Assembly: GCA_000004985.1 (NCBI GenBank) | Contig: GG738931.1 | Strand: one strand, 5' to 3' | Length of the DNA: 64,000 nucleotides | DNA from: Naegleria gruberi | Lineage: Eukaryota | Shown: piece by piece, positions 1-64,000 of the stretch | Layout of the letters: each line of letters starts with the position of its first letter | How positions within the stretch are numbered: position 1 is the first letter of the stretch | Program-made: the position numbers and the translations under genes | The notes under the pieces: generated by a model | Databases searched by the model: none | The model's input: only the letters and a program-made list of their open reading frames with translations | What the model was told of the DNA's origin: nothing

Positions 1-388
1 CCAAACCCAAACCCAAACCCAAACCCAAACCCAAACCCAAACCCAAACCCAAACCCAAACCCAAACCCAAACCCAAACCCAAACCCAAACCCAAACCCAA
101 ACCCAAACCCAAACCCAAACCCAAACCCAAACCCAAACCCAAACCCAAACCCAAACCCAAACCCAAACCCAAACCCAAACCCAAACCCAAACCCAAACCC
201 AAACCCAAACCCAAACCCAAACCCAAACCCAAACCCAAACCCAAACCCAAACCCAAACCCAAACCCAAACCCAAACCCAAACCCAAACCCAAACCCAAAC
301 CCAAACCCAAACCCAAACCCAAACCCAAACCCAAACCCAAACCCAAACCCAAACCCAAACCCAAACCCAAACCCAAACCCAAACCCAA
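1..388. repeat. Terminal tandem array of about 64 CCCAAA units (TTTGGG on the G-strand). This is a candidate telomere at the contig/chromosome end.
   Basis: Perfect hexamer periodicity from base 1 to ~388. The C-rich strand reads 5'->3' on the + strand, as expected at a left chromosome end. Confidence 0.8.
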
Positions 389-961
389 CCTCCACCATTA
401 TAATAACTTCCAAATAAATATTATTCCAATTCCGAAACATCTTCTAAATAATTCCAATCAATATATATTTTTAAAATTATTATGAAACAACTCCTGATGA
501 TATGATGATATGATACGATGATACGATGATATGATGAGATGATTGAATGAGGAAGAGAAAGAGAAGACATCACATTTTTTTTGTATGTTACTTTTCCGTC
601 TCACAATTATCTATTCTATTTTTAAATTTTTCGGTTTGAAAATTATCATTGAAGATGAAATTTTGCAAATATTTAGAAACCTTCCTTCTTGATAATTACT
701 TAGTCGATCAAGGAGGAACAACGTTCTTTATCCATCATTTGGTCTGTTCCCCGATTTTAAATTATAAAATTTTCATTTTTACTCGCTTTTCTAACTTTCA
801 ATATTTGTCTTTCAAACCTGTGCCTTATTGTTCGATGAATATTTGATTTAAAGATGTCATCCTTTCAGGGTAGCTCCTCCTAAATATATAGAACAAGTTT
901 GTAAGATATCATAATGAATGGTTAAGTAGTTTTTCATTGAATAATCAAAGAGTATGTATTT

Positions 962-976
962 CCAAACCCAAACCTT
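962..976. repeat. Short interstitial telomere-like CCAAACCCAAACC tract.
   Basis: About 2.5 telomere units sit immediately 5' of the dispersed repeat. Confidence 0.5.
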
Positions 977-980
977 GAAC

Positions 981-1090
981 AATATTAAATTTCACTAAAA
1001 TATTAATATTATCAGATTTCCACAAATATTACTATTATAATGATGATAAATAACAATGATGATGGTTGGTAGTTGTTCCGATGTGATGGA
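981..1090 (+). repeat. Dispersed ~110-bp repeat, copy A. Copy B is at 54744-54856.
   Basis: About 95% identity over ~110 bp with 54744-54856 (aatattaaatttcactaaaatatta...gatgatggttggtagttgtt). Both copies lie 5' of +-strand F-box/LRR genes. Confidence 0.6.
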
Positions 1091-1108
1091 ACACGGTAGT
1101 ATCTGGAA

Positions 1109-1564
1109 TTGAAAAAAATGACTCAAGTTAAAGGTTTGTGTGATGATCAAAGTTTGCTAATGATTGTAATAGAAATATTTTCTGATGATGTAATTTATGA
1201 AATTATTTCCTATTTATGTGATGATTGGAAATTCGTATTATTAAATTGCGTAATGGTAACAAAACAATGGTTGAACGTCATCCGAGATCGATCCGAGCTT
1301 TCAATGATGGCGAATAATCATTTGGTCAATCAAGTAAATAATGAATTTTTGGATTGTTTTGTATCAATAACATTTGCACGCAATATTTTAAATGACAATT
1401 GGTTTAACATGTTAGGACGTATGACTCAATTGACCACTTTGGAAATTGGAAATAATCTAATTGATGACAATATGGTTAAATTAATTAGTGAAATGAAACA
1501 GTTGACAGGCCTTGATTTGGAAATCAATCAAATCTTCAATGAAGGAGCCAAATCCATCAGTGAA
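1109..1564 (+). CDS. F-box-like/LRR protein of the RNI-like family B. It is a 3'-truncated fragment that stops at the gap and the interstitial telomere array.
   Basis: ATG at 1109. F-box-like motif IFSDDVIYEIISYL...VTKQWLNVI, then LRR units (LTTLEIGNNLIDDNMVKLISEMKQLTGLDL). It is a paralog of the 28351-29335 gene. The tracked ORF continues into N's and CCCAAA, which is an artifact. Confidence 0.6.
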
Positions 1565-1614
1565 NNNNNNNNNNNNNNNNNNNNNNNNNNNNNNNNNNNN
1601 NNNNNNNNNNNNNN
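1565..1614. other. Assembly gap (50 N).
   Basis: Run of n. Confidence 0.95.
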
Positions 1615-1865
1615 AACCCAACCCAAACCCAAACCCAAACCCAAACCCAACCCAAACCCAAACCCAAACCCAAACCCAAACCCAAACCCAAACCCAAACC
1701 CAAACCCAAACCCAAACCCAAACCCAAACCCAAACCCAAACCCAAACCCAAACCCAAACCCAAACCCAAACCCAAACCCAAACCCAAACCCAAACCCAAA
1801 CCCAAACCCAAACCCAAACCCAAACCCAAACCCAAACCCAAACCCAAACCCAAACCCAAACCCAA
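1615..1865. repeat. Interstitial (CCCAAA)n telomere-repeat array, about 42 units.
   Basis: Same hexamer as 1-388 with a few variant units (AACCCA). Confidence 0.8.
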
Positions 1866-1921
1866 GCCTAAAAACCCAAGCCTAAAAACCCAAGCCTAAA
1901 AACCCAAGCCTAAAAATCTAA
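1866..1921. repeat. Four copies of a 14-bp CCCAAGCCTAAAAA telomere-associated satellite.
   Basis: Direct tandem repeats, with degenerate copies continuing to ~1990. Similar motifs recur at 5281-5310. Confidence 0.6.
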
Positions 1922-2525
1922 ACCTTTGAACCTAAAATTGAAATACCAGACCCAATGTTTCAAAGTTCAAACCCTAGCCCAAATTATTGAATATTATATC
2001 ATTCGATTGTAAATGATGAGTAGAACAATGTATTATATTTAGTTTTTCAATTTATAAAATATTAACTTTGTAAATAATGTCAGATTAAAAATTATAAAAT
2101 GAAACCATAGGAAGAATGATAATTTCAAAATCCTTTAATGAGATTATATAGTATATATCTTCACTAACAACATTCATAATCACTCTCATATGAAATTTCT
2201 AAACTTCATGTCTGTAGGTATAAAAGTATCAAGTGAAAAGGGAAGATGTGAGGTAAAAGAGGTCAACAATAACTTTTGAGTTTCTCATCAAAACATATTG
2301 AATCCTAATATGAAAATGTTCCATTTGATTATTAAACATCGAATATCAAATTTATTTTAACTTTCATATTTAAAGATTTCTTCCCTCAACCACACATGGT
2401 CAACTATGATGAAAAGGTGGAAATCTTGATAAAGGACCACCTATTGAAACTTTACCAAAATGATTTATATGATCTATAGTGATATAGAATTCAATTTCAT
2501 ATCATAAGAATTAGAAATGGTACCA

Positions 2526-5162
2526 NNNNNNNNNNNNNNNNNNNNNNNNNNNNNNNNNNNNNNNNNNNNNNNNNNNNNNNNNNNNNNNNNNNNNNNNNNN
2601 NNNNNNNNNNNNNNNNNNNNNNNNNNNNNNNNNNNNNNNNNNNNNNNNNNNNNNNNNNNNNNNNNNNNNNNNNNNNNNNNNNNNNNNNNNNNNNNNNNNN
2701 NNNNNNNNNNNNNNNNNNNNNNNNNNNNNNNNNNNNNNNNNNNNNNNNNNNNNNNNNNNNNNNNNNNNNNNNNNNNNNNNNNNNNNNNNNNNNNNNNNNN
2801 NNNNNNNNNNNNNNNNNNNNNNNNNNNNNNNNNNNNNNNNNNNNNNNNNNNNNNNNNNNNNNNNNNNNNNNNNNNNNNNNNNNNNNNNNNNNNNNNNNNN
2901 NNNNNNNNNNNNNNNNNNNNNNNNNNNNNNNNNNNNNNNNNNNNNNNNNNNNNNNNNNNNNNNNNNNNNNNNNNNNNNNNNNNNNNNNNNNNNNNNNNNN
3001 NNNNNNNNNNNNNNNNNNNNNNNNNNNNNNNNNNNNNNNNNNNNNNNNNNNNNNNNNNNNNNNNNNNNNNNNNNNNNNNNNNNNNNNNNNNNNNNNNNNN
3101 NNNNNNNNNNNNNNNNNNNNNNNNNNNNNNNNNNNNNNNNNNNNNNNNNNNNNNNNNNNNNNNNNNNNNNNNNNNNNNNNNNNNNNNNNNNNNNNNNNNN
3201 NNNNNNNNNNNNNNNNNNNNNNNNNNNNNNNNNNNNNNNNNNNNNNNNNNNNNNNNNNNNNNNNNNNNNNNNNNNNNNNNNNNNNNNNNNNNNNNNNNNN
3301 NNNNNNNNNNNNNNNNNNNNNNNNNNNNNNNNNNNNNNNNNNNNNNNNNNNNNNNNNNNNNNNNNNNNNNNNNNNNNNNNNNNNNNNNNNNNNNNNNNNN
3401 NNNNNNNNNNNNNNNNNNNNNNNNNNNNNNNNNNNNNNNNNNNNNNNNNNNNNNNNNNNNNNNNNNNNNNNNNNNNNNNNNNNNNNNNNNNNNNNNNNNN
3501 NNNNNNNNNNNNNNNNNNNNNNNNNNNNNNNNNNNNNNNNNNNNNNNNNNNNNNNNNNNNNNNNNNNNNNNNNNNNNNNNNNNNNNNNNNNNNNNNNNNN
3601 NNNNNNNNNNNNNNNNNNNNNNNNNNNNNNNNNNNNNNNNNNNNNNNNNNNNNNNNNNNNNNNNNNNNNNNNNNNNNNNNNNNNNNNNNNNNNNNNNNNN
3701 NNNNNNNNNNNNNNNNNNNNNNNNNNNNNNNNNNNNNNNNNNNNNNNNNNNNNNNNNNNNNNNNNNNNNNNNNNNNNNNNNNNNNNNNNNNNNNNNNNNN
3801 NNNNNNNNNNNNNNNNNNNNNNNNNNNNNNNNNNNNNNNNNNNNNNNNNNNNNNNNNNNNNNNNNNNNNNNNNNNNNNNNNNNNNNNNNNNNNNNNNNNN
3901 NNNNNNNNNNNNNNNNNNNNNNNNNNNNNNNNNNNNNNNNNNNNNNNNNNNNNNNNNNNNNNNNNNNNNNNNNNNNNNNNNNNNNNNNNNNNNNNNNNNN
4001 NNNNNNNNNNNNNNNNNNNNNNNNNNNNNNNNNNNNNNNNNNNNNNNNNNNNNNNNNNNNNNNNNNNNNNNNNNNNNNNNNNNNNNNNNNNNNNNNNNNN
4101 NNNNNNNNNNNNNNNNNNNNNNNNNNNNNNNNNNNNNNNNNNNNNNNNNNNNNNNNNNNNNNNNNNNNNNNNNNNNNNNNNNNNNNNNNNNNNNNNNNNN
4201 NNNNNNNNNNNNNNNNNNNNNNNNNNNNNNNNNNNNNNNNNNNNNNNNNNNNNNNNNNNNNNNNNNNNNNNNNNNNNNNNNNNNNNNNNNNNNNNNNNNN
4301 NNNNNNNNNNNNNNNNNNNNNNNNNNNNNNNNNNNNNNNNNNNNNNNNNNNNNNNNNNNNNNNNNNNNNNNNNNNNNNNNNNNNNNNNNNNNNNNNNNNN
4401 NNNNNNNNNNNNNNNNNNNNNNNNNNNNNNNNNNNNNNNNNNNNNNNNNNNNNNNNNNNNNNNNNNNNNNNNNNNNNNNNNNNNNNNNNNNNNNNNNNNN
4501 NNNNNNNNNNNNNNNNNNNNNNNNNNNNNNNNNNNNNNNNNNNNNNNNNNNNNNNNNNNNNNNNNNNNNNNNNNNNNNNNNNNNNNNNNNNNNNNNNNNN
4601 NNNNNNNNNNNNNNNNNNNNNNNNNNNNNNNNNNNNNNNNNNNNNNNNNNNNNNNNNNNNNNNNNNNNNNNNNNNNNNNNNNNNNNNNNNNNNNNNNNNN
4701 NNNNNNNNNNNNNNNNNNNNNNNNNNNNNNNNNNNNNNNNNNNNNNNNNNNNNNNNNNNNNNNNNNNNNNNNNNNNNNNNNNNNNNNNNNNNNNNNNNNN
4801 NNNNNNNNNNNNNNNNNNNNNNNNNNNNNNNNNNNNNNNNNNNNNNNNNNNNNNNNNNNNNNNNNNNNNNNNNNNNNNNNNNNNNNNNNNNNNNNNNNNN
4901 NNNNNNNNNNNNNNNNNNNNNNNNNNNNNNNNNNNNNNNNNNNNNNNNNNNNNNNNNNNNNNNNNNNNNNNNNNNNNNNNNNNNNNNNNNNNNNNNNNNN
5001 NNNNNNNNNNNNNNNNNNNNNNNNNNNNNNNNNNNNNNNNNNNNNNNNNNNNNNNNNNNNNNNNNNNNNNNNNNNNNNNNNNNNNNNNNNNNNNNNNNNN
5101 NNNNNNNNNNNNNNNNNNNNNNNNNNNNNNNNNNNNNNNNNNNNNNNNNNNNNNNNNNNNNN
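2526..5162. other. Assembly gap (2637 N).
   Basis: Run of n. ORFs called across it are artifacts. Confidence 0.95.
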
Positions 5163-7606
5163 CACCCAATCCATATAATAATTGAACACAATATTTAACG
5201 TAGATAAAATCGATTTACTTTGAAAAGTAATTTTAAAAATTATACGCCAAAATAGAGCAGCTTTCTTGTAGTGTTGAATTTATTTGTCCGAAAACCCAAG
5301 AATCTAAACCTAAAAACCTATGCTAATTGAATATTCAATCTCATACCGGAAAAGATTCTTATTTGCGGAAAAAGATTCGAATCTTAGCGAATCTTCAATC
5401 AATTTCGAATGGAAACTGAATCTAAGAATCCAAGAATATCGAAATCTTTACCACTTTCCAAATAACAACGCAAACAACAAATACACCAAATCTCGATATC
5501 TAGATAGAAAGTATTTACTTTTTTTAAAACTTTACTGAAAAACCTTTCCAAAAGCCCAAGATTCACTTAAAGACTCTATATTAGATCATAAAGACCATGG
5601 TGCCACCGAAGTAACAAATCAAAACAACTCTAATCCATACCCAACCAACCTTTTATATTCATGATTTCAACTCTAACATGCCATCTGATAAACTATGGAC
5701 ACGGATGAATTTCTGGAAAATGACCACCCTATGAAACATTACCATCATGTTCCACATCTCAAATAATGTATATAATTCAGTTTTTAGACGTTTTGGTGAA
5801 CATTCCATCTTTCAGTAAGGTAAAGAGTGATTTATCAAGGTTGACTTAGGAAATCTTGAATATAGAAAACCATATCCTCAATCAACAAAATACATATCAA
5901 TCGATTGGAAATCATTAGTACATCTCGAAAATATCATTTATTTTATGTTTTGAAATCTCTCCTTTACCTCTTTTGGTCAATTAAGACAATTAAGGATGAG
6001 AATATAGGAAAAATTACCAATCTCAAAATAATTGATAATATCGAGTTCTACATCTCAAATAAAGTGGACTTTCATCAAATTATATGTTTTCATTTCAAGA
6101 AATGCATTCAGTAGATAGTACATGGTGATATTTCAAGAGAATGGAAATCTGAAGGATACAGAAACAACTCCATTTTCACTGAAATTGATATCATGGTATG
6201 CAGACACTCCAATTAGTATGTGGTATCAATTTCATGAATATTGGTTCAGTAGATGTCGAGATGTCAACTCTATCAATTTACTATAGATATTTGACATGAT
6301 ATCATAGATTATACTCCAACTCACTCATTTTACATATAACAAGTCTAGAATTGATACCACATAGTCTATATATCAATTAAATACATCTACAATAGTTTAG
6401 AAACATTTCAAACTACTTTCATAAAACTANNNNNNNNNNNNNNNNNNNNNNNNNNNNNNNNNNNNNNNNNNNNNNNNNNAGTTGAACACCATCGATAGCA
6501 AATCATCTCTAGTATGACATATATTTTTTATTGATCAATTTCTGATCATTCTTTTACCTTTCCCTAGGAATAGTAAAATCGCAATATATTGAGTGAGGAA
6601 TTGCTGATTATCTCAATAATTAGATAAGAAACCATACACAATCTATAGCCCACTGGATAGCTGAGATTGTAACCTATTTAATGATGTATATCATTGATTA
6701 TGTATTTCAATAATAATGAAGATCCAATGAGTACGAAACGATAACCAACCTCTCAGGTCTTTACGATACAAGAGACGTTAATAAATATTACAATTTACAT
6801 GTTACTTATTCATATTGCATGCAAATCAACCTGATTCAATCTACAAAGGTTGGTAGTTGCACCACTTCGTGGCGAAACTACCCATCCACGATGAATCAAC
6901 ATTAGATTCACTTCCATTCAACTCAATTTGACCGTTATAATCAATAAATCAATGAAATGTTTCTTTATTAGCAAACCCTATTCAATCTAATGAGTAGATT
7001 CACGTCCCAAACATTTGACTTCTAAAAGTCCATAATTCAAAAGTTAGTACTGACCTGACCTTTAAATATCTATCAATACAAGAAATGAAACCATCAAATT
7101 TACATCATTAATAGATGATAAGAAATATAATCAATGATATAAATCTTCACTAAGTAATCTCTTAAATAACCCAAATAAATCAACTCTGAATACTAAGTAC
7201 ATTATTTGGAAGAGCCACATAGATTTTGGATACTATCTGAACTGAAATGAGGTAGAAAGAGTACAATCTTCAACACCAAACAATTTATGTCTTATTAATA
7301 TTGTTCCAAGTGCGATAATTAGGACACAACATGAAATTTTACAAAATACCAATTATAATTTCGAATTAGTTGGTGAAATACGTAAAAATAATGCTAATGT
7401 TGCATATATTTGCTTCGGATTCTGAATTATTGATTTTAAAATCCGGGGAAATAAAGAAGGCCGAAAGCAAAATATCTAATATTGAAATAGAGGAACCATT
7501 CGATGGAACTACCACTTTACTATCAAAATGTTATGAAAATTAAGAGTATCATTCAGTTGATGCTTCTTCATCATATAATTTTCAATTTCCATTCATCATT
7601 CAGAAT

Positions 7607-9019
7607 TTAAACAATTTGATTGTACATAAAGTTTCCTTTCTCTTCTGCCTTAACAGCTCCATCCATTCTATCCACATAATAAATTCTATCCAATGGCTGT
7701 TCATCCCATTTTGCATAATGTGTCAGGTAATGGTCCCATCTTCCAGCATTTCCTCCATTCACACCTTCATTTGCAATGGTTCTTACACGAGGAGAACAAG
7801 GCACAAGAGTGTATCGTTGTTCACTTACTCTCAGTTGACTCATTCCATAATCATAAATTCTACCATTGACCTTCCATTGACTGTAATATTCCATAAATAT
7901 TTCCCTGGTAATTCCACTTCCCCATCCAGGAAAATAATCCTCCTCGACCAATTGATGCACTGAATGAATTCCACACTTTGAGGACTTGTCATTTTTCAAT
8001 TTATCAACTAGGAAATGACAATCAACAGTTGAACCTTGAGTAAATGCAGTAATTGCAAATATTTTCTTGCTATCATAATAATTAGCTTCCTTTCCATACA
8101 CCAAATGATACAAACTGTAATGATATCTGTAAAAATCAGGACTTGCTTCCAAATCATCTTCCAATGTAATCACATATGGATAATCAAGTTTTTGAGTTAA
8201 CATGTACATTCCATAAATGTAATGTGAATTCAAAATTAGTCCAATATCTTGTTTTAATTTATCCATTCCTAAACTTCTCATATCTGTCAAGTATGGGTGG
8301 AAATAAACTTTGATTTTCACACAAGTAACTTTAACTAATTCTTCCAAAACTTCATCAAAATCTCCACCATCAATTGTGACATAGAGAATTGTATCAGAAA
8401 TGTCATCAATTTGACAGATGGCAGCTAGTGAAATATCCAAAGGACTTCTTCTCTTGAATGCTTTCAACCAAATAGGTAAATGCCCCTCCTTTGGTGTCAA
8501 ATGTCCATTCAAAGTAAATCCCAAATTATTCAGCTTTAGTTTTTCAGTATTTAATTCTTCTCCGTCTAAACCTCTGGAAATTCCTTTCCAATATTTTCCA
8601 TTATTTTCCAGCCATTTAATGAAATTGGTTTCGTGAGCAAAAGTAGATGGTGAGAAATTAGGCCAAGGATCACTTTCGTCTCGTTTCTTCCTAGGCGAAA
8701 CTCTATTATAAAGAGTTCCTTCACATTGCTGGGATTGAAGAGTATACATTTGAAGAGGAGGAATAACTGCAAGTGGTTTAATATTTACTAACGAGACATG
8801 TTTCGGTAATTTATCATGGAAAGGTTTCGTATTAGATTCTTCTAATTGACGACGAGTGGCATGTTGATGCTGATGGTTATGTGTTAGAAAGACAGAAAGT
8901 ATGTAATAAAGAATGGCTGCACCTCCGATAAAGATGAATAAACGTTTCAGCGTTATCTTGCTTCGTAGCATTTCGAATATTTTTTTTTGAAAGGTTTCTG
9001 AGAATCCTTTCCACCACAT
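7607..9019 (-). CDS. GT13-family N-acetylglucosaminyltransferase I-like (MGAT1-like), type II membrane glycosyltransferase.
   Basis: 470-aa single ORF. N-terminal signal-anchor (LFIFIGGAAILYYILSVFL). The motif ITLEDDLEASPDFYRYH matches the GnT-I EDDLEVAPDFFEYF signature. Confidence 0.6.
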   Translation of the reverse strand: MWWKGFSETFQKKIFEMLRSKITLKRLFIFIGGAAILYYILSVFLTHNHQHQHATRRQLEESNTKPFHDKLPKHVSLVNIKPLAVIPPLQMYTLQSQQCEGTLYNRVSPRKKRDESDPWPNFSPSTFAHETNFIKWLENNGKYWKGISRGLDGEELNTEKLKLNNLGFTLNGHLTPKEGHLPIWLKAFKRRSPLDISLAAICQIDDISDTILYVTIDGGDFDEVLEELVKVTCVKIKVYFHPYLTDMRSLGMDKLKQDIGLILNSHYIYGMYMLTQKLDYPYVITLEDDLEASPDFYRYHYSLYHLVYGKEANYYDSKKIFAITAFTQGSTVDCHFLVDKLKNDKSSKCGIHSVHQLVEEDYFPGWGSGITREIFMEYYSQWKVNGRIYDYGMSQLRVSEQRYTLVPCSPRVRTIANEGVNGGNAGRWDHYLTHYAKWDEQPLDRIYYVDRMDGAVKAEEKGNFMYNQIV

Positions 9020-9114
9020 TCATGATATATATTTTAATAATTTTCAAAATAATTCAAAATAATTCACAATAATTGTAATTTATAATATTTCAAACTAATC
9101 CAAACTAATTCAAA

Positions 9115-12100
9115 CTAATCCAAGAAATGTGCAGGTGAATCTGACGTTGCTGACGAAAATATTCCACTCGGCACCTTACTCTCCACCACTCTCATCTCCT
9201 TCTCTACAGCCAAATGATTTCCACCAACCATCAATCTCTGCAAAACTCCATCAAACGGATACAAAAAATTATCTTTTTGCAAGTTTTTCACCTTTTCATT
9301 GATTTTCTTTTTGAAAATTTTCAATTTTTGTTCACCAATTTGTTTGTAGAGGATTAGTGAGAGAGTGTCCATGAAGCGATCGTAGAGTTCTTTTTGTTGG
9401 ATGGTTTTGAAGGTTGAGACTTTCCATTTGATTTGGAAATGGAGATGACAGAAGGCAACGAATAGACTTTCGAATATAGCATCCTTGAGGGAGGAATCTA
9501 CTGTTGAAGTGTTGATGAGAGATTCGGATTGTTCCAAAACTGAAAAGAGAGTTTCTTCTAATCTGACATTGAATATTAAGCAGGAATAGAGACGGCAATA
9601 AATTGCACAAATGATTACATCATAGTAGGTTTCGTCCTTTCCAGAATATTCATTTGAAAATGTAAGATTTTTGAGGTAATCCGTTGGTTTGGAGAGAATT
9701 TGGAACAACTTTGGAACTGGAAGGGATAACAAGGTGGAGAGGAATATTAATCCTTTTCCTTGAGATGTCACAAGTTTTCCACTATTGTCAGATGAAAAGC
9801 TCAGGAAATCCTTAGATGGAAAATGACATCCATAACAATTGGCAGCTGCTGATAATCCAACGACTAAATATTTAGCATCTCCCATTAGGGTTTTGAGTGT
9901 TCCTATCTTTCTTGGTTTGAAATTCAATTCTCCTAATGAAATATTTGAAGCAATGGTGGCATTGGAAAGTTGTTTCACAAATTCTTCACATTTTTGCTTG
10001 AAAATTTCTTCAGTTGGCTTGGAAAAGACGAAACTATCTGAAATGACATCATCCGGAATTGGAGTTTCAGTAGCTCCTGTCTTCATGTGTGATATGAATT
10101 CGTCAGTGGTCAATTCACCAATTAGAATCAAACCTCCATCAACTGAGCTTTTCAAAACTTGGACAATATCTTTAGGATTCATCAATTCAATTTGTTTTGG
10201 ATGTTTCATTGGAAAGACGATTGATTTTCCTTGATTTCCAATAATCCAACTATCTCTATGTCTATTCACTCCATCATCATTCAAATACGAAACTCCATTA
10301 TTGAGCTCAATATCCCAAACATTGGCACGCAATGATAATCCATCAAATATGGTCATATAGCAATTATATTCGGTTTGACTGATATGTAAATCTGTAAAGA
10401 ATAAAATATCGTATGGATTTTCCTCACCTTCCTTAATAGGAACATAACTTGGAGCAATACGAATGTCCATATTGTGTTTCTCAATATCATCTCCTTTGTA
10501 AACAAGAGTAACTGAAACTGAAACTCTTTCAAAATAGCTCACATGTTCAGAGATTGAAAATTCTACTTTCTGTTCAAATGTTGAAAGTGATGAAATGTTT
10601 GTCACATCAATAAATAGTGAACTGTTTTGCTTGTCCATGACACATGATGGAATTCCAAAATCACTGACTTGGATTTTAGGATCATAATTGAGTCTCAATC
10701 CAATCTTTGATCCATCTCCTCCCTTATCGAGACCTGACACATTTTTCACAATAATTGAAATGTTTCCTCTTCCTTTCTTATCCAAAACTCTTGTGGACGA
10801 AACGGATTGAATTTCAATTGGTAATTGAATAAACATGGAACCTTCCTTTCCAGAATGGTGTACTCTATCAAAATATTTGGTACATGTTGTAAAAGAGGCA
10901 GTATCTCTATATGAACCGTAATTCATAACTTGTGTTCTTGCTCTTTCAGCTATTTTCCCCTTAAATTCAAAATCCTTTACAGTAATTTCTTCATCTGGTG
11001 CCAAAGCTTGACCAAGTAAATAAACCATTCCGTTGGATGTGAAATTCTCTCCATTATTCACTTGGAAGACGGCTCCTGGTGGTGCAGTCAATCCTCCACT
11101 ATTTCTAATTTTGAATGATTTGATTAAAATTTCTTCACCTGGTTCAATAATTCCATCATCCACAACTGGAATAATCTTGAAATCAGACATGTAAATTTTG
11201 TACTTGATTGGAGATTGCTCTTTCACTAATCTGGTTTGTGGATCGAGAATTCGATATAAAATTGTTCCAGAACTTCCATCAACTCCTTTGTGACCATTAA
11301 ACCCACTTGTTCCATTTCCTCCTATACTTCCAGTTTTACCATTTAATCCTGATCTTCCTTGAATTCCTTTTTCGTATTTGATTTCTTCTTCAATTGGTGA
11401 ATTATCTTTCGGATTTATACTGACAATCTTTTTGGTTGATTCTCCAGGTTCTCCTCCTTCTCCACCAGATCTGTTTTCACTCATGTAAACAATTTTGAAT
11501 AATTAAACTAAAAAACTCACCCTCCAATGCCAAATCTTGATTATTGTCACATTAAGGTAATTATTAATGTGTCACAATAGAATACTTACTCTCCACCCAA
11601 TCCACCTTGTCCTGCCGATCCTGCAGAACCTCCCAAACCATATTTACCTCCACTACTCGTTGCAAAACAATAATCTAACAAGTATGGATTGATTGCATCA
11701 ATGTGAATTATTCCACCATTTCCTCCATTTCCACCTCTGAATTTTAATAATCCAAATGCAATGAATTGTGTCAACTTACCTTCCTCCGTAACCACCACAT
11801 CCACCATAACCTCCACTGTGTAAAATTTGTGTAAATTTTCTCAAGTAGATCAATAAAAAACTTACTCTCCTCCATCAGCACCACTTTTTTGAAATGATTA
11901 ATCAAAAATTTTCAAACATTTTACTTACTCTCCACCACTGATTCATCATTAGAATTTTGATCAACATCTTGTAAACTTACGATTTTCCTCTAAATTTAGT
12001 TTAGGATTTTGAATAATTAACAGTCAACTTACTCTTCACCATTGTGCCCTTTTGTTCCCTTCTTTCCCTTCCCGCCAATACCACCATTTCCTCCTCTAAA

Positions 12101-12806
12101 GTTTGAATAATGTATTCCAATAAATAATTGAGGCTTTCTACTTACTTTCCACCATTTCCACCACTTTAAAAACATTCGAAAAGATTCACATAAACTACTT
12201 ACTTTCCACCATTACCTCCACTTTTTTCATTAAATAACTTTACAAATCCATCAATAACTTACTCTCCTCCATTACCACCACTTAAAATATTCAATCAACA
12301 TTACAAAATTTCTCAAACACTTACTCGCCTCCATTCGAAACACATGAAATTTCACAAACACATCCTTTATATTCCAAATCTCCACTCACTACCATATTAT
12401 TAGAACTGATATCACCCTCCAGAATGATCTTAATTGGATTTCCATTCATGCCACTCTCTGCATCCTCACCATGCCCTCCATGTCCACCACTATAACCATT
12501 TCCACCTCTTCATAAAGTAAATCGACACATAATAGAAGCAAAACTACTCACCTCCCACCACTCTCACCTTCACACCCATACGTTGCATTCAATGCATGCT
12601 TTCCCTCTTCTCCGATTGCTCCGTGCAATCCACTGTTTTATCCCACACATGATGAGATGAACAAATTGATCACGATCAAAAACAGTTCAAACAACCCAAA
12701 AACAACACACAACAACTTACTCACTTCCTCTCTTCCCAGAGCGACCCTTCACTCCCGTATGATCAACAATCTTTTGTTGTTGATGATTAGCTCCAATTTC
12801 TGACAT
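9115..12806 (-). CDS. Collagen-like, Gly-rich protein. The N-terminal region is encoded by about 11 mini-exons, followed by a 2.4-kb terminal exon.
   Basis: ATG at 12806 (MSEIGANHQQQ...GVKGRSGKRGS). Exons at 12806-12721, 12632-12552, 12507-12325, 12280-12263, 12220-12203, 12163-12146, 12095-12033, 11937-11929, 11883-11866, 11815-11780, 11736-11590 and ~11479-9115. Every intron starts GTAAGT (one GTGAGT) in phase 2. Exons encode GGNGG and G-X-Y units. The last exon carries 11 perfect G-X-Y triplets (GIQGRSGLNGKTGSIGGNGTSGFNGHKGVDGSS). Confidence 0.55.
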
Positions 12807-13002
12807 TTTTTTCAAGATGAAAAGATTTGATTCTTACGCGCAAGTCGTTGATTTTTCAAGCAATGGTGTGTTGGAAAAGGTAACCTTTGCTTTTGGAGTG
12901 TTACGGTGTAATTTTGAGAATAGTGGTAGATAACCTTCATTGTGTCAGAACTGTGAATATATTGAAATTGTAATAAATTAAGTTTATTTCAAGATTGGAT
13001 GA

Positions 13003-14287
13003 TTAAACGAGTGGAACTGCAAAAGCACAGTCAGTTTCAATGGCAAGATTGTAATCTTGATTACCTCTAACAATTCTGTTGTAAAAAAAGTATTAACATA
13101 TTTGGAATTTGTGTGAAATTATTAATAAAATATAAAAATTGAAATATTATTTAAATAATATTAAAATAAGTTGTTCTAATTTACATACCTGAAAAATCCT
13201 TGTTCACCCCAAGGTTGTCCCCAACTGTTTCTAACAATCCAAAACTTCTTTCCATTTTCTTCTCCCCAACCCATAACTGAAATGATGTGATTGATGGAAG
13301 GATCTTCTCTGTATTGAGCAAAGATACCACCAGTGTAAGCTTCCAAAGCAGAGGTAGCATCAATACCACAACTGATTGGTCCTCTAGCATAAATCTCACT
13401 CATCATTTGATGTTCTCCATCGATTTCACCATATTCCTTTGCCTTCCAAACTTTGTAATTTGAAATGGAATGACATCCAGTTGAATTACAGAATCCACAT
13501 TCAGCAAAAGCAGAACAATCTTGATTAACGGCCTTGTAATTGTTGCATGATTCATCAGGAATACCGTGATCATGAGCATATTGATAGACAGCTAATTATT
13601 CCAAAATTATTAAATTCATTCATCAATTCCAATATGATCAAATAATAAATTAAAATACTAATTAGTATTTTAAATTAATATCAATAATACATACGAGTAT
13701 CTTCACCACCTTTACATCAAGTCAATTATAACAACAATAACAAGAATAAAACTTACCATAACAGCTGCCTGCATCAGCACAAGCGATAACGTGTTGAACA
13801 CTCAACAAGACACGTGGGAATTGACCCTTTCTAGCAATGTTAATTCTATCAGCCAAAGCAGAAGTACTACCGTGAGCTATTTTCAAAGTAGATCATCCAA
13901 AATCATCACCATGAATTTTCATCAATTAATATATTGTTCAACAACAATAACAATAACAAGAATATTAAAATTATAAATTACAAAGAATAACAATAAAAAC
14001 TTACCCCAACAACTTCCACAATAAGTTGGAATGTGTTGATTACGTGTCACGGACAAGTAATTAACTCCAGAAACATTTCTCCAATCCCATGATGATGGCA
14101 AATCTTGTGGCTTCAAATAGGTATGAGGCTTTGGTGAAACTAAATGTTCACGGACGTACTTTGGATCGTTTTGATCAAATCTTTTATCCCTCTTGTAGCA
14201 TGGATTACGTTGATGGAAGGATAATTCCTCTGCACCAATAAAACCAATCATCAACAAGACGAGTACAGCAGTGATGAGTTTTTGCAT
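13003..14287 (-). CDS. Cathepsin Z/X-like papain-family cysteine protease with 4 exons.
   Basis: Exons 14287-14005, 13876-13757, 13591-13189 and 13075-13003. Spliced protein: signal peptide, then [32 protein letters not shown]|[18 protein letters not shown]...[14 protein letters not shown]|[23 protein letters not shown]. It matches human CTSZ block for block. Introns have GTAAGT/GTATGT donors and AG acceptors. Confidence 0.75.
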
Positions 14288-14407
14288 TTTTTTAATATTT
14301 AATGTTTTTTAGCGGGGTTGGATTGCGTTATTCTCCGATGAGTTTATTTATCATTTGCTCATAATTGGCAAGATATTGAAGATATCTTAAGCATCTTGAA
14401 AAATTCA

Positions 14408-15786
14408 TCACTTCTTGAGATAGAGCTCAAAGATGGCACTCAATGTGAGGGGTGTATCGCTGAGGCTCTGTTTGCTGTAGGCATTAAAGAGAGATTTAGC
14501 ATGAAGTGATCCAAATGAAATGATGATATTTGTAAAGGGTAGGAATGTGTCATGCCAAAAGAATTGCTCACAAAATTGAAACATTTCTGGAACGTTGGAG
14601 AGACGAATGAGTTGTCTCAAAAGAGGAATACATTGTTCCATCAATGAAGGAATGTCATGTTGGTGAGCCATTTGAATGAGAGCAAGAATATTGTGTTGAT
14701 TGATGTGAGAGGGATTGAGAATTCCATAGCAGTACTCAACAATACAGCAGATGCATTGATGGAATTATCCGGATAAAAGATGCTCTTGTCCACATCCACA
14801 AAACTTGCACCACTGGAGGAAAGCATTGACTCGAAGAATAAACTATTCGATGCAAGAATAGTCTTGTGTGTCCTGATGAATATTCCATCACCAAAATCAA
14901 TGGTGAAATCATACTCTAGTGGTTCTCCTTCATTGAACAACTCCTCGAAAATAAAAGGTGATGAATTTTCGTTTGGTTTTTCATGATATTCAATGAAATC
15001 TTGTTCCTTCTTATTGTAAAAGTGAAAGATGTGTTTCTCCACACGAGGATTCAACTTGATATCGAATTCCTCATCAAATACATGTTGTCTAATAAAACTA
15101 AAGCAATACGACTTGACAGCATTCAACAAATTGTAATCATCATTAGAAGGTGAATTACCAAAGGATTGTAATGTCTGTATATGATTATCAATACTATCCA
15201 GTACATCCAATACGTTAGAAACAGTGATTTTGTGTTGTAGACACTGCAATAGATTCCTCTTCACTTCAACCAACTCTCCACTACACGATTGCAATAGAAA
15301 CAAAAACCTACACAAACAATCTACATCATCTAATTCAAACTCTAGACTTGCCTCTTGATAGATATGTTGAATAATTCGTTGAATCACTTGCCTCTCAAAG
15401 TCATCAAGTTTGTTCATCAATTGTTCATTATCTAGCACTGTTTTAACAAATGATGGAGCAACCAAATTGACATACGGACGAAATACATGAAAGCCTGTAC
15501 CATGAGCATTATTCATCAAATCCCTTTCAAAAGGCTTGATAGAAGGATTGTGATATTGCTTCAACGTACGAGAGGAGTTGGGCAGCAAACTTTGTGAATC
15601 GGTTTCCTCCTCTGATGCTCCTGTCGTATTGTTTGTTGTTGTTATTATTGATGAAGATGAAGGTAATTGTCTTTGAATACCACAATAGCTTGGTAACAAT
15701 TTGGTATTGATGACTTTGGGAATTGTTGTTCTTCTCATCATGATGTTGTTCTTTTTATGTAAGTTGAAAAGATTACTAATGGCCAT
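14408..15786 (-). pseudogene. BTB/POZ-domain protein with an internal +1 frameshift near 14690.
   Basis: The 381-aa ORF ends inside the BTB domain (DFTIDFGDGIFIRTHKTILASNSLFFESM...). The rest of the domain (NILALIQMAHQHDIPSLMEQCIPLLRQLI) continues in another frame. There is no GT or AG in the junction, so splicing cannot reconcile the frames. Confidence 0.45.
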
Positions 15787-15968
15787 CTAGATGTTTGGGC
15801 CATAATTTGCCCACATCATGATTCCCACTACATCATCACCACATTAACCAGCCAATCAAGAAGATTTGTGTGAAAAATTTGTTGATAAAGGTTGCGAGAT
15901 ATTTTTTCTAATTTAGAAAAATAAAAATTATTTGAATAAAAAATTAATAATAAATTAATTTGATATTA

Positions 15969-17154
15969 TTAGTAATAACTTTCACTTTGGAATTTTCTTA
16001 CTATTATTTTCTTATTCTTTTCAAAATAGACATGTAATTTGGAAACATAATTAGATGCTCCAGCATTGAAGAATCTTGGACACCATTCGAAACCTCGTGT
16101 ATCTGCATCTCTCGAATAACTAATTTCGTCAGATGAAATTTCAACATCGTCATCATTATCCATCAAGTTGAAGAAGCAACAATCCTTTTCACTTAATTGA
16201 ATATTTGGTCTGTCATCATCTTCAGAGGAGGAAGAATCGAATCATCTGAATCGTATGCTTTTGATTTCTTTTTTTTCTTTTTAACTTTCTTAACAGTTTC
16301 AGATGAAATATATGGAGCTACGAATAAATCATCCGAATGCTTCTTATCAAATGGAAGATTTTCCTGAGCATTTGAGAATAAAATCAACATGCAGAATGTT
16401 GGAAGAGGACAAATAAACTTGTCCTGATTTCCCTTATTCTTTTTCTTCAATGAAATAACAACATGATCTTTCAAATATGAAAATTGATATCCATTATACA
16501 TGACTGTCAATATGAGTGCCAGCTTTAAATAATTTTCTTTGAGTTTTTCAACTTTGGGAGCTCTTTCGTATGTGTATTGGAAAGAATCAATGAGTGGTAC
16601 ATCATCAGAATCTTGACTCTTTAAATGGTCAATAATTTCATAAAGTGTTTCCTTATCTTGAATTTTTCTGATTTTTTCAATACTTTCACTGGAAAGTTCC
16701 TTAATTTCTTCGAATTTCTTGTCAAGTGTTGGAAACGCCAAAGTATTTCTAAATAAATTGAACCAATACATGTCGTCTTCCCTCTCTTCACATTTTGGGG
16801 TTTCAATCTTTTGCTTTTTGGTTTCTTTTTTGTCAACAACACGACTTGCTTTCTTTCTCTTTAATTTTCCTTCTTCATCACTTTCATCAGATTCGGAATT
16901 TTCATCATCATATCCTCCTCCTGATCAATAACACTACTCATCATCGCTGATCTCCAACCAAATAAATTCTCCATAAACAATTGTTCATAAATCGCCTTCC
17001 ACAAAATATTACTTTTCGAGCATTTGTAAAATTGTGTAGAAAGTGGTGAACAGCACTTGATGATGGATTTTACATCGAGGAATAACATTAAATGTGTGAT
17101 GGTGTCCGAGCATAAAAATGATGACGGTAGTGGTGTTTTGGTAATCATTGCCAT
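15969..17154 (-). pseudogene. F-box-like protein with acidic and Lys-rich tracts, split over 3-4 reading frames.
   Basis: N-terminus LPSSFLCSDTITHLMLFLDVKSIIKCCSPLSTQFYKCSKSNILW (F-box-like). Frame changes occur near 16925 and 16200 with no plausible introns. Confidence 0.4.
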
Positions 17155-17249
17155 TTTTTTTTCTAATCTCTGATTTACAATTGTGAATTTCCCAGTTTAA
17201 ATTGGAAATTGTAATCATTTACAATTTTGTAAAATTAAAATAAAAAAAA

Positions 17250-18806
17250 ATGACTGTAATACAAAATAACAACAAGAAGAGAAAGCACGAAGAATCATCA
17301 CAATTTCCTTCCGATGATGAATTTTGTGAGGATGGAAAAATAATGGACGAATCGGATTTATTTGAAGAATTGATGGAAGTGAATTGTAAATTAATTTCAT
17401 TGGCGAAAAAGGCAAAAGTTGTTGATTGTCGTTATTTTATGTACAATAGTGGAATAATTGATGAATTTATTGGCAATTTTTATGAATTTTTAAAACAAGC
17501 TGAGTTGCAACAGAAGAAGGCTGTAAAATCCTCTTCGGAACAGTTTAATTCGGATGTTTTATCAGAGATTTATCAATTCTTGGATACATCAACGGTCATA
17601 CATGGATGTGGATTGGTTTCTAAATTGTGGAATCAATCATTAAAGGGATTGAAATTGAAAGTCAGAGCTCAAAACATTGACATTTTATTGAATAGTTCAA
17701 TAATTACAAACATCACTCAATTGGAATTGGTTTCTACCACTGATGAAACATTTAAATTACTTTCAAATTGTAGAAATTTGGATAAACTGAACTCATTAGA
17801 TTTGTCAAGTAATAAGTTAGAAAAGGCATCCATTGATCATTTAATTAAATGTCATATGCCAAATTTGACAGAATTGAATTTGGCTTATATCAAACAATTT
17901 ACAGAAACAGCAGCAATAGAATTGTTAAACAGCCGTTTTATGAAAAGCATTAAGAAATTGGATTTATGTGAATCTTTAGAGAATTGTTCAAAGAATTTAT
18001 TTGCTTCCATTTCACAATCAAAAATTTTGAATCAAATCACCCACTTGAAAATTAATAGGTCCACTTATAATAGATACATAACGGACAAAGAGCATGGAAT
18101 TGATATTTTCTTGAATGATAAATTCAGTTTAGAACATTTAGAAACAGTACATTACCAATTGGATGTTCTTCCTAATTTATTAACAAATGGAAATTATAAG
18201 AATTTGACCTCACTTGATATTTGCAGTTGTAAAATTAGAAATCAAGTATTTGCAGATTTGATTGTTTCACCAAATTTACCCAATCTCACAAGTCTAAATG
18301 CTACGTATTTGCGTGAAGTGGATGACGACAAATCAGTTGCAGAATTTCCTCCAAATAGTGAAAGTTCACTTACTGATTTGGATTTGGGTAACTTCAGAGT
18401 AGCATCATTTCCTAAACTTGTTGATCATTGTCCAAAACTAAAGAAACTCATAGTTTATCCAGCAAATACCGATGAGGAATCAAAGAAAATACTTCTCAAT
18501 ATGATGAAATCTCCAAATTTATCTAATGTAGAATATTTGGACATATTATGTTGGAACGAAACATCAGAAATTATATTTACCAATCCAATCTTGTCTAATT
18601 TGAAGGAATTACATTTATCACCACTTCATTATGATGATACCGTAGACGTAAAATTAGTATCAAATTGTACAAATTTGATAAATTTAACAACGTTAATACC
18701 TTATACTGACATGGTAACTAAAGAGTGCTTACAGGAATTCAAGAAGAATCCAACCTTTGCAAAATTGAATATACGAGATTTTATGGGACGACCATTGATG
18801 ATTTGA
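17250..18806 (+). CDS. F-box-like/LRR protein, family A paralog 1 (518 aa).
   Basis: True ATG at 17250. F-box-like motif LNSDVLSEIYQFLDTSTVIHGCGLVSKLWNQS, then LRRs (NLTELNL, LTSLDICSCK, LSNLKELHL). About 45-50% identical to the 21596 ORF. Confidence 0.75.
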   Translation: MTVIQNNNKKRKHEESSQFPSDDEFCEDGKIMDESDLFEELMEVNCKLISLAKKAKVVDCRYFMYNSGIIDEFIGNFYEFLKQAELQQKKAVKSSSEQFNSDVLSEIYQFLDTSTVIHGCGLVSKLWNQSLKGLKLKVRAQNIDILLNSSIITNITQLELVSTTDETFKLLSNCRNLDKLNSLDLSSNKLEKASIDHLIKCHMPNLTELNLAYIKQFTETAAIELLNSRFMKSIKKLDLCESLENCSKNLFASISQSKILNQITHLKINRSTYNRYITDKEHGIDIFLNDKFSLEHLETVHYQLDVLPNLLTNGNYKNLTSLDICSCKIRNQVFADLIVSPNLPNLTSLNATYLREVDDDKSVAEFPPNSESSLTDLDLGNFRVASFPKLVDHCPKLKKLIVYPANTDEESKKILLNMMKSPNLSNVEYLDILCWNETSEIIFTNPILSNLKELHLSPLHYDDTVDVKLVSNCTNLINLTTLIPYTDMVTKECLQEFKKNPTFAKLNIRDFMGRPLMI

Positions 18807-19656
18807 TTTTTTGAGGAACATTACTTGATATTGAAAAATAATTCATATAAGCATTTTGACTTAGTATTGAACGATAAAGCGAATTTGAAGCATCCTTCAT
18901 ACGGTGAAATACTGAGTTTCTTTTGTTTTGGACAATAATCCAATAGTGAAGGAAAATATACAACTCTACAATATCTAAAGCATGATGAATTTGTTGGAAT
19001 CGGATGAAAGCTTAGATATTGAACTAGTTCAATTTAACATCATTTATTACTGAATTGGTGGTCAGCAAAGAATGCTCACACAATCCGACCTTTTCCGTTT
19101 TGAAAAAAATAGATCATTTTAGGATTCCAGAATTTATTGTGTAAACGTGTGCTAGAATTCTAATGATCTTACATTAAGCACTTGTTGGATAGTTCTTCTT
19201 TCCTATCTGTAATCCAGCAATGTAAAGCTAAAATAAATCAACAAAGTGGAATGTTTTGTAGCAAGAATAGATTTTCCTCCTTCTTTCATTAAGCACTAGT
19301 GTCACTCTATTAATTAATTGTGAAAACAACCAACCTTCTCCATTAACTGTTTAATTGAATGAAGTCAATAATTTAATCCAAAATTGATTTAAATAAACGT
19401 TTCCAATCTAATTATTCAGTTTCTATGGATTGCAGGTAGGAATGGAAAATAATCACAAATTAATGTGTATTTGAAAGAACTTTAAGTTTTGACATTTAGA
19501 GCTGGAGAGAATTTTGTGCATGGTAGAAGTTGGTGATTTTCTCGATAAATACTTATCATATTTTAAGAATTTCAACTTTCTGTGATAGAACAGGACCACT
19601 ACATGATACCCATAAAAGTTGGAGGTTCGAAAAATAGTATTGAGGAAGAAAAAGGT

Positions 19657-19737
19657 TGCAGAAGGTGGGATTTGAACCCACGAAGCTTGCGCAGTAGAAC
19701 TTGAGTCTACCCCCTTTGACCACTCGGGAACCCCTGC
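19657..19737 (-). tRNA. tRNA-Leu (anticodon CAA), 81 nt, no intron.
   Basis: Minus-strand read GCAGGGGTTCCCGAGTGGTCAAAGGGGGTAGACTCAAGTTCTACTGCGCAAGCTTCGTGGGTTCAAATCCCACCTTCTGCA. It has a 7-bp acceptor stem, D-arm, anticodon stem GTAGA/TCTAC with loop CTCAAGT, a long variable arm and a T-arm GGTTCAAATCC. It closely matches eukaryotic tRNA-Leu. Confidence 0.85.
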
Positions 19738-20190
19738 TTCACATTATAAATTAAATACTTTCTATCATAAAATAAGCCTATCATTGGGATAACTATATTA
19801 CAATATCAATGATAACAATTTCAGTATGAAGTCACCACTTCAAAGAATTTGTTAATATATCAAGGGAACTTTCAACAAAAAATTCCACAAGTGCACACCG
19901 CGATTTTTTTCATCACTACAATAATTTTTATTTCCATCAATTCATCATCATTATGAACATAACACCAATAATTCAATCTAAACAAACAATCAATAGGGAG
20001 CATTAAAAGTATCTAATTCAATTCTACCGATCCGAATCATGTGGATACAATAGGTTGAACCTTCTTTGGCGGTATTTTAAGTTTTGTAAACTCAATCCCA
20101 GCAAACAACACCGATTTGCCTAAATTCGTGCTGAGCCAAAATACAGCAAAAATCCAACAAGAAAAAAACACAACAACATCAATAATAATA

Positions 20191-21509
20191 ATGATGGTAC
20201 GTACCAACACACAAATATTCTGTTCTAATAACCAACAATATAATCATTCGCACTAATTAATCATCATCATCATCATGATGACCACACAATATATTCTTGT
20301 TATCCGAACTATTCTAACACAACATTATTATAGACTGCTCAAGTTCCAGCTGGTAAATTCATTGCCTTTGACTATGTCGAATTCTGGGTTGGTAATGCCG
20401 TCCAAGCTCGTGATTACTACATTTCTCGTTTCGGATTCAAGCCATACGCATTTAAAGGATTAGAAACTGGTTCCAAGGAATTGGTGACCCACGTTATCAG
20501 ACAAAACAATACAATTCTTGCTTTCAGTTCACCACTCTTGCCTGCTTCAAAGAGTGCTATTGCCAAGGAAATGACAGCTCACCATGCTGAACACGGTGAT
20601 GGTGTCAAGGATATTGCTTTCACTGTTGATAATGCTGAAGCAATTTATAAGGCTGCTGTCGAAAATGGAGCCATTTCTGTCAGAGAACCAACTGTCTTGA
20701 CTGATGAATTGGGAAGTGTCAAGATTGCTAGTGTCAGAACTTATGGTGAAACTATTCACACTTTTGTTGAAAGAGCCGAATATAAGGGTAAATTCTTGCC
20801 AGGTTTCAGAATTATTGAAGAATCAATTGTTGAACCATTCGAAAATTTCACTCCAAGTCTTGGTTTGTTGTACGTTGACCACATTGTCGGTAATCAAGGA
20901 TGGGGAGAAATGACTCCTGTCTGTGACTGGTACGAACAAAAGCTCGGATTCCACAAATTCTGGAGTGTTGATGATTCTGTTATGCACACTGAATTCAGTG
21001 CTTTGAGTTCTACTGTTATGGCTGATTCGGAAGAAAATGTCAAGATGCCAATCAATGAACCTGCCAAGGGTAAGAAGATGTCACAAATTGAAGAATTTGT
21101 TAATTTCTATGGTGGTGCTGGTGCCCAACATATTGCTTTGAGAACTGAAGATATTATTCACACTGTCACACAAATGAGAGCTCGTGGTGTTGCCTTCTTG
21201 CCAACTCCAGACTCTTACTATGACAATTTGAGAAAGAGATTAGCTCATGCTCCAATTACTGTCAAGGAAGATATTGATGTTCTTCAAAAGTTGAAGATTT
21301 TGGTTGACTTTGACGATAAGGGATACTTGTTGCAAATCTTTACCAAGCCAGTTGAAGATAGACCAACCTTGTTCTATGAAATTATTCAAAGAGCTAACAA
21401 TTCAGGATTTGGTGCTGGTAACTTTAAGGCTCTCTTTGAATCCATTGAACAAGAACAAGAAAGACGTGGTACTTTGGTTGAAACTTGTGATTACAAGATT
21501 CAATGTTAA
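20191..21509 (+). CDS. 4-hydroxyphenylpyruvate dioxygenase (HPPD) with 2 exons.
   Basis: Exon 1 is 20191-20196 (ATGATG|GTACGT). The intron runs to TTATAG at 20333. Exon 2 is 20334-21509 (TAQVPAGKFIAFDYVEFWVGNAVQARDYYISRFGF...GFGAGNFKALFESIEQEQERRGTLV), with HPPD signatures throughout. Confidence 0.8.
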
Positions 21510-21595
21510 GTCCACAATCGATCATGACCATTGTGTAAATTTTTGTAAATAAAACAATAAAACAATTTTGTAATATTTTAGAAATAAGTAAAAAA

Positions 21596-23119
21596 ATGAC
21601 GGTAATTCAAAACAAGAAGAGGAAACATGAAGAATCATCACATCATGATGATGATGGAAAAATGTTTGATAATGCTGATAATATTGAATCGGTTTTATTT
21701 GAAGAAATGACGACAGTTAATTCCCAATTGCTTTCATTGGCAAACAAGATGAAACTGGTTGATAATATTTATTTTACAAAGAATACCGAAATGATTGATG
21801 AATTTATTGGAAATATTAACGAATTTTTGAAACAATTAGATATGCGTAGGAAGAAGGCTTTTTCTGAAAAATTGAATTCCGATATTTTGTCTTATATTTA
21901 TCAATTCTTGGATACAAATATTCTTAAAGAATGTTGTGGTTTAGTTTCTAAATTATGGAGACAATCAATAGGATTGAAAGTGAAAGTGAGAGATATTGAT
22001 ATTGATAAATTTGTAAATTGTTCACTAATTGAAAATGTAACGTACCTACAATTGGTTGATACTACTGAAGAACCAGAAACATTTAAATGGCTTGTAAATT
22101 GTAGAAATTTGGATAACTTGAAATCATTAGATTTATCTGAAATCGAATTGGAAAATGTAGAGTATTTAATGAAATGTCACATGCCTAATTTGACAGAATT
22201 GAATTTGGCGAAAAGGGTATCTGATGAGGAAGTGGTAATAGAATTGCTTACCAGTAGTTTCATGACCAGTGTTAAGAAATTGGATTTATCATATTCATTC
22301 TACGAATTTCCAATTGATATATATGAATCAATTTCAGAATCTAACTATTTGAGTCAAATCACTCATTTGAACCTTGATAATATGGAATATTTAGAATTTA
22401 CTGGGCTGGATTTACTGCTGAAAGATAAAGTGAATTTGGAACACCTACAAATACGCAAGCATTGTTTGGTTAGTTATCCAAATTTATTTACGAATGGAAA
22501 TTATATGAATCTCACATATCTTGATATTTCCAGTTGTCAATTAAGTAGAAATCAAGAATTTATAGATTTAATGTTTTCTCCAAACTTGCCAAATCTTACA
22601 ACACTCAAGGGCAAGGCGTTATGGGCCGAAGAAGATGGCAAAGAAAAAGACATAGTTGTTGAAATTCCTCCAAACAGTCAAAGTTCTCTCACTGATTTAG
22701 ATATAAGATATTGTAGGGTTGGATTTTATCCATCACTCTTTAATCACTGTCCAAAACTAAAGAAATTATCAGTTTATTCTTTACATGATGAGGAATCAAA
22801 GAAATTACATCTCAATATGATGAAATCTCCAAACTTGACAAATTTAGAATATTTGAAAATGGATAGTTGGAATGAAGCATCAGAAATTATCTTTACCAAT
22901 CCAATCTATTCGAATTTAAAGGAATTACATTTAGTAAGACCATTCAGGAATGGTGAAAACTTAAATGTAGAACTAGTATCAAACTGTAACAATTTGGTCA
23001 ATTTAACAACATTAACTGTATCTGTTGAAACACAAGACTTGCAAGAATTCCAGAAAAATCCCACATTTTCCAAACTGAAAAGAATATCCAATATTGTAAT
23101 ACCACAAAAAAGGCTATGA
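21596..23119 (+). CDS. F-box-like/LRR protein, family A paralog 2 (507 aa).
   Basis: ATG at 21596. The N-terminus MTVIQNKKRKHEESS is almost identical to paralog 1. F-box-like motif LNSDILSYIYQFLDTNILKECCGLVSKLWRQS, then LRRs. Confidence 0.75.
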   Translation: MTVIQNKKRKHEESSHHDDDGKMFDNADNIESVLFEEMTTVNSQLLSLANKMKLVDNIYFTKNTEMIDEFIGNINEFLKQLDMRRKKAFSEKLNSDILSYIYQFLDTNILKECCGLVSKLWRQSIGLKVKVRDIDIDKFVNCSLIENVTYLQLVDTTEEPETFKWLVNCRNLDNLKSLDLSEIELENVEYLMKCHMPNLTELNLAKRVSDEEVVIELLTSSFMTSVKKLDLSYSFYEFPIDIYESISESNYLSQITHLNLDNMEYLEFTGLDLLLKDKVNLEHLQIRKHCLVSYPNLFTNGNYMNLTYLDISSCQLSRNQEFIDLMFSPNLPNLTTLKGKALWAEEDGKEKDIVVEIPPNSQSSLTDLDIRYCRVGFYPSLFNHCPKLKKLSVYSLHDEESKKLHLNMMKSPNLTNLEYLKMDSWNEASEIIFTNPIYSNLKELHLVRPFRNGENLNVELVSNCNNLVNLTTLTVSVETQDLQEFQKNPTFSKLKRISNIVIPQKRL

Positions 23120-23518
23120 TCACAGAAGAATCATAAAATAATATGATAATGATGAAGGCAGTTCATTCACAATTAATTTTATTGGCAAATTTGGAAAATT
23201 TATTCAAAGAATTTATGAAACAATTTGAAGTTCTTGTGCTTGCTTGGCACACTATATCTTAATAGTGGAGGAATTTATTGCCTTAATTTCAGATCAAAAT
23301 ATACTACAATAACGAATCTATTCAGATTCTCATAATGGTGATCAAAAAAAATGGAACAACGAAATACAGGAGTTGTTACTACTGCTAATAATTTATTGAT
23401 GGTGATGATGGAGGATGATCATCATCAATGTTGTTTGGATATATCTTCCTCATCAAAATTACTGGCCACCAAAATGAGAGAAATTCCACAGAAGGATATT
23501 TGAAATTATTATCAATGT

Positions 23519-23990
23519 TTGAATATTGCTTCGCGAACGAGTGATGATTCTGTTTGGGAAGAAGATAGAGAGGCAATTGATGTACAGAATAATCATGATG
23601 AAAATCAACTAATTGATTTAAAAATTGATTGGATTAGAGATCGAAATGATTTTGAAATTGTTAGAACTGCTGTACAAGAAAATGGTGAAGCGCTGCATTT
23701 ACATCAAAAGAATTACAAATAATAAGGAAATTGTCTTGCTTGCTTTAGATTCTAGACCAAGATCATATTCATATGCATCCAATGAATTGAAGAATGACAG
23801 AGATGTAGTTTTTAAAGCTTTAACCAAAGATATCCTATTGCTCTTCAATATGCTTCTCCTTTGCATCATTGGTCAATCACAACAAGAACCAATAAATGCT
23901 TCTATTATTTAACAACACACCATGAAAGAATTTACTGCATGTTGAAAATTGCATTCACAGGAACATTCAAAGAACTCTTTTGATGTCAGT
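23519..23990 (+). pseudogene. Relic of a DUF4116-type helical repeat protein with at least 2 frameshifts.
   Basis: Repeat units ...DFEIVRTAVQENGEALHLH / NNKEIVLLALDSRPRSYSYASNELKNDRDVVFKALTKD / YPIALQYASPL are spread over three frames. Confidence 0.35.
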
Positions 23991-24048
23991 AGTAAATTGG
24001 AAGATGTGCATTTAGAAAATTGATTTTCTTCAACACAATTTAAAAAAA

Positions 24049-26216
24049 ATGTTACCATCATCATCTGCTGCCGCATCTTCGCCTTCGAAGAATAAACAAA
24101 ACGAAAAGGAAGATTCCTTGTCAAAAGAACAAGTTATTGTCGATAGAAAGTACTATGAAAATTTACCACCTCCTTCCTTTAAACAAATGTCAGAATTTTG
24201 TAGAAACATTCTCATGAAGAAATCAGGAGCCACCTTTCATAACTCCAATGCCAAGTTAATTCCCTACCGAGGATTCCCATCCATTTATCATGCAGAGACA
24301 TTCTTCATGTTGGTTTCTGATCGATTGGGATGCATGGATTGTCATTCCTTTCTTGATCGTTATGAAATAATTGAAAATCCAAGCAAGGAAAATGATGATT
24401 TGATGAGAAAGATTAAAAAGAAATCGTTGGATCAGTTGCAAAATTTGATAAAGAGCAAGCAAGTGAATGTTTCAATTTTGGATACTGGTAGCAGTGAGCA
24501 AATTAAGAGAATTCCATTTGTTGTGGGTAGGTTTTGATTTTCACACGCAAGTAATATTGAATTTTATTGATTGGATGAAATGTGATTTATTTGGAAATTT
24601 AATATTCCTTATATGGAAAATTGAAATTCTTTGATTAATTGTTGAAAATCAAATGTTAATTGGATGTGAAATTAACAGTTCATGGAAGATATTCACCTCC
24701 TGAAGCTGCATTTCTATTACTTGCTTGGTGTGATTACTTGGTTAGTGTTTTGGAAAAGTTTAAACTTGCCTCAACTGAAACAGATCAATTCTTATTGAGC
24801 AGAATTGAATTGGTCAATCGTGTGAGAAAGGCACTTTCATGGAGAGTTTCACATAAACACGCTCTAGATTTGCAAAAGTATATGAAGGATCAGAAAATTA
24901 CAGAATTTTCCTCATCCAGCATTTCCAATAAGGTTTCCTTCATGAATGACAAGTTTAAACCAATAATTTCACTTCCAAAGATTGATATTGAAAAGATTAA
25001 CAAGATTTTGAAAGATGCAGAGCTACCAACAGTCAATTATCCACGTAATTTGAGTGAATATAATTCTTTATTGGATACTCTTGAAGAATTGGCTGGAGTG
25101 AATGCAAGTTCAATTTCATTCAGATTGAGAAATAGAAAAAACTCAAAACCAACCAAAACAGCAGTCTACTCTCCTCAATTGAATCATCAAACCAGAAAGA
25201 CCAATTTACACTCCTCCTTATGGCATTTCAGAAAGTACAACAAGTTATTGGACATTTGTGGAAGAATTAGAGGAAGATTATGTAATGTCAGTCATCCGTA
25301 CATTACAGGAGTTGCCACACGAATTGATAAAAGTGGAATGACCACTTTTATTTTCAAAGATGAACATTACATGTTCGATGAGACCAGTTATGAATCCATC
25401 ATGAATGACATTGACGTTCCATCGGTGGTTTTCGTGGCCATGGCAGTAAGTCTTTTCAGTGTGAGAAAGGAATTTACCTTAAACAGTCAAATTCAAGGTA
25501 AACTCGATCCATTCCTGGTTAATATTTTGGATATTTGCAGATTGAGAAATGAAAAGACAAGATGGGATTTGATTGCCTCTGTTTATCCAATGGAAGACAT
25601 TGTTTCGAATTTATCAGGAGAAGGTAAATTGAAACTCTTGTCCAATTTTCTAGATTTACAAATTCCAATGGCATTCTTTTTACAGAAACAATACGATATT
25701 GGAGTTAAATATTGCATTGAAAAGGGAATGTCAGTTCCTAGATCTGGATCTTCCTCAGTTGACTCGACTGGTTACAATGCAGTTGTTGGAGCTTGGAATA
25801 ATTCAATTCGTTTCATTAGAATGATCACTAAAACACTCAATCAACCACCTCCAATGCTATTGAAATGCATGAAATTGACAGCTGCCGATCAAATGAAAAT
25901 GTTTTCCATGTATGGAAGAGGAGAACATGCTGACGTTGCTCTCTTTGTTGAATTGGTAAAGAAAGGCATCACTCCATGGGGTATTATCATTGGAAATTGC
26001 TCTGTTGCTATTGAGGACTTGATCAAATTATGTAAGAAATTCAAAATTGATCCAAATACTTGGTTGGGTTATACCAATTACAGAGTTTCAGATGATTTTG
26101 TGTTTAATGAATTGATTTGTGGATGTGTCATTCCAAATACCAGCATTGCACAATCTATTTTGAAAAAACTCAATGCCTATGGATACAAACCTCATAAATC
26201 CATTAAGAAAAAGTAG
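24049..26216 (+). CDS. Conserved-looking hypothetical protein, about 675 aa, 2 exons.
   Basis: Exon 1 is 24049-24526 and ends ...RIPFVVG with donor G|GTAGGT. The 152-nt intron runs to the AG at 24678. Exon 2 is 24679-26216, in phase (…VHGRYSPPEAAFLLLAWCDYLVSVLEKF…). Confidence 0.55.
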
Positions 26217-26252
26217 TTCTTAATAAGAATATATTTATTTTGGTGGCTGTGC

Positions 26253-26639
26253 TTAATTTTGATTGGTTGGCTTGTTTTCTTCAGTATGATTCATATTTAC
26301 TGGATTATTATTAACAACTGGATGGGAAGGTTGTTGTAATATTTGAGGATGTTGAGGTTGACCATTTTGAGGATAAGGAGTATATTGAGTTGGATAAGTT
26401 TGATTATTGAAAGCTTGTTGGTGGTTTGGATTGTAACTGTTTCTATTATCCCAACAATTGTGTCTATCATGAGAACCACAGAATGGACCATAATGATTCT
26501 GATGAGATTGATTGCAGTTATTGTTTCTTCCCCAAACATAGCCAACGAAACCACCCACGAGCATACCAAAGAAGAATTTTGGGAATATTCTTGGTCTCAT
26601 TCTGTAGCTGTAGTCATAGTAAAATCTTGGACCCTTCAT
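26253..26639 (-). CDS. Small Pro/Asn/Gln-rich protein (128 aa) with one TM segment.
   Basis: ATG at 26639. Hydrophobic FFFGMLVGGFVGYVWG, then a low-complexity tail. Convergent with the upstream gene. Confidence 0.35.
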   Translation of the reverse strand: MKGPRFYYDYSYRMRPRIFPKFFFGMLVGGFVGYVWGRNNNCNQSHQNHYGPFCGSHDRHNCWDNRNSYNPNHQQAFNNQTYPTQYTPYPQNGQPQHPQILQQPSHPVVNNNPVNMNHTEENKPTNQN

Positions 26640-27009
26640 TTTGTTTATATTGTTGTTATTTTGTTATCCTTGTTTTTTTCAAGAATTTCATTTGATAACA
26701 GAGCTATTTAAAAATAACAAAATATGTGCCGTGCAGGCTGTGGACTTTTTGGTGTGGTTTTTTATTATTCCATCGATGCGCTTAATTTTGATAGAGTGGC
26801 AATTTGATGGTACTATTTGATTGATTTTAGAAAGGGTGAGCATTTCACTTATTGTTGCTTCCTTACTTTGTACCAAATATGTGGAATAAGAAGATTGTAT
26901 AATTATATTCGCTTCTGATACATTAAAGGTAACAGATTGACTATTTGCAATGATACTTGTGATAACGAACTAAGTTTACAAGAATTTTTATAGTACAGGT
27001 CTATAGTGT

Positions 27010-27653
27010 TTACAATTGATTTTCTGTTGGTACATGGAAACAAGTTCCTTTTGGAGCATAATGAGGATTTCTATCAATTCTTACCATCAAGTTAATGGAT
27101 CCCTCCTTGGAAAGATATAACTGAACTTTATGATCTTTACCAACTGTATACTTTTCAGGATCAATATCAATACTTGTATTCCCAAATGAGTCCTTAAATT
27201 GCCAATAAACAATTAATTAATTAAATATTAAAATTCAAAAAGAAAACTCACATCCAATAAAACTGTATTCTTACTCAATACTTCAATCTTTATATTCAAA
27301 TTCACTTCCGTTAGCACCTGTTCCTCATCAATGAAAAATTCAAACGTTTCATTCCATTTCGGATCAGTTACACTCTCCTTAATCACCTTAGTATGCACAC
27401 TCACAGAGATCCGATCTTCATTCCAATACTTTACTAAAGTATTCCGAGGGAACATATTACATCGAAGGGAACAATAGGGATTTAGTGATTTCTTACTGGA
27501 AAAACCTTCGGCCCCCAAAACAGTCACCTTAATCAAATCTCCCTCCACTAATCTTGATTGAATTCCTGCCGGTAGCATTGGCTTGAAAAATCGAGGAAGT
27601 TGGTGACTGTTAGCAGCTGATGATGAAGAGGAAGACGAACTTGGATCAAACAT
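27010..27653 (-). CDS. C2-domain protein, 2 exons.
   Basis: Exon 1 is 27653-27252 (poly-Ser, then LIKVTVLGAEGFSSKKSLNPYCSLRCN...DPKWNETFEF...NTVLLD|GTGAGT). The intron is 58 nt. Exon 2 is 27193-27010 (DSFGNTSIDIDPEKYTVGKDHKVQLYLSKEGSINLMVRI...). Confidence 0.6.
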
Positions 27654-28350
27654 TTTTTTTTTCTGATATTAAGGCGCGAAATTCTAGAAATTTGAACAAT
27701 TAAGGAAAATCTGGCGGTGAATAGGAATTTTTCGTTGATGATTTTGCATTCTGAATTTTGATAAAGTTTAAAATTTTATTTAAAATCTAATTATTATTAA
27801 ATATTCCAATTATTCCCAACATATTTTTAATTTTTAAAAATTATTGAAAAAAATACGTGAAATGCTCAACCACCAATTACAAAGCAATGATGGAAGAATT
27901 TAAAAAAACAGCCACAATATCTGTGGTCAGGTTCTCGGCGCATTTTTGTGATGCTCCCAAAAAACATGGAATGCTCCCAAAGCTGATTTACCTGTAGGGG
28001 TAATTGGATGCGCCAATAACACCGATTTATTACTTAAGCAAATTCACTCAACTTCAACAAAGCATATCTCAATAACAACACTGGATGTTAGAGAAACATA
28101 CCGTATGGTCATTATTAATTATGTTAACAATCATAATATCAAGTTTGTTACTGATTTGGCTCTTTACTTATCGAGAAAAGTGATTTCAAAATTTTCATAT
28201 GTGGTAGTAAGACGAGCATGTTTTCTTGGTTAATACAAATAACTGATATTCAATAAAACAGAATCTTGTAGAAAACATCAATTAGAACAAGAATAATAAA
28301 TAATATTTTTATTTCACTAAGTATTAAATTTAATATTTCCTTTTTTGTAA

Positions 28351-29335
28351 GGAGCATTGCAAAAATACGGGAAAAACATTTCCACAGATATCCGAAGTAA
28401 ATTATTTACTCTTCTCCGATGATGTTCTCTATGAAATTTTTTCTTTTCATGATGATTTTAAATTTATGGTCATGAGTTGTGCATTAGTTTCAAAACAATG
28501 GTTTAATGTCATTGTTAATCGGTGCAAACTTACATTGAAATGCGAAAATAATAGGATGCAAAAGAAAGGTCAATTTTTACAAAATGTAACAAATCTTCTC
28601 TTTAAAAGAGAAATTGGTGCATTTGATTATAAATTATTAAATTTGATGAAAGGAATAACAACTCTGACAATTAATTACAATAGTATAGGAGTGGAAGGAG
28701 CCATGCATATTAGCAAAATGGAGCAATTGACAAATCTTGATATTTGTAATAGTGTTCTTTATGAAGAAGGAGCAAAATATATTAGTCAACTGGAACAATT
28801 GAAATGTCTAGATATTGGTTCAAACAGTATAGGCAAAAACGGAGCTAAATATATTAGTGGAATGAAACAGTTGACAAGATTAGATATTTTTAATAATACT
28901 ATTTGTGAGGAGGGAGCCAAGTCAATCAGTGAAATGAAGCAATTGACTCATCTCAAAATTACCTTCAATGACATTGGAACAGAAGGAGCCAAATACATTA
29001 GTCAACTGCGAAAATTAACACATCTAGACATCAGTTCCAATGATATTGGTGCTAAGGGTTCCAAATACATTAGTGAAATGAATCAATTGACCATTCTTAA
29101 TATTTATAATAATGATATTGGAAATGAAGGAGTGAAACACATTAGTGAAATGAATCAATTAACAAGGTTGGATATTGGTGATAATGAAATTAGTGCTGAG
29201 GGAGTTAAATATATTAGTGGCATGAAACAATTGACAAACCTTGATATTTCATGGAATAATATTGGAGATGAGGGAGCTCAATTTCTTAGTCAAATGAAAC
29301 AATTAATTTATCTTGAATTTATTACTTTGGATTAA
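28351..29335 (+). CDS. F-box-like/LRR protein of the RNI-like family B, paralog 2. The 5' end is incomplete.
   Basis: The open frame from 28334 encodes ...LFSDDVLYEIFSFHDDFKFMVMSCALVSKQWFNVI (F-box-like), then at least 9 units of a 28-aa LRR (LTxLDIxxNxIGxEGAKYISxMKQ). There is no in-frame ATG before the F-box. A strong acceptor (ttccttttttgtaag|G) at 28350 suggests an unseen 5' exon. Confidence 0.6.
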
Positions 29336-29786
29336 TTTATCCTGGACACAATTGGATTTCTTCTCATCAGCTGTTTACTGCTGAAAGAGATAGCACAGTA
29401 TCACTAGAGTTGTCAAATCAAAACAGTAAAGAGATTGAATAAGAAAGTACAGTTTTAAAAGGAACCTTAGTGTTCAAAATATCAGAGATGTCAATATTGT
29501 AAATTGTGTTGTAATCAAAATATCAGAGAGTTTAGGGCTGCTGGTCACACAACTTTGGCTACCACTTTCTAAATATGCAAAATGAAATCTGCCGTGATGT
29601 TGTAATTTTTTGGCACTTGACAAGAATGGCAGTTGGTTAACACATGTTTTTGAATTGGACAGTAAACTCCTCCATCAAAGATAGCACTGCGTTCCAGATA
29701 ACGGCACGAATGGGAGCCCACAGCAACACTGAATAAAACTGTCAACTGCCATCAGTTTCAAATCTCACACACATCAAAAAAAAATC

Positions 29787-30764
29787 ATGAGATTCTTTCA
29801 TCTACTACTTCTGGTTGTGCTTTTACTGTTCTGCTGCTCCTTCTCCACAGCCCAAACAACTAACAGTACCACTCCATCCTACACCATCACAAGAGATTTT
29901 GCTAATGCTGTCGATTATGCTGTTTCACAAATGATTATTGACAGTGAATTTCTTCAAGGTATGAACGATTTAGGGATGATTTTCTCCACCCCATCCTGTT
30001 CAGCACTTCCATATTCCAAACTATCCATCCCATCTGCTCCCACAACTCTCAATTTACCAAGAACTAGTCCACTAATTCTCTGCTATGAACACGACGCCAC
30101 TTTCAATTGGCCAAAAGTCCACGAATTGGCAGGAAAAATCCTAATTCGAATTTTGAACAACAAGTACAATAGAGACATTGCCTATACCTATCAAATTGTG
30201 AATACGACAGCTTTAGGATATTTCAATGCATTGAAAGCTCAGGTCGATAGTGGAGCATGTGATATTGCAATTGCTTCGACTAATTTCGATTCTATTCGTT
30301 TGCCACTGGTTCATTTCAATTGTCCATATGGAACTTCAAGTCCTGGATTTTTGAGATCTGCATTGGATAATGGAACTGTCATTATTAATTCAGAATCTGA
30401 CATTGATAATTATAATGTGACAGTTTTGACATATAAGGGAAGTTCGTATGATAATTATGTCAAGGCAAAGTATAAGAAGGCTACATTGAATAGTATTGCA
30501 TCTGGATATACTGAGATTTTCGAAAAGATTTTAAAGAAAGAAGCTCACATTGTGGTTGCAGATGCAACTGATTTGGCTGCCTTCTTGAAATCGAATAAGG
30601 ATGCTTGTGGACCATCATGTTTTTCAAAGATTTTTGGAGATCCATTCGCATTTGGACCTTTTATTACTAATAATATTAGAGAATCGAGTGCCTGGTCAGT
30701 TTCGAATAGTTTCGTATACCAAATTTTGACTCTTACTTTGCTAGTTTTGTTTTCAATTTTGTAA
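29787..30764 (+). CDS. Secreted periplasmic-binding-protein-like (SBP_bac_3 / iGluR ligand-binding-domain-like) protein with a GPI-anchor-type C-terminus.
   Basis: Signal peptide MRFFHLLLLVVLLLFCCSFSTAQ. Core GACDIAIASTNFDSIRLPLVHFNCPY resembles solute-binding family 3. C-terminal hydrophobic tail ILTLTLLVLFSIL. Confidence 0.55.
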   Translation: MRFFHLLLLVVLLLFCCSFSTAQTTNSTTPSYTITRDFANAVDYAVSQMIIDSEFLQGMNDLGMIFSTPSCSALPYSKLSIPSAPTTLNLPRTSPLILCYEHDATFNWPKVHELAGKILIRILNNKYNRDIAYTYQIVNTTALGYFNALKAQVDSGACDIAIASTNFDSIRLPLVHFNCPYGTSSPGFLRSALDNGTVIINSESDIDNYNVTVLTYKGSSYDNYVKAKYKKATLNSIASGYTEIFEKILKKEAHIVVADATDLAAFLKSNKDACGPSCFSKIFGDPFAFGPFITNNIRESSAWSVSNSFVYQILTLTLLVLFSIL

Positions 30765-30840
30765 ACTCATAAAATCCAATTATTCAGTTTCTAAATTTTG
30801 TAAAAACATTGTAAATTTCCTATATTTTGATTGGAGAAAA

Positions 30841-32323
30841 TTAATAAGATCTTCCAAAACTTTTGCCACACTTTTTAAGGTTCTTTGGTTTGGGCACTTT
30901 CAAATTCTTCACCTTTGAAAAGGTTGGATTTCTCTTGATTTCTTCTTCCAATTCAGCTAAATACTCTGTTCTCCAAAGGTCCAGGGTTTTTAAATTGACT
31001 AGAGTGGTGCATTTCGACACGAGGGAAATATCTAAAGTTTGGTTAGAGGACTCGTGTAGTTCCAAACGTAATTCCTGTAAATTGGAATAAATTGGACTGG
31101 TAAAGATAATCTCCACTGTTTCTCCACAACAGGTAATATCCAAATATTCCAAATTTGATAAGCTAGGAGACTTCATCATGTTGAGAAGCTCTTTCAGTGA
31201 AATGTATTCATCCTCACCACCAGGAAGAACTTTTAGTTTCTTTAGCTTTGGACAATGATCCAAGAGTGATGGAAATAGCACAAGTTCACAATATCTGATA
31301 TCCAAATAAGTTACCGAACTTTGACTATTTGGAGGAAATGTAGCAACAGTTTCATCGTGATATAAATTGTTAGCTTTGAGTGTTGTAAGTTTTGGTAAAT
31401 TGGGAGAAACAATCAAATTTGCAAAATCTTGATTTTTCATACTAGAATTGTTAACATCCAGAAATGTTAGATTCTTAAGGTTTCCGTTTGTTAAAAAATT
31501 CGTTTGTTTGAATCGATATCCTTCCATTTCTAAATATTCCAAATTCACCTTATCTTCAATAAATAAATCGATTCCAATAATATCTTTTTCCTCATCATCA
31601 TTTCCAAAATTATTAATTTTCAAATGAGTGAGTTGTTTCATATATTTAGAATGTGAAATTGATTCAATAAAGCTCTTTGAACAATCTCTTATAGAATGGC
31701 TTAAATCTAATTTCTTAATGCTTGCCATGAAAGGACTGTTGAATAATTCCTTTGCTATCGTATTTTCAGTAAATTCTTATCGTATCCACCAAATTCAATT
31801 CTGTCAAATTTGGTGTATGACATTTCGTTAAATGCTCAACAGCAACATTAGATAAGGAAAGTAAATCTAATGATTTCATCTTGTCCAAACTTCTACAATT
31901 AGCAAGTGATTTAAATGCATCACCAGAAATAATCAAGGTCAATTTGGCGACATTCTTAACTAACGAACCATTCAGAAAATTGTCCAAGTTTTCACCTCTC
32001 ACTCCCACTTGCAATCCATCCACTGATTGTCTCCACAATTTTGAAACCAAACAACAACACTCCTGGAGTGTAGTATTATCCAAGAATTGATAAATATGAG
32101 ACAAAACATCGGAATTCAATCGATCAGAAGAAGCCTTCTTCCGATTAAAATCCAATTGTTTTAAAAATTCGTGAATATTACCAATAAATTCATCAATCAT
32201 TCCATTGTTATACATAAAGTAACAACTATCCGCTAACTTCACCTTATTTACCAAGGAAATTAATTGCGAATTCACTGTCGTCATTTCATTATATAAAACC
32301 GTTTCAATATTTTCATCATACAT
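30841..32323 (-). pseudogene. F-box-like/LRR family A paralog 3, frameshifted and 5'-decayed.
   Basis: Two ORFs (31766-32323 and 30841-31728) align end to end with paralogs 1 and 2. There is a frame slip near 31745 (NLTELNLVDTIR / EFTENTIAKELFNSPFMASIKKLD). Homology continues upstream of the first ATG (DAFHHHDDDVK ~ ESSHHDDDGK) with no start codon. Confidence 0.55.
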
Positions 32324-32457
32324 TTTTACATCATCATCATGATGATGAAAAGCATCCCCGTATTTTAATTTATTTTTACAATAAAAATATTAAGGGATTC
32401 AATATTTAATATTTTTAAGAAAGATACGTATTCTCTACTAATCAGGTAATTTGCAAA

Positions 32458-33435
32458 TTATTGATTAACCAATCTTGCATAAATGTGAACTTCTCCACTG
32501 GTTTGTCCGCCACTTGGCAAGGAGTCACTGTCGTGAGCTTGTCTCACTCCAAAGCTTCTGGCAGGACAGAATGGGTTAAAAACTTTGTCTGTAATGCCAA
32601 TTCCTGCGATTTCTGCACTTCCTGGAAAGTTTAGAGTATCAACTCCGTAATCGGAGCTATTCCATTGATAGGAAAAGAAACCTCCGATTCTTGCTTTGAA
32701 AGTTTCGGGATATTTGTTGGAATATGCATTGATTTTCCAATAAGGAGACTTTGGAACCATAAAATTGGCCATTTCAAAGCCACTTGCCAAAGATAGAGGA
32801 TCTTGACCTTTCCTTAAATGGGCAATTTCTGTCTTGTTGGATTGGAAACGTTCTAGCATGGTTTTTGCTTCTTTGAGAACTAGATGAGCTTGTCCATTTG
32901 GAGTTACCAATAGTAATTCATTGACTTGCATCAAATTGAATTCTGGATATTTAGCCGAAAGTCCTTCGAACAGATCATTTCTTTTATCACTGTTCAAAGT
33001 TGATCCAGTTGTCCAATGAATACTATCATACCCCATATCAGTACCTGCACACTTCATAATCAAAATCCAATCAGAGTTCAAATACGGTTTCGTCAAGTTT
33101 CTAACAACATATTCCATTGCATTCTGAATCGATTCGTTTTGCTTGAAAAATGTAATTTTACATTCCTGATCTTCCTTCTTACACAAATTAACCATCTCAT
33201 GATTCTGTCTCATAACAACCAACTTTCCAGCACTTCCAACCGAAATAATTTCTCTCGCCTCTTCCAAAGAATTCTTGAAAATTGACCCTGTAATACTTGC
33301 AGAGTGGAAGAAAGCAGGCGAATCTTGAGCGCTGAGAGCAAGTTTTGCCTCCGTATCTGAAACAATGATCAATGAAAGAACCATATGGGAATTCTCACCA
33401 TGGATTGGAATTTTACAAAACTCTTGTGGTAACAT
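32458..33435 (-). CDS. Hypothetical protein (325 aa), unknown family.
   Basis: Uninterrupted ORF from ATG at 33435 to 32458 (minus strand). Complex, non-repetitive composition. Confidence 0.45.
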   Translation of the reverse strand: MLPQEFCKIPIHGENSHMVLSLIIVSDTEAKLALSAQDSPAFFHSASITGSIFKNSLEEAREIISVGSAGKLVVMRQNHEMVNLCKKEDQECKITFFKQNESIQNAMEYVVRNLTKPYLNSDWILIMKCAGTDMGYDSIHWTTGSTLNSDKRNDLFEGLSAKYPEFNLMQVNELLLVTPNGQAHLVLKEAKTMLERFQSNKTEIAHLRKGQDPLSLASGFEMANFMVPKSPYWKINAYSNKYPETFKARIGGFFSYQWNSSDYGVDTLNFPGSAEIAGIGITDKVFNPFCPARSFGVRQAHDSDSLPSGGQTSGEVHIYARLVNQ

Positions 33436-33583
33436 TTTTTTTAATTGTTTCTTGGACTTGCAAACAAACTTTCAAACTTTAATTGTTTTTCAAAAAACTC
33501 ATTTGGGCTTTATTGACATTTCACTGAAAATCACGTTTCAAAAAAGGATCACGTTTCGTTTATTGTGTAATCTTATCAATATA

Positions 33584-36500
33584 TTACACTCCAGTCGAGG
33601 AAGAAGCTGAATAATCCTTTTCCTTCTTCCTCTTTTTATACAGTAATGCAACACTCACACCAATGACAATTCCAACAACGAAGAAAATTAATGAAGAAGC
33701 AATGACTGAAACTAGAACTGCAATAATAACAGTGGAATCGTTTGAGGTTTGATCTTGTTTGGGTTGGATGGTGGTGCTTGGTGAATTTTGTTTCTTAATG
33801 TTAATGTCAATGACTGAGAAGGTGGTCAAGTGAGTGGTGAGACATTGAATGGAAACTTGGAATTGATTATTCGAAACTCGTTGAATGAAAGAAAAGAGAG
33901 TAGAAACACCAGTATCACTCCATGAATTGATGTTTGCATCAAAGAACATGCAAGTAAAGTTTCTAATGCTTTCGTTCGAATCTGCTTCAATTGAAATATT
34001 GGCAAAATTAATGATAATTGGATTTGCCAAATTCGAAACTTGGAATTTAGAACCGTCATCTTTGAGGAATGAGACAGAAACTACATCACTGTTGATGGCT
34101 CCAATTTTTTGCTTGGCACTCGTCTTGTTTTGGACTGTTGCAATGATTGTTAAATCTTGAGAAGTGGAAAGTGAACTAATGTCTGATGGAAATTTGACAG
34201 AAACTGAACTATACTTGTGGAAATGCAATTCTTCTGCATCTAGTTCAGTAAGATCAGTCACTGCTCTCTTAATTAATTCCACATCATCTGATTGAGTAGT
34301 TGTGCTACATGTCACATTTCCATTTATAACGTCAACCACAGAAACACAAACTCTATTCGAACAATTCTTTCCAAACCATCCTTCATTACAAAGGCATGAA
34401 TCTGGAGCTGGACATTTTCCATTTCCAGAACATACATTCAAATCAGATGATAACAATGAATAACAAACTGGAATTTCACAATTTGCTCCAACGTATCCAT
34501 CTTGACATTGACAATTATCTTTTGACATGCATTCACCATGTTGGCTACAAACATTTGAATCGTTGAATAACATTCCATAGCAAGTATGATTCTTGGTTTG
34601 ACATTCGTTTCCAATAAATCCTTCACTACATAAACATTGATTTGTGGAATTACACACTCCGTGTCCAGAACAAACTAATGAACTAGTAAATAAAGTTCCA
34701 AAACATTCGAATTGACTACAATCGTTTCCAGAGTATCCATTGGAGCAGGAACAAGTATTTGGAGCACTGCAACTGCCATGTCCAGAACAAACTGCAGAAT
34801 TACTTGGAACAATATCAAAGCATTTGAATGAACTGCAATCACTTCCACTGTATCCAGTTTCACATGAGCAATTATTTGATGAGAGACAATTACCATGTCC
34901 AGAACAAACTACGGAATCATTGAATAATAATCCGTAACAAGTAATTGGAGGTGTAGGTTGTGGAGGTGGATTTTGACATGAAGAGCCAGTGTATCCTTCG
35001 CTGCATAAGCATTGGTTTGAGGAGTTGCATGATCCATGTCCAGAACAAACTGTGGAATCATTAAATAAAATTCCAAAACAAGTAATTGGTGGAGGTTGCA
35101 CAATAAATTCACATGAAGATCCATAATATCCAGTGGCACAAGTACAATTATCCTTGGACACGCATTGGCCATGTCCAGAACATACACTTGTCGATTCGTT
35201 GGCCAAAACTCCAAAACAAGTCAGTGGAGGAATTGGAGCATTCTGACAATTACTTCCAGAGTAACCAACACTACACGTACAATTATCAGTCGCAATACAG
35301 TTTCCAAATCCAGAGCAAACACTGGAATCATTAAAATTCACACCAAAACAAGTATAATTCAATGGAATGACAATAGTGGACTCACAATTATCTCCATAAA
35401 ACCCATTGTAACATGAACAATTATTCTTGGAAATGCAATCACCATGAGAAGAACAAACCAAAGAAGAGTTGAAATGAATACCAAAACAGGAATGGTTTCG
35501 TGTTTCACACATGGAGCCAATGAATCCCTCATTACAAGAGCATTGATCAGTGACATTACATTGTCCATTTCCAGAACACACCAGTGAGTTATTGGCAAGA
35601 TATCCAAAACATGAGATTGGATATTCAGGTTGTAAAATTTGTTTGATTCTCTTGATGGTGCAACCCTCTGCATAGAGAATATCACCATTTGCATTCAAAT
35701 ACAAAGACTTGGCTTGATTGATGAATGAAGTGTTGGTTTGTGTGGAGTTATCATATAAGGTAATTGTAGAAATTAAATTGTCATTCAAAGTTACACGTCT
35801 AATTCTTGATTGTTCAGAAATAATGAGCTCTCCATTTTGAGTTAATAAAATACTGTTTGGAGAATCAATGGTTGCATTGATTGCAAGACCTCCATCAGAA
35901 ACTGATCCTAAATTCGATCCAGTTCCAGCAATAATTGTCAAAACTCCATTCGAATCTAACTTTTTGACAGTATGAGTCGATTTTTCACTAAAATAAATAT
36001 CCAAGTTATTGAGGTTGACGGTCAGATCCGAAATTATTACACCCATAGATCGATACAAGGTTACAATGGTTCCATTATTTGCAAATACCTTACTAATCTT
36101 TCCAGTGCTGGCAATTAGCAAATCGTCGTTAGGTAAAACAAAGAGAGATGTTGGATTGGCAAGAACTGCATTCAAGGCAGATCCTCCATCATTGTCAGAA
36201 CCTGTTGGATTACCATTACCAGCATAATCAAAAGTCATTCCACCAACTACCTTTCTAATACGATGGTTATTCGAATCCGCAATAAATAATTCATTTCTAG
36301 AGTTGAAAGCCAACTTGTTTGGTGAATTGAAAAGAGTTGAATTTCTCAAAGTGTAATTTCCACTATAACCAACCAAACCAGTACCAGCATAAATGTCAAA
36401 ATTTGAATTACCAGATCTAATTGTGGAGTAATCGGAAATGTACAAGCTTCCATCCATTCCAAATGTGAAACTGTTGAGGGAGGAGCTAAATCTCACCAAT

Positions 36501-37672
36501 GAAGATGGAACAGCATTAGAATACAAGGTTTTCGAGTTGATTATTCCACCACTCACATTTCTAATTCTTCCATTATCAGTATCTGAAATTAGAAACATGT
36601 TATTTGCTTCATCATGAAACAAATCACTTGGATTATTCAAAAGAGCTGATGTGGCACTTCCTCCATCTCCAGAAAATCCCTTAGTCATTGCTGTTCCTGC
36701 AATTGTGTAAATCTTATCACCAGTTGCATATCTCAATAAGTGATTTCCTGATTCGACAATGTATAAAGTAGTTTCGGCAGCATTTAAGAAAATTCCAGTT
36801 GGAACGCTCATTTTCTGATCTGAAATCTTGAGACCATCTGCTGTGTAACCATCTCCCTTACTACCAGCAAAATTCTTTGGTTTTCCGTCTTTAATTTGCA
36901 TCAAGGAAACCATATTCTTCATGTCATCTGACAAGTAAACATCACCGGTCGAGGAAGGGAATACTCTCGAGCTATAACCAACAGGATCTGTTCCAGTACC
37001 TGTGCAACTGTATGGAACTGTAAATGTTTTGGTAATTTGACTTGAGGAAATGTTCAATTCTCTAATGATACAATTTCCATAATCGAGAAAGGTCATAGTT
37101 GTGGCAGAAGTGAATCTGATACTTCTTGGAATGCTCAATCTCATGGATAGAGCATTTCCTGTGTTTCCATCGAAACCTTGAACTCCAGTTCCCGCCACGG
37201 TTGAAACAATTCCTGAACTGGCCGAAATCTTTCTAATACAATGGTTCCAATCGTCAGTAAAGAAAACATCACCATTTGATGAGTCGACAATGACACTAGT
37301 TGGTCCATTGATCTTGGCATTGACTGCTAAAGACCCATCTCCTGAATAACCTCTTCTCAATTCTGATCCACCAATCAAATCTACGAGTTGACCAGAAGCT
37401 GTTATTTTGCTAACGGCATTTCTCTCCAAATCGGTAAAGAAAACCTCCTGGGTAGAAGGAACCCAGAAGAGACCCACAGGTTTACCAACTCTTGTTCTCC
37501 ATTGAGCTAAATAGTTGGCACATTGAGATGAGTCACCTGCCAAAGTCTCTACTAAATAATTACTTGTTCTGAGCCATCTATTGGGTGGAAATTGTTGAGC
37601 TCTTGTTTGTTGGTGAGATATCAAGAGGCACATTACCCAAATAATTGCCAAAAACAAGTTGTTATTGTTCAT
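33584..37672 (-). CDS. Large type I membrane protein: signal peptide, NHL-like beta-propeller region, about 20 tenascin-type EGF repeats, stalk, TM.
   Basis: ATG at 37672 (MNNNNLFLAIIWVMCLLISHQQTRAQQ). NHL-like motifs (FISDTDNGRIRNV, FIADSNNHRIRKV). Repeated CSGHGxCxxxNxCxCxxGYxGxxC units. C-terminal TM VIIAVLVSVIASSLIFFVVGIVIGVSVALL followed by YKKRKKEK. Single 4.1-kb exon. Confidence 0.7.
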   Translation of the reverse strand: MNNNNLFLAIIWVMCLLISHQQTRAQQFPPNRWLRTSNYLVETLAGDSSQCANYLAQWRTRVGKPVGLFWVPSTQEVFFTDLERNAVSKITASGQLVDLIGGSELRRGYSGDGSLAVNAKINGPTSVIVDSSNGDVFFTDDWNHCIRKISASSGIVSTVAGTGVQGFDGNTGNALSMRLSIPRSIRFTSATTMTFLDYGNCIIRELNISSSQITKTFTVPYSCTGTGTDPVGYSSRVFPSSTGDVYLSDDMKNMVSLMQIKDGKPKNFAGSKGDGYTADGLKISDQKMSVPTGIFLNAAETTLYIVESGNHLLRYATGDKIYTIAGTAMTKGFSGDGGSATSALLNNPSDLFHDEANNMFLISDTDNGRIRNVSGGIINSKTLYSNAVPSSLVRFSSSLNSFTFGMDGSLYISDYSTIRSGNSNFDIYAGTGLVGYSGNYTLRNSTLFNSPNKLAFNSRNELFIADSNNHRIRKVVGGMTFDYAGNGNPTGSDNDGGSALNAVLANPTSLFVLPNDDLLIASTGKISKVFANNGTIVTLYRSMGVIISDLTVNLNNLDIYFSEKSTHTVKKLDSNGVLTIIAGTGSNLGSVSDGGLAINATIDSPNSILLTQNGELIISEQSRIRRVTLNDNLISTITLYDNSTQTNTSFINQAKSLYLNANGDILYAEGCTIKRIKQILQPEYPISCFGYLANNSLVCSGNGQCNVTDQCSCNEGFIGSMCETRNHSCFGIHFNSSLVCSSHGDCISKNNCSCYNGFYGDNCESTIVIPLNYTCFGVNFNDSSVCSGFGNCIATDNCTCSVGYSGSNCQNAPIPPLTCFGVLANESTSVCSGHGQCVSKDNCTCATGYYGSSCEFIVQPPPITCFGILFNDSTVCSGHGSCNSSNQCLCSEGYTGSSCQNPPPQPTPPITCYGLLFNDSVVCSGHGNCLSSNNCSCETGYSGSDCSSFKCFDIVPSNSAVCSGHGSCSAPNTCSCSNGYSGNDCSQFECFGTLFTSSLVCSGHGVCNSTNQCLCSEGFIGNECQTKNHTCYGMLFNDSNVCSQHGECMSKDNCQCQDGYVGANCEIPVCYSLLSSDLNVCSGNGKCPAPDSCLCNEGWFGKNCSNRVCVSVVDVINGNVTCSTTTQSDDVELIKRAVTDLTELDAEELHFHKYSSVSVKFPSDISSLSTSQDLTIIATVQNKTSAKQKIGAINSDVVSVSFLKDDGSKFQVSNLANPIIINFANISIEADSNESIRNFTCMFFDANINSWSDTGVSTLFSFIQRVSNNQFQVSIQCLTTHLTTFSVIDINIKKQNSPSTTIQPKQDQTSNDSTVIIAVLVSVIASSLIFFVVGIVIGVSVALLYKKRKKEKDYSASSSTGV
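34380..35660 (-). repeat. Tandem ~93-nt coding repeats (the EGF units) inside the 33584-37672 CDS.
   Basis: Periodic Cys spacing in the translation, and repeated TGTTCTGGACATGG-type DNA words. Confidence 0.5.
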
Positions 37673-38026
37673 ACTGTTGTTGTTGTGTTGTTTTTTCTTA
37701 ATAATTGTAGTTGTATGGAGCTGAAATGAATAGGGTCTATAAATCAAAAATTGGTGGACCTCAGATCTTCCCATTCCTTCATGGTTAGACCAGTACTTTC
37801 TAAAATGGATTTTTGTATATTCGATCTCCAAAAATATAAGTCCATGGCAAAATGAAAAGTTGTAATGAAATTGGCGGGTTGAAATCAAAAAATACTTGTT
37901 TAGAATATCATACAATTGTAGACAATTAAAATCCAAGTTTAGTTAGTCTTCATCTATCTTACAATATAAAGGTGACAATGTCTAGAAGTGGAAACCATAA
38001 ATGTTATATTTAGTGTTAATCAGTAA

Positions 38027-38977
38027 CTAGAATGAAGTGGTTGTATAATAAGTGATCATGCATCGTTCCCTTGTCTTGTGACTAGCACTCCATAAAACAT
38101 ATTGTACTGCCAATAATACAAATGAAAGTAGACCAATATTGAGGAAGAAGAGTGCAGTTACTAGAATACACAATGTAATGCAAATGAGATAACAAGTGAA
38201 TAATCGGAGAATCCAATCTCTGTGCTTGGTGAAAAAGCTCTTCATTCTTCCACTTCTGCTACTATTGTTATCTGCACTTGTTGCTGCTGCTGTTGTGGAT
38301 TGATCTGGTGCACTGTACATGGTTGTAATAAAACAGAAAATTCCCAACACGGTTACTGCAAGGATAGCAAAAAAGTATCCAACTCGTGTGCCAGCTGATG
38401 CATGAAGAGGAGAATCTATTGATGATGATGAAGAAGCAGCACCAGATCCCAAACTATTAAATTTTCTACTCGAAATTCCGAACATTCTAAAATCATATCC
38501 ATTCGGAAAGATAATTTCCAAAAAATCAAATAATAATATTAATCCTGATAATATTAAATGTAAAATTAAAAGAGCAATACAGGACCATACAGAAATCTTA
38601 TTCTGTCCCGTAACTCTATACAATAAATAGGGATTTTGGAAGAGACTTTGATTTCGTTCTTCTTCAACTTGAATGTGTCTTTCCAATGCTGATTGTCCTT
38701 CTTGAGAATCTAACATGTGTTTTCTATCAAAGAAACAATTTCTACTTCCCAAGTGTGTTGTTTTCATATCTGGTGTACGATATTCAAAAGGAACACTCCA
38801 CTGAGGAATTAAAGGTTGTGTCGGATCATCGGATTGATTAATTGTATGTGTTCTGATCACCATGTAGGTTGGATGTAATTTATAACTCATGCGAGAACGT
38901 AATTTTTCAAGACGATCACCACCATCAGTGGTGTCTTGTTGTTGTACAACATCCTGCAACTCTCTATCATCAGACAT
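38027..38977 (-). CDS. Hypothetical multipass membrane protein (316 aa).
   Basis: ATG at 38977. 3-4 hydrophobic helices (ALLILHLILSGLILLF, FFAILAVTVLGIFCFITT, ICITLCILVTALFFLNIGLLSFVLLAV). Confidence 0.45.
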   Translation of the reverse strand: MSDDRELQDVVQQQDTTDGGDRLEKLRSRMSYKLHPTYMVIRTHTINQSDDPTQPLIPQWSVPFEYRTPDMKTTHLGSRNCFFDRKHMLDSQEGQSALERHIQVEEERNQSLFQNPYLLYRVTGQNKISVWSCIALLILHLILSGLILLFDFLEIIFPNGYDFRMFGISSRKFNSLGSGAASSSSSIDSPLHASAGTRVGYFFAILAVTVLGIFCFITTMYSAPDQSTTAAATSADNNSSRSGRMKSFFTKHRDWILRLFTCYLICITLCILVTALFFLNIGLLSFVLLAVQYVLWSASHKTRERCMITYYTTTSF

Positions 38978-39475
38978 TTTTTATTATTTATATTTTTAAT
39001 ATTTTATGATGATAGAAGCCCGATTGTCATGTTTGATATTAGAGTTTTCATAATTTGAATACTATCATTAGATTGTGATAACCAGGTTAGTACCTTTTGA
39101 ATATATTATATTTGATATAATAATCGCGCCAATTTTCTTTACAGATGAAACTATTCATCCATGATGAACCCAAAATTGAAACTCTTCCTTCTAAATTCCT
39201 TCATCTCCTCAATCCAAGAATGAACGAAAGGAAATGCTGATGCAAAAGGAATTATTGTTTCTTAGCTTGATAGTTGATTCAATCTCGTCATGCTGGCAAT
39301 GAAATCAATTCTAACGAAAAAAAGGAACAAAATATATTACTATCCATTCATCATATATAAATCCAAATAATCTTGCCTTCTTAATTGTTCATACTAATAG
39401 CATTAGTAAAGGTTTTTCCGTGTAACTTTACAATCAAAGGAACAAGAAACAAGAAACAACAACATCATCATCATC

Positions 39476-40312
39476 ATGACAAGTGTTCTACCCGAACTCG
39501 AGGGCTCGATGAGTATCAAGGAGAGAAGACAATTACTTTTACAGAAGGGACTTGCTATTGCACAAGAGCAACCACAACAAGAACAATCAAAGCCTTCCTC
39601 TTCTTCTACAACAAAAACTCTTGGACGTTCTTCATCAATTCATAAAGTCAATGCTCCTGTTCTAACACCTTCATCATCATCATCCAATAATAACAATGAT
39701 TTAATAACCTCTAATACTGCTAATAATACTTCTAATAATAATGAAAGTTTTTCAAGTATAAAGGACAGAATTAAACTATTAGATAAGAAGCCTTCTTCCA
39801 TTCCAACCGAACAAGCAACAACTACAAATCCACCACCAATACAACAAACGTTTATTCCAACTCCTTCATCAGCATCATCATTTGTAATTCCTCAACCTCC
39901 TCCTTCTCTTCCTTCCACCAATAATAATACTAATACTACAAATAATAATTTAAATACAATTAAAACAACCAATACTACTGGTGCTGTTGGTGCTTCAATT
40001 ATTAATCAACAACCTTTCATTCCTCCACCTCCTTCCTCTCTCTTTTCCTTTGATAAAATCAAGGAATTGCATCGTGATGAATATGAAGAATTTGAATATC
40101 AATTAAAACAAACAGAATTGGAATTAGAAGCTTCTAATCCAAATATTCAACAATATGCACAACAAGGAGATGAAGAAGAACATGAACAAATCCCTCCTCC
40201 AACAAGTTTCCAATTAGATGGAAAAAATAGGAAGACTTTGATCAACGTTGGTGCTTCTTCTTCTCATCCTCCAATAAGTGCTAAGAGTGCTGAGAGTGGT
40301 GGTGTTGTGTAA
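39476..40312 (+). CDS. Ser/Asn/Pro-rich low-complexity protein (278 aa).
   Basis: ATG at 39476, preceded by a CAT-repeat run. Long N/S/T homopolymeric tracts. Confidence 0.4.
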   Translation: MTSVLPELEGSMSIKERRQLLLQKGLAIAQEQPQQEQSKPSSSSTTKTLGRSSSIHKVNAPVLTPSSSSSNNNNDLITSNTANNTSNNNESFSSIKDRIKLLDKKPSSIPTEQATTTNPPPIQQTFIPTPSSASSFVIPQPPPSLPSTNNNTNTTNNNLNTIKTTNTTGAVGASIINQQPFIPPPPSSLFSFDKIKELHRDEYEEFEYQLKQTELELEASNPNIQQYAQQGDEEEHEQIPPPTSFQLDGKNRKTLINVGASSSHPPISAKSAESGGVV

Positions 40313-40415
40313 TTAATAATTCATCTTGTTCTGCTATTGGAAAGGAAAAGGGTCTTCCTCCGACCATCACGAATCGAAATAATCAAATTAATAATCAACT
40401 TATAATAATAATAAT

Positions 40416-41426
40416 ATGGTAATTAGTAATAATCATATGATGATGATGAAGGAAAGGAATGTATCACCTCCTTCCTCAATGACACCTTTAACAAGTATTA
40501 GTAATAATGCTGGAAATTTGCAAACATCTCCTAGTAATCAAATATATCATTATCCAATTAAAGTACAAACTAATAATAATAATGGAAAATCTGATGAAGT
40601 GCAGTATCCATCAGCTCCTTCATTTGATGAAATTGATTTTCCAGAATATCAAATTGTAAATAATGTGCAAATGCAAACCATGACGAGCAACATTTTCAAA
40701 CCAATTATAGATTCTCTTTCGGAAGTTTCAGAAGAGGAGGATTATAGAATGTTTTCTCAATTTAAAGAGTTTATTAATTCTCAACGTGGTCCAGTAATGA
40801 ATGAGGAAAAATTGTACAGTTTGTACATTTCATTCAGGGAAAGGTATCAACAACAAGCAAATGTGAATAATGTGAAAAATAGCAAACAACAATCACCTAC
40901 TGTTGTACTTGTAAATAAGAGTCGGGTTCCATCATCTGGTAATGCTACAAAGGCAAAACCTACAATTGTAAATCCAAATTCTCCAACTGTCAGCACGACA
41001 AGTAGTACCAGCAGTACCAACAGTTCAGGAAGCAATTCTGAAAAGAGGAGAGATGGATTGAGAGATGTCAGAAAGAAATACGAAGAACAGAAACTGGAAG
41101 AAATGAGAATTAAACAAATGAAGGAGAGAAATAAGGCACACTTTGCTCAGGAAATGCAACAACCATGTATGGATTATAATGCCTTGGTGATGCGTGAAAA
41201 TACCATGTATAATGTGCCATCGAATCAACAAATGGGTGCAAGTACCAATTCGTATCCAATCGTTAATAATCCAAACGACGTAATTTCGAATGGAACGTAC
41301 ATTCCTTTCAAAGCTTCTCATCCTCAACAATCGAATAGTCATATTACTTCGAGGGCAATTAGTAATTCAACTGGAGCTGGCTATCTCAATTATAACAATA
41401 ATAATTATTGGCCAAATAATAAATAG
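40416..41426 (+). CDS. Asn/Gln-rich hypothetical protein (336 aa).
   Basis: ATG at 40416. Complex central region (FSQFKEFINSQRGPVMNEEKLYSLYISFRERYQQQ). Confidence 0.4.
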   Translation: MVISNNHMMMMKERNVSPPSSMTPLTSISNNAGNLQTSPSNQIYHYPIKVQTNNNNGKSDEVQYPSAPSFDEIDFPEYQIVNNVQMQTMTSNIFKPIIDSLSEVSEEEDYRMFSQFKEFINSQRGPVMNEEKLYSLYISFRERYQQQANVNNVKNSKQQSPTVVLVNKSRVPSSGNATKAKPTIVNPNSPTVSTTSSTSSTNSSGSNSEKRRDGLRDVRKKYEEQKLEEMRIKQMKERNKAHFAQEMQQPCMDYNALVMRENTMYNVPSNQQMGASTNSYPIVNNPNDVISNGTYIPFKASHPQQSNSHITSRAISNSTGAGYLNYNNNNYWPNNK

Positions 41427-41657
41427 AGTGACTGCTCGCTATTAAATTTTGTAAATACTTCAAATTTGGACATGTACATTTAGAGATGGCTGCCTTACTT
41501 TGGTCAACATCACCAAAACAATTATAGACTTTTTTCATTTTAATTATATTACCAAATGAATAAATTACTATTATGAAGGTTATAAAAAGCTGCAACTTTC
41601 ATCAATATTAAAATCCAACCAAATAAGAAAAAAACAAACAAACAAAACAATAACAAA

Positions 41658-41945
41658 ATGGATAACAGAAACACTTTCCAAAAGGGCTACGACGAAACAA
41701 AGGATCAACTCAAAACAAGAAAAGATGCCATCTCTGAATCACTCACCTACTCTGATCAAAAGGAAAATACTGGAGAAAAGGTAGCCGATGCCATGGTCAG
41801 ACCAAAGGAAGATGTTAAGGCTCAAACATGGTCTGAATCAGCAAAGAACATGGGTATTTCAGCTTTCAACACTGTCAAGGAAACTGTTGACAGTGCCTAT
41901 GAATCTCTCACAGGATCAGGAGGAAGTTCAACTGAGAGAAAGTAA
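41658..41945 (+). CDS. Small hydrophilic protein (95 aa), LEA/stress-protein-like composition.
   Basis: ATG at 41658. Charged, Ala/Lys/Glu/Ser/Thr-rich, with no hydrophobic segments. Confidence 0.35.
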   Translation: MDNRNTFQKGYDETKDQLKTRKDAISESLTYSDQKENTGEKVADAMVRPKEDVKAQTWSESAKNMGISAFNTVKETVDSAYESLTGSGGSSTERK

Positions 41946-42017
41946 ACATTGAATGTTACGACTGACATGGAACCAAAAGTATTTATTGTGAGATAATCTC
42001 ATTGTGAATTAATAAAA

Positions 42018-45000
42018 TTATTCCAATCTTTGGTCCTTTCTATAATATACAGAAGAGTCTTCTTCGACAACCATTGAACTTGGAGTTGCAGTTTGTTGGG
42101 TTGGTTTTCTCTTATTCTTACAAACGAACCAAACAAGAATAATACCAATGACAAGGACACCAACCAATGCAAGAGCTGTAGCACCTGCCAAAACACCTGT
42201 AGAAATGGAGAGTCCACGAAGAGCCTCTTCAGTATTGTTGGTGACGTACGAAAAGCTTGGAATGATTGGTCTTGGGTTGACTGGCATTGGAGTGAAGGAA
42301 TCATTGTTAGGATTGGGATTTTCTGGATTGATCAATTTTGGAAGAGGGAGAGTGTTCAATTCAATTTGTGAACCATCGACACCAAATGTCTTAACATTTG
42401 CAAAGTTGTCCAAATCTCTGATTGCTGTGGTGGTTGCCTTAATAGTGAAAACGCACTCAGTGACAGGAACTGTTTGAGCAAAGGTAACTTGGATAATACC
42501 ATCTGTGGTATTCTTTTCCATTGTGGAAAATTGAAGGTAATCTCCAGTGCCCAAATCGAGAATGTTAAAGTTTGGATCGACAAGACCTCTTGCAATAGTT
42601 TCTTCAAGCTTGAAAGTATCTGGCATATCCACAATCATTTTACCTCCTTGTGGAACTTCAAAGTTGAATACCATTGATGATCTCAAAGTTATTGATTGTC
42701 CAGAGGTGGCAGTAACAATACGAGGAGACAATGTACTCACAGTCATGGAAACCTTTGTTGAGAGAACATTTTCAATGGAAGAGAAAATGTGCAAATTGTA
42801 AGAAACACCAGCCTTCAAACCTGTAATTGAAATTGTAGTGTCCTTAGTGTTGAGAACAGTTGAATCGTACATTACATGGAAATCGTAATCCATTTGGTTT
42901 GGCTTTTCCCAATGCAATTGGATGGTATCTGGTGTGACACGAGTGATTTGAATATTGCTTGGTGGCAAAACATCAGAAACATTAACAGATCGAGGAACAT
43001 TCACAGTTGATTGAACACTAGCAGTTGTATCGTAAGAAGTCTTAAAGATACATGCTGAAGGAGATAATTGCTCCCAGAAACCATTTGCAATAGAGGAAAT
43101 GAATGAGAATGATTGACTTTGTCCTGACATGATTCCAAAATTCATGATTTGGATAGAGAGCATTAATGAAGAGTCAGCATTGGATGGGTTTGTGATTGGA
43201 TCAATTTCAAGCTTTTCAACATTGTTTTCAGAGTCACCGAAATCTGTCTTTCCATTAGCAATAAAAATTGACAATCCTGATGTGGCTCCTGTTGAGAGAC
43301 TTTGAACATAAGTATTGGCATAAATATCCAAGTCATGAACAAGACCACCTTGAACAGATGTACTTCCTGGATAATCGTACCAAGTGACTGTGGTTCTGAA
43401 AACGGATTTGGCAGTAACAGTCTTCTTTAATCTCAAACAGAGTCTAGCAGTTTGAGCTTGGGATGTGAATGTATTGTCAGCGAAAACCAAAGTGACTGGA
43501 TTGTTATACTTGTCATTTAAGAGGCCACCTAATTGAACCTTACCAAAACCGTCATAAAAGTTTGGAGATCCATATTTTTGTTTGATATTGAATCTTGAAG
43601 TTTCGTCATTGGAATAAGCAACAGTTCCAGTAAGTGGTGAAGCAGAATTAATGATAGCAGCCTTCAAAAGAGTACCACTTGGATTACTAATGGACAAGGT
43701 CTTTTGGAAGAATTGACGAACAAGAGCCACTGCACCAGCTGTTGTGATTAAGAAATAAATAAATTAATAACAATATAATATAAATAATATAAATAATGTA
43801 AAGAAATAAATAAAAAACAATATAAATAATTAGTAATTAATGTTAAAACAAATACTGACCTGTGATTGGTGTTGCCATTGAAGTACCACTAAGTAAATAA
43901 AGAGCAGCATTATTATTGAGTTGAGGTGATTGAGTTCCACAATTCTTTGATGTTGTTGTACCATCAGAGTGCGTAGAAATAACTGTTTGACCAACACCGA
44001 CAACATCAGGCTTGATTCTTCCTCCCATGGCTGGTCCTCTACTAGAGAAACTGGCTAAATTGTTTTCATTATAATTGTTTGGTTGACTTGAATAACCAGT
44101 TTTAATAGCTGATGGGCAACAGTATGCACGCACTTCATCTTTGTTGTATCCACTGTAGGCACAGCATTCTGCAGTTGATGTCCAAGGCAAACCAGCTTGT
44201 TGCATCTTGTGTAAGAAATCGTCGTAATTGACACCATCAACATAACCAGCATTTGAAGTTTGATGAGCACCAACAGTCAATGTGTTCTTAGAGACAGCTG
44301 GGTAACCTGTATTACCAAATTCAGAGATTGCTCCAGAGTTACCTTGAGAGAACAAGATGATGGCTTCCTTATTATTCCATAAGAATGTGTCAGTATCTTG
44401 ACATTGAGTATTGTAAACATTACAAGCTTCGCAGCATGTTGGAACACCAAAAATGAGCTTACAATCTTCATTAGTGACAACTTGTCCTTCGTCGTATCCT
44501 TGAATTGAAACTCTCAATTTACAAGATTGGCAATTGTAAGCACAATCAACCAATGATTCTGGGCCACACCCAAAACTGTTCGAGAAAATTCTAGCCCCCA
44601 TACTGTATGGAACAGAGAATAAGTTAGAGATTGGATCAGGAATCATGAGGGATCCTGGTTGTGATGTCTTTTCCAAATCAGTAAAGAATATCTTGGCTCC
44701 AGGAGCAACACCATGATATTGGTTCAAGCCAGTATTAAGATCAGCATTTTCGATGGAACCAGCAACACTACCACAAACGTGGGTACCATGGCCATCAACT
44801 CCATCATAATTATCAGCATAAGTTGTCTTGTAATAGACAACCTTTCTTCTGAGACTGTTCATAGTATCAAATGTCATTGGTCTTGAACTATCAGAGAAGA
44901 AACAGTTATCAAAATCGAGGCCAGTATCAGCAATAGCAACAACTTGATTGGTACCAGTAATACCTAAAGCATACATTGGTGAATCTGGAGAGGTAGCTGA

Positions 45001-46134
45001 TGGGTCAATGTTTTGCATCAACTTTTGAGCATATCTGTTTTGAAGAGTGAGGAAGAGCTTTCTTTCGATAAAGTGAACATTTTGATTTTCCATCAACAAA
45101 TCACCAACACGAGAGGCAATGAGAGGAGAGAAGCTCAATCCACACTTGGTTTGATCGAGGACTTTCATTGGTTTGTATTGAATACCAGAGACATAACTTT
45201 CAGCAAGAATCTTGTTGAATTGATTGGCAAAGTTTTCAGCTTCCTCCATTTCAGTACCTGCTCTGATTGCTTCAAGAGATGGAACGAGGGAAATGATCAC
45301 CTCCACCATATTTGGATCCAAACCAAAAGGTGTAGATTTTGAACTAAGTTTTTGGGTTGCATTGAAAACATTTCTTCTAGCATTATCAACTTTTGGAGGA
45401 TTTCTCTTCATTTCTGAAGCCTTTTGTTGAATCTTTTTAAAGTTAAGTGTTGACTTGAATCTATTTTCATATTCTCCAATCCATTCAATGGAATTATCTT
45501 GTCCAATATGTTCCAAGAGGTCACTGGCCTTGGCAACAATAGAGACAACTCCTGGTGCCAAAATATTGTTAAATTTGACAGCGTCCTTGGTGAAGGCAGG
45601 TTCTTCATTCTTTTCTAAACTTGTTTCCAACATGTTCATGATTGAAACCTTGGAAATACTCTTGCTCTTCAATTTGACAATGAATTGACGTTTTGGTTCC
45701 TCAATAATTTCCTCTCCTGTTGGTAATTGACGTTTTACAGCATTGGTCAATGCCAACAATTTGGCTCTGCTCAAAGCAAGATTATTTTCACTCGTCAATG
45801 AATATCCAAAAGACATTTCATTTTGACTGATGGTATTCTCTTCGTTCATGAAGGATTTAAATTTGATAGTTGGTCCATTTGGATACTTTTTCATCTTGAG
45901 CTTGAGAAATTCCTCAACATCTTGTGCAGGAGGAATATTGCTCTCCTTCCCAATATATTTTGATGAAAGTAATGATGGAATGAATGAATAAGAAACAACA
46001 CCAACAGTGGCAATAGCAATCACTAAGGCAACAACAATCATATAACTAACATATGATTGTCTTTGTTTTTTCAATTCCGCAACCGCAGCATCATCTTGTT
46101 GATGAATATTATTATTCTGTTCTTCGAGCATCAT
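42018..46134 (-). CDS. Membrane-anchored subtilisin-like serine protease (S8) with a C-terminal FN3-like region and TM. 2 exons, about 1330 aa.
   Basis: Exon 1 is 46134-43860: N-terminal hydrophobic MIVVALVIAIATVGVVSYSF and catalytic motifs AIADTGLDFDNCFF, HGTHVCGSVAG, LSGTSMATPIT|GTCAGT. The intron is 43859-43739. Exon 2 is 43738-42018 (AGAVALVRQFF...) ending with TM VLAGATALALVGVLVIGIILVWFVCKNKRK. Confidence 0.7.
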
Positions 46135-46663
46135 CAAAAGCCAAAATATTACAATAACGATAGTGTGCTTATTCTTTGCTGCACTGTTTTCAAATTAAAC
46201 TCGAGTATTAAGGCACAATTCAAATTTCTATCCAATCCTTCCGCGCCAACAAAATCAAAGTAAAAAGAAAACGGGAACAAGAGAGAGCTGCTTAAAGGCT
46301 TTTTTTCGTTGTGGTGGTGTGGATGAAATTAAGGCTCGAGAATGATCTTTCTGCTGTTGCGCGTTGGAAAATTGACCCGCCCAAAAACTATCACAATCTA
46401 ATCGCTCCCGTATTATCGAAACATTAAATAAAATGGATTTATCTTTACGGATCAGTAAATCATCATCATGGTGATTCCGATATAAATATTTAGAAAATAT
46501 TAATATTAAATATTGAATTATTTTTGATGAGAATATTGAATAAAGTAAAGGATTCAATTCTAAAATTAACGCCAGTATGAACTTGCAAGTTGAAATTGAA
46601 ATTATTTTTTCTTTTAATCAACAAAAAAATCATCCACACATCTTGTACAATATTATTTTCATC

Positions 46664-47425
46664 ATGACCCGATCATATATCAAAACAGATACCAAAGTTG
46701 ATAGTTGTAAAACAAGTCATCGCCAAGATCCGTTCAATTTTTCATCAGAAAATTCATCATCGGCCTTTAATTTGCAATCATTTGATGATAAAAAGAAGGT
46801 GAATAGAAAGAAGGAGCAAAATTCGTATAGAAACTCTATGAAAAATACAATGCAATCGTTTGAGAGAATTGAAGAGATTGTTGCTCAGGGAGTTGATCAA
46901 TGCATGTCAAAGAAAAAGTCATCAAAAGGTTTGGCACCACATCATCACAGAAAAGCTGTGGATGATGATTTGGGCAATATGTATCATCACGTTGTGACAG
47001 ATAGTATTAGACAGAAGGAACCAATCATGACACACAACTTACATTTAAAGAGACAATTGAAGGAAAATGTAGATAACGAATTGGAACAATTAAAGCAAGC
47101 TTTGGAAGAAAAGCAAGATCAGGAATTCTTAGATAAATATTTGGATAAAAGATCAAAGAAGGCTGTTAACAAGTTGAGGAAGAAAATGGAGAGAGAAGGA
47201 GAGGATTTCAAGAAGAATATTGTCGAGCGTGAGGAATACTTATTTAGGAAGGAAAATTATATTACAGCCGAGAAAAGAATTGAAGACACATTTAACAAAT
47301 TGAAAGTGAGCTACATTAACAGTCTGACCACTGAGGAAAAGGTTGCACTCAAAGAATTGGAAAAGTACAAACAAACCGAAAGTCCTCTTGTTTTCAAACA
47401 TTACAGAAAGACTAAATCCAAGTAA
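46664..47425 (+). CDS. Coiled-coil, Lys/Glu-rich hypothetical protein.
   Basis: ATG at 46664. Heptad-like charged sequence (ELEQLKQALEEKQDQEFLDKYLDKRSKKAVNKLRKKMEREGEDFKK). Confidence 0.4.
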   Translation: MTRSYIKTDTKVDSCKTSHRQDPFNFSSENSSSAFNLQSFDDKKKVNRKKEQNSYRNSMKNTMQSFERIEEIVAQGVDQCMSKKKSSKGLAPHHHRKAVDDDLGNMYHHVVTDSIRQKEPIMTHNLHLKRQLKENVDNELEQLKQALEEKQDQEFLDKYLDKRSKKAVNKLRKKMEREGEDFKKNIVEREEYLFRKENYITAEKRIEDTFNKLKVSYINSLTTEEKVALKELEKYKQTESPLVFKHYRKTKSK

Positions 47426-47487
47426 TTAAATATTTGTTGATTTTAAGTTTGAAAATGTGAGACAATATTTTTTCCCTGTCTATCTAC

Positions 47488-48683
47488 TTATTGGTTTGTT
47501 CTCAATAGTATCATTACTTGGAAATTGCAGGAGTGATTGATCCATTTTACTATAAGAACACCTGCTAATCCATAAAAAATCATAAAAAAAAAAGTATTAT
47601 TTAAAAAACGACTAAATTGATCTTTTATAAAACTATTCTTGATGAGGTTCTTACTAGATTCCCACAATTCAACTTGTTTTTCCACTTCGTAGGATTCGTC
47701 AGAGGAATTTTTCTTTTCCTTTCCATCATAATAAGATCCAGAGATTATTCCAGTTTCGTTTGGATTCACCAATTTTGCTAAATCGCCACCAGAAACAGAT
47801 AATTCTTTTCTCAAATCCTTTGCATGTTCAATCATTCCCTTTTTTCTTTCAGGATCAATATTTCTTGTCAAACTAATTATGGAAATAGTTGAATATTTAT
47901 CTGAAACTATTCGATACTTACCTTGTTTCTGGAATAAATCCAGGATTGAAACAAGTTACACGGAATTGATTCTTGAATTCACTTGAATTTTGTAATCTTT
48001 TCCATAATTCATAAGTGAAAAGAATATTCAAGAGTTTGGAAGTTGGATATCTACTTCCAATTTCTTCTGGAGTTTCGTATGGTGGTGAAATGAGTTTCTC
48101 AATGGAATCATATTTTGCTTTTGGCATTGGAATTTTCAATTTTGGATCTGTTTCGAATAAAAAGTTTCGAATAAAGTTAAATTAAACTTCAATGAAAATT
48201 CTAATAGAATTACTTACCATGAACTTCACTACTAACAACAGCAATTGAATTAATTTCCTTTTGATCTCTTTCGAATAATGGAAGCAACAAGTTAGTGAGC
48301 AAGAAATGACCTATATGATTAACACCAACTGTGATTTCATATCCTTGTTTGGTTAAAGTCAACTTTGGAGGGGCAACAATTCCTGCATTTGCTACTAATG
48401 CCTTCAATGGTGGGAGTTTGGCACTTTCGAATTCCTTCACAAACTTTCGAACAGATTCCAAATCAGATAAATCCAAAAGAATCAAACTAATCCTATCCGA
48501 AACTGATCCATTCAAAATAGTTTCCAAAGCTTCCTTTCCTCTACTTTCATCTCTACAAGCCAACACAACATGCCATTCCAATTTCTCATCTGCAAATAAT
48601 TGTTTAGCACATTCGAAACCTAATCCACAATTAGCTCCAGTTACAATTACAGTTCTCTTTCCTCTGTTTAATGTTGAAGACAT
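47488..48683 (-). CDS. Short-chain dehydrogenase/reductase (retinol-dehydrogenase/WWOX-like), 3 exons.
   Basis: Exons 48683-48217 (TVIVTGANCGLGFECAK Rossmann motif ...VHG|GTAAGT), 48147-47912 (...YPTSKLLNILFTYEL...CFNPGFIPETR) and 47872-47488. Donors are GTAAGT. Confidence 0.65.
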
Positions 48684-49050
48684 TCTTCTATTTTTTTTTT
48701 GATTTTGTGTTTTTGAAACTTTTCTTCCTTTAAAAGGTTTTTGTAAAATGTGCGTCGTCTGTTAGTGCACACGCGGATTTTTGTAATCACAAGTGAAAAT
48801 TGTTGCGCACAAATTAAGGAACGGGTGAAATTTTAATTTTGTGAGGATCAAGTGTGCTAATGGAGAATCAATTAATACTTTTCATTATTTTCGTTTGATT
48901 CACTAAATGTCCGTGGTCTGTGAGCTGTCCATCCCATTGACCAATAACTATTCGAAATTTACACTATTCTTCATCAATACTGGGTTTCTACCTTCAATTC
49001 CTATCTAAATAAATGGAGTTGGGCTGAGTTAGAACTTGGAGTTGTTTATT

Positions 49051-50559
49051 TTACAGTTTACTTGCAAATCCACCGAATGAAGGTTTGGCTGCTAAGCTTG
49101 GTTGACCGAAACTAATTAGTTCCTTATTGATCGATTCTGACCAAACCATTGGCTTACCAGTCAAGTCTCTAACATCAGTAAATAGCAGTTTAGGATAATT
49201 TCCTTTTGGATTTTGAGCCATTTTCATAAGTGGACTCTTTTTAACTTGTTTTGGATCAAGAATTTTCAAATCTTGAAATACATAGTACAATTTTGCGAAA
49301 CTTAGATTAGAGTTTCCATATGAATCAACTATAAACTTGTTGAATTGATAGTCATTCAACGTTACATAGATTACATTTGCTACCTTGTCATTTCCTAGTT
49401 TGGAAAATATAGCATGGTTGACATCTGAAATAAATTTCGAATATTGGGAAGGATCTAATGGTCTAGCTCCTTCATGATTATCATCATTGCAATTAGATAC
49501 AATGTTATTGACCATAAAACTTGGAATTTTCTCTCCAGTTTCTTTCATTTCTGTATATTTACATTTCCATAATTGGAAAGAATAATTTTCCTTCTCATTC
49601 ACATAACAACCAGCAAACGAATCATGCATATACACACAACTCAAATCCTGAATCAACAATCCATCATTCTTATACAAATCCTTCATTGCCACCACATAAT
49701 CCTTCACATCTTCAATTTCCCTGACACTTGACAAGTTCTCCAACTCTTTGCCAACATTCATTCCAACAAATGTCAACTTTTGCTCACCCACAAACATCCC
49801 ACAATTAGCACCCACTCCAATACTCTTCATATTATCTTCAAATATGTTACAATAACCAAACCTAACGCCCATTCGTTTTTGTAAAAGTGCTGCCATGTAC
49901 ATGGTTAGATATTTTGTATGATTGTTGGATCTCATCTTTTGATTGACCCATGCAGAACCGATAACTGCTATTTTGTGTTTCATTCCATCGACGAAGGCAT
50001 CCTTTATGGAGAAGGCGATCATGCTGCAGGGAGTTGCTTGGAATAGATCAGTTTCGGCTGTTTCGTCCAGTGGGTTTTCGTTGGAATGTGGTGTTGGATT
50101 CAAGACTTTGAGGTAGACGAGAAAGTGGTGAGAAGAATGTTTGAATTGTGAATATTGAGACCACCTTTCGAATATGTTATCGTGAACTTTGAGCATGGAA
50201 ACAAGTTTCTTTCCTTTCAGATAGTAAAAGTATTCGTCGAAAGATTCCTTTTCCTTGTCGATGGCCATTAATTCCTGTTGAAACCATGAGTGGAGAGGAT
50301 TAGTTTCGAGATTCGTCTTGTTTCCAATATCTTTCATAGTCTTGATGGAAGCACTGTGGTAGATATTGGCAAGCATGGGATTCTGTGGATGCAACAAGAA
50401 CAGCATGTAATATGGCTTTTCGTCTGGATTGGACGAAACTCCATTCGAATCATCAATTGGTGAAACCAACTTGAAATCCTTAGAGAAGAAAATATATTGA
50501 TGAGTGAGCAACAAGTCTGCATGTTCCTCCTTAACAATATGTTGATACGCAGCTTCCAT
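49051..50559 (-). CDS. Hypothetical 502-aa protein ending in -SKL.
   Basis: Long single ORF. The C-terminal tripeptide SKL matches the PTS1 consensus. Confidence 0.5.
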   Translation of the reverse strand: MEAAYQHIVKEEHADLLLTHQYIFFSKDFKLVSPIDDSNGVSSNPDEKPYYMLFLLHPQNPMLANIYHSASIKTMKDIGNKTNLETNPLHSWFQQELMAIDKEKESFDEYFYYLKGKKLVSMLKVHDNIFERWSQYSQFKHSSHHFLVYLKVLNPTPHSNENPLDETAETDLFQATPCSMIAFSIKDAFVDGMKHKIAVIGSAWVNQKMRSNNHTKYLTMYMAALLQKRMGVRFGYCNIFEDNMKSIGVGANCGMFVGEQKLTFVGMNVGKELENLSSVREIEDVKDYVVAMKDLYKNDGLLIQDLSCVYMHDSFAGCYVNEKENYSFQLWKCKYTEMKETGEKIPSFMVNNIVSNCNDDNHEGARPLDPSQYSKFISDVNHAIFSKLGNDKVANVIYVTLNDYQFNKFIVDSYGNSNLSFAKLYYVFQDLKILDPKQVKKSPLMKMAQNPKGNYPKLLFTDVRDLTGKPMVWSESINKELISFGQPSLAAKPSFGGFASKL

Positions 50560-50985
50560 ACTTTCGAATAAATGTTATTTTTTTGGTGTTTAGTTTGGTT
50601 TCTGTAAACACCACATTGTGAAATGGAAAGAACTTGTGTCCCGCACTGGAACTATCTATTTCGTTTATTTGATATCCTCGCGATGATGTGAAACAGATCA
50701 ACTTCCACTACATGCATTTTAACTTGCTGACAAGCGAAGGATCTAGGAGCCCAGAGATTTTTGTAAAATCAATTATTTTGAAAAGTTTGAATTAGAAACG
50801 CAAGGTCGCGCTGGAAAATAAACCATTAGGACTATATTAAGCAAAAATGCTACAAAAAATATATTTCATTACACGTGTATTACAACAATATATTGAAATA
50901 GGTATTCCTTTACAAAAAGCAATAAGTGGGCACAAGTGTATTACGATGGACTGACTGTATACAGTCATATTCAAAGAAAACAATT

Positions 50986-52110
50986 TTACATTACAGAACA
51001 TTTTTTCGATTGTTTCATCAACTTTCTCTGCTTTTTACAAGTTTCAATGAATGCAGAATCGTGTTGAATGACTTCCTTCAGGAGTTTCAGATTATCACCT
51101 GATCCATATCTCTTTAGTCTTACACATTCTTCATATACTCGAATAATGTTTTCTCCCGTCTTGGCACTTGTTTCAATGATGAAAGTATTGGTCAATTGAG
51201 ATTGTTTAATGATGGTAGCAATTTGGTTAGTAAATTTCTCAATGGTGATTGGTCGATCTGTTTCATTCAATAAATCGACCTTATTTAAGGCAAATACTAC
51301 TGGAAAGCTATTTTCCTCAAAGTCCTTAACTCTTACTAATTGTTCTACAAGTGGTTCGGCTTCTTCCACTGAATTACTATCTACCAAATCACAAACAAGA
51401 ACGAAACACTCTCCATATCTCATAAAATGATCTCTCGCGGACTTGATAAATTTAATTAGTTTAGAATGGCATTATTCTAAAGAACTTACACTGTATTCAT
51501 GTTCAGCAGAGTCCAAAACTTCAAATAATGTAGGAAAACCATCAACCAACAATTGTTTTCTATAAACATCCTCTATTGTTGGATCATATTGTTCAATAAA
51601 GAAATCTTGTATATATTTCACTGTCATTGCAGACTTTCCTATTTCAAAATAATTAACCTATTAACAGAAAATTATTAAATTCTTACCTACTCCTCCCTTT
51701 CCAATCATCACCACTTTAGTTTTCTCAATTCCATCCAATTTTTTAGGTGTTCCCCAAATGTGAAACTTAATAAATGCAGCCATCAGCACTTTCCTCTTCA
51801 ATTCTCTCTTTAGAATCATTTCCTCCTTCAGTAAACTAAACTCCTTCTCCAAAGATGGATTAATTCCAAACCAAATCTCCCAAACCTTCCACCAAAATCT
51901 ATCAAAATATCGTTCCATCTCTGGCATACTAGCAATCTTCCTATTCAATGATTGAAAATTAGCCATATATCGTACATAGGATCGTATTTCACTGCTCCCA
52001 CTCGAAAAATTCTTTTTCAGCAATTCGGAATCTCCCACTCCGAACGATAAAATGTGTTGATAAATTTCATAGGGAAGTGATGAGAATTGTGTGATGTGTT
52101 TTGGAGCCAT
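50986..52110 (-). CDS. Ras-like small GTPase with a CAAX tail and an N-terminal extension. At least 3 exons.
   Basis: Exon A is ...EKTKVVMIGKGGVG|GTAAGA, ending at 51687. Exon B is 51638-51490 (KSAMTVKYIQDFFIEQYDPTIEDVYRKQLLVDGFPTLFEVLDSAEHEYS|GTAAGT). Exon C is 51441-50986 (SARDHFMRYGECF...FALNKVDL...ETSAK...KKCSVM*). The start is ambiguous: ATG at 52110 gives a 140-aa extension, ATG at 51783 gives a canonical length. Confidence 0.6.
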
Positions 52111-52271
52111 TTTTTTCTGATGTTCAAAACCAAGTTCACTGTTGTTTTGCCGATTACAACAATTACAACGGAACGACTCTTCTCCTGGTGGGAAAGGAGC
52201 CAAACATAATATTGGCTTGCAGAGATGAATCATCGAAATATTACTCAACCACATGCCAATCCGAAGCATCA

Positions 52272-53738
52272 TTATTTTCTATTGATAATTGAAAGATCTG
52301 TAAATGGATGTGGTGACTTGACAATATAATTAAACTTGTTAGGAAATAATGTAAATTGGTTCCTTCTATAATTGACTTTAACAATGGTACCAACAGCAAT
52401 AGTTGCACGTCCATCCCTAATTATAATTCTTCCAAGTTTGTTGCAATCATTGTAGCTATCCACAAATAATGGAACAGTAGGTGCCAATTCAACAAGTGCT
52501 ACATCTCCTATTTCAAGACAGGATGGATTTTCCTCAATTATTATTGAGCTATCTGTAGGATTCAATATCCCAATCAATTTCTCAAATTTAGTATTGGCAA
52601 AAGCTAGCCCACAATGTACTATTGGAGCATAACCAGCCCTTATTGAGGGTTTAGGAGTATTAATTATTGAAATTTGTGCTATAAACCTGGATGCTGCCTT
52701 ACATGGTGAAAAATATGGATCGCTTATTATGTAACCAGTTTTAGTTGGTGGCAGATTATCGAATTCAATACCAACCAGAGAGTTGGAAAATGCTCTCTCC
52801 TTGTTGGTATGTGAAATTTGAATATTCTTCACTCTCACATTAATCAATTCTCCACTATGCACTCGTGGAATTTGAACTGTCATTCCAACCTTAACCATTC
52901 CACTAATAATATATCCAGCAAGAATGCCATTCGGCAACTTGGGTTTAAAAATTGCAATTCTCAATGGCTCTCGCAAACATTCCTCAACAGTCCTTTGAAA
53001 GTTGGTTTCCATATTATTCAACGTTTCAGTGAGTGTTTTTCCACAATACCATTTCATATTTTCTGACCTCTCAAAAACATTATCTCCACACTCTCCACAA
53101 ATTGGAATGAATGGAATTTCTTGCTTGATTCCAACTGTCTTGATTAATTTACCAATACTTGTTTTAATTTCCAAAAATCTCTTCTCTGAATATTTCACAC
53201 AATCCATCTTATTGACACACACTATGAACCTCTCAATTCCAGCAACTTTTGAATAAATTAGTTGCTGCTTATAAGAAAATGATAGATTCTCTCGGTGGAA
53301 TCCAGCTTCAAACTCTCCATCAGATGCACTAACCACCATCAAACAAACATTTCCCATCGAAATCCCTTGAATTGTCTTCTTTATAAAATCACCATGTCCA
53401 GGTGTGTCAATAATCCGAAATTGACAAGCAGACAATTCAATTACATGTTTAGCATTCACATCAGTACTTATTTCTCTCTCTGCCTGAGTTGGAGAATCCA
53501 GCATGAGTGAAGAGATATGAAAATGATTTCTATTTCCCATCCATGATTGAATTCCAAATCGTTGAAAAATCGCTTGTTGTCCTTGCTGATAAAGCTCACA
53601 TTGACGCTTTAATTGTTCATAAACTTGTGGTTTAATTTTTCTTACCAATTGACCACCAAGTGTTGATTTTCCGCAGTCTACAAATCCAATCAAGACTAGA
53701 TTAAATTCTTCGGGTTTGATTTTTCTATGATCAGACAT
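52272..53738 (-). CDS. Divergent EF1A/EFL-like translational GTPase (488 aa).
   Basis: ATG at 53738. G1 NLVLIGFVDCGKST, G3 DTPGHGDF, G4 NKMD, then beta-barrel domains II and III (LPNGILAGYIISGMVKVGMTV...). There is no N-terminal extension, so it is EF1A-like rather than eRF3/HBS1-like. Confidence 0.65.
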   Translation of the reverse strand: MSDHRKIKPEEFNLVLIGFVDCGKSTLGGQLVRKIKPQVYEQLKRQCELYQQGQQAIFQRFGIQSWMGNRNHFHISSLMLDSPTQAEREISTDVNAKHVIELSACQFRIIDTPGHGDFIKKTIQGISMGNVCLMVVSASDGEFEAGFHRENLSFSYKQQLIYSKVAGIERFIVCVNKMDCVKYSEKRFLEIKTSIGKLIKTVGIKQEIPFIPICGECGDNVFERSENMKWYCGKTLTETLNNMETNFQRTVEECLREPLRIAIFKPKLPNGILAGYIISGMVKVGMTVQIPRVHSGELINVRVKNIQISHTNKERAFSNSLVGIEFDNLPPTKTGYIISDPYFSPCKAASRFIAQISIINTPKPSIRAGYAPIVHCGLAFANTKFEKLIGILNPTDSSIIIEENPSCLEIGDVALVELAPTVPLFVDSYNDCNKLGRIIIRDGRATIAVGTIVKVNYRRNQFTLFPNKFNYIVKSPHPFTDLSIINRK

Positions 53739-54743
53739 TTTTTTTTAAATAAAATTACAAAAAATTTAATTAATTGGAAATTTAATAATTGCAACAAATA
53801 TATTAATGCATTTGTTCCAGGCAATTATATTCGAATAAAATTTATGCGAATAAATTTCATACTAAATAAATTCGCATGGTTTGGTAATGCGAAATTCATT
53901 CTTATGGTCATAACTTCCATAAATAAAGGATATGTTGAGCAAAGGTGTTTATCATTCTCCTTTTCCAATATTTGAGGAACAACCAATAAGACCAAAACCA
54001 TCGTGAAAAGTCATATTTTATATGGTGTTAAAGATTAGACTCTTTCTTCCTGATTTCAATTCAGGGAGTGTCCAAAATTTGTACAACATTTCCAAACAAT
54101 CATGATATCAATCCCTCCTCATATCATGAAGTGAGAAATCATATTTATATGAAGAATAACCTCAGAATAATTTGCAAGATTTCAAAAACCTAAATACACA
54201 AAAACACAATAAAACATGATTAGAGAATCAACAATGGATTATTTACATGTAACTTGTCTAGTTTACATCAACAAATATGGTGTAGGTGATATGAAATTTA
54301 ATTAAAAACAGAAAAATCAAAATCTTCATGATTTCAACGAAACAAGACGAAACAATTGATATAGTACATCTACAATAGTACAAATAAAAGTTTATTAATG
54401 TTTCAAGATGATTGGCTGTGTACTTTTGGCATGAATCATGATTGGTGACCATGAATAACCCGAAGTTGACAAAAACACAAAATGATGAAAAACTTATAAT
54501 AAATATATTGTTTATTATGTATTTGAATAGTAGTGATGAAAGACATTTTCCAAGTTGGTGAAGTACATGTTGAGATATAGTCTATGTACATGTGAAAATA
54601 TACATGTACCTAACATCATGATAACCAATAGGGAAATGTTCGGAAGTTATTTTACCTGATGGAATCGACCATGCTGAACAATACTAGATTGAAAGTTTTC
54701 CAAATTATCATGTGCATCTGGCAGTGATGATGATTTTAGTGAA

Positions 54744-54856
54744 AATATTCAATTTCACTAAAATATTACTATTATCAGATTTATTTCCGCAAATATTACT
54801 ATTATAATGATGATAAATAACAATGATGATGGTTGGTAGTTGTTTCGATGATGATG
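54744..54856 (+). repeat. Dispersed ~110-bp repeat, copy B.
   Basis: About 95% identical to 981-1090. It lies ~400 bp 5' of the 55265 LRR gene. Confidence 0.6.
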
Positions 54857-55264
54857 TACCAACTTGAATTTTTCCAAATAATAAAATTATTTCCAAATCA
54901 TGATGAAGAATTAAATTCCAAAAATTACTATTAATACTGTTATTTAAATCATGATGAGATGATGTGGTGAAATTCTTGGAGTTAATAGATGTGAAATCAC
55001 TCCAAGAATCAACAGAGTCGTGATGTACCTGATGTTGTTTCAATATTTTTGAAATATTTTTCAAAGTTCTTACAACTACGAATCGGTGTGTCCAAAGATA
55101 TTTTTTGCATGTAAGAATGATGCGACCGAATATTACTGAATAATTTTTTATACGGGTTTATTTCGTATATAACAGCATTATTATCAAGATCTGTTTCTTA
55201 CAGATAATAAAACCTTAATGCATTCGGTGTCCGAATTTTGCCTCTTAATAATGGAGAGAAAAAA

Positions 55265-57217
55265 ATGAAAACAAATCAACAACGAAGGAAGCCTTCGATT
55301 TTCTACGATACAATTTTTTTATTATCGGATGGCTATTTTTTTATTGATCAAGTGCTTCCGTTCTTCTGCTTTGCAGATTTTGAAAATTTATTTCTCACGT
55401 GTAGGGAGGTGGCACGATTGGTGAGCAAACAGCACCATGTTCGGTATTTGGTTAGAGTTAATGAACAGGCATTTAAGTGTCATCAACGATGGAGTGATTT
55501 TAATAATCATCATCAATATAGGAAAAGGGAATTTCCATCGTTGTTGCATTTTGCGGATGGGATAAAGATTTATCTGGAAGTAGTTGGAGGATTAGTGGAT
55601 AAAGTTATTGAATATTGTGGAAAGAGTAACAAGTCATTGAGTATTTGTTATAGAAACAACTATTATTCGAACCATGCCGAGTTGATGAAAAAGCTTGATA
55701 GCCCATCATTCAATAGGGTTAATACTTTTGGATTGTTACAGGCTGATATCGATAGTTATGAACCATTCTTAAAATTGTTTGCAGGGAAGAATGTGAAGAA
55801 GATTGAACTTTCAGCAGGATATTTCAGGAATGATTTCATTTCTATCACAAAACCAATTCTTGAAAAGATTAATTTTGGAGAGGTGCATTTTTCCATTTCC
55901 GGCTTTTATTACTCTATCGCTAGTTTGGCTGAAACCTTATCTAAAATGGATGTGAATGATAGAAATAAGATTAGGATTACAATAGGCAATGGTTGTACTA
56001 TTACTGGAAGTGATTATAGTTCCCTGAAGAACTTGGCGAATTTATTTCAATTTCAAACAATCACTATTTCAGACCCACCTCTAGTATCTCATCTTGTTGA
56101 TTGTAATTTTAGTTTGTTTGCGAATTCTTATAATGTAGAGGCAAAATCACTTACAAATATTGAAGATGTTGCTTTTCCCAAATTCTCAAACAACAAACCA
56201 CCTAGTTTTGAAATGAAGTATATTGAATTATCACTCACACCTACGAATGTTAATAACTTTCATGTATTGCACACAACAAAATATTTAACCTTATTAACCA
56301 TGAATAATTGCTCTATTGAGTTTTCTAATATAGAAAAACTAGAGTTGAATCTACTTCAATCTTTGAAATTGAATAAGTGCTCATTTATGAAAAATGGCAT
56401 AGAATCTAATATTGAATTTATTGAATGGATAGATACGGAAAGGCTTATAAATTTAACATGTGAATTCCTCAAGTTGAAAAAGATTCCTAATATCAAGTCA
56501 AAAGCACTTCACAATTTGAAAATTAGCAATAATGAAATCGAAACTATTGACCTGGAAACTTTGAATAGTCATAAATATTTGGCCTATCTGGATTTGAGAC
56601 ACAACAAATTGAGTGATCCAGATAATATTAACATGATTGTTGGAAAATATAGTCAATTGGATTTGGAAGGTAATCCAGCTTTAAATAATGTGATGATTGA
56701 CAAGAAGAAATTAGAGGTTATTACTGATTTCAAATACAATACCAATAGAGGAAGTAAGGTTATCACAAGACCTCTATTTTCAGGAACAGACACGGAGATT
56801 TTCAAATCATTCAAATCAGCTCTGAAAAGAAACAAGAACACTTTGCCTCCATTCAACAGCAAGGAGGACCTGATACAAGTAATAGAAAATCCAAAAAAGC
56901 TCACTAGCATTGAAAATACGAATGTAATATTCTGGAACAATAATTATAGCAACAACCAGAAATCATTTTCTTGTGATGGAAATTTAACTCGTGTTGGAAA
57001 AATTTCTTCACACTTTTGTCAGATTGCAATTCATCTCAATTCAAAATTACAACATCAATATGGTATGAAGTGGCTGCTATTTGGATTTAATGAATTCAAC
57101 GTAGAGCCATTGGATAATGAAAAAGTAATGTCTCAACTTTCGTATATTGTTCATGAGTGGTCCTTCATGTCTTCACACATTGAATTTGTTCGGGAATTGA
57201 GAAGAACATATCCATAG
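55265..57217 (+). CDS. F-box-like/LRR protein, family C (about 650 aa).
   Basis: The first in-frame ATG is at 55265; the track's start at 55238 is TTG. N-terminus IFLLSDGYFFIDQVLPFFCFADFENLFLTCREVARLV, then C-terminal LRRs (LHNLKISNNEIETIDLETLNSHKYLAYLDLRHNKLSD). Confidence 0.6.
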   Translation: MKTNQQRRKPSIFYDTIFLLSDGYFFIDQVLPFFCFADFENLFLTCREVARLVSKQHHVRYLVRVNEQAFKCHQRWSDFNNHHQYRKREFPSLLHFADGIKIYLEVVGGLVDKVIEYCGKSNKSLSICYRNNYYSNHAELMKKLDSPSFNRVNTFGLLQADIDSYEPFLKLFAGKNVKKIELSAGYFRNDFISITKPILEKINFGEVHFSISGFYYSIASLAETLSKMDVNDRNKIRITIGNGCTITGSDYSSLKNLANLFQFQTITISDPPLVSHLVDCNFSLFANSYNVEAKSLTNIEDVAFPKFSNNKPPSFEMKYIELSLTPTNVNNFHVLHTTKYLTLLTMNNCSIEFSNIEKLELNLLQSLKLNKCSFMKNGIESNIEFIEWIDTERLINLTCEFLKLKKIPNIKSKALHNLKISNNEIETIDLETLNSHKYLAYLDLRHNKLSDPDNINMIVGKYSQLDLEGNPALNNVMIDKKKLEVITDFKYNTNRGSKVITRPLFSGTDTEIFKSFKSALKRNKNTLPPFNSKEDLIQVIENPKKLTSIENTNVIFWNNNYSNNQKSFSCDGNLTRVGKISSHFCQIAIHLNSKLQHQYGMKWLLFGFNEFNVEPLDNEKVMSQLSYIVHEWSFMSSHIEFVRELRRTYP

Positions 57218-57234
57218 AGATATAATTACAGATT

Positions 57235-59766
57235 TTATAATTCGAACTGTGATGATTGAGAAGGAAGATTTCCCTGTTGTTTTCTATTCAATACAAACAT
57301 TACAATAGACACAATCAATGCAATCATACACAAACACATTAGAAGGAAGAAAGTTGGAACTAGAATTGCAATTAAAATGACTGATAAATCTCCAGTACTG
57401 ACCGTTGAAGAAGCTGAACGATTTGTGAGAGCTGATCTCTGGACAGCAACAGAGGAAATGTAGGAAGTAGAACAGATTATTTGATTAGAGGTGGAAAAGG
57501 ATGAGGTAACTAATTGATTCGTCCAACTATTCGAATCATAATCAAATCTCAAACAAGTATAATTATAATTGGAAACATCAAAAATCAAACCACTGAAATA
57601 ATACTTGATTTGCTTAGATAACTGAATATGAATCAACTCTGATTTGGCATTCTGAATCATGAAATTAGTAACATTCGAATAAAATTGCTCATTCGACCGA
57701 GTTGAAGAAGTGCTGAAATAAAAACTATTGGACGATAAATTCAATCCAAAAGTAGAACCATCCTCAACGTAAATCAATTGCTTTTCATTTGCCAAACTCA
57801 GAACCAAATATTCCCAAGTATTTGATGACATCTTTACAAAGGTTTCAGTTTCAGAGCCAGTGGAACATGTCAATTCGTTGCTGTCACTGTCTAAATCCAT
57901 CAAACATTCAATAATGGAACAATCGAGATATTTCCAATGAGTATTGCATGAACAAGTGTTATTGGAAATGCAAGTTCCATGATTACTGCAATTACTCAAT
58001 GCATCACATGAAATTGTTGAACATTGAGAATTACCTTTCCAACCAGAATTACATTCGCATGAATTATTCGAAACACAACTTCCATGACCTGAACATTCGT
58101 TTAAGGCATCACATGAAATTTGAGAACATTGAGAGTTTCCTCTCCATCCTGAATGACAGCTACAAGTATTATTCGAAACGCAATCACCATGATGAGAACA
58201 ATTATTAAGAATTTCACATGTGAAAAGTGAACATTGAGAATTTCCCTTCCAACCAACTTGACATTCACACGTATTATTCGAAACACAATTTCCATTACCA
58301 TAACAATCATTCAAAGCATCACAGCTAATCACAGAACATTGAGCATTTCCTTTGAATCCACTTTCACATGAACATGAATTATTCGAAACACATTGACCAT
58401 GACCTGAACAATTGTTTAAAGTTTCACAAGTAAAGTTTGAGCATTCAGAATTACCAAGCCAACCATTGTTGCATTCGCATGTATTATTCGAAACACAATG
58501 TCCATTTCCATTACATTCGTTTAAAACTTCACAAGAAAAGGAAGAACAAGAAGAATCTGATTTCCAACCTGATTCGCATGAACAGGTATTATTTGAAATG
58601 CATGAACCGTGACCTGAACAGTGATTCAAAGAATCGCAACTAATAGCTGAACAATGAGAATTACCTTTCCAGCCAGAATTACATTCGCATGAATTATTCG
58701 AAACACATTGTCCATGATTATTGCAATGATTTAAAGCTTCACAACTAAATAAGGAACAATTAGAATCTCCTTTCCATCCTGAATAACACATACAAGTATT
58801 ATTCGAAACGCATGAGCCATGACCATTACAATTATCAACTAGCTCACAAGACGGAGTTTTACAATTTTCACCATGCCAATAATCATCACATTGACATGTA
58901 TTATTCGAAACACATTGTCCATGTCCAGAACAATAATTCACGCCATCACATGAAAATTGAGAACAGTTGACATTTCCTTTCCATCCAGATTGACAGGAAC
59001 AAGTATTTGCTGATATACAACTTCCATGATCTAAACTGCAATTATCTCTGGAAATGCAATTAAAAAATTGACACTTGTTTCCATGATAACCATCAGAACA
59101 GACACAATTATTTGGAGATGGACATGAGCCATGACCAGAACAAACTAAACTAGAGGTGGACAATACATTATAACATAATGGAGTGGTGCAGTTTAGTCCT
59201 TCCCATAAATAGGTATTCGAAAGTCCAGCTGTCCAAGTGTGGGTTTCCCAACAAACTTCCTCTTGAGCTCCGTAGAGAACTAAATTACCATCATTTTGTA
59301 AAACTAATCTAAAAGGAGCTGTTCCAGAACCACAACTACTTGCTAATCCTAACAGATTAGTACTCCCACCATTTCCTTTTATGGACAAGGAACCATCTGT
59401 GGCCAAAGCCAAGACATATGGTCCACTTCCACCTGTAGCAGTATAGGATTTCTTCTCCTCAGCTGTAATAGAATTCATAAGAGACAAGACACCACTCGAT
59501 TTCATGGCCAAAGTAAAGGTTCCATCTGTGGACACGAGAGATTCTCCCTGAACTAAAGTTTGTCTTCTGTCAGCTGTCCAAGCAGAGTAGATGGAGTTTT
59601 GATAGACACTATCGACACAATAGCAAGTACCATAGTTACAGACTCCATGACTACCACACGAATCTTGTTCAGTTGCGAGAATGCCATTACAAGTGGACAC
59701 AGCCAAAGTTGTGCTTGCCAATGAAAGCAAGTTGACCAGAAGAAGAAGAGAAATTAAAAGCTTCAT
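57235..59766 (-). CDS. Type I membrane protein: signal peptide, bulb-type (B) lectin domain, about 13 EGF-like repeats, TM.
   Basis: MKLLISLLLLVNLLSLASTTLA. Lectin motif LQNDGNLVLY. Repeats CSGHGxCxSNNTCxCxSGWKGNSxC. C-terminal TM ILIAILVPTFFLLMCLCMIALIVSIVMFVL. Confidence 0.7.
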   Translation of the reverse strand: MKLLISLLLLVNLLSLASTTLAVSTCNGILATEQDSCGSHGVCNYGTCYCVDSVYQNSIYSAWTADRRQTLVQGESLVSTDGTFTLAMKSSGVLSLMNSITAEEKKSYTATGGSGPYVLALATDGSLSIKGNGGSTNLLGLASSCGSGTAPFRLVLQNDGNLVLYGAQEEVCWETHTWTAGLSNTYLWEGLNCTTPLCYNVLSTSSLVCSGHGSCPSPNNCVCSDGYHGNKCQFFNCISRDNCSLDHGSCISANTCSCQSGWKGNVNCSQFSCDGVNYCSGHGQCVSNNTCQCDDYWHGENCKTPSCELVDNCNGHGSCVSNNTCMCYSGWKGDSNCSLFSCEALNHCNNHGQCVSNNSCECNSGWKGNSHCSAISCDSLNHCSGHGSCISNNTCSCESGWKSDSSCSSFSCEVLNECNGNGHCVSNNTCECNNGWLGNSECSNFTCETLNNCSGHGQCVSNNSCSCESGFKGNAQCSVISCDALNDCYGNGNCVSNNTCECQVGWKGNSQCSLFTCEILNNCSHHGDCVSNNTCSCHSGWRGNSQCSQISCDALNECSGHGSCVSNNSCECNSGWKGNSQCSTISCDALSNCSNHGTCISNNTCSCNTHWKYLDCSIIECLMDLDSDSNELTCSTGSETETFVKMSSNTWEYLVLSLANEKQLIYVEDGSTFGLNLSSNSFYFSTSSTRSNEQFYSNVTNFMIQNAKSELIHIQLSKQIKYYFSGLIFDVSNYNYTCLRFDYDSNSWTNQLVTSSFSTSNQIICSTSYISSVAVQRSALTNRSASSTVSTGDLSVILIAILVPTFFLLMCLCMIALIVSIVMFVLNRKQQGNLPSQSSQFEL

Positions 59767-60757
59767 GTCTATTTTTTTTAATTGAATGTTGTTAGTGAGG
59801 TGAGCTGGTTAAATAGTTTTATGTCCAAGGAATGTGGAATGTTGTGAAAGGATGTTATCTTGTCAGCTGTCTTCAGTTTTGATTCATGAAATTGCAGGAA
59901 AGAAGAAGGTTCTTTCATTGACACAGAGTTCAGTAACAGTTATTTCATGAAACGTTCAAGATTCTATTTCACCTTCCTTATTACTCACAATCAACCAACC
60001 AAACTTGAGTTTCTATTAGATTGCCAAAACTTTTTATTAGATTACATTGTTGCTGATTTAGAAGAATAAGGAATAGTATTCTCTTGAACAAAATGGTAGC
60101 ACCTTGATCCATAATGAATTAGCAGTAGTCCTACAATTGGTTTCAGAATTCTACCGAATTGAAGAAGGAAAAGGGGCAAATTACGAAATTTACATTTTCG
60201 GATTTTAATTTCATGTTCTTTACAACATATAGTTTTGATTTCAACGGTATAAATACAAGACTTTATTTCAATAAAAAATAAAGAACATAATTGTTCAGAT
60301 TCTACACATTTAATCCGAGCGTGATAATTTTAATAAGCATAAACATGATGTCAATATTTATTAAGCTCAAAAAAAATGTCGACCAACAAACAAGAAACCA
60401 TCACGTGGATTCAATATTCAAAAGTAACGGAAAGATGCTGATTTTTGGTGCCTTAAATGAAGAACAGCACGAGGAAGACGAACAGTTAATGGAATTTGCC
60501 TAGGAAAACATTCAATACTTAAGATCAAATTTCGTTGTGTGACTCAAAAACCATGAGAAGCAACAACTTGATAAAAGATTAGTACTTCACTTGTTGCACA
60601 ATGATTTCTTCTCTTCAGATTGTAATAGAATCTGATACAGAATAGAATTCATAAAGGTTCTTTGGTGAATACGCAGAGTTCAGATGCTGAACCCAAACTT
60701 CCATAAAACATTGCTAATTCATTGGTACAACTTTTTATTAGAAATTGTAGTACAGAT

Positions 60758-61249
60758 TTAGAAGAACAAGGCAACAAGGATAGATAGAATGAACAAAATT
60801 GCAGCTCCTTGATTCAATGAATTAGCAGCACTCCAACAATTGGTTTCAGGATAGGCAGTACAATCAAGTAAGTTTGCTAAAGTTGGACAAACAGCTTTCA
60901 TCTCCAAACAAGCAGATTTACAGACTGAAACTTCATATTGGCCTTGAGAATATGTAACATAACCTTGATTCTTTGGATCACAAATGGCACAACTTTTTTT
61001 GGTAATTTTTGCAGTACATTCTGGGGAAAGACCTCCTAAAACATTGCTAACGGCGATTTGAGAAGTAATTAATGCATCCATTGTAGCGTCACAACAAGAA
61101 ACACCTGAACCAACACCAGTACATGTCTTACAACCAGTACAAGCAGTAGCTTGGAAAGGAATTGCAGTGTTGTTGCATGTTTGAGCATTTGCAAAACAGG
61201 AGAGAATCAAGATGAGGACAAATCCACACAAAATGGTATGTTTGAACAT
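60758..61249 (-). CDS. Small secreted Cys-rich protein (163 aa) with a GPI-anchor-type C-terminus.
   Basis: Signal peptide MFKHTILCGFVLILILSCFANA. About 16 Cys. C-terminal hydrophobic AAILFILSILVALFF. Confidence 0.5.
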   Translation of the reverse strand: MFKHTILCGFVLILILSCFANAQTCNNTAIPFQATACTGCKTCTGVGSGVSCCDATMDALITSQIAVSNVLGGLSPECTAKITKKSCAICDPKNQGYVTYSQGQYEVSVCKSACLEMKAVCPTLANLLDCTAYPETNCWSAANSLNQGAAILFILSILVALFF

Positions 61250-61540
61250 TTTTGCTATTAAGGTTATTTGTTTTGTTTTTTTTGTGTGAAAATATTAAGA
61301 TGTGCAAACTTGTCCAATTTGAAGTGTTGGTGTTGGTAAAAACTTTTCATTGTAAAATATTACTGCCCCGTAAACAAGTTTTTAACCCTGAATTGTGCAA
61401 ATCCAACTGTGTGTGGGGATGAAGCTTCAACTTTAGATTCATATTAGGAACTCAAAAATGGAAATGTACATTTGATCATCTCTTTATTTGTCGATGATCT
61501 TTGAAAAATGCAAACATTGTGCAGCATCACCTTGTGTGTG

Positions 61541-64000
61541 TTAAAAGGATATCGAAGAATCATCGTGTACGGAGGAGGACGTTGAGGCAGAGCTGATTTT
61601 TCTTTGTGTATTTGTTGTCACACTTGTTGTACCACTCTGTTCATAGTATTGGACCTTTGATTGTTGTGGGGATGGCTTGGAAGAATGGTGAAGCTTCCTC
61701 TTCTTCTTCTTCTTCATAAGGCAACAACACAAATGCTTGGTGTAGAAAATCTTAATAAAACTAGTATCACTGAGGAAGTAAAATCTGTTGCAATGTGAGA
61801 GAATGATGAAAATGTGAGTGATGGACCAAGGATAAACAGACATGAAACGATCTCCAATATTATTGAAGGTAGTGAGGAAATAAGGATAGGAAATTATAAA
61901 ATACACTGTATAGCATGTAAAATACAAGTAGGTCAAGCTTTCAAAGAGTAAATACTTTGTAAACTGATAGAGTTATTTCACAATTATTGTATCATTTAAA
62001 AAACAAACCTTGAATTGGAAGAATCTAATCTCGTTATTATTCTTCAACACTCTAAAATAAACCTTAATTCCATATCCAACCAATAGAGGGAAACAAATGA
62101 TAAAGTACAAGAACAGGACAACCAACATGATATATCTGGCCAATAGAACACTTGAATATCCACTCACAAAAATCACAGTCAGCATGTATCCAATAAATAA
62201 CATTATTGTTGATGTGAAAACAACAATAGAAAGAGCCTTAATGTGACGACCAGAATGAGAAGTTGGATCTTGGCTGTCAATCTTTCTCAAAACAACCAAC
62301 CACTGGAAGACAATTGGAATCAATCCCATCAAGGAGAGAACACAAGTTATAGAAATGAGTACCAATCTAGCATCATAGGGAAGGGATGGAATCAAACTCA
62401 AGAAACCTGCAATTAAATTTGTAATGGAAATAATTGTTGCAATAATTCTAAAGTCAAATACAGATTTGGCAAGTGATTTAAATACTCTCTTCCAATTGGT
62501 CTTTCTCCTCTTTGGAGTACCTAGGTTGAGGAGGGGTGTATCAATCTCTGGTGTGTTTTTTTCAGTCTTTTCAGTTTCATATTTGTAATATGAACTAGTA
62601 ATAGTGTCCTCACTGTCAGAACTTTGATCGAGTATTGGGAGTACAGAAGGAGAGTTGGATCTGGAACGTTGTTTGAATGATTTCTTAGGTGTAGTTTCAC
62701 TGATCAATTTGAAAGAATAGGAATTCTCATCAAAGGTCAACTTGGCTTGCAAATCTTGTGTTGAGCTGGTATCGGTGGTAATTCTCGCTAAAGATGAACG
62801 TGTTCCCAATCTAACATGCTTGTACAGTAATGGAATTAACACAATGGCAATGATGAGCAAGAGCTGAATCAAATAGAGTCCAATAAACATTCCTCTAATT
62901 CCATTCTGGAAGTCGTTAGTATAGTACAAATCACTCCACTCATCACACTTGGAAGAAAAACTTGAACTCGAATAACAATAACAAACTCTGTAAGGGAAAT
63001 AGTAGAGTAAGCGAGGATCATTCAGAGAAGAATAGGTCATGGTATTGAGGAGAGGAAGAGAATATCCCTTCTGTCCACAAATATCCTGATCTGTTTCTAA
63101 TCCCAACAAGTCACTCTTCATAGCAGCAGTGGTCATGTTTGTTGAACTGTCCTTACTGGAGGCAGAAGCAGATTTCAAAGCATTCATACTAAATGGCAAA
63201 GTACACTGTCCCTCTTCTCTCTCCTTCTTGAACAACTCAAATGAGGGATTTCCCACCTTACAATAATGACAATAATTATATAATCTAGTGAGTTGTGAAA
63301 TTGTCATTGTAATCCAACCAGTTGTTGGCTCTTCTTCTTCTTCATAATAATTACTTCCAGAAATCTCACTTGAATTTTCCAATGTCAATTTTATGGAGAA
63401 TTGTGTAGTGACGACACTTGGAAAGAATGAATTTTCACTCAAAGACCTGGACAAATTACTGAAAATCTCCTGAATGATCAATCGATTAGAAGAGTCTTTC
63501 GGATTGCAAAAGAATTGGGAACACATGGTTGGTATTTGTGAGAGAGCAACTCCAATTTCTTGTTCTTGTTGTTGATTTGTTGTTGCTAATGTACCTTGTT
63601 GATCCAACCACTTTTGGACTTGATAGCAATAACTAGTTTGATTATTAGGAATTAAAACATGCTGCTGATCATCTCGATCAATAGAAGATGTTGTTATTAT
63701 AGTTTCTTCGGATGTTGATTCCATAGAATTTACATCATGATAATTGTTTTGATTAATATTATTAATATTGTTGTGATTATTAAATAATTTAGAAGTGGAA
63801 GTAGAGGAAAGAGGATAGAGAATTGGTGGATAGGAAGTTCCATAAACAGCATCAGTTCCTCCAGTTAATCTGATGGTGAAGGTGGAGAAGGGAGAATGTT
63901 CAAGAGGAAGTGAATTACAACTTTCCAAATTCTTATTATTGTTATTATTACTATTGGAAAAGTAGGAACAATCCAAGCCTGTTGGAAATTCTTGTTGATC
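61541..64000 (-). CDS. Multipass membrane protein, partial at the window edge. Putative 2 exons.
   Basis: The ORF is open to 64000. Low-complexity N-terminus, then at least 5 TM helices. Possible donor FQFK|GTTTGT at ~62002 and acceptor tatcag|TTTACA at ~61957 join it to the 61936-61541 frame (…HLCCCLMKKKKKRK…). Confidence 0.45.

What the first reader, a model, noticed from the sequence alone, without database searches (positions are those of the whole stretch)
1..388. Terminal (CCCAAA)n array: candidate telomere with a TTTGGG unit
About 64 perfect hexamer units start at base 1. The C-rich strand reads 5'->3', which is the orientation of a left chromosome end. TTTGGG is not the common TTAGGG/TTTAGGG unit, so it may help identify the lineage. 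It also marks everything downstream as subtelomeric.
Basis: seen in the sequence. Interest (0 to 1): 0.55.

Follow-up and report, generated by a model that had tools for sequence, protein, structure and literature searches.

The report
Naegleria TTTGGG telomere on gapped scaffold
The perfect (CCCAAA)n run at the start of the window is a real telomere repeat of a Naegleria amoeba, a motif already proposed for Naegleria gruberi in 2013, but it sits on a 1.6-kb contig joined only by an assembly gap to a second contig that starts with the same repeat.

Summary
Bases 1-388 hold a 5-nt partial unit, 63 perfect CCCAAA units and a final CCCAA; shuffles give no match.

The telomere reading is well supported:
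- The C-rich strand reads 5'->3' from base 1.
- The 62 kb beyond base 1930 hold no copy of two or more units.
- The window comes from a Naegleria genome. Its composition and gapped-scaffold form fit N. gruberi.
- Fulneckova et al. 2013 (PMC3622300) already list TTTGGG as the in-silico candidate telomere of N. gruberi.
- In metagenome contigs, terminal (CCCAAA)n arrays lie in telomere orientation 25 times and the opposite way 7 times. One assembly has 14 of 14 correct, and two of its contigs carry genes pointing to Heterolobosea.

The window is a scaffold with N gaps at 1565-1614, 2526-5162 and 6430-6479. Directly after the first gap a second array begins (1615-1865, same unit and orientation), followed by degenerate telomere-like repeats. 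So two contigs each start with a telomere tract. Array 1 is physically joined to only 1,176 bp of unique sequence. Contig 1 is probably an allelic or different chromosome end, and less probably the outer part of a nested telomere-element-telomere structure. The rest of the scaffold is subtelomeric mainly because of array 2.

Telomerase dependence is inferred and was not tested. Novelty is low.

The parts
1..388 (+). Telomeric array 1. The C-rich strand (CCCAAA)n reads 5'->3' from base 1: a 5-nt partial unit, 63 perfect units and a terminal CCCAA. The junction to unique DNA is abrupt, with no degenerate variants.
389..1564 (+). The only unique sequence physically contiguous with array 1 (the rest of contig 1). 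It is AT-rich and non-coding up to about 1117 and includes an imperfect GATGATA-type microsatellite at 495-543.
961..975 (+). Short telomere-repeat relic (CCAAACCCAAACC within tccaaacccaaaccttgaac), in the same orientation as the arrays.
   Evidence: 6e-4 occurrences expected by chance in 62 kb, both strands
976..1088 (+). About 115-nt repeated element, 91.5% identical to window 54740-54856. It starts directly after the relic and lies upstream of an LRR gene in both copies.
1118..1564 (+). 5' part of an LRR gene (149 codons), cut off by the gap. It is 40% identical to the window's LRR gene at 28409-28789, which ties contig 1 to the same genome.
1565..1614 (.). Scaffold gap of 50 N between contig 1 and contig 2.
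1615..1865 (+). Telomeric array 2, with the same unit and orientation. It starts at the first base of contig 2 and has 39 perfect CCCAAA units plus two CCCAA variants near its outer edge.
1858..1935 (+). Degenerate telomere-associated repeats, (CCCAAG CCTAAAAA) x4, decaying into C/A-rich telomere-like sequence. This is the inner boundary of array 2.
1936..2525 (+). Unique AT-rich sequence of contig 2, with no long ORF.
2526..5162 (.). Scaffold gap of 2,637 N.
5290..5331 (+). Weak telomere-associated-like relic (AAAACCCAAGAATCTAAACCTAAAAACCTATGCTAATTGAA) resembling 1898-1942. Its significance is marginal.
   Evidence: local score 32; shuffle mean 18.3, maximum 30; best elsewhere in the window 29
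6430..6479 (.). Scaffold gap of 50 N. Dense long ORFs begin from about 7.6 kb.

Best explanation
Bases 1-388 are the assembled part of a chromosome-end telomere of a Naegleria amoeba, most probably N. gruberi. The G-rich strand (TTTGGG)n lies on the minus strand of the window and runs 5'->3' toward the end.

By analogy with other short G/T-rich telomeres, telomerase would add the tract, using an RNA template that is a permutation of CCCAAA. The tract would cap the end against end-joining and replication loss. This mechanistic step is inferred, not shown.

The 388 bp is a lower bound set by assembly. The window is a gapped scaffold in which two contigs (1-1564 and 1615-2525) each begin with such a tract. 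So two telomere-bearing ends were placed in series. Array 2 has a degenerate inner boundary and is the better candidate for the cap of the DNA that continues into the scaffold. Contig 1 has an abrupt repeat/unique junction and a truncated LRR gene. It most likely represents the other allele of this end or a similar end of another chromosome, placed there by mate-pair scaffolding.
For: Shown here:
- The hexamer array is perfect, starts at base 1, and has its C-strand 5'->3'. Chance expectation is zero.
- A second array of the same unit and orientation starts at the first base of the next contig.
- No run of two or more units occurs in the other 62 kb on either strand.
- The lineage is Naegleria. 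The subtilase ORF has its best named hits in N. lovaniensis and N. fowleri at 47-49% identity. The window has 33.7% GC against 36.5-38.1% in the loci fetched from those two species. N. gruberi is the Naegleria assembly listed as made of many scaffolds and contigs, at 35% GC.
- Contig 1 belongs to the same genome. Its LRR ORF is a paralogue of the gene at 28.4 kb, and a 118-nt element is 91.5% identical to 54740-54856.
- In public metagenome contigs holding (CCCAAA)8 or longer, 32 arrays lie within 30 nt of a contig end. Of these, 25 are in telomere orientation and 7 are opposite. One assembly (JAESGV01) has 14 of 14 correct. Two of those contigs carry genes that point to Heterolobosea: a SETD1 whose best named hit is Acrasis kona at 49% identity, and two PPR-DYW genes.

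Literature: Fulneckova et al. 2013 found TTTGGG as the candidate telomere repeat of N. gruberi from its position and orientation in the assembly (PMC3622300).

Inference for the two-end layout: a 251-bp internal tract would normally be spanned by Sanger reads and would not start a contig after a gap.
Against: - No experiment (Bal31, terminal restriction fragments, TRAP) exists for this motif in Naegleria. The 2013 paper itself says experimental tests are still required.
- No telomerase RNA or TERT was examined. Rfam finds no telomerase RNA in the window, and no paper in the library deals with Naegleria telomerase.
- I cannot see beyond base 1, so an array that continues into more sequence upstream is not formally excluded.
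- Species identity is inferred. No 100% N. gruberi protein hit was returned.
- The allelic or mis-scaffolding reading rests on reasoning about assembly behaviour, not on reads.
- Only 2 of the 14 JAESGV01 contigs were assigned to a lineage.
Confidence: 0.85

Rival explanations
1. The nested structure is real. One chromosome end carries a terminal telomere (1-388), a 1.2-kb or longer gene-bearing segment, an internal telomere tract (1615-1865) with its old telomere-associated repeats, and then the rest of the chromosome. This would arise if an older end was extended by capture or break-induced copying of another subtelomere. It would resemble yeast Y' elements separated by internal telomeric tracts.
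For: - The scaffolder placed the two contigs in series, in the same orientation, only 50 N apart.
- Telomere-like relics also occur further in, at 961-975 and weakly at 5290-5331. This hints at repeated rebuilding of this end.
- Fulneckova et al. note that most genomes with terminal repeats also hold internal blocks of them.
Against: - Contig 2 begins exactly in the array, and no assembled read bridges from unique sequence into it. A 251-bp internal tract should be spanned by Sanger reads (inference).
- The LRR gene of contig 1 is cut by the gap rather than seen to abut the repeat.
- The CCCAA variants lie at the outer edge of array 2, as expected for a low-coverage contig end.
Confidence: 0.25
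2. The array is an ordinary internal hexanucleotide microsatellite or satellite. It lies at the window start only because an assembler or the window cut stopped there, and it has no telomere function.
For: - In the metagenome scan, 48 of 80 arrays are internal, mostly in GC-rich contigs, so (CCCAAA)n also exists as a plain microsatellite in other organisms.
- Sequence upstream of base 1 cannot be inspected.
Against: - Two independent contig starts in this window carry the array in the same end-directed orientation, and none occurs in 62 kb of interior.
- The perfection of 63 units is typical of enzymatically renewed tracts.
- Contig ends show a 25:7 orientation bias, and 14 of 14 in one assembly are correct.
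- There is an independent published assignment for N. gruberi.
Confidence: 0.05
3. Contig 1 is foreign DNA, for example from a ciliate such as Paramecium whose macronuclear telomeres contain TTTGGG, and was mis-scaffolded onto a Naegleria scaffold.
For: Paramecium telomeres contain C3A3 units (10.1101/2025.11.06.686955). Contig 1 is short and AT-rich.
Against: - Paramecium tracts are random mixtures of C4A2 and C3A3. Here 63 of 63 full units are C3A3.
- The contig-1 ORF reads through 149 codons in the standard code and is a paralogue of a gene at 28.4 kb in the same window.
- A 118-nt element is 91.5% identical to 54740-54856.
- Contig 2 carries the same repeat.
Confidence: 0.02

Closest known systems
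Candidate TTTGGG telomere of Naegleria gruberi (Fulneckova et al. 2013, Genome Biol Evol 5:468; PMC3622300)
   Same: The hexamer is the same. It has the same kind of evidence: terminal position and orientation in a genome assembly. The genus is the same by gene homology.
   Different: Nothing essential differs; this window appears to be one of the ends behind that report. New here are the exact anatomy (63 perfect units, abrupt junction), the second array after a scaffold gap, the degenerate 14-mer boundary repeats, and the same terminal repeat on contigs of an Acrasis-like heterolobosean in a metagenome.
Paramecium macronuclear telomeres (random mix of TTGGGG and TTTGGG)
   Same: They contain the TTTGGG hexamer, are added by telomerase, and have the C-strand 5' at left ends.
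   Different: Paramecium repeats are a random mixture produced by misincorporation at one template position. Here the tract is pure C3A3. The flanking genes use the standard genetic code and are Naegleria-like.
Tetrahymena-type TTGGGG and Oxytricha/Euplotes-type TTTTGGGG telomeres (general knowledge)
   Same: They belong to the same TnGm class without an A, and the G-rich strand can form G-quadruplexes.
   Different: The unit composition differs (T3G3). The lineage is unrelated: Discoba/Heterolobosea rather than ciliates.
Yeast subtelomeric Y' elements separated by internal TG1-3 tracts (general knowledge)
   Same: If the scaffold order is real, the layout is a telomere tract, a gene-bearing element, an internal telomere tract, and then the chromosome.
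   Different: Continuity across the 50-N gap is not shown. The element here is an LRR gene fragment, not a helicase-encoding Y'. No second copy of the whole element was seen.

Membership tests
Telomerase-type terminal minisatellite telomere (TnGm / TnAGm class) | Tandem array of a short (5-8 nt) unit with a G/T-rich strand | tested here: met
   Period 6, 64.7 copies, 100% matches; 63 perfect CCCAAA units.
Telomerase-type terminal minisatellite telomere (TnGm / TnAGm class) | Located at the physical end of the sequence | tested here: met
   Array 1 starts at window base 1, and array 2 starts at the first base of its contig. Limit: sequence beyond base 1 and the raw reads cannot be seen.
Telomerase-type terminal minisatellite telomere (TnGm / TnAGm class) | G-rich strand runs 5'->3' toward the end (C-rich strand 5' at a left end) | tested here: met
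   Both arrays have this orientation. In metagenome contigs, 25 of 32 terminal arrays and 14 of 14 in one assembly are oriented this way.
Telomerase-type terminal minisatellite telomere (TnGm / TnAGm class) | Same repeat at many or all chromosome ends of the same genome, in opposite orientation at right ends | tested here: inconclusive
   Only two contig ends of this genome are visible, both left-type. The 2013 survey reports a convincing terminal pattern for N. gruberi.
Telomerase-type terminal minisatellite telomere (TnGm / TnAGm class) | Rare or absent in the chromosome interior | tested here: met
   No run of two or more units on either strand in 1931-64000. The single hexamer occurs 23 and 12 times on the two strands.
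Telomerase-type terminal minisatellite telomere (TnGm / TnAGm class) | Degenerate variant repeats at the inner boundary (telomere-associated sequence) | tested here: inconclusive
   Array 2 has them: (CCCAAG CCTAAAAA)x4 and a decaying tail. Array 1 ends abruptly. This is a common but not obligatory feature.
Telomerase-type terminal minisatellite telomere (TnGm / TnAGm class) | Exonuclease (Bal31) sensitivity or a terminal restriction fragment smear | not testable with these tools
   This is a wet-lab assay. The 2013 paper states that experimental confirmation is still needed.
Telomerase-type terminal minisatellite telomere (TnGm / TnAGm class) | Telomerase present: TERT gene and an RNA with a template complementary to the unit | not tested
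   The window holds no Rfam telomerase RNA. The rest of the genome is not available. No paper in the library treats Naegleria TERT or TER.
Paramecium-type mixed telomere | Random mixture of TTGGGG and TTTGGG units | tested here: not met
   All 63 full units of array 1 and 39 units of array 2 are CCCAAA. There is no CCCCAA unit (definition).
Naegleria gruberi genome (source of the published TTTGGG candidate) | Flanking genes are Naegleria genes, and composition and assembly type match N. gruberi | tested here: inconclusive
   The genus is met: best named hits are N. lovaniensis and N. fowleri at 47-49% identity. The window has 33.7% GC and is a gapped scaffold, which fits N. gruberi. No 100% N. 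gruberi protein was returned, so the species is inferred.

The most novel reading that the evidence does not exclude
The scaffold order is real. This Naegleria chromosome end carries two telomere tracts in series, because an older, complete telomere (array 2 with its degenerate boundary repeats) was extended by a gene-bearing fragment that then received a new telomere (array 1, abrupt junction). That would be a sequence-level record of subtelomere capture on top of an intact telomere. In addition, TTTGGG would be the shared telomere motif of Heterolobosea, in both Naegleria and Acrasis-like lineages.
Probability: 0.2. Interest if true: 0.35.

Novelty: already known. Interest (0 to 1): 0.2.

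Why it matters
The finding gives a concrete, coordinate-level example of the TTTGGG chromosome end that a 2013 survey proposed for Naegleria gruberi, and it confirms that the motif identifies the lineage. The practical value is a warning. The first 6.5 kb of this scaffold are three small contigs joined by N-gaps, and two of them are telomere-capped. Statements about distance to the telomere or about 'subtelomeric' genes on this scaffold therefore need read-level support. A small extension is that the same terminal repeat, correctly oriented, caps contigs of an Acrasis-like organism in a metagenome. That suggests the motif may be shared across Heterolobosea, a group whose telomeres have never been tested experimentally.

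Tried and rejected
1. Exact-product look-up of a window ORF (7607-9019) to name the source record found nothing on record. Lineage had to come from homology.
2. I tried to reach chromosome ends of other Naegleria species through orthologues of the window's subtilase. The N. lovaniensis and N. fowleri genes lie 51 kb and 101 kb from contig ends, beyond the 10-kb flank. Their neighbours are not syntenic with the window. Those loci hold no CCCAAA, CCCTAA or CCCTAAA runs. Conservation of the motif within the genus remains untested.
3. I looked for a telomerase RNA. Rfam at gathering threshold gives only tRNA-Leu. The 13-nt CCAAACCCAAACC at 961-975 was considered as a possible template. I rejected it: it lies in array orientation 570 bp from the telomere, and the conserved element next to it recurs at 54.7 kb without the motif. 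It is a repeat relic.
4. Literature searches for Naegleria telomerase or TERT and for Acrasis telomeres returned nothing relevant. The supplementary table of the 2013 paper is not held.
5. Ciliate contamination was rejected.
6. I looked for shared subtelomeric sequence between contigs 1, 2 and 3. There is none beyond telomere-like relics, so homology can neither support nor refute an allelic relation between contigs 1 and 2.
7. BLAST of the window against the 120 metagenome loci found no shared genes.
8. I left the third homology search unused, because no query available to me could reach TERT or a Naegleria contig end with reasonable odds.

Full report
**Observation.** The array is exactly as described. 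Window 1-388 reads ccaaa, then 63 perfect CCCAAA units (6-383), then CCCAA. It stops abruptly at CCTCCACCATTATAATAAC. Tandem Repeats Finder scores it as period 6, 64.7 copies, 100% matches and no indels. A three-unit probe with up to two mismatches hits 102 times, always on the + strand. None of 100 dinucleotide-preserving shuffles gave a match.

The window is a gapped scaffold, not continuous sequence. N runs lie at 1565-1614 (50 N), 2526-5162 (2,637 N) and 6430-6479 (50 N).

At the first base after the first gap a second array begins, with the same unit in the same orientation. It spans 1615-1865, with 42.2 copies at 98% matches. That is 39 perfect units plus two CCCAA units within its outermost 36 nt.

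The inner edge of array 2 is degenerate. It has four copies of CCCAAG CCTAAAAA (1858-1916), followed by a decaying C/A-rich tail. Array 1 has no such transition.

Beyond base 1930 no run of two or more units occurs on either strand in 62 kb. A 13-nt relic, CCAAACCCAAACC, lies at 961-975. Chance would give about 6e-4 occurrences. A marginal telomere-associated-like stretch lies at 5290-5331. Its local score is 32, against a shuffle maximum of 30 and 29 for the best match elsewhere in the window.

**Whose DNA it is.** From about 7.6 kb onward the window is dense with long standard-code ORFs. They include:
- EGF/NHL repeat proteins
- LRR proteins
- a BTB protein
- a glyoxalase-fold protein
- an EF-Tu-family GTPase
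- a subtilase

There is also one tRNA-Leu(CAA).

The subtilase ORF (43843-46137, minus strand) has its best named relatives in Naegleria lovaniensis and N. fowleri, at 47-49% identity with E-values of 1e-206 or lower. It also has a 98% match on an unnamed ENA metagenome contig.

The window has 33.7% GC. The loci fetched from N. lovaniensis and N. fowleri have 36.5-38.1% GC. In a published comparison, N. gruberi is the Naegleria genome with 35% GC and an assembly of 784 scaffolds from 1,977 contigs (PMC6831594). The source is therefore a Naegleria, most probably N. gruberi. The species is inferred, because no identical N. gruberi protein was returned.

Contig 1 belongs to this genome. Its truncated LRR ORF (1118-1564) is 40% identical to the LRR gene at 28409-28789. 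A 118-nt stretch (976-1088) is 91.5% identical to 54740-54856.

**Is it a telomere?** All sequence-level criteria that can be tested here are met:
- a short G/T-rich unit
- position at sequence ends, seen twice in this window
- the G-strand pointing outward
- near-absence from the interior

The motif is already in the literature. Fulneckova et al. 2013 searched 143 genome assemblies and judged repeats by position and orientation. They named TTTGGG as the unexpected candidate telomere of N. gruberi, while stating that experiments are still needed (PMC3622300). No other paper in the library links Naegleria with this motif or with telomerase.

As an independent check I scanned public metagenome contigs for eight or more units and classified the arrays. 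Of 32 arrays within 30 nt of a contig end, 25 are in telomere orientation and 7 are opposite. The 48 internal arrays sit mostly in GC-rich contigs and are unrelated microsatellites.

One assembly, JAESGV01, contributes 14 terminal arrays, and all 14 are correctly oriented. Two of its contigs carry informative genes. One is a SETD1 whose best named relative is the heterolobosean Acrasis kona, at 49% identity and E = 8e-227. The other contig holds two PPR-DYW genes. From general knowledge, that gene type has been reported in only a few protist lineages outside land plants, Naegleria among them. Most of these contigs have long standard-code ORFs. The same repeat therefore caps ends in a second, Acrasis-like heterolobosean lineage.

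**How it most likely works.** By analogy with all TnGm telomeres, telomerase would extend the G-strand (TTTGGG)n from an RNA template that is a permutation of CCCAAA. The perfect homogeneity of 63 units fits continuous enzymatic renewal. This step is inferred. No TERT or telomerase RNA could be examined, and Rfam finds none in the window. The assembled 388 bp is a lower bound on tract length.

**The two-array layout.** Two contigs that each begin with a telomere tract have been placed head to tail. I favour the reading that they are two separate ends, either the two alleles of this end or similar ends of different chromosomes. Both would be linked by mate pairs to the same inner sequence and so laid in series with a minimal gap. 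The reasons are:
- A 251-bp internal tract would normally be bridged by Sanger reads rather than start a contig.
- Its single-base variants lie at the outer edge, as at a low-coverage contig end.
- The LRR gene of contig 1 is cut by the gap rather than seen to abut the repeat.

These are inferences about assembly behaviour. Array 2, with its degenerate boundary, looks like the long-standing cap of the DNA that continues inward. The abrupt junction of array 1 would fit a younger or healed end.

The alternative is a real telomere-element-telomere structure, as with yeast Y' elements. The inner relics at 961-975 and 5290-5331 hint at it, and it cannot be excluded. I give it about 0.25. Either way the remaining 58 kb is close to a chromosome end, but that rests mainly on array 2 and on scaffold links. 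It does not rest on array 1, which is physically joined to only 1,176 bp.

**Comparison with known systems.** The closest known case is the same thing: the published N. gruberi candidate. Paramecium macronuclear telomeres also contain TTTGGG, but as a random mixture with TTGGGG (10.1101/2025.11.06.686955). That defining feature is not met here, and the flanking genes are not ciliate-like. The motif belongs to the A-less TnGm class known from ciliates (general knowledge), in an unrelated lineage.

**Verdict.** The feature is real and correctly read as telomeric. It is already known as an in-silico candidate and is still unconfirmed experimentally. The added value here is threefold: the anatomy, the assembly caveat of two capped contigs with gaps, and the hint that TTTGGG is shared across Heterolobosea. 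Interest is low, at 0.2.

Noticed in passing
window 976-1088 and 54740-54856: An element of about 115 nt is repeated at 91.5% identity. In both copies it lies a short way upstream of an LRR-family ORF (1118 and 55238). In contig 1 it starts immediately after the telomere-repeat relic. It could be a shared promoter or 5' region, or a small mobile element.
   Followed up: partly
window 42018-46137 (minus strand): Two adjacent ORFs, a subtilase (43843-46137) and an fn3-containing ORF (42018-43730), both match a single 1,071-aa N. lovaniensis protein. They are separated by 112 nt holding an (AAAT)n microsatellite (43753-43829). This is probably one gene with an intron or a frameshift.
   Followed up: partly
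window 57235-59766 (minus strand) and 33584-37936 (minus strand): These are large EGF-repeat proteins (teneurin-type EGF, plus NHL repeats in the 1,450-aa one). The 843-aa gene is built of 105/210-nt tandem DNA repeats (58001-58835).
   Followed up: partly
window 17250-31728: A cluster of LRR or F-box-like/LRR genes (17250-18806, 21596-23119, 28466-29335, 30841-31728), with 72/144-nt internal tandem repeats at 28854-29306. The truncated gene next to telomere array 1 belongs to the same family, so this may be a family enriched near chromosome ends.
   Followed up: partly
L044 1-3765 (metagenome contig JAESGV010000876.1): A Ty3/gypsy-type pol ORF (RT, RNase H, integrase; 1,178 aa) starts about 90 nt from a terminal (CCCAAA)n array that has a short interruption (CCCAACCCACCACACC). 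Two PPR-DYW genes follow on the same contig.
   Followed up: partly
L005-L082 subset (14 JAESGV01 contigs): All 14 contigs of one metagenome assembly that end in (CCCAAA)n have the array in telomere orientation, with abrupt and mutually unrelated junctions. L043 shows CCCCAA and CCCAA variants at the inner edge. At least two of the contigs are heterolobosean-like (closest to Acrasis).
   Followed up: partly
L001 (ENA ERZ929261 contig, 2,792 nt) vs window 43795-46519: An environmental metagenome contig is 98% identical in DNA to the window. A very close relative of the source organism is therefore present in that sample (ERR1078381, PRJEB11402).
   Followed up: no
window 495-543: An imperfect GATGATA / GATGATACGATGATAT microsatellite lies about 100 nt inside telomere array 1.
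   Followed up: no

What the first reader, a model, noticed from the sequence alone, without database searches (positions are those of the whole stretch)
962..1108. Dispersed ~110-bp element, preceded by a telomere-like tract, 5' of two different LRR genes
981-1090 and 54744-54856 are about 95% identical and in the same orientation. Copy A abuts the ATG of the family B F-box/LRR gene and is preceded by CCAAACCCAAACC. Copy B lies ~400 bp upstream of the family C LRR gene. This could be a shared promoter or 5'-UTR module spread by subtelomeric recombination, or a small non-autonomous mobile element.
Basis: seen in the sequence. Interest (0 to 1): 0.5.

Follow-up and report, generated by a model that had tools for sequence, protein, structure and literature searches.

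The report
Low-copy repeat beside relic telomere tract
A ~115-bp AT-rich non-coding stretch occurs twice at this Naegleria gruberi chromosome end, and one copy starts exactly at a 13-bp leftover of telomere repeat, so it looks like an ordinary scar of chromosome-end repair rather than a demonstrated promoter or mobile element.

Summary
Copy A (976-1088) and copy B (54740-54856) match at 108 of 112 aligned bases, with 3 small indels, in the same orientation (E 6e-42). It is the most similar repeat pair in the window. The window is the end of a Naegleria gruberi NEG-M scaffold. CCAAACCCAAACC (962-974) is 2.2 units of that species' TTTGGG-type telomere repeat and has the same orientation as the terminal array at 1-388. 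It ends one base before the A/B homology starts. In copy B that same point lies inside a perfect 12-bp hairpin.

The element has no ORF, no significant RNA fold, no Rfam match, no terminal inverted repeats, no target-site duplication and no tail. It sits 29 nt (A) and 408 nt (B) from the downstream start codons. It is absent upstream of the paralogous genes, which are far older (40-45% amino-acid identity).

Best reading (about 0.45): a recently copied patch of DNA whose copy-A edge was set by a break healed by telomerase, in a patchwork subtelomere. A multi-copy mobile or repeat family (about 0.25) and a regulatory module (about 0.1) cannot be excluded. The N. gruberi genome could not be searched, so genome-wide copy number is unknown. 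Interest is low.

The parts
976..1088 (+). Copy A of the repeat (113 nt, 24.5% G+C). Weak similarity may continue to 1093.
   Evidence: Local alignment and BLASTN against copy B.
54740..54856 (+). Copy B of the repeat (117 nt). It contains a 15-nt internal direct repeat AAATATTACTATTAT at 54761 and 54791.
962..974 (+). Interstitial telomere tract CCAAACCCAAACC (2.2 units, C-strand, same orientation as the terminal array). One base (T975) separates it from copy A.
   Evidence: Read directly. It is unique in the non-telomeric part of the window, with about 0.006 expected by chance. TTTGGG is the candidate N. gruberi telomere repeat (PMC3622300).
1..388 (+). Terminal telomere-type array, (CCCAAA) x 64.7 with 100% matches, at the scaffold end.
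389..961 (.). Distal block between the terminal array and the interstitial tract. It is AT-rich, has no ORF longer than 65 aa, and carries a GATGATA-type microsatellite at 495-543. It has no other copy in the window.
1118..1564 (+). Truncated ORF (149 codons) that runs into a 50-N gap. It is a paralog of the F-box-like/LRR_6 ORF at 28385-29332. The start codon context aaaaaaATG is typical of genes in this window.
   Evidence: No relative was found in the protein database.
1615..1865 (+). Second telomere-type array (98% matches, same orientation), immediately after the 50-N gap.
54733..54764 (.). Perfect 12-bp inverted repeat ATTTTAGTGAAA / TTTCACTAAAAT with an 8-nt spacer at the left edge of copy B. 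The A/B homology starts inside its left arm (54740). Copy A keeps only the right arm.
   Evidence: together with the alignment.
55265..57217 (+). Gene downstream of copy B: an N. gruberi 'predicted protein' of 650 aa with weak LRR_8 similarity. Its closest paralog is 45% identical.
52272..53738 (-). EF-Tu/eEF1A-like GTPase gene, divergent from the gene above. Copy B lies in the 1,526-bp spacer between the two.

Best explanation
The element is a non-coding, probably functionless patch of DNA. It was copied recently between an internal intergenic site (copy B, or an unseen relative of it) and a chromosome end (copy A).

I infer that the left limit of copy A is not an end of the element itself. 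It is the point where a broken chromosome was healed. Telomerase extended the 3' end of the minus strand (...AATATTGTTCAA-3') with GGTTTGGGTTTGG..., and a 13-nt remnant of that addition survives at 962-974. The break fell in the left arm of a 12-bp hairpin that is still intact in copy B.

Later the end was extended again. A 573-bp distal block carrying its own telomere was acquired, as yeast chromosome ends acquire Y' elements through their internal telomere tracts. This left the short tract interstitial.

The right limit (1088-1093 / 54856-54861) lies in GATGATG simple sequence, a likely microhomology junction.

Shown: the two copies, their identity, the junction geometry and the orientation. 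Inferred: the healing event, the order of events, the direction of copying and the lack of function.
For: - **Subtelomeric setting.** The window is a scaffold end of N. gruberi NEG-M, with exact matches to EFC36366-EFC36407. It carries a perfect terminal (CCCAAA)n array, and TTTGGG is the reported candidate telomere repeat of this species (PMC3622300).
- **The tract is not chance.** The 13-nt tract is unique outside the arrays, with about 0.006 expected. It has the orientation that healing of the centromere-side fragment predicts, and it ends one base before the homology begins.
- **Hairpin at the breakpoint.** In copy B the same point lies inside a perfect 12-bp inverted repeat. Copy A retains only the proximal arm.
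- **The copy event is young compared with its surroundings.** The pair shows 3.6% substitutions. Non-ORF DNA differs by 6.2% between NEG-M and an environmental N. gruberi-like lineage. All gene paralogs in the window are about 70% identical at DNA level. The flanking genes' closest relatives are only 40-45% identical in protein or undetectable. The patch therefore moved independently of the genes.
- **No homology in the flanks** on either side. This argues against gene conversion and against a decayed larger duplication.
- **No sign of a product.** There are stops in most frames and frame-shifting indels between the copies. Fold z-scores run from +0.5 to -1.2. Rfam gives nothing at gathering score and only E > 0.9 otherwise.
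- **A patchwork end.** A second same-orientation telomere array at 1615-1865 and degenerate subtelomeric repeats show that this end is built from successive terminal additions.
- **Precedent.** Telomere repeats inserted at break sites, sometimes together with 31-118-nt foreign fragments, are documented in mammals (PMC2246262).
Against: - Only two copies were seen, so neither the direction of copying nor the existence of a larger family is known.
- Copy B lies at least 54 kb from the scaffold end. This is not a simple exchange between two chromosome ends.
- A healed break explains the left edge of copy A but not the right edge, which needs a second junction.
- Copy A sits in a 1,564-bp contig bounded by an N gap. 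The order of contigs in the first 6.5 kb depends on scaffolding that I cannot verify.
- Both copies face a downstream gene in the same orientation. A functional reading would predict this, although it happens by chance half the time.
- No orthologous 'empty site' could be obtained to prove that either copy is an insertion.
Confidence: 0.45

Rival explanations
1. The element belongs to a small non-autonomous mobile element family, or is a fragment of a larger repeat or transposon, with many more copies elsewhere in the 41-Mb genome. The two copies seen here are independent insertions, and the telomere tract next to copy A is a coincidence of subtelomeric location.
For: The block has sharp edges on both sides, high identity (96.4%) and no flanking homology. 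The copy event is much younger than the neighbouring genes. Another short dispersed repeat (53996-54100 vs 7305-7201) lies in the same intergenic region, so short repeats do occur in this genome's spacers.
Against: - No terminal inverted repeats and no target-site duplication at either copy. The GATGATGAT flanking B on the right is shared with A, so it is part of the homology.
- No A-rich or simple-sequence tail, and no tRNA-like or pol III head.
- Only two copies in 60.5 kb of non-telomeric sequence, and the apparent third copy is chance.
- No exact matches to 22-30-nt cores in JGI metagenome, IMG/VR or prokaryote genome collections, though these are not expected to hold Naegleria DNA.
- No called ORF anywhere in the protein database carries any reading frame of the element.
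Confidence: 0.25
2. The element is a shared cis-regulatory module (promoter, 5'-UTR or uORF cassette) that drives or tunes the two downstream LRR-type genes. It keeps its high identity through selection or recent recruitment.
For: Both copies are upstream of, and co-oriented with, a + strand gene. In copy A a TATA-like TATTATAA (1031-1038) lies about 80 nt before ATG 1118. A 10-codon uORF (ATGATGATAAATAACAATGATGATGGTTGGTAG) is identical in both copies.
Against: - Spacing to the start codon is 29 vs 408 nt, with several ATGs in between for copy B.
- The module is absent upstream of the copy-A gene's paralog at 28.4 kb and upstream of 20 other genes.
- The two downstream genes are not close relatives of each other.
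- Uniform 96% identity with abrupt ends is the signature of a recent copy, not of long-term constraint. The 55-bp perfect run is not significant given 7 differences (my estimate, p about 0.07).
- TATA-like words are common in 24% G+C DNA.
Confidence: 0.1
3. Copy A (telomere tract plus fragment) is a telomerase-mediated repair insert that carries a retro-copied piece of an abundant non-coding RNA such as the telomerase RNA itself, like rodent TERC-ITS loci. Copy B would be the source gene or another such insert. A variant of this idea is capture of a fragment of the extrachromosomal rDNA plasmid or of mitochondrial DNA.
For: The anatomy matches the rodent loci, where telomere repeats sit directly next to a 31-118-nt dispersed fragment (PMC2246262). 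The spacer holding copy B is unusually long (1,526 bp against a median of a few hundred), which leaves room for an unannotated RNA gene. I found no description of a Naegleria telomerase RNA.
Against: - No template-like word of 8 nt or more lies in the copy-B spacer.
- The element has no significant fold and is only 24.5% G+C.
- Weak C/D-box snoRNA hits (E > 1) come from UGAUGA words, and no CUGA D box is present.
- No frame of the element matches any protein, which argues against an origin in mitochondrial coding DNA.
- No rRNA match.
Confidence: 0.04
4. Copy A or its junctions are an assembly or cloning artefact of a low-coverage 1.56-kb Sanger contig at a scaffold end.
For: Copy A lies in a short contig bounded by a 50-N gap, and a second telomere array follows that gap, which is suspicious for scaffolding.
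Against: The copy differs from B at 4 substitutions and 3 indels, so it is not simply a misplaced read of locus B. An artefact would need two independent chimeric junctions. The downstream ORF stays open for 149 codons and has a normal start context.
Confidence: 0.06

Closest known systems
Subtelomeric block boundaries marked by interstitial telomere repeats (yeast X-Y' junctions, human subtelomeric duplicon boundaries); from established knowledge
   Same: A short telomere tract, in the same orientation as the terminal array and a few hundred bp inside it, sits exactly at the edge of a block that is duplicated elsewhere. A further same-orientation array lies 640 bp further in.
   Different: The duplicated block is only about 115 bp, not kilobases. 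Its second copy is at least 54 kb from the scaffold end rather than at another chromosome end. Whether the distal 573-bp block recurs at other ends is unknown.
Interstitial telomeric sequences inserted at double-strand-break repair sites, including rodent TERC-ITS loci (Nergadze et al. 2007, PMC2246262)
   Same: Exact telomere units adjoin a dispersed non-telomeric fragment of about 100 nt. The fragment length falls within the reported 31-118 nt range.
   Different: Here the tract is subtelomeric and co-oriented with the real telomere, so a relic chromosome end is a simpler explanation. The fragment's source is unknown, and no empty orthologous site is available.
MITEs / SINEs (short non-autonomous mobile elements)
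   Same: Size (about 115 bp), AT-richness, non-coding nature, intergenic location near genes, sharp edges.
   Different: No inverted termini, no target-site duplication, no tail and no pol III head. Only two copies were seen.
70-bp repeats upstream of VSG genes in Trypanosoma brucei (a fellow member of Discoba); from established knowledge
   Same: A short AT-rich repeat lies 5' of members of variable gene families near telomeres, where it could serve as a 5' boundary for recombination.
   Different: Here there is a single unit rather than an array, the downstream genes are unrelated to each other, one copy is not near a telomere, and nothing shows duplicative transposition of the genes.

Membership tests
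MITE | Terminal inverted repeats | tested here: not met
   The two ends of the homologous block are not complementary. The only strong inverted repeat (54733-54764) lies wholly at the left edge of copy B and is half-missing in copy A.
MITE | Target-site duplication flanking each copy | tested here: not met
   Flanks are A: AAACCT | ... | GAACACGG and B: TTTTAG | ... | TACCAAC. No direct repeat abuts the edges. The GATGATGAT on the right of B lies inside the A/B homology.
MITE / SINE | Many copies dispersed in the genome | not testable with these tools
   There are two copies in this window.
SINE | tRNA/5S/7SL-derived head with pol III boxes and a 3' A-rich or simple-repeat tail | tested here: not met
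   ARAGORN and Rfam find no tRNA-like or other RNA match in either copy. Both copies end in GATG(A)TGATG with no tail.
Solo LTR | TG...CA termini with a 4-6-bp target-site duplication | tested here: not met
   Both copies begin with TG, and a CA occurs near 1092/54860, but the flanks carry no duplication.
Subtelomeric duplicon with an interstitial telomere boundary | Location within the subtelomere, next to a terminal telomere array | tested here: met
   Met for copy A only: 976 lies 587 nt inside the array at 1-388. Copy B is at least 54 kb from the end.
Subtelomeric duplicon with an interstitial telomere boundary | Telomere tract at the block edge, in the same orientation as the terminal array | tested here: met
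   962-974 is C-strand, like 1-388. Homology to B starts at 976.
Subtelomeric duplicon with an interstitial telomere boundary | Other copies at other chromosome ends | not testable with these tools
   This needs the whole assembly.
Core promoter / 5'-UTR module | Fixed position relative to the transcription or translation start | tested here: not met
   29 nt vs 408 nt to the start codon.
Core promoter / 5'-UTR module | Transcripts start in or just after the element | not testable with these tools
   No transcript data are available here.
C/D-box snoRNA | C box (RUGAUGA) near the 5' end and D box (CUGA) near the 3' end, with a terminal stem; Rfam score above gathering | tested here: not met
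   UGAUGA words are present, but there is no CUGA in either copy. All Rfam snoRNA hits score 12-18 bits against cut-offs of 35-50, with E > 1.
TERC-ITS-type repair insert | Telomere repeats directly adjoining a non-telomeric fragment | tested here: met
   Copy A only.
TERC-ITS-type repair insert | Fragment identical to part of the telomerase RNA; orthologous empty site | not testable with these tools
   The Naegleria telomerase RNA is not described in the literature I searched, and no ortholog of either locus could be retrieved.

The most novel reading that the evidence does not exclude
The 113-nt unit is a retro-copied piece of the still unidentified Naegleria telomerase RNA, or of another abundant non-coding RNA, inserted together with telomere repeats during break repair as in rodent TERC-ITS loci. 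Copy B, or an unseen copy, would mark the source gene. That would give a direct handle on a heterolobosean telomerase RNA.
Probability: 0.03. Interest if true: 0.7.

Novelty: new member of a known kind. Interest (0 to 1): 0.18.

Why it matters
The practical value is modest.

- **Chromosome-end structure.** The finding documents, at base resolution, how one Naegleria gruberi chromosome end is built. Three telomere tracts of the same orientation lie within 1.9 kb and delimit nested terminal blocks. One block edge coincides with a hairpin in the source sequence. This is a concrete, testable example of chromosome healing and stepwise terminal addition in a heterolobosean, a group whose telomere biology is almost undescribed.
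- **Assembly quality.** It flags the first 6.5 kb of this scaffold as needing long-read validation.
- **Limits of the evidence.** It gives no evidence of a new regulatory or mobile system.

Tried and rejected
- **Reaching the N. gruberi genome.** I tried three times through exact-protein look-ups, and none is on record. One ENA metagenome (ERZ929261) holds N. gruberi-like contigs, but none covers either locus.
- **Searching public collections for core words of the element.** JGI metagenomes twice, IMG/VR three times and prokaryote genomes once all returned nothing. These collections are not expected to contain Naegleria, so the result is a weak negative.
- **Searching the protein database.** The copy-A ORF gave no hit. 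An artificial concatenation of all open frames of both copies, meant to catch ORFs called over other copies, gave nothing at E <= 1.
- **Literature.** A full-text search for two core words of the element found nothing.
- **A possible third, partial copy at 2311-2357 in the second subtelomeric contig.** Rejected, because 23% of shuffled queries score as well.
- **Shared upstream homology with the paralog at 28.4 kb.** The ATTTCACTAA word is not collinear, and the same word occurs in reverse within LRR coding repeats. Rejected as chance.
- **Coding relic.** The minus strand reads ...NNYQPSSLLFIIIIIVIFVEI*. Rejected because the 4-nt and 1-nt indels shift the frame between copies and no protein matches.
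- **Structured RNA, snoRNA or tRNA-derived element.** Rejected.
- **Telomerase RNA gene at locus B.** No template-like word is present.
- **Gene conversion between promoters.** Rejected because there is no flanking homology.

Full report
**What the window is.** Ten long ORFs were looked up by exact sequence. Six are identical to Naegleria gruberi NEG-M proteins (EFC36366 to EFC36407) carried on a 138,333-bp scaffold. The window starts with 388 bp of perfect (CCCAAA)n. TTTGGG is the candidate telomere repeat reported for N. gruberi from genome data (PMC3622300). The window is therefore a chromosome or scaffold end. Its first 6.5 kb is made of four short contigs joined by N runs at 1565-1614, 2526-5162 and 6430-6479. 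A second array of the same orientation (1615-1865) follows directly after the first gap.

**The observation.** The two copies are real. A local alignment gives A 976-1088 against B 54740-54856. There are 108 matches, 4 substitutions (A987/C, A1006/C, A1022/G, C1078/T) and 3 indels of 1, 4 and 1 nt. BLASTN gives E 6e-42. A looser scoring scheme extends the match to 1093/54861. In a self-comparison of the window this is the most similar repeat pair by a wide margin. The next best pair is 82% over 60 nt, and all gene paralogs are about 70% identical. No third copy exists in the window. The best remaining hit (2311-2357, 30.1 bits) is equalled by 46 of 201 shuffled queries.

The tract CCAAACCCAAACC lies at 962-974. 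It is the only telomere-phase word of 10 nt or more outside the arrays. About 0.006 such 13-mers would be expected by chance in 60.5 kb.

Copy A ends 29 nt before ATG 1118, so it is close to the ATG but does not strictly abut it. Copy B ends 408 nt before ATG 55265, the start of the annotated 650-aa protein.

**The neighbours.**
- The ORF at 1118-1564 is cut off by the gap. It is 40% identical (E 1e-24) to the ORF at 28385-29332, which scores strongly for LRR_6 and weakly for F-box-like. Its start context, aaaaaaATG, is the one seen at many genes here. It has no detectable relative in the 5.8-billion-protein database.
- The gene after copy B has only a sub-threshold LRR_8 match and a single paralog at 45% identity.
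- Copy B lies in a 1,526-bp spacer between that gene and a divergent EF-Tu-like GTPase gene.

**What the element is not.**
- It is not coding. Most frames contain stops, the indels shift the frame between copies, and a concatenation of every open frame of both copies finds no protein at E <= 1.
- It is not a structured RNA. Fold z-scores are +0.54, -0.85, -1.16 and -1.16 for the two copies on both strands. Rfam gives only a tRNA-Leu elsewhere at gathering score. At E <= 10 it gives only weak hits, mostly C/D-snoRNA (12-18 bits) caused by UGAUGA words, and no CUGA box is present.
- It has no inverted termini, no target-site duplication, no tail and no tRNA-like head.
- It is not a general upstream motif. 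None of 20 other upstream regions, including that of the copy-A gene's paralog, resembles it.

**The informative detail is the left junction.** The telomere tract ends at 974 and the homology begins at 976. Read on the minus strand, the sequence is ...AATATTGTTCA-A-GGTTTGGGTTTGG. This is a 3' end followed by G-strand repeats pointing toward the chromosome end. That is the product expected if telomerase healed the centromere-side fragment of a break.

In copy B the corresponding position (54740) lies inside the left arm of a perfect 12-bp inverted repeat, ATTTTAGTGAAA / TTTCACTAAAAT at 54733-54764. Copy A keeps only the right arm. The left limit of copy A is therefore best read as a breakpoint, not as an end of a discrete element.

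The tract is now interstitial because a 573-bp block (389-961) with its own telomere lies distal to it. With the array at 1615-1865, there are three same-orientation telomere tracts in 1.9 kb. This is the nested structure known from yeast Y'/X junctions and human subtelomeric duplicon boundaries (established knowledge). The right limit lies in GATG(A)TGATG simple sequence, a plausible microhomology junction (inference).

**Age.** A contig from an ENA metagenome (L001) is orthologous to 48580-51623 and comes from an N. gruberi-like lineage. Against it, ORF DNA differs by 1.3-2.6%. Non-ORF DNA differs by 6.2%, with one indel per about 50 bp. The A/B pair differs by 3.6%, with one indel per about 38 bp. 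If the copies evolve neutrally, the copy event is no older than the split of these lineages. It is far younger than the flanking genes' duplications (40-45% protein identity). The patch therefore moved on its own, and it was not inherited together with the genes. There is no homology in the flanks, which argues against gene conversion and against a decayed larger duplication.

**Explanations.**
- **Repair patch (about 0.45).** I favour a recently copied, functionless patch whose copy-A edge was set by a healed break in a patchwork subtelomere.
- **Multi-copy mobile or repeat family (about 0.25).** This stays open because copy number in the 41-Mb genome could not be measured. The collections I could scan are not expected to hold Naegleria DNA.
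- **Regulatory module (about 0.1).** This is disfavoured by the 29 vs 408 nt spacing and by the element's absence upstream of related genes.
- **Assembly artefact (about 0.06).** This is unlikely because copy A differs from B at seven sites and would need two chimeric junctions.
- **Telomerase-RNA-derived insert (about 0.03-0.04).** In rodents, telomere repeats inserted at break sites are sometimes joined to 31-118-nt pieces of the telomerase RNA (PMC2246262), and copy A has that anatomy. But no template-like word of 8 nt or more lies near copy B, the fold is unremarkable, and I found no described Naegleria telomerase RNA to compare with.

**Verdict.** The 'subtelomeric recombination' part of the interpretation fits copy A. 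The promoter and mobile-element readings are unsupported by any feature I could test, though not excluded. This is a new example of a known kind of chromosome-end scar, and it is of low general interest.

Noticed in passing
window 1-388, 962-974, 1615-1865: Three telomere-type tracts of the same orientation lie within 1.9 kb. The second long array follows a 50-N gap. This is either a nested, Y'-like terminal structure or a scaffolding artefact that joins two chromosome ends.
   Followed up: partly
window 1858-1916: A 14-bp telomere-variant repeat, AAACCCAAGCCTAA, occurs 4 times directly proximal to the second array.
   Followed up: no
window 1969-2497 and 5650-6193: Degenerate subtelomeric repeats are shared between the second and third contigs: 1969-2167 ~ 5867-6062, 2361-2497 ~ 5650-5783, and 5707-5899 ~ 6000-6193, at 61-66% identity.
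   Followed up: no
window 53996-54100 and 7201-7305: A second short dispersed repeat, inverted and 73-80% identical. One copy lies in the same intergenic spacer as copy B, the other in the spacer just inside the last assembly gap.
   Followed up: no
window 53739-55264: The palindromic octamer ATCATGAT occurs 5 times in this 1,526-bp divergent spacer (54099, 54435, 54615, 54897, 54948), out of 12 occurrences in the whole window (binomial P about 7e-6). It may be a repeated factor-binding site. Two of the sites bracket copy B.
   Followed up: partly
window 19657-19737 (-): A tRNA-Leu(CAA) gene lies between two F-box/LRR paralogs.
   Followed up: no
window 17221-18769, 21562-23079, 31064-32344: Three paralogous F-box/LRR genes at about 70% DNA identity, the third inverted. 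A further short inverted match, 18917-18976 vs 22706-22765, is 82% identical.
   Followed up: no
window 28300-28470: The paralog of the copy-A gene has an in-frame stop and no ATG upstream of its F-box-like region. The exact ORF from ATG 28466 is not in the protein collection. Either it has an upstream exon (a GTAAGG...CACAG candidate intron at about 28338-28388) or it is a pseudogene.
   Followed up: no
L001 (ENA ERZ929261, PRJEB11402) vs window 48580-51623: An environmental metagenome contains contigs of an N. gruberi-like lineage. This one is 94.2% identical in DNA, and the 502-aa protein is 99.6% identical.
   Followed up: partly
window 33584-37936 (-) and 57235-59766 (-): Two large secreted or membrane proteins with teneurin-type EGF repeat arrays (105-bp period). 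One of them also has NHL repeats.
   Followed up: no

What the first reader, a model, noticed from the sequence alone, without database searches (positions are those of the whole stretch)
1565..1925. Second, interstitial telomere array and 14-bp satellite truncating an F-box/LRR gene
A (CCCAAA)~42 array at 1615-1865 is followed by 4 CCCAAGCCTAAAAA repeats. It sits directly after a 50-N gap, and the gap cuts the F-box/LRR CDS at 1564. The result is telomere, gene fragment, telomere, then telomere-associated repeats. This is the signature of either telomere healing with subtelomeric duplication or a scaffolding misjoin.
Basis: partly seen in the sequence, partly recalled or inferred. Interest (0 to 1): 0.6.

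Follow-up and report, generated by a model that had tools for sequence, protein, structure and literature searches.

The report
Two telomere contigs stacked by scaffolding
The "internal" telomere array is an ordinary Naegleria gruberi chromosome-end repeat sitting at the edge of a tiny draft-assembly contig, and its apparent position inside the scaffold, next to a cut gene, is most likely a scaffolding artefact rather than biology.

Summary
Positions 1615-1865 hold 41 CCCAAA-type units, followed by four exact CCCAAGCCTAAAAA copies at 1861-1916. A 50-N gap at 1565-1614 cuts an LRR ORF at 1564. The window is the start of a 138-kb scaffold of the 2010 Naegleria gruberi NEG-M draft. TTTGGG is already the published candidate telomere repeat of this species.

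- Array 2 starts at the first base of a 911-bp contig, so no sequenced molecule shows non-telomeric DNA on its distal side.
- Its C-rich strand orientation means it caps the DNA to its right. It cannot be a healed break of the gene on its left, so healing is rejected.
- The 50-N gap is a placeholder, and the ORF still needs about 0.55 kb more.
- No duplication links contig 1 to the rest of the window.

Most likely (about 0.7), two independent telomere-bearing contigs were stacked by the scaffolder. They may come from another chromosome end or from an alternative haplotype end.

A real head-to-tail structure, with a distal element added beyond an old telomere, remains possible (about 0.2). No independent N. 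gruberi assembly or reads could be reached, so this rests on inference. Interest is low.

The parts
1..388 (+). Telomere array A: 64.7 perfect CCAAAC (=CCCAAA) units running to the first base of the scaffold. The C-rich strand is on +, so it caps the DNA to its right.
389..1564 (+). Unique part of contig 1 (whole contig 1-1564, 1564 bp). The junction with array A is abrupt (…CCCAAACCCAACCTCCACCATT…). It has no similarity to contigs 2 or 3.
962..974 (+). A 13-nt perfect telomere-register seed, CCAAACCCAAACC, in the same orientation as the arrays. It is the only such match outside the arrays in 64 kb.
976..1092 (+). Dispersed element of about 115 bp, 91.5% identical to 54740-54856. Both copies lie upstream of an F-box-like/LRR ORF.
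1118..1564 (+). N-terminal 149 codons of an F-box-like/LRR gene, open to the contig end. It is colinear with residues 19-145 of the 326-codon paralogue frame at 28355-29335, so roughly 180 codons are missing.
   Evidence: The N-terminal 102 aa has no relative in the 5.8-billion-protein collection.
1565..1614 (.). Scaffold gap of exactly 50 N. This is a placeholder size: two of the three gaps in the window are exactly 50, and the third is 2637.
1615..1865 (+). Telomere array B: 41 units (39 CCCAAA plus 2 CCCAA near the contig edge), starting at the first base of contig 2. The C-rich strand is on +, so it caps the DNA to its right.
1861..1916 (+). Four exact copies of CCCAAGCCTAAAAA. The unit equals two degenerate telomere units, CCCAAg and CCtAAA, plus AA. 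This is a telomere-associated satellite.
1917..1985 (+). Decaying telomere-like tail (TCTAAACC, CCTAAAA, GACCCAAT, AACCCTAGCCCAAAT). It forms a graded telomere-to-subtelomere boundary.
1986..2525 (.). AT-rich, apparently non-coding remainder of contig 2 (whole contig 1615-2525, 911 bp, about one Sanger read in length).
2526..5162 (.). Sized scaffold gap of 2637 N.
5163..6429 (.). Contig 3 (1267 bp), non-coding subtelomeric DNA. It contains a TAS-like motif at 5291-5311, but that match is not statistically significant.

Best explanation
The window is the left end of a Sanger-era draft scaffold of Naegleria gruberi NEG-M. Its outermost 6.4 kb consists of three tiny contigs (1564, 911 and 1267 bp) strung together by mate pairs.

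Array B (1615-1865), its 14-bp satellite and the decaying telomere-like tail form the genuine terminal telomere and telomere-associated boundary of the chromosome end that continues into contigs 3 and 4.

Contig 1 (array A plus 1.2 kb carrying the 5' part of an F-box-like/LRR gene) is a second, independent telomere-bearing contig. It comes either from another chromosome end or from an alternative haplotype of this end.

The scaffolder placed contig 1 outside contig 2 for the following reason (inferred). Reads consisting only of CCCAAA repeats cannot be assigned to one telomere, so they collapse into the longest array. Their mates then pull that contig onto this subtelomere. The two contigs were therefore predicted to overlap, could not be merged, and were written in tandem with the minimum 50-N spacer.

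The gene is cut because the contig ends inside its LRR region, through low coverage or a repetitive LRR family. No telomere was added there.

Shown: the anatomy, the orientation, the species, and that the gap is a placeholder value. Inferred: the mate-pair mechanism and the non-contiguity of the two contigs.
For: 1. Species and assembly. Exact protein matches to NAEGRDRAFT_75901 and NAEGRDRAFT_75919 lie on a 138,333-bp record. TTTGGG is the published candidate telomere repeat of N. gruberi (PMC3622300).
2. Array B begins at the first base after the gap. No sequenced molecule carries non-telomeric DNA on its distal side.
3. Both arrays are C-rich on +, so each caps what lies to its right. This is what two independent 'left ends' look like.
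4. Array B has 35 consecutive perfect units. Its only two variants lie within 36 nt of the contig edge, as expected for read-end errors. It grades proximally into degenerate repeats. Together these are the profile of a telomerase-maintained terminal tract with an old boundary, not of a decaying internal tract.
5. The gap is exactly 50 N, as is the gap at 6430-6479, whereas the third gap is 2637 N. So 50 is a floor value, not a measurement.
6. The ORF lacks about 180 codons relative to its colinear paralogue. A true gap of 50 nt or less followed by telomere repeats is therefore incompatible with an intact gene.
7. Contig 1 shares nothing with contigs 2 and 3.
8. The N-terminus of contig 1's gene has no relative among 5.8 billion proteins. 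It is therefore not an annotated multi-copy subtelomeric element.
9. The contigs are one to three Sanger reads long, so the join rests on very few clones.
Against: - No reads, mate-pair data or independent assembly could be examined, so non-contiguity is inferred and not shown.
- Head-to-tail arrays are also what a real distal addition beyond an old telomere would give.
- Contig 1 carries its own small telomere-register relic at 962-974, and contig 3 carries a (non-significant) TAS-like motif. These hint that internalised telomere remnants may occur in these subtelomeres.
- The meaning of '50 N' as a floor value is deduced from three gaps in one window, not from the assembler's documentation.
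Confidence: 0.7

Rival explanations
1. The structure is real. A distal segment (telomere A plus at least 1.2 kb carrying an F-box-like/LRR gene) was added beyond a pre-existing telomere, leaving array B as a young interstitial telomeric tract in head-to-tail orientation. Possible routes are break-induced replication, telomere capture, or a Y'-like subtelomeric element. The remainder of the gene lies in an under-sized gap.
For: - The arrays are head-to-tail, as between yeast Y' elements (the yeast comparison is from general knowledge).
- The scaffolder did find some link between the contigs.
- A 13-nt telomere-register relic at 962-974 in the same orientation shows that telomere-like seeds can lie inside this subtelomeric DNA.
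- There is a possible TAS relic at 5291-5311.
Against: - No sequence crosses the distal side of array B.
- The 50-N placeholder cannot hold the roughly 0.55 kb of missing gene.
- Array B is essentially perfect over 35 units, which is unusual for an internal tract not maintained by telomerase.
- Contig 1's gene has no paralogue close enough to indicate a multi-copy subtelomeric element.
- The TAS relic in contig 3 is not significant (E=0.19).
Confidence: 0.2
2. Chromosome breakage inside the F-box/LRR gene was healed by de novo telomere addition, so array B marks the break that truncated the gene.
For: The gene fragment and array B are adjacent in the scaffold.
Against: - The orientation is wrong. 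A telomere added to the right-hand broken end of 389-1564 would read TTTGGG on the + strand, but array B reads CCCAAA.
- The supposed junction is a gap, not sequence.
- Array B grades into degenerate repeats on its right side, which shows that its old boundary is with the DNA to the right.
Confidence: 0.02
3. End-to-end chromosome or chromatid fusion left an internal telomere tract.
For: None beyond the presence of an internal array in scaffold coordinates.
Against: Fusions give head-to-head arrays (CCCAAA…TTTGGG). No TTTGGG array exists on the + strand anywhere in the window.
Confidence: 0.01

Closest known systems
Candidate Naegleria gruberi telomere repeat TTTGGG (Fulnečková et al. 2013, PMC3622300)
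   Same: Same species, same hexamer, found at scaffold termini in the orientation expected of telomeres.
   Different: Nothing essential differs. The present locus only adds the fine structure of one boundary: a 14-bp degenerate satellite, then decaying telomere-like motifs.
Repeat-induced scaffolding misjoins or stacked contigs in Sanger whole-genome shotgun drafts
   Same: Tiny low-coverage contigs at a chromosome end, identical simple repeats at both contig starts, a minimum-size placeholder gap, and a gene cut at a contig end.
   Different: This could not be demonstrated at read level here.
Yeast subtelomeres with tandem Y' elements separated by internal TG1-3 tracts (general knowledge)
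   Same: The order telomere, element, internal telomere tract, proximal subtelomere, with all tracts head-to-tail.
   Different: Yeast internal tracts are short, and Y' is a multi-copy element. Here the tract is at least 251 bp and nearly perfect, the distal segment has no detectable copies, and contiguity is unproven.
De novo telomere addition (chromosome healing) at breaks, as in ciliate macronuclei or terminal deletions (general knowledge)
   Same: Array A joins unique DNA abruptly at 388/389 without degenerate repeats. That is the junction type healing produces.
   Different: For array B, the array the finding concerns, the orientation is opposite to that required for healing of the gene fragment, and the boundary on its proximal side is graded.

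Membership tests
Terminal telomere of N. gruberi | Tandem TTTGGG/CCCAAA hexamers, highly homogeneous | tested here: met
   42.2 copies at 98% matches, including 35 consecutive perfect units. The motif is as published.
Terminal telomere of N. gruberi | G-rich strand runs 5'->3' towards the end, so the C-rich strand is on top at a left end | tested here: met
   CCCAAA is on +, with the chromosome body (satellite, contigs 2-4) to the right.
Terminal telomere of N. gruberi | The array runs to the physical end of the sequenced molecule | tested here: inconclusive
   It runs to the end of its contig (first base after the gap), but the scaffold places another contig beyond it. The physical end is not testable without reads or Bal31 digestion.
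True interstitial telomeric sequence (ITS) | Non-telomeric DNA contiguous on both sides within one sequenced molecule | tested here: not met
   The left neighbour is a 50-N gap, and no base of unique sequence adjoins the distal side.
Chromosome healing / de novo telomere addition at the gene break | Added repeats have the G-strand pointing away from the retained fragment | tested here: not met
   The fragment 1118-1564 lies to the left of the array, so healing would give TTTGGG on +. CCCAAA is observed.
Chromosome healing / de novo telomere addition at the gene break | Abrupt, sequenced junction between unique DNA and repeats | not testable with these tools
   The junction falls in the gap at 1565-1614.
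Fusion-type ITS | Head-to-head arrays | tested here: not met
   There is no TTTGGG run of 3 or more units on + in the window.
Y'-like subtelomeric element with internal telomere tract | Head-to-tail arrays flanking the element | tested here: met
   Arrays A and B have the same orientation. This holds only in scaffold order.
Y'-like subtelomeric element with internal telomere tract | The element is multi-copy at several chromosome ends | tested here: inconclusive
   The N-terminal 102 aa of its ORF has no relative in the protein collection, which includes the N. gruberi proteome. The genome DNA itself could not be searched.
   Pfam F-box-like gives E=1.3 (9.3 bits) for the fragment and E=3.6e-4 (20.7 bits, cut-off 24.3) for the homologous region of the paralogue.
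   Colinear 40% identity (E=2e-24) to the paralogue at 28355-29335, plus repeated matches of residues 87-149 to its LRR units. The paralogue matches LRR_6 at E=2.7e-37. The fragment alone reaches only LRR_8 at E=0.065.

The most novel reading that the evidence does not exclude
The tandem arrangement is real. On this reading, N. gruberi subtelomeres grow by adding gene-bearing segments, each with a new telomere, beyond an existing telomere. This would leave a long, still pristine internal TTTGGG tract (at least 251 bp) and older relics such as 962-974. It would be a Y'-like mode of subtelomere expansion in a heterolobosean that spreads F-box/LRR family genes.
Probability: 0.15. Interest if true: 0.3.

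Novelty: already known. Interest (0 to 1): 0.1.

Why it matters
It matters mainly as a caution. Anyone counting interstitial telomeric sequences, truncated genes or chromosome ends in the 2010 N. gruberi draft would miscount at this locus.

The locus does give a clean example of one N. gruberi telomere-subtelomere boundary: perfect TTTGGG repeats, then a 14-bp degenerate satellite, then decaying motifs. It also shows that an F-box-like/LRR gene starts about 730 bp from a telomere.

If the tandem structure were real, it would be a first glimpse of how Naegleria subtelomeres grow. That would be of modest, specialist interest.

Tried and rejected
- Independent assemblies. I looked for other contigs of the same locus through exact-protein look-ups. 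P0004, P0001 and P0003 are not on record in the look-up of encoding contigs. The homologue search for the first gene (7607-9019) returned only the single N. gruberi record plus distant relatives.
- Protein search with the whole 149-aa fragment. It timed out twice. The N-terminal 102 aa found nothing.
- Metagenome scan for the telomere/satellite junction. It gave 0 matches.
- Metagenome scan for (CCCAAA)8. It returned 120 loci, of which 42 have correctly oriented terminal arrays. None has blastn or tblastx similarity to the window, so they say nothing about Naegleria chromosome ends.
- Duplication or haplotype relationship between contig 1 and contigs 2-4. None was found at word size 9 and E<=1e-3.
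- TAS relic in contig 3. The match has E=0.19 and is not significant.
- Rfam on 1-12000. No family matched.
- Literature. There is no description of Naegleria subtelomeres. The N. fowleri Nanopore paper does not mention telomeres. The Cell 2010 genome paper and the supplement of PMC3622300 are not held.
- Rejected readings. Healing of the gene break and telomere fusion are both contradicted by array orientation.

Full report
**What is in the sequence**

The first 6.5 kb of the window is built from four sequence blocks separated by runs of N:
- 1-1564
- 50 N
- 1615-2525
- 2637 N
- 5163-6429
- 50 N
- 6480 onward, which is uninterrupted to 64000

Tandem Repeats Finder finds a perfect period-6 array at 1-388 (64.7 copies) and a second at 1615-1865 (42.2 copies, 98% matches). 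A period-14 array follows at 1858-1916 (4.2 copies, 100%).

Parsed unit by unit, the second array is 39 CCCAAA plus two CCCAA. Both short units lie within 36 nt of the block's left edge. The array is followed by four exact CCCAAGCCTAAAAA copies and then a decaying tail: TCTAAACC, CCTAAAA, GACCCAAT, AACCCTAGCCCAAAT.

These arrays are far beyond chance. The telomere 12-mer occurs 101 times against 0 in shuffles. The 14-mer gives 5 matches at up to 2 mismatches against 0.64 expected.

The ORF from ATG 1118 is open to 1564 and runs into the gap.

**Where the window comes from**

Two ORF products are identical to Naegleria gruberi proteins XP_002669112.1 (NAEGRDRAFT_75901) and XP_002669150.1 (NAEGRDRAFT_75919), both on a 138,333-bp record. 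The window is thus the left end of a scaffold of the 2010 Sanger draft of strain NEG-M.

TTTGGG was already proposed as the N. gruberi telomere repeat from this same assembly (Fulnečková et al. 2013, PMC3622300). The repeat type is not new.

**The gene fragment**

The 149 codons at 1118-1564 align colinearly with residues 19-145 of the 326-codon frame of a paralogue at 28355-29335 (40% identity, E=2e-24). Residues 87-149 also match that paralogue's later LRR units. The paralogue matches Pfam LRR_6 at E=2.7e-37.

The F-box label is plausible but below threshold. F-box-like scores E=1.3 for the fragment and E=3.6e-4 for the paralogue, both under the cut-off.

Compared with the paralogue, about 180 codons (about 0.55 kb) are missing after 1564.

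The N-terminal 102 residues have no relative among 5.8 billion clustered proteins, a collection that holds N. gruberi proteins. So this gene is neither annotated nor an obvious multi-copy family member at that level.

**Why the array is not shown to be interstitial, and why healing is excluded**

- Array B begins at the first base after the gap. No sequenced molecule carries unique DNA on its distal side, so 'interstitial' is true only in scaffold coordinates.
- Both arrays have the C-rich strand on +. By the universal polarity of telomeres (the G-strand runs 5'->3' towards the end; general knowledge), such an array caps the DNA to its right.
- Array B therefore belongs to the satellite and contig-2 side. 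A telomere added to a break at the 3' side of the gene fragment would read TTTGGG on +, and none exists in the window. Healing of a break in the gene and head-to-head fusion are both rejected on orientation.
- Array B is essentially perfect and grades proximally into degenerate units. This is the profile of a telomerase-maintained terminal tract with an old boundary. The two CCCAA variants at the extreme contig edge look like read-end errors (inference).

**Why a scaffolding artefact is the best explanation**

- The three outer contigs are 1564, 911 and 1267 bp, one to three Sanger reads each. The interior contig exceeds 57 kb. The order of the outer pieces thus rests on a few clones.
- Two of the three gaps are exactly 50 N and the third is 2637 N. 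So 50 is a floor written when the estimated gap is small or negative (inference).
- A true gap of 50 nt or less followed by telomere repeats cannot hold the missing 0.55 kb of the gene.
- The layout is what one expects if reads made only of CCCAAA repeats collapsed into the longest array (contig 1), and their mates, lying in this subtelomere, pulled contig 1 on top of contig 2. Two contigs predicted to overlap but impossible to merge are then written one after the other with the minimum spacer.
- Alternatively, contig 1 may be the end of a divergent haplotype of the same chromosome. In that case the linear concatenation is still artefactual.
- Contig 1 shares no sequence with contigs 2-3.
- I put this explanation at about 0.7. 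It is an inference, because the reads could not be examined.

**The surviving rival**

A real head-to-tail structure remains possible: a gene-bearing segment with its own telomere added beyond an old telomere, as with yeast Y' elements.

Slightly in its favour:
- A perfect 13-nt telomere-register seed at 962-974 inside contig 1, in the same orientation. It is the only such match outside the arrays.
- A TAS-like motif in contig 3 at 5291-5311. This is not significant (E=0.19).

Against it:
- The placeholder gap.
- The pristine state of the array.
- The absence of any crossing sequence.
- The lack of evidence that contig 1 is a repeated subtelomeric element.

I give it about 0.2.

**What could not be done**

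- No independent N. gruberi assembly or reads are reachable with these tools. Exact-protein contig look-ups failed.
- The homologue search for the first gene found only the one N. gruberi record.
- A metagenome scan for the array/satellite junction found nothing.
- A scan for (CCCAAA)8 returned 120 loci, none related to the window.
- A Nanopore reassembly of N. gruberi exists (PMC12695648) and would settle the question in minutes.
- Rfam finds nothing in 1-12000.

**Verdict**

The sequence observation is correct. The biology claimed for it is mostly not supported. What is there is an ordinary N. gruberi telomere with its degenerate telomere-associated repeats at the edge of a tiny contig, with a second telomere-bearing contig most probably stacked outside it by the scaffolder. 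The gene is cut by the assembly, not by a telomere. Interest is low (0.1), and the kind of feature is already known.

Noticed in passing
window 962-974: CCAAACCCAAACC is a perfect 13-nt telomere-register seed in the same orientation as the arrays, 575 nt inside contig 1. It is the only match of 12 nt or more outside the two arrays in 64 kb, with 0 expected in shuffles. It may be a relic of an older telomere boundary.
   Followed up: partly
window 976-1092 and 54740-54856: A dispersed element of about 115 bp, 91.5% identical between the two copies. Each copy lies upstream of an F-box-like/LRR ORF (ATG 1118, and the ORF starting at 55238). It could be a shared promoter or 5' region, or a small mobile element.
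   Followed up: partly
window 5291-5311: AAAACCCAAG-AATCTAAACCT equals the satellite/tail junction at 1899-1925 minus one CCTAAA unit. With E=0.19 in this window it is only suggestive of an internal relic of the boundary.
   Followed up: yes
window 388/389: Array A joins unique DNA abruptly (…CCCAAACCCAA|CCTCCACCATTATAAT…) with no degenerate repeats, unlike the graded boundary of array B. So two different boundary types occur within 2 kb.
   Followed up: no
window 17250-18806 (+), 21596-23119 (+), 30841-31728 (-): Three paralogous LRR ORFs. The first two share the N-terminus MTVIQN..KKRKHEESS, and the second is NAEGRDRAFT_75901, named an F-box domain protein by UniProt. They form a local gene-family cluster within 30 kb of the chromosome end.
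   Followed up: no
window 58001-58835, within ORF 57235-59766 (-); also ORF 33584-37936 (-): A 105/210-bp tandem repeat encodes Cys-rich EGF-like modules (…CSGHGxCVSNNTCxC…) of an 843-aa putative surface protein. The 1450-aa ORF carries the same module type after what look by eye like NHL-like repeats; neither ORF was scanned against a domain library.
   Followed up: no
window 495-543: An imperfect GATGATA/GATGATACGATGATAT microsatellite, 110 nt proximal to telomere array A.
   Followed up: no
loci L003, L013, L019, L038, L039, L042, L050, L057, L064, L069 (JAESGV01 contigs) and others: Many low-GC metagenome contigs end in correctly oriented (CCCAAA)n with abrupt junctions. They are unrelated to the window, so other environmental eukaryotes (possibly ciliate-like) use TTTGGG telomeres.
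   Followed up: partly
window 7607-9019 (-): The first complete gene from the chromosome end. Its N. gruberi model (P0004, 454 aa) carries PF03071 and is named alpha-1,3-mannosyl-glycoprotein 2-beta-N-acetylglucosaminyltransferase by UniRef. The closest relative (61% identity) is on an ENA metagenome contig.
   Followed up: partly

What the first reader, a model, noticed from the sequence alone, without database searches (positions are those of the whole stretch)
9115..12806. Collagen-like gene whose N-terminal region is a tandem array of spliceable mini-exons
On the minus strand, 11590-12520 is built of repeating units. Each is an 18-nt exon (T GGT GGT AAT GGA GGA GA, encoding D/N-GGNGG) plus a 40-50-nt GTAAGT…AG intron. 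They are interspersed with larger Gly-rich and G-X-Y exons of 9, 36, 63, 81, 147 and 183 nt. Every intron is phase 2 and every exon length is 3n, so any exon can be gained, lost or skipped without breaking the frame. This is a minisatellite at the exon-intron level, reminiscent of the 54-bp exon organisation of animal fibrillar collagens. It precedes a 789-aa domain of unknown function that starts with 11 perfect G-X-Y triplets. Copy-number variation here would directly tune the length of the Gly-rich arm.
Basis: seen in the sequence. Interest (0 to 1): 0.75.

Follow-up and report, generated by a model that had tools for sequence, protein, structure and literature searches.

The report
Micro-exon array encoding glycine-triplet arm
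A Naegleria gruberi gene for a large uncharacterised (DUF7932-family) protein builds its glycine-rich N-terminal arm from a chain of tiny, frame-neutral exons of 9 to 63 bases; the chain is real and old, but it looks fixed in length, not like a variable, tunable repeat.

Summary
On the minus strand, 12806-9115 threads into one open 14-exon gene of about 1018 aa. All 13 introns are 39-88 nt, GT..AG and phase 2, and every internal exon is a multiple of 3 nt. The window is Naegleria gruberi NEG-M.

Three independent lines support the splice chain:
- The spliced N-terminus aligns without gaps to the Gly-rich arm of DUF7932-family homologues.
- A N. gruberi paralogue and a N. lovaniensis annotated gene have the same micro-exon layout, including shared 63-nt and 147-nt exons.
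- A second strain differs at 17 sites upstream of the big exon. All 17 are in predicted introns and none in the 650 nt of predicted exons.

- Only four exons are 18 nt.
- The introns are not alignable and no tandem DNA repeat is detected.
- Copy number is identical in the two strains, and the first (GGX)10 block has the same length in all six aligned family members.
- The protein is not a true collagen. The Pfam collagen score is below threshold, there is no signal peptide, and GGX predominates over GXY.
- Sponge and nemertean homologues lack the micro-exons, so the array is Naegleria-specific.

Protein function remains unknown.

The parts
12721..12806 (-). Exon 1 (86 nt). ATG at 12806. Starts the first GXY run (GVKGRSGKRGS-).
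   Evidence: The donor at 12720 keeps the GXY register across the junction.
12552..12632 (-). Exon 2 (81 nt), phase 2-2.
   Evidence: No strain differences in this exon.
12325..12507 (-). Exon 3 (183 nt). Gly-rich sequence plus the beta-strand segment IKIILEGD..CEISCVS. Equivalent to the 180-nt exon of the paralogue.
12146..12280 (-). Three tandem 18-nt micro-exons (12263-12280, 12203-12220, 12146-12163), each encoding two GGX triplets. They are separated by introns of 42 and 39 nt.
   Evidence: ungapped invariant Gly columns; same three exons in the paralogue.
12033..12095 (-). Exon 7 (63 nt, 7 triplets). The same length and position in the N. gruberi paralogue and in N. lovaniensis.
11780..11989 (-). 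Micro-exons 8-11: 9 nt (11981-11989), 9 nt (11929-11937), 18 nt (11866-11883) and 36 nt (11780-11815). Together 72 nt, the same total as in the paralogue (18, 9, 9, 18, 18).
11590..11736 (-). Exon 12 (147 nt). Contains GGNGGNGG, then IIHIDAINPYLL.., then a Gly-rich stretch. It is 147 nt in the paralogue and 5+142 nt in N. lovaniensis.
11521..11535 (-). Exon 13 (15 nt, encodes -FGIGG). The least certain exon.
   Evidence: N. lovaniensis has GGEFGRPGFGG at the aligned place, but the paralogue has no intron here.
9115..11470 (-). Exon 14 (2356 nt including the TAG stop). Sub-features: GXY x11 at 11266-11367; DUF7932 beta-sandwich at 10921-11190; two further beta-sandwiches; an alpha/beta domain at about 9820-10407; a helical domain at about 9190-9759.
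   Evidence: Pfam; 264 homologues; AF2 model, pLDDT 87.
11471..12720 (-). The span that holds the 13 phase-2 introns (88, 44, 44, 42, 39, 50, 43, 43, 45, 50, 43, 54 and 50 nt; GC 0.18-0.35, against 0.33-0.56 for the exons in the span).
   Evidence: All 17 differences from a second strain, including 7 indels, lie in these introns.

Best explanation
This is a genuine protein-coding gene of Naegleria gruberi, about 1018 aa. It belongs to the uncharacterised, mainly eukaryotic DUF7932 family.

Its N-terminal arm is a set of glycine-triplet blocks, GXY and mostly GGX. One of these is an uninterrupted 74-residue run with Gly at every third position. The arm probably folds as packed polyproline-II / polyglycine-II-type helices, not as a secreted collagen triple helix.

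In Naegleria the DNA for this arm is cut by 13 very short phase-2 introns into symmetric exons. Inside the Gly block each exon is a whole number of 9-nt triplets. The introns are most likely removed constitutively, one by one, by intron definition, to give a single product of fixed length.

The layout is old. It is shared by a 43%-identical paralogue and by N. lovaniensis, and it is under purifying selection.

Intron-less (sponge) and normally-spliced (nemertean) homologues carry a Gly arm of the same architecture, and in the sponge protein the first GGX block has exactly the same triplet count. The introns were therefore most likely added to, or spread through, a pre-existing repeat at the same codon position of successive triplets. 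Growth of the arm by duplication of exon-intron units is less likely.

What is shown: the splice chain is consistent, it is conserved, selection acts on the exons, and family membership holds. What is inferred: constitutive splicing, the PPII/PGII fold, and the mode of intron origin. The biochemical function of the protein is not known.
For: - **Splice chain.** It is open and all phase 2.
- **Organism.** Nine neighbouring ORFs are exact NAEGRDRAFT proteins on a 138,333-nt contig.
- **Family.** DUF7932 scores above the gathering threshold. There are 264 representatives at E<=1e-3. All 40 members scanned carry DUF7932.
- **Product.** The spliced N-terminus aligns to five homologues with invariant, ungapped Gly columns 115-142.
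- **Independent gene models.** The N. lovaniensis protein KAG2386573.1 threads exactly onto its DNA with exons 217, 9, 27, 63, 9, 9, 9, 9, 18, 5, 142. The N. gruberi protein XP_002679508.1 threads onto a N. gruberi-like contig with exons 180, 18, 18, 63, 18, 9, 9, 18, 18, 147, 2365, all phase 2. A skipped 18-nt exon sits in its 111-nt intron. Once this is restored, about 10 of 13 intron positions coincide with those of the window gene.
- **Selection.** Against a second strain at 98.4% identity, 17 of 17 differences upstream of the big exon are intronic. None is in the 650 exonic nt (P about 6e-6), and there is no copy-number change.
- **Lineage specificity.** The sponge gene is a single 3897-nt ORF. 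The nemertean arm lies in exons of 144-267 nt.
- **Fold.** AF2 on the paralogue gives block-mean pLDDT of about 79-93 (mostly about 90) over the Gly blocks, with neither helix nor strand assigned. GGX repeats are known to form PGII sandwiches (PMC10216338).
Against: - No transcript data were available here, so splicing, and above all constitutive splicing, is inferred.
- The 9-nt exons and the 15-nt exon rest on frame, homology and polymorphism only.
- The annotated paralogue model omits one 18-nt exon. This could be a genuine skipped isoform and not an annotation miss.
- Neither the 1018-aa or 1013-aa model nor the 789-aa ORF is in the 15-billion-protein collection. The public annotation of this locus therefore could not be compared.
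- Model coordinates could not be inspected. The PPII/PGII reading rests on pLDDT, the DSSP blanks and sequence.
- The second Gly block does vary by up to 3 triplets among distant homologues.
- Only two strains were compared.
Confidence: 0.8

Rival explanations
1. The array is an exon-level minisatellite or micro-exon cassette system. Units are gained, lost or alternatively skipped, as in schistosome micro-exon genes, so that the length of the Gly arm varies between isolates or isoforms.
For: - All internal exons are symmetric (phase 2-2), so any of them could be skipped in frame.
- The annotated N. gruberi paralogue protein lacks exactly one 18-nt exon that is present in the DNA with good splice sites.
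- Intron presence or absence differs between paralogues at 9-nt steps.
- Distant homologues differ by whole triplets in the second Gly block.
Against: - The exon complement is identical in two strains with 1.6% divergence, and every difference is intronic.
- The first GGX block has the same length in all six aligned members, including an intronless one.
- There is no tandem repeat at the DNA level and the introns cannot be aligned.
- Micro-exons make up only about 5% of the coding sequence.
Confidence: 0.15
2. The 789-aa ORF (9115-11484) is expressed alone from its own ATG. The upstream Gly-rich pieces are untranslated, or a decayed remnant.
For: Prokaryote-style gene callers on metagenome and Logan contigs call exactly this ORF (P0002; P0001).
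Against: - The ATG at 11484 lies inside a well-formed intron.
- The upstream exons have zero substitutions, against 17 changes in the interleaved introns.
- The spliced product reproduces the conserved family arm residue by residue.
- The paralogue and N. lovaniensis have the same structure.
Confidence: 0.03
3. The arm grew within Naegleria by tandem duplication of exon-plus-intron units. The intron copies have since diverged beyond recognition.
For: - All introns sit at the same codon position of the repeat, in phase 2.
- Introns 7 and 13 share a 15-nt identity that only 2 of 300 shuffles reach.
- Several introns share the start GTAAGTTGAC.
Against: - The first GGX block has the same triplet count in the intronless sponge protein and in four other aligned members. 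The nemertean arm has the same architecture in ordinary exons. Under this rival the length match would have to be a coincidence.
- Overall k-mer sharing among the introns is not above the null.
Confidence: 0.2

Closest known systems
[quoted passage not shown] 2010, as described in PMC4350168)
   Same: Runs of very small, symmetric exons whose lengths are multiples of 3, flanked by ordinary exons. Any of them could be skipped in frame.
   Different: - In MEGs most of the coding region is micro-exons, the products are secreted, alternative splicing is documented, and the genes are reported as restricted to platyhelminths.
- Here the micro-exons are about 5% of the CDS and encode a conserved structural repeat in a protein without a signal peptide. 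There is no evidence of variation.
Fibrillar collagen gene structure (54-bp and related exons; from general knowledge)
   Same: Exon lengths are multiples of 9 nt, so each exon encodes whole Gly-x-x triplets and all introns have the same phase.
   Different: - Collagen exons start with an intact Gly codon (phase 0) and are typically 45-162 nt. They encode Pro-rich GXY in secreted trimeric proteins.
- Here the introns are phase 2 in the third codon of the triplet, the exons are 9-63 nt, the triplets are mostly GGX with almost no Pro, and the Pfam Collagen score is below threshold.
PGII-sandwich / PPII-bundle domains (mycobacterial PE_PGRS, snow-flea antifreeze protein; PMC10216338)
   Same: GGX triplets in which the first Gly is strictly kept. 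AF2 predicts a confident structure with neither helix nor strand.
   Different: - PGRS domains are bacterial, encoded without introns and highly polymorphic in length.
- Here the block is in a large multidomain eukaryotic protein and appears to have a constrained length.
- A fold match was not demonstrated.
DUF7932 family proteins (Pfam PF25560): N. gruberi XP_002679508.1, N. lovaniensis KAG2386573.1, Oopsacas minuta KAI6661803.1, Lineus longissimus XP_064649594.1, Terrestrivirus A0A3G4ZNF8
   Same: Same full-length architecture: GXY, strand, (GGX)n, strand, (GGX)n, GXY, DUF7932, two beta-sandwiches, alpha/beta domain, helical domain.
   Different: Only the Naegleria members examined have the micro-exon array. 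Some animal members add N-terminal extensions, and one member each has a C2 or a PX domain.

Membership tests
DUF7932 protein family (PF25560) | Pfam domain match above the gathering score | tested here: met
   37.4 bits against a cut-off of 27, E=4e-9, at residues 99-188 of the 789-aa ORF.
DUF7932 protein family (PF25560) | Full-length homology and shared architecture with other members | tested here: met
   phmmer gives P0001 at E=2.4e-196 over residues 4-789, and 264 representatives at E<=1e-3. The N-terminal arm aligns as well.
Collagen (triple-helix repeat, PF01391) | Pfam Collagen match above the gathering score | tested here: not met
   24.2 and 19.8 bits against a cut-off of 27.2. Only 11 of 40 family members match even at E<=1e-3.
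Collagen (triple-helix repeat, PF01391) | Long Pro-rich GXY run, a secretion signal and a trimerisation context | tested here: not met
   The longest pure GXY runs are 8 and 11 triplets with almost no Pro. The N-terminus MSEIGANHQQQKIVDH is hydrophilic, so no signal peptide is apparent by inspection. Trimerisation is not testable here.
Micro-exon genes in the schistosome sense | Most of the coding region made of very small symmetric exons | tested here: not met
   Symmetric micro-exons are present (eight of 36 nt or less). They sum to 150 nt of a 3057-nt CDS. Definition taken from PMC4350168.
Micro-exon genes in the schistosome sense | Protein variants generated by alternative splicing of the micro-exons | not testable with these tools
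   No transcript data were reachable. N. gruberi RNA-seq exists as PRJEB23822.
Minisatellite / tandem DNA repeat | Head-to-tail DNA copies detectable as a tandem array | tested here: not met
   TRF finds only 8-11-nt micro-arrays and no unit near 60 nt. Aligned units share only the exon and the donor site.
Minisatellite / tandem DNA repeat | Copy-number polymorphism between individuals | tested here: not met
   The second strain (L003) is collinear with the window, with indels of 1-4 nt only, all in introns. Only two strains were compared.
PGII-sandwich / PPII-bundle fold | GGX triplets with invariant first Gly | tested here: met
   Residues 115-188 have Gly at 100% of first positions and 76% of second positions. 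The Gly columns are invariant across homologues.
PGII-sandwich / PPII-bundle fold | Three-dimensional match to a solved PGII/PPII bundle | tested here: inconclusive

The most novel reading that the evidence does not exclude
In Naegleria a spliceosomal intron was copied repeatedly into the same codon position of successive GGX triplets of a pre-existing, length-constrained repeat. Candidate mechanisms are reverse splicing or intragenic gene conversion. The result is an intron every 9-18 nt. This would be a natural, datable example of sequence-directed intron proliferation within one gene. It would also show that a spliceosome can process 9-nt exons flanked by introns of about 43 nt.
Probability: 0.3. 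Interest if true: 0.7.

Novelty: new variant of a known kind. Interest (0 to 1): 0.5.

Why it matters
Tiny symmetric exons are known from schistosome micro-exon genes, and triplet-respecting exons are known from collagens. Here the same design appears independently in a heterolobosean amoeba, in an unrelated protein with no signal peptide. It is conserved across paralogues and species.

Homologues elsewhere carry an arm of the same architecture with no introns or with ordinary ones. The locus is therefore a compact natural experiment on two questions: how introns are gained in repeated coding sequence, and how exons as short as 9 nt are spliced.

On the practical side, public gene models in this family appear to miss micro-exons. 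One 18-nt exon is skipped in XP_002679508.1, and no protein matching the window gene was found in the protein collection.

The work also draws attention to a widespread family (protists, sponge, nemertean, a giant virus) for which a full-text search for 'DUF7932' found no papers. The family has a confidently predicted glycine-triplet module.

Tried and rejected
- **Word-indexed homology searches.** The 789-aa ORF alone gave nothing. The family alignment was swamped by true collagens through Gly-rich words. The alignment trimmed of Gly-rich parts again gave nothing. Names were recovered instead through exact cluster look-ups.
- **Exact look-ups for an existing annotation or transcript.** Neither the 1018-aa or 1013-aa model nor the 789-aa ORF was found.
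- **Bacterial origin.** The scan of 185,579 prokaryotic genomes gave one 3.7-kb MAG contig, probably eukaryotic contamination. This idea was rejected.
- **Residual homology among introns.** Not supported overall. The TTCGAA motif, enriched in the paralogue's introns, also occurs in introns of unrelated genes. It was therefore rejected as evidence of common descent.
- **Threading the 23-kb nemertean gene.** The exact threader timed out and was replaced by tblastn.
- **Literature.** There are no papers on DUF7932 and none on Naegleria micro-exons.
Full report
**What is in the sequence.**

Read on the minus strand, the region has the hallmarks of a eukaryotic gene. GC is about 33% overall. Short AT-rich segments that begin GTAAGT or GTGAGT and end AG alternate with G-rich pieces.

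A script listed every strong donor and the acceptors downstream of it. Taking the first acceptor each time gives a single open frame from the ATG at 12806 to the TAG at 9115. An in-frame TAA lies 30 nt upstream of the ATG.

The gene has 14 exons: 86, 81, 183, 18, 18, 18, 63, 9, 9, 18, 36, 147, 15 and 2356 nt. It has 13 introns: 88, 44, 44, 42, 39, 50, 43, 43, 45, 50, 43, 54 and 50 nt. Every intron is phase 2 and every internal exon is a multiple of 3 nt. Any retained intron would give an immediate in-frame TAA or TGA. Intron GC is 0.18-0.35, against 0.33-0.56 for the exons in this span.

Eleven of the 21 minus-strand GTAAGT hexamers in the whole 64-kb window fall inside this 1.25 kb, and the plus strand has only five. 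Most other genes in the window are long uninterrupted ORFs. The locus is therefore a local hot spot of introns.

Its picture of a uniform 18-nt array is not. There are four 18-nt exons (three in tandem), two of 9 nt, one of 36 nt, one of 63 nt and an unlisted one of 15 nt.

**Which organism.**

Nine neighbouring ORFs are exact matches to annotated Naegleria gruberi proteins (NAEGRDRAFT_75899, 75901, 54397 and others), all seen on one contig of 138,333 nt. The window is therefore N. gruberi NEG-M.

My 1018-aa and 1013-aa models and the bare 789-aa ORF are absent from the 15-billion-protein collection. The exhaustive search found no long, near-identical protein. I could not see how, or whether, this locus is annotated publicly.

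**Is the splice chain real?**

Three independent lines say yes.

*1. The product.* The 789-aa ORF has a Pfam DUF7932 domain above threshold. An exhaustive phmmer search finds 264 cluster representatives at E<=1e-3.

The longer homologues carry an N-terminal arm with this order: GXY run, strand segment, (GGX)n, short GXY, (GGX)n, a strand segment 'IIIDTxNPxLL', (GGX)n, GXY run, DUF7932. My spliced N-terminus aligns to five of them at 39-45% identity. Gly columns 115-142 are invariant and ungapped. Even the 15-nt exon (-EFGIGG-) has a counterpart in N. lovaniensis (GGEFGRPGFGG).

*2. Independent gene models.*
- The closest named relatives are N. gruberi XP_002679508.1 (43% identity, so a paralogue) and N. 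lovaniensis KAG2386573.1.
- Threading the N. lovaniensis protein exactly through its genomic DNA gives exons 62, 28, 64, 217, 9, 27, 63, 9, 9, 9, 9, 18, 5, 142, 168, 755 and 1766 nt.
- Threading the N. gruberi paralogue through a N. gruberi-like contig, with 3 mismatches, gives 56, 25, 59, 180, 18, 18, 63, 18, 9, 9, 18, 18, 147 and 2365 nt. Introns are phase 2 from the fourth exon on.
- The paralogue's one long intron (111 nt) contains a perfect additional 18-nt exon..aag|TGGTGGAAATGGTGGAAA|gtaagt. With this exon restored, the window gene and the paralogue both read 18, 18, 18, 63, then 72 nt of micro-exons, then 147. About 10 of 13 intron positions coincide on the protein alignment.
- The 63-nt exon is shared by all three genes. 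So is the 147-nt exon, which is 5+142 nt in N. lovaniensis.

*3. Selection.* A contig from another sequencing run (L003) is 98.4% identical to window 12755-10829. Upstream of the large exon it differs at 17 places, including all seven indels. All 17 lie in predicted introns and none in the 650 nt of predicted exons (P about 6e-6 under uniform placement). The large exon shows eight substitutions and no indels over 642 nt.

The rival idea that the 789-aa ORF is expressed alone from its own ATG is very unlikely. That ATG (11484) lies inside intron 13.

**Is it a variable, tunable minisatellite?**

The evidence is against this.
- Tandem Repeats Finder sees no unit near 60 nt.
- Aligned exon-plus-intron units share only the exon and the donor site.
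- Shared k-mers among the introns are not above a shuffled null (86 of 300 shuffles reach the observed count). The exception is one 15-nt identity between introns 7 and 13, which 2 of 300 shuffles reach.
- The motif TTCGAA is enriched in the paralogue's introns, but it also occurs in introns of unrelated genes. It is probably a general intron feature.
- The two strains have identical exon complements.
- The first (GGX)10 block has the same length in all six aligned family members. One of these is a sponge protein encoded by a single uninterrupted ORF. The second Gly block does vary by up to three triplets among distant members.

What does vary between the Naegleria genes is the presence or absence of introns at 9-nt steps. 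After the 63-nt exon the boundaries are:
- 9, 18 and 36 nt in the window gene;
- 18, 27, 36 and 54 nt in the paralogue;
- 9, 18, 27, 36 and 54 nt in N. lovaniensis.

Alternative skipping remains possible. It cannot be excluded without transcripts.

**Is it collagen-like?**

Only loosely.
- The Pfam Collagen score is below the gathering threshold, at 24.2 and 19.8 against 27.2.
- The pure GXY runs are 8 and 11 triplets long and contain almost no proline.
- The N-terminus is hydrophilic, with no apparent signal peptide.
- One family member carries a C2 domain and one a PX domain. These are lipid-binding modules of intracellular proteins.

The dominant feature is GGX. Residues 115-188 form 25 uninterrupted triplets, with Gly at 100% of first positions and 76% of second positions. 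All micro-exons lie inside this block, and each is a multiple of 9 nt. The introns therefore respect the triplet repeat.

AlphaFold2 on the paralogue, with 40 family sequences, gives mean pLDDT 85.5. Block means are about 79-93 (mostly about 90) over the Gly blocks, where DSSP assigns neither helix nor strand. GGX repeats are known to form polyglycine-II sandwiches in PE_PGRS proteins and in snow-flea antifreeze protein (PMC10216338). A packed PPII/PGII-type module is the most likely structure, but I could not inspect the coordinates.

**The rest of the protein.**

The AF2 model of the 789-aa part is confident, with pLDDT 87 and pTM 0.78. It shows three beta-sandwich domains (the first is DUF7932), an alpha/beta domain and a helical C-terminal domain.

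The family is essentially eukaryotic. A scan of 185,579 prokaryotic genomes gave one doubtful MAG contig. A giant virus, Terrestrivirus, encodes a full-length member. A full-text search for 'DUF7932' returned no papers.

**Origin of the array (inference).**

The sponge homologue has no introns. The nemertean homologue sits in an intron-rich 23-kb gene and encodes the arm in ordinary exons of 144-267 nt. Both have an arm of the same architecture, and the sponge protein has the same triplet count in the first GGX block.

The repeat therefore predates the introns, or is at least independent of them. The Naegleria lineage most likely gained or spread introns at the same codon position of successive triplets. 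Growth of the arm by duplicating exon-intron units is less likely, because the length match with the intronless sponge protein would then be a coincidence. That model is not excluded.

**Comparison with what is known.**

The closest gene-structure analogues are schistosome micro-exon genes and fibrillar collagen genes. Micro-exon genes have very small symmetric exons, but there they make up most of the CDS, their products are secreted, their alternative splicing is documented, and they are reported as restricted to platyhelminths (PMC4350168).

The locus is a member of neither group. It is a member of the DUF7932 family. No paper on micro-exons in Naegleria was found.

**Verdict.**

The 'tunable minisatellite' and 'collagen' interpretations are not supported.

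The finding is a new variant of a known kind of gene architecture. It is of moderate interest, chiefly for intron evolution and micro-exon splicing. Existing RNA-seq data (PRJEB23822) would settle whether splicing is constitutive.

Noticed in passing
window 1565-1915: A telomere-like array (CCCAAA)n, equivalent to (TTTGGG)n, runs from 1615 to about 1865 and is followed by a 14-nt variant repeat. It lies directly after a 50-N gap inside the scaffold. It could be an interstitial telomere or a scaffold misjoin at a chromosome end.
   Followed up: no
L001 825-842 (N. gruberi-like contig; paralogue XP_002679508.1): The annotated paralogue protein skips a well-formed 18-nt exon (TGGTGGAAATGGTGGAAA, flanked by AG and GTAAGT) inside a 111-nt 'intron'. 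Restoring it brings the (GGX) block to the family's conserved length. This is either an annotation miss or a true skipped isoform.
   Followed up: partly
window 9115-12806: Neither the spliced models nor the 789-aa ORF exists in the 15-billion-protein collection, and no long near-identical protein was found. Neighbouring genes, by contrast, are exact NAEGRDRAFT entries. The gene may be missing or mis-modelled in the public N. gruberi annotation.
   Followed up: partly
BFVD entry A0A3G4ZNF8 (Terrestrivirus sp.): A giant virus of the Mimiviridae group encodes a full-length DUF7932 protein (1137 aa; Foldseek E=3e-35 to the Naegleria model). This suggests gene exchange between amoeboid hosts and giant viruses.
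   Followed up: no
L001 introns; window 48217, 47921, 12175: The palindrome TTCGAA occurs in 8 of 14 introns of the paralogue, and all 8 copies on that contig are intronic. It also lies near the 3' end of introns in unrelated N. gruberi genes. It may be a lineage-specific intron signal such as a branch-site context.
   Followed up: partly
window 11492-11506 and 12006-12020: Introns 13 and 7 of the gene share an exact 15-nt stretch (TTAATTATTCAAAAT on the coding strand). Only 2 of 300 shuffles give a match this long. It may be a trace of common intron origin.
   Followed up: partly
window 57235-59766 (-): This EGF-like repeat protein gene shows TTCGAA recurring every 105 nt from 58067 to 58904. 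The 35-aa repeats are therefore also a tandem repeat at the DNA level. A second NHL/EGF-repeat gene lies at 33584-37936.
   Followed up: no
window 17250-18806 (+), 21596-23119 (+), 30841-32323 (-): A cluster of paralogous F-box/leucine-rich-repeat genes. The first two share an N-terminus (MTVIQN..KRKHEESS).
   Followed up: no
L005 (JBKAGM010000075.1, 'Gammaproteobacteria MAG'): This was the only hit for the family among 185,579 prokaryotic genomes. It is a 3.7-kb contig with a DUF7932 match at its end, and is probably eukaryotic contamination of the bin.
   Followed up: no
window 2527-5162 and 6431-6479: Runs of N (assembly gaps) explain the very low GC values in the composition profile for 2-6 kb.
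   Followed up: yes

What the first reader, a model, noticed from the sequence alone, without database searches (positions are those of the whole stretch)
30841..32400. Third family A paralog is a decaying copy
The ORFs at 31766-32323 and 30841-31728 align end to end with paralogs 1 and 2. They are separated by a 1-nt frame slip near 31745, and an in-frame TAA appears in the second frame. Protein homology (DAFHHHDDDVK…) also continues upstream of the first ATG, with no start codon and an upstream stop. The original N-terminus has been lost. Together with the other broken genes in this window, this points to birth-and-death turnover in a subtelomere.
Basis: seen in the sequence. Interest (0 to 1): 0.5.

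Follow-up and report, generated by a model that had tools for sequence, protein, structure and literature searches.

The report
Frameshifted F-box/LRR gene copy in Naegleria
The third copy of an F-box/leucine-rich-repeat gene near a Naegleria gruberi chromosome end is split by one extra base and has lost its original start, but its sequence is otherwise fully conserved, so it is a very recently broken gene or a sequencing error rather than a long-decaying relic, which makes it an ordinary finding.

Summary
The window is the telomere-proximal 64 kb of a 138-kb Naegleria gruberi NEG-M scaffold. ORFs 31766-32323 and 30841-31728 (minus strand) are collinear with two intact paralogs (17250-18806 and 21596-23119), with tblastn E-values from 1e-58 to 1e-78. 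They are separated by one extra nucleotide, located at 31776-31780 and not near 31745. Frame 0 ends at TGA 31768-31766 and frame 1 opens after TAA 31779-31777. Homology continues upstream of the ATG with no start codon.

The family is F-box plus about 12 LRRs, the architecture of SCF substrate receptors. "Decaying" is only partly supported. The copy differs at 4 of 77 positions where the other nine family members are identical, all conservative changes and no more than in intact paralogs. Against a roughly 2%-diverged strain (ENA contig L003), 10 of 13 differences are synonymous (pN/pS 0.08; P about 4e-5 under neutrality). The gene was therefore under purifying selection until very recently. 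The frameshift is either a young strain-specific lesion or an assembly error, and reads are needed to tell. Loss of the N-terminus is real, because the other strain keeps a KKRKHE-coding stretch that NEG-M has deleted. GenBank already annotates the halves as two genes, NAEGRDRAFT_75908 and 75907. The paralogs are old, so recent gene birth is not shown.

The parts
31766..32323 (-). Copy 3, N-terminal ORF (185 aa): helical N-region, F-box, first ~3-4 LRRs. This is the public model NAEGRDRAFT_75908 / XP_002669142.1.
   Evidence: Pfam F-box 21.5 bits against cutoff 20.5; exact match to the GenBank protein.
30841..31728 (-). Copy 3, C-terminal ORF (295 aa): the remaining LRRs. The public model NAEGRDRAFT_75907 / XP_002669141.1 starts at the second Met and covers 30841-31641 (266 aa). 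Met 31728 is a nearly invariant internal family residue (F-M in FMSSVKKL), not a new start codon.
   Evidence: (LRR_4 31.4 bits against cutoff 27).
31776..31780 (-). Frameshift site: one extra nucleotide within ATAAG. Removing one A, or the G, restores ...LNLVDTI(E/K)FTENTIAKELFNS..., which matches the family pattern L-x-L-x5-F-T-E.
31766..31768 (-). TGA that ends the N-terminal frame, 3 codons after the insertion.
31777..31779 (-).
32324..32392 (-). In-frame remnant of the ancestral N-terminus (...GDAFHHHDDDVK) with no ATG, closed by TAA 32392-32390. About 61 nt present in the related strain are missing between 32362 and 32360.
17250..18806 (+). Intact paralog 1 (518 aa), NAEGRDRAFT_75899.
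21596..23119 (+). Intact paralog 2 (507 aa), NAEGRDRAFT_75901. The AlphaFold2 model shows a continuous LRR solenoid over residues 127-499.
18902..19003 (-). Short, truly decayed relic of a fourth family member (26-38 aa around the ...FPSL..HCPKLKKL... repeat), tail to tail with paralog 1.
1..383 (.). Terminal (CCCAAA)n array, inferred to be the telomere. A second array lies at about 1615-1860 after a 50-N gap.

Best explanation
Copy 3 is a member of a Naegleria-specific family of proteins of about 500 aa. The family has a helical N-region, an F-box and about 12 leucine-rich repeats, which is the architecture of SCF ubiquitin-ligase substrate receptors: the F-box docks on Skp1 and the LRR solenoid binds the substrate. 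Copy 3 lost the family's N-terminal MxxxNKKRKHE segment and now starts at an internal Met (32323). It stayed under strong purifying selection through most or all of the time since N. gruberi NEG-M diverged from a roughly 2%-different strain. In NEG-M a single extra base at 31776-31780 breaks the frame in the middle of the LRR solenoid. This leaves an F-box stub of 185 aa and a promoterless LRR ORF. I take this to be a real but evolutionarily very young null lesion, that is, a nascent or possibly still polymorphic pseudogene, and not a copy that has been decaying for long.

Shown: the lesion as assembled, the conservation, the synonymous-biased strain differences, and the domain architecture.

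Inferred: that the extra base is real, that the protein works in an SCF complex, and that the split halves are non-functional.
For: - Identity of the locus: ORF 52272-53738 is 100% identical to an N. gruberi protein on a 138,333-bp contig. Paralogs 1 and 2 and the N-ORF are exact GenBank proteins, and the C-ORF from its second Met is NAEGRDRAFT_75907.
- Architecture: Pfam F-box matches 8 of 10 family members and LRR_4 matches 9 of 10. The AF2 model of paralog 2 has alternating strand and helix from 127 to 499. Foldseek finds FBXL17-SKP1, D3-ASK1, COI1, TIR1, Dia2 and FBXL3 among generic LRR hits.
- Position of the break: the break point maps between strand E201-203 and helix H211-218 of paralog 2, inside the solenoid.
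- Conservation: 4 of 77 invariant positions are changed, all conservative (F>Y, L>M, L>I, L>V). Mismatch to the consensus positions (where at least 7 of the 9 other members agree) is 12.3%, against 6-17.5% in intact members.
- Strain comparison with L003: 13 differences in 726 coding nt. All 10 transitions are synonymous and the 3 transversions are non-synonymous. pN/pS is 0.076, and P is 2e-5 to 4e-5 under neutrality, or 0.0025 even with an inflated synonymous fraction.
- N-terminus: L003 retains the in-frame KKRKHE-coding stretch but has no ATG, and NEG-M has deleted about 61 nt of it.
Against: - No reads or independent NEG-M sequence could be examined, so a consensus indel error, or a heterozygous site collapsed in the assembly, is not excluded.
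- The related-strain contig L003 does not cover 31593-31985, so the frameshift site was never seen in a second genome.
- A pN/pS of 0.08 leaves little room for any neutral period. My rough estimate from 3 non-synonymous changes, not a tool output, is under about 20% of the inter-strain path. This fits 'no lesion at all' at least as well as 'young lesion'.
- L003 is itself a mosaic (deletion plus inversion). If that structure is real, the other strain's copy is also broken, which would be an unusual coincidence under strong selection.
Confidence: 0.45

Rival explanations
1. The frameshift is an assembly or base-calling artefact, or is present on only one haplotype. The real gene would be an intact, functional F-box/LRR ORF of 493 aa starting at Met 32323.
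For: There is a single lesion and no second one anywhere in 1.48 kb. Constraint is as strong as in a working gene: pN/pS 0.076 against the related strain, lower than the flanking genes at 4:4 and 27:20 synonymous to non-synonymous. Conserved residues are intact. The scaffold is a draft with N gaps.
Against: The site is not a long homopolymer (GATACGATAAGAATTT). It lies about 24 kb from the nearest gap. The locus shows other real erosion at its 5' end, corroborated by a second strain. Both flanking related-strain contigs end at the borders of copy 3, and the one contig inside it is rearranged. This hints that the locus is unstable.
Confidence: 0.35
2. The two ORFs are two working genes, as in the public annotation (NAEGRDRAFT_75908 and 75907): an F-box-only protein and an LRR-only protein.
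For: GenBank and UniProt carry them as separate proteins. Both halves show synonymous-biased divergence, 5:1 and 5:2.
Against: The cut falls inside a continuous LRR solenoid, between a strand and its helix. The C-ORF has only 37 nt between the upstream stop and its first ATG, and that Met is a conserved internal family residue. All nine other family members are single ORFs. The related-strain contig does not preserve either ORF boundary.
Confidence: 0.07
3. This is the first reader's reading: a long-standing pseudogene decaying neutrally, as part of subtelomeric birth-and-death turnover.
For: The frame is disrupted and the ancestral start is lost. A real relic of the family lies nearby at 18902-19003. 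The location is close to the telomere.
Against: There is no excess of changes at conserved positions. dN/dS against the paralogs is in the range of the intact pair. pN/pS against the related strain is 0.076, with P about 4e-5 under neutrality. There is only one frame-breaking lesion in 1.48 kb. The paralogs are old, so no recent birth is shown.
Confidence: 0.05
4. The break is bridged during expression, by a short intron or by programmed +1 ribosomal frameshifting, to give a full-length protein.
For: The strong purifying selection on both halves despite the break would be explained. A +1 shift at UAC-UGA-A would re-enter the C-terminal frame (read directly from the sequence).
Against: Homology to the paralogs is continuous to within 1-2 codons of the break, so an intron of realistic length would delete conserved residues. 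The only GT...AG pair spanning the break, GTGGATACGATAAG, is 14 nt and leaves the stop of the first frame in place. A shift at the TGA would replace the conserved F-T-E with I-R-I-Y. No other family member has a frame change.
Confidence: 0.03

Closest known systems
FBXL-type F-box proteins (Skp2, FBXL3, FBXL17, plant TIR1/COI1/D3, yeast Dia2), the substrate receptors of SCF ubiquitin ligases
   Same: An N-terminal F-box of about 40 aa is followed by a long LRR solenoid. Pfam F-box and LRR_4 both match, and Foldseek hits SKP1-bound FBXL17, D3, COI1, TIR1 and Dia2.
   Different: Sequence identity to solved structures is only 12-19%, and generic LRR proteins such as internalins, TLRs and NLRPs score equally well. 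The family has about 90 extra N-terminal residues, with a KKRKHE motif and long helices that are modelled at low confidence. Skp1 binding was not tested.
N. gruberi NAEGRDRAFT_53287, the closest annotated relative outside the window, and five further NEG-M members (47527, 52719, 54100, 53913, 69941)
   Same: The length (483-549 aa) and domain order are the same, with 43-55% identity over 95% or more of the restored copy 3.
   Different: All of them are single uninterrupted ORFs. All except 54100 begin with MxxxNKKRKHE, which copy 3 lacks.
Young or polymorphic pseudogenes in subtelomeric gene families (background knowledge from yeasts, Plasmodium and trypanosomes, not tested here)
   Same: A multi-copy family lies within about 30 kb of a telomere, with one frame-broken member and one short relic.
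   Different: There is no sign of recent duplication, gene conversion or accelerated evolution. The copies are old (dS 0.75 or more) and the broken one is highly constrained.

Membership tests
F-box/LRR (FBXL-type) SCF substrate receptor | Recognisable F-box motif of about 40-50 aa | tested here: met
   Pfam PF00646 on the copy 3 N-ORF, residues 68-105, scores 21.5 bits against a cutoff of 20.5. Eight of 10 family members match at E <= 0.01, best 5.6e-7. On the restored full-length sequence the score is 18.5 bits, which is marginal.
F-box/LRR (FBXL-type) SCF substrate receptor | Leucine-rich-repeat solenoid C-terminal to the F-box | tested here: met
   LRR_4 scores 31.4 bits against a cutoff of 27 on the C-ORF, and 9 of 10 members match. 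The AF2 model of paralog 2 has regular strand and helix repeats from 127 to 499, with pLDDT mostly 80-95. Foldseek hits F-box-LRR structures.
F-box/LRR (FBXL-type) SCF substrate receptor | Binds Skp1 and recruits substrates to Cul1-Rbx1 | not testable with these tools
   This needs pull-down or co-expression experiments. It is inferred only from the domain architecture.
Pseudogene (decaying copy) | Reading frame disrupted relative to functional homologs | tested here: met
   There is a +1 insertion at 31776-31780, a TGA at 31768-31766, and the ancestral start is lost. This holds for the assembly as given.
Pseudogene (decaying copy) | Relaxed selection: dN/dS approaching 1 and loss of conserved residues | tested here: not met
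   pN/pS against the related strain is 0.076, and all 10 transitions are synonymous. Only 4 of 77 invariant positions are changed, all conservatively. dN/dS against the paralogs is 0.34-0.48, compared with 0.21-0.43 for the intact pair.
Pseudogene (decaying copy) | Lesion confirmed in independent reads or another genome, and loss of expression | not testable with these tools
   No reads or RNA-seq were available. The only related-strain contig inside the locus (L003) skips 31593-31985. Scans of the JGI metagenomes found nothing useful.
Programmed ribosomal frameshift or intron-bridged gene | Frame change or intron conserved in homologs, with a canonical signal at the site | tested here: not met
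   All nine homologs are single-frame and gapless at this position. No GT-AG interval of plausible length exists without removing conserved codons.

The most novel reading that the evidence does not exclude
Copy 3 is still functional in NEG-M despite the frame break. It would either be decoded across the break by +1 recoding near UAC-UGA-A, or work as a two-polypeptide F-box plus LRR pair. That would explain why both halves show strong purifying selection.
Probability: 0.05. Interest if true: 0.45.

Novelty: new member of a known kind. Interest (0 to 1): 0.15.

Why it matters
The finding matters little on its own. It is one frame-broken member of a lineage-specific F-box/LRR family in a genome that has been public since 2010, and its two halves are already deposited as separate hypothetical proteins.

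- **Annotation:** NAEGRDRAFT_75908 and 75907 should be merged, or flagged as a frameshifted gene or candidate pseudogene.
- **Method:** a frame break plus a lost start does not by itself show decay. Here the substitution pattern indicates that the gene was maintained until very recently.
- **If the lesion is real and polymorphic:** it would be an example of presence/absence-type variation of SCF receptors near Naegleria chromosome ends.

Tried and rejected
- **Intron across the break:** rejected. Homology is continuous on both sides, and the only spanning GT..AG is 14 nt.
- **Programmed +1 frameshift at the TGA:** rejected as unlikely. It would destroy the conserved F-T-E, and no homolog shares a shift.
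- **Finding the orthologous locus elsewhere:**
  - Exact-product look-ups for the C-ORF, paralog 1, paralog 2, ORF 32458-33435, P0001 and P0006 found no DNA.
  - The ENA contigs for the two flanking genes (L002, L005) stop at 32406 and 30821, just outside copy 3.
  - L003 lies inside the locus but skips the frameshift site.
  - Two JGI metagenome pattern scans gave nothing, then one chance 21-mer hit.
- **Homolog searches:** the searches with paralog 2 and with the restored copy 3 did not return the window's own proteins or their ENA relatives. Exact look-up showed those clusters are represented by short ENA fragments. 'No closer homolog found' is therefore weak evidence.
- **Literature searches:** nothing was found on PRJEB11402, on Naegleria telomeres or subtelomeres, or on this family.
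- **'Other broken genes' in the window:** an all-against-all ORF comparison found no other split family, only family A and one EGF-repeat pair.

Full report
**Where the window comes from**

The window starts with (CCCAAA)n at 1-383. After a 50-N gap there is a second such array at about 1615-1860. GC content is about 33%. ORF 52272-53738 is 100% identical to a Naegleria gruberi predicted protein on a 138,333-bp contig. Exact look-ups identify paralog 1 (17250-18806) as NAEGRDRAFT_75899 and paralog 2 (21596-23119) as NAEGRDRAFT_75901. The N-terminal ORF of the finding (31766-32323) is NAEGRDRAFT_75908. The C-terminal ORF, read from its second Met (30841-31641), is NAEGRDRAFT_75907. So this is the telomere-proximal part of a scaffold of the public NEG-M draft genome. 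The two halves of the "third paralog" are deposited there as two unrelated-looking hypothetical proteins. That the CCCAAA array is the telomere is an inference from its terminal position. I found no paper stating the Naegleria telomere repeat.

**Checking the observation**

Both ORFs are present as stated. tblastn of each against the window finds the two intact paralogs, collinear and end to end. The N-half is 60% and 55% identical (E 3e-67 and 2e-58). The C-half is 53% and 47% identical (E 7e-78 and 6e-70).

In the DNA alignment, copy 3 has 28 nt where paralog 1 has 27 nt between TTG and GAA. Frame 0 runs into TGA at 31768-31766. The second frame is closed upstream by TAA at 31779-31777. Removing one base restores ...LNLVDTI(E/K)FTENTIAKELFNSPFMASIKKL....

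Upstream of ATG 32323 the frame still reads GDAFHHHDDDVK, compared with HHDDDGK in paralog 2. That stretch has no ATG and is closed by TAA at 32392-32390.

**What the gene family is**

The family has nine full-length members besides copy 3. These are paralogs 1 and 2 in the window, six other NEG-M proteins, and one protein from a Logan assembly. They are 483-549 aa long. Most begin with MxxxNKKRKHE.

Pfam F-box matches 8 of 10 members (best E 5.6e-7) and LRR_4 matches 9 of 10. The copy 3 N-ORF alone passes the F-box gathering score, 21.5 bits against 20.5. An AlphaFold2 model of paralog 2 has pTM 0.71 and pLDDT of 80-95 over residues 160-500. It shows three short helices at 95-123, where the F-box lies, and a regular strand and helix solenoid from 127 to 499. 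Foldseek against the PDB returns generic LRR proteins. Among the top hits are SKP1-bound FBXL17, D3-ASK1, COI1, TIR1, Dia2 and FBXL3. The architecture is that of an SCF substrate receptor, but Skp1 binding is inferred and was not tested.

The frameshift maps between strand E201-203 and helix H211-218 of paralog 2, inside the solenoid. The first Met of the C-ORF is a nearly invariant internal family residue, not a new start codon. It lies 37 nt after the upstream stop. If the extra base is real, the product is an F-box stub with 3-4 LRRs, and the substrate-binding part is probably not made.

**Is the copy decaying?**

Three tests say it is not, at least not for long.

- **Conserved positions.** At positions where the nine other members are identical, copy 3 differs at 4 of 77. 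All four changes are conservative (F>Y, L>M, L>I, L>V). Intact members differ at 0-15 such positions. At consensus positions (where at least 7 of the 9 other members agree), copy 3 mismatches at 12.3%, against 6.2-17.5% in intact members.
- **dN/dS against the paralogs.** The values are 0.34-0.48 for pairs involving copy 3 and 0.21-0.43 for the intact pair. dS is about 0.75-1.7, which is near saturation and so of low power.
- **Comparison with a related strain.** The protein cluster of the N-ORF contains a 124-aa ENA protein. Its 845-bp contig (L003, sample ERZ929261 / ERR1078381) is 98% identical to copy 3. Neighbouring contigs from the same sample, L002 and L005, match the flanking genes at 97.7-98.9%. 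The sample therefore holds a closely related strain.

  Over the 726 coding nt that L003 covers there are 13 differences, 10 synonymous and 3 non-synonymous. All 10 transitions are synonymous. Only 36% of possible transitions are synonymous, so P is 4e-5 under neutrality. pN/pS is 0.076. A binomial test with the synonymous-site fraction of 0.20 gives P of 2e-5, and 0.0025 even with that fraction set to 0.35.

  The flanking genes show 4:4 and 27:20 synonymous to non-synonymous differences. Both halves of copy 3 show the synonymous bias, 5:1 and 5:2. My rough estimate from these counts, not a tool output, is that any neutral phase can have lasted at most about a fifth of the inter-strain path.

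**The N-terminus**

L003 carries about 61 nt that NEG-M lacks between 32362 and 32360. In L003 they encode NKKRKHEAQLEPS in frame with the rest of the gene. This is the family's N-terminal motif. There is no in-frame ATG in L003 either. The position of the ancestral ATG after the A-run reads ATT and is out of frame, and an in-frame TAA lies at L003 8-10.

So the ancestral start was lost in the other strain too, and NEG-M later deleted part of the remnant. This is real erosion, corroborated by an independent sequence. The rest of the gene nevertheless stayed under selection, presumably using Met 32323. That Met aligns with an internal Met of paralog 2. NAEGRDRAFT_54100 is annotated from the same point.

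**Limits of the related-strain evidence**

L003 is a mosaic. Positions 76-450 match 32360-31986 and positions 451-511 match 31592-31532. Positions 512-845 match 31005-31338 in inverted orientation. It skips the frameshift site. I cannot tell whether the two junctions are a real rearrangement or a chimera. No description of the project was found. The flanking contigs stop at 32406 and 30821, right at the borders of copy 3. No other orthologous DNA could be obtained.

**Explanations**

- **Young lesion (0.45).** I favour a real but very young lesion in a gene that was functional until recently.
- **Artefact (0.35).** The close rival is a consensus indel error or a collapsed heterozygous site. 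The extreme constraint and the single lesion fit this equally well. Only reads can decide between the two.
- **Two working genes (0.07).** This is unlikely given the cut inside the solenoid and the conserved internal Met.
- **Long-standing neutral decay (0.05).** This is contradicted by the substitution data.
- **Intron or recoding (0.03).** This is contradicted by the continuous homology and by the lack of any such feature in the homologs.

**Birth-and-death turnover**

A short, truly decayed relic of a fourth copy lies at 18902-19003, tail to tail with paralog 1. So there has been some gene death at this locus. The three longer copies are old, however. They share 53-57% identity with each other and with NAEGRDRAFT_53287 on another scaffold, and dS is 0.75 or more, against 0.07 between the strains. 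Recent gene birth is not shown. An all-against-all comparison of ORFs found no other split family in the window.

**Verdict**

This is an ordinary finding. It is a frameshifted member of a lineage-specific F-box/LRR family, and it is already in GenBank as two mis-split models. The value added here is a corrected break point, the annotation fix, and the demonstration that "decaying" overstates the case.

Noticed in passing
window 27917-28391 (element about 27921-28387), compared with L005 1-140: An insertion of about 467 nt with 55-nt imperfect terminal inverted repeats (CTGTGG.../...CCACAG) and a duplicated ATAT sits inside the coding sequence of an F-box/RNI-type LRR gene (ATG 27887, stop 29335). 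It is absent from the related-strain contig L005, where the ORF is uninterrupted (MMEEFKKTATISEVNY...). If spliced at its own GT (27923) and AG (28387), it would leave +6 nt in frame (TIS-IS-EV). That makes it a MITE-like element that could act as an 'introner'-type new intron, polymorphic between strains. The predicted spliced protein is not in the protein collection, no other copy is in the window, and no paper on introners in Naegleria was found.
   Followed up: partly
L003 1-845 (ENA ERZ929261, k127_277547): The related-strain contig of copy 3 is a three-piece mosaic: 32360-31986, then 31592-31532, then 31005-31338 inverted. It is either a real deletion plus inversion that destroys the gene in that strain, or a chimeric assembly.
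   Followed up: partly
window 18902-19003 (-): A relic of 26-38 aa of a fourth family-A gene (the ...FPSLLDYCPKQKKL... repeat) lies tail to tail just after paralog 1. This is what a truly decayed copy looks like at this locus.
   Followed up: yes
window 1-1920: There are two telomere-type (CCCAAA)n arrays, at 1-383 and at about 1615-1860. Between them lie about 1.2 kb of unique sequence and a 50-N gap, including a 5' fragment of an F-box/RNI-LRR gene (from 1118) cut by the gap. After the second array come variant units CCCAAGCCTAAAAA (1861-1915). This is probably a scaffolding join of two chromosome-end contigs, or an interstitial telomere array.
   Followed up: no
window 17225-17235, 21566-21576, and also 7336, 33410, 48739, 50759: The motif TTTTGTAAWAT occurs 6 times against 0.77 expected, and no shuffle reached 6. 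It lies about 15-20 nt upstream of the ATGs of paralogs 1 and 2. Copy 3 keeps a degenerate version (TTATTGTAAAAAT, about 32385-32373). It may be a core-promoter or initiator element.
   Followed up: partly
window 51661-52272 and 52272-53738 (-): The eEF1A-like GTPase ORF (488 aa, annotated as such) ends exactly where a 203-aa ORF with no Pfam match begins, with a 1-nt overlap. It was not examined whether this is another frame break, an intron, or two genes.
   Followed up: no
tool behaviour: The homolog searches did not return the window's own GenBank proteins. Their 90% clusters are represented by short ENA fragments, one of which (49 aa) looks unrelated. 'No close homolog' from that tool should therefore be read with caution for this genome.
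   Followed up: partly
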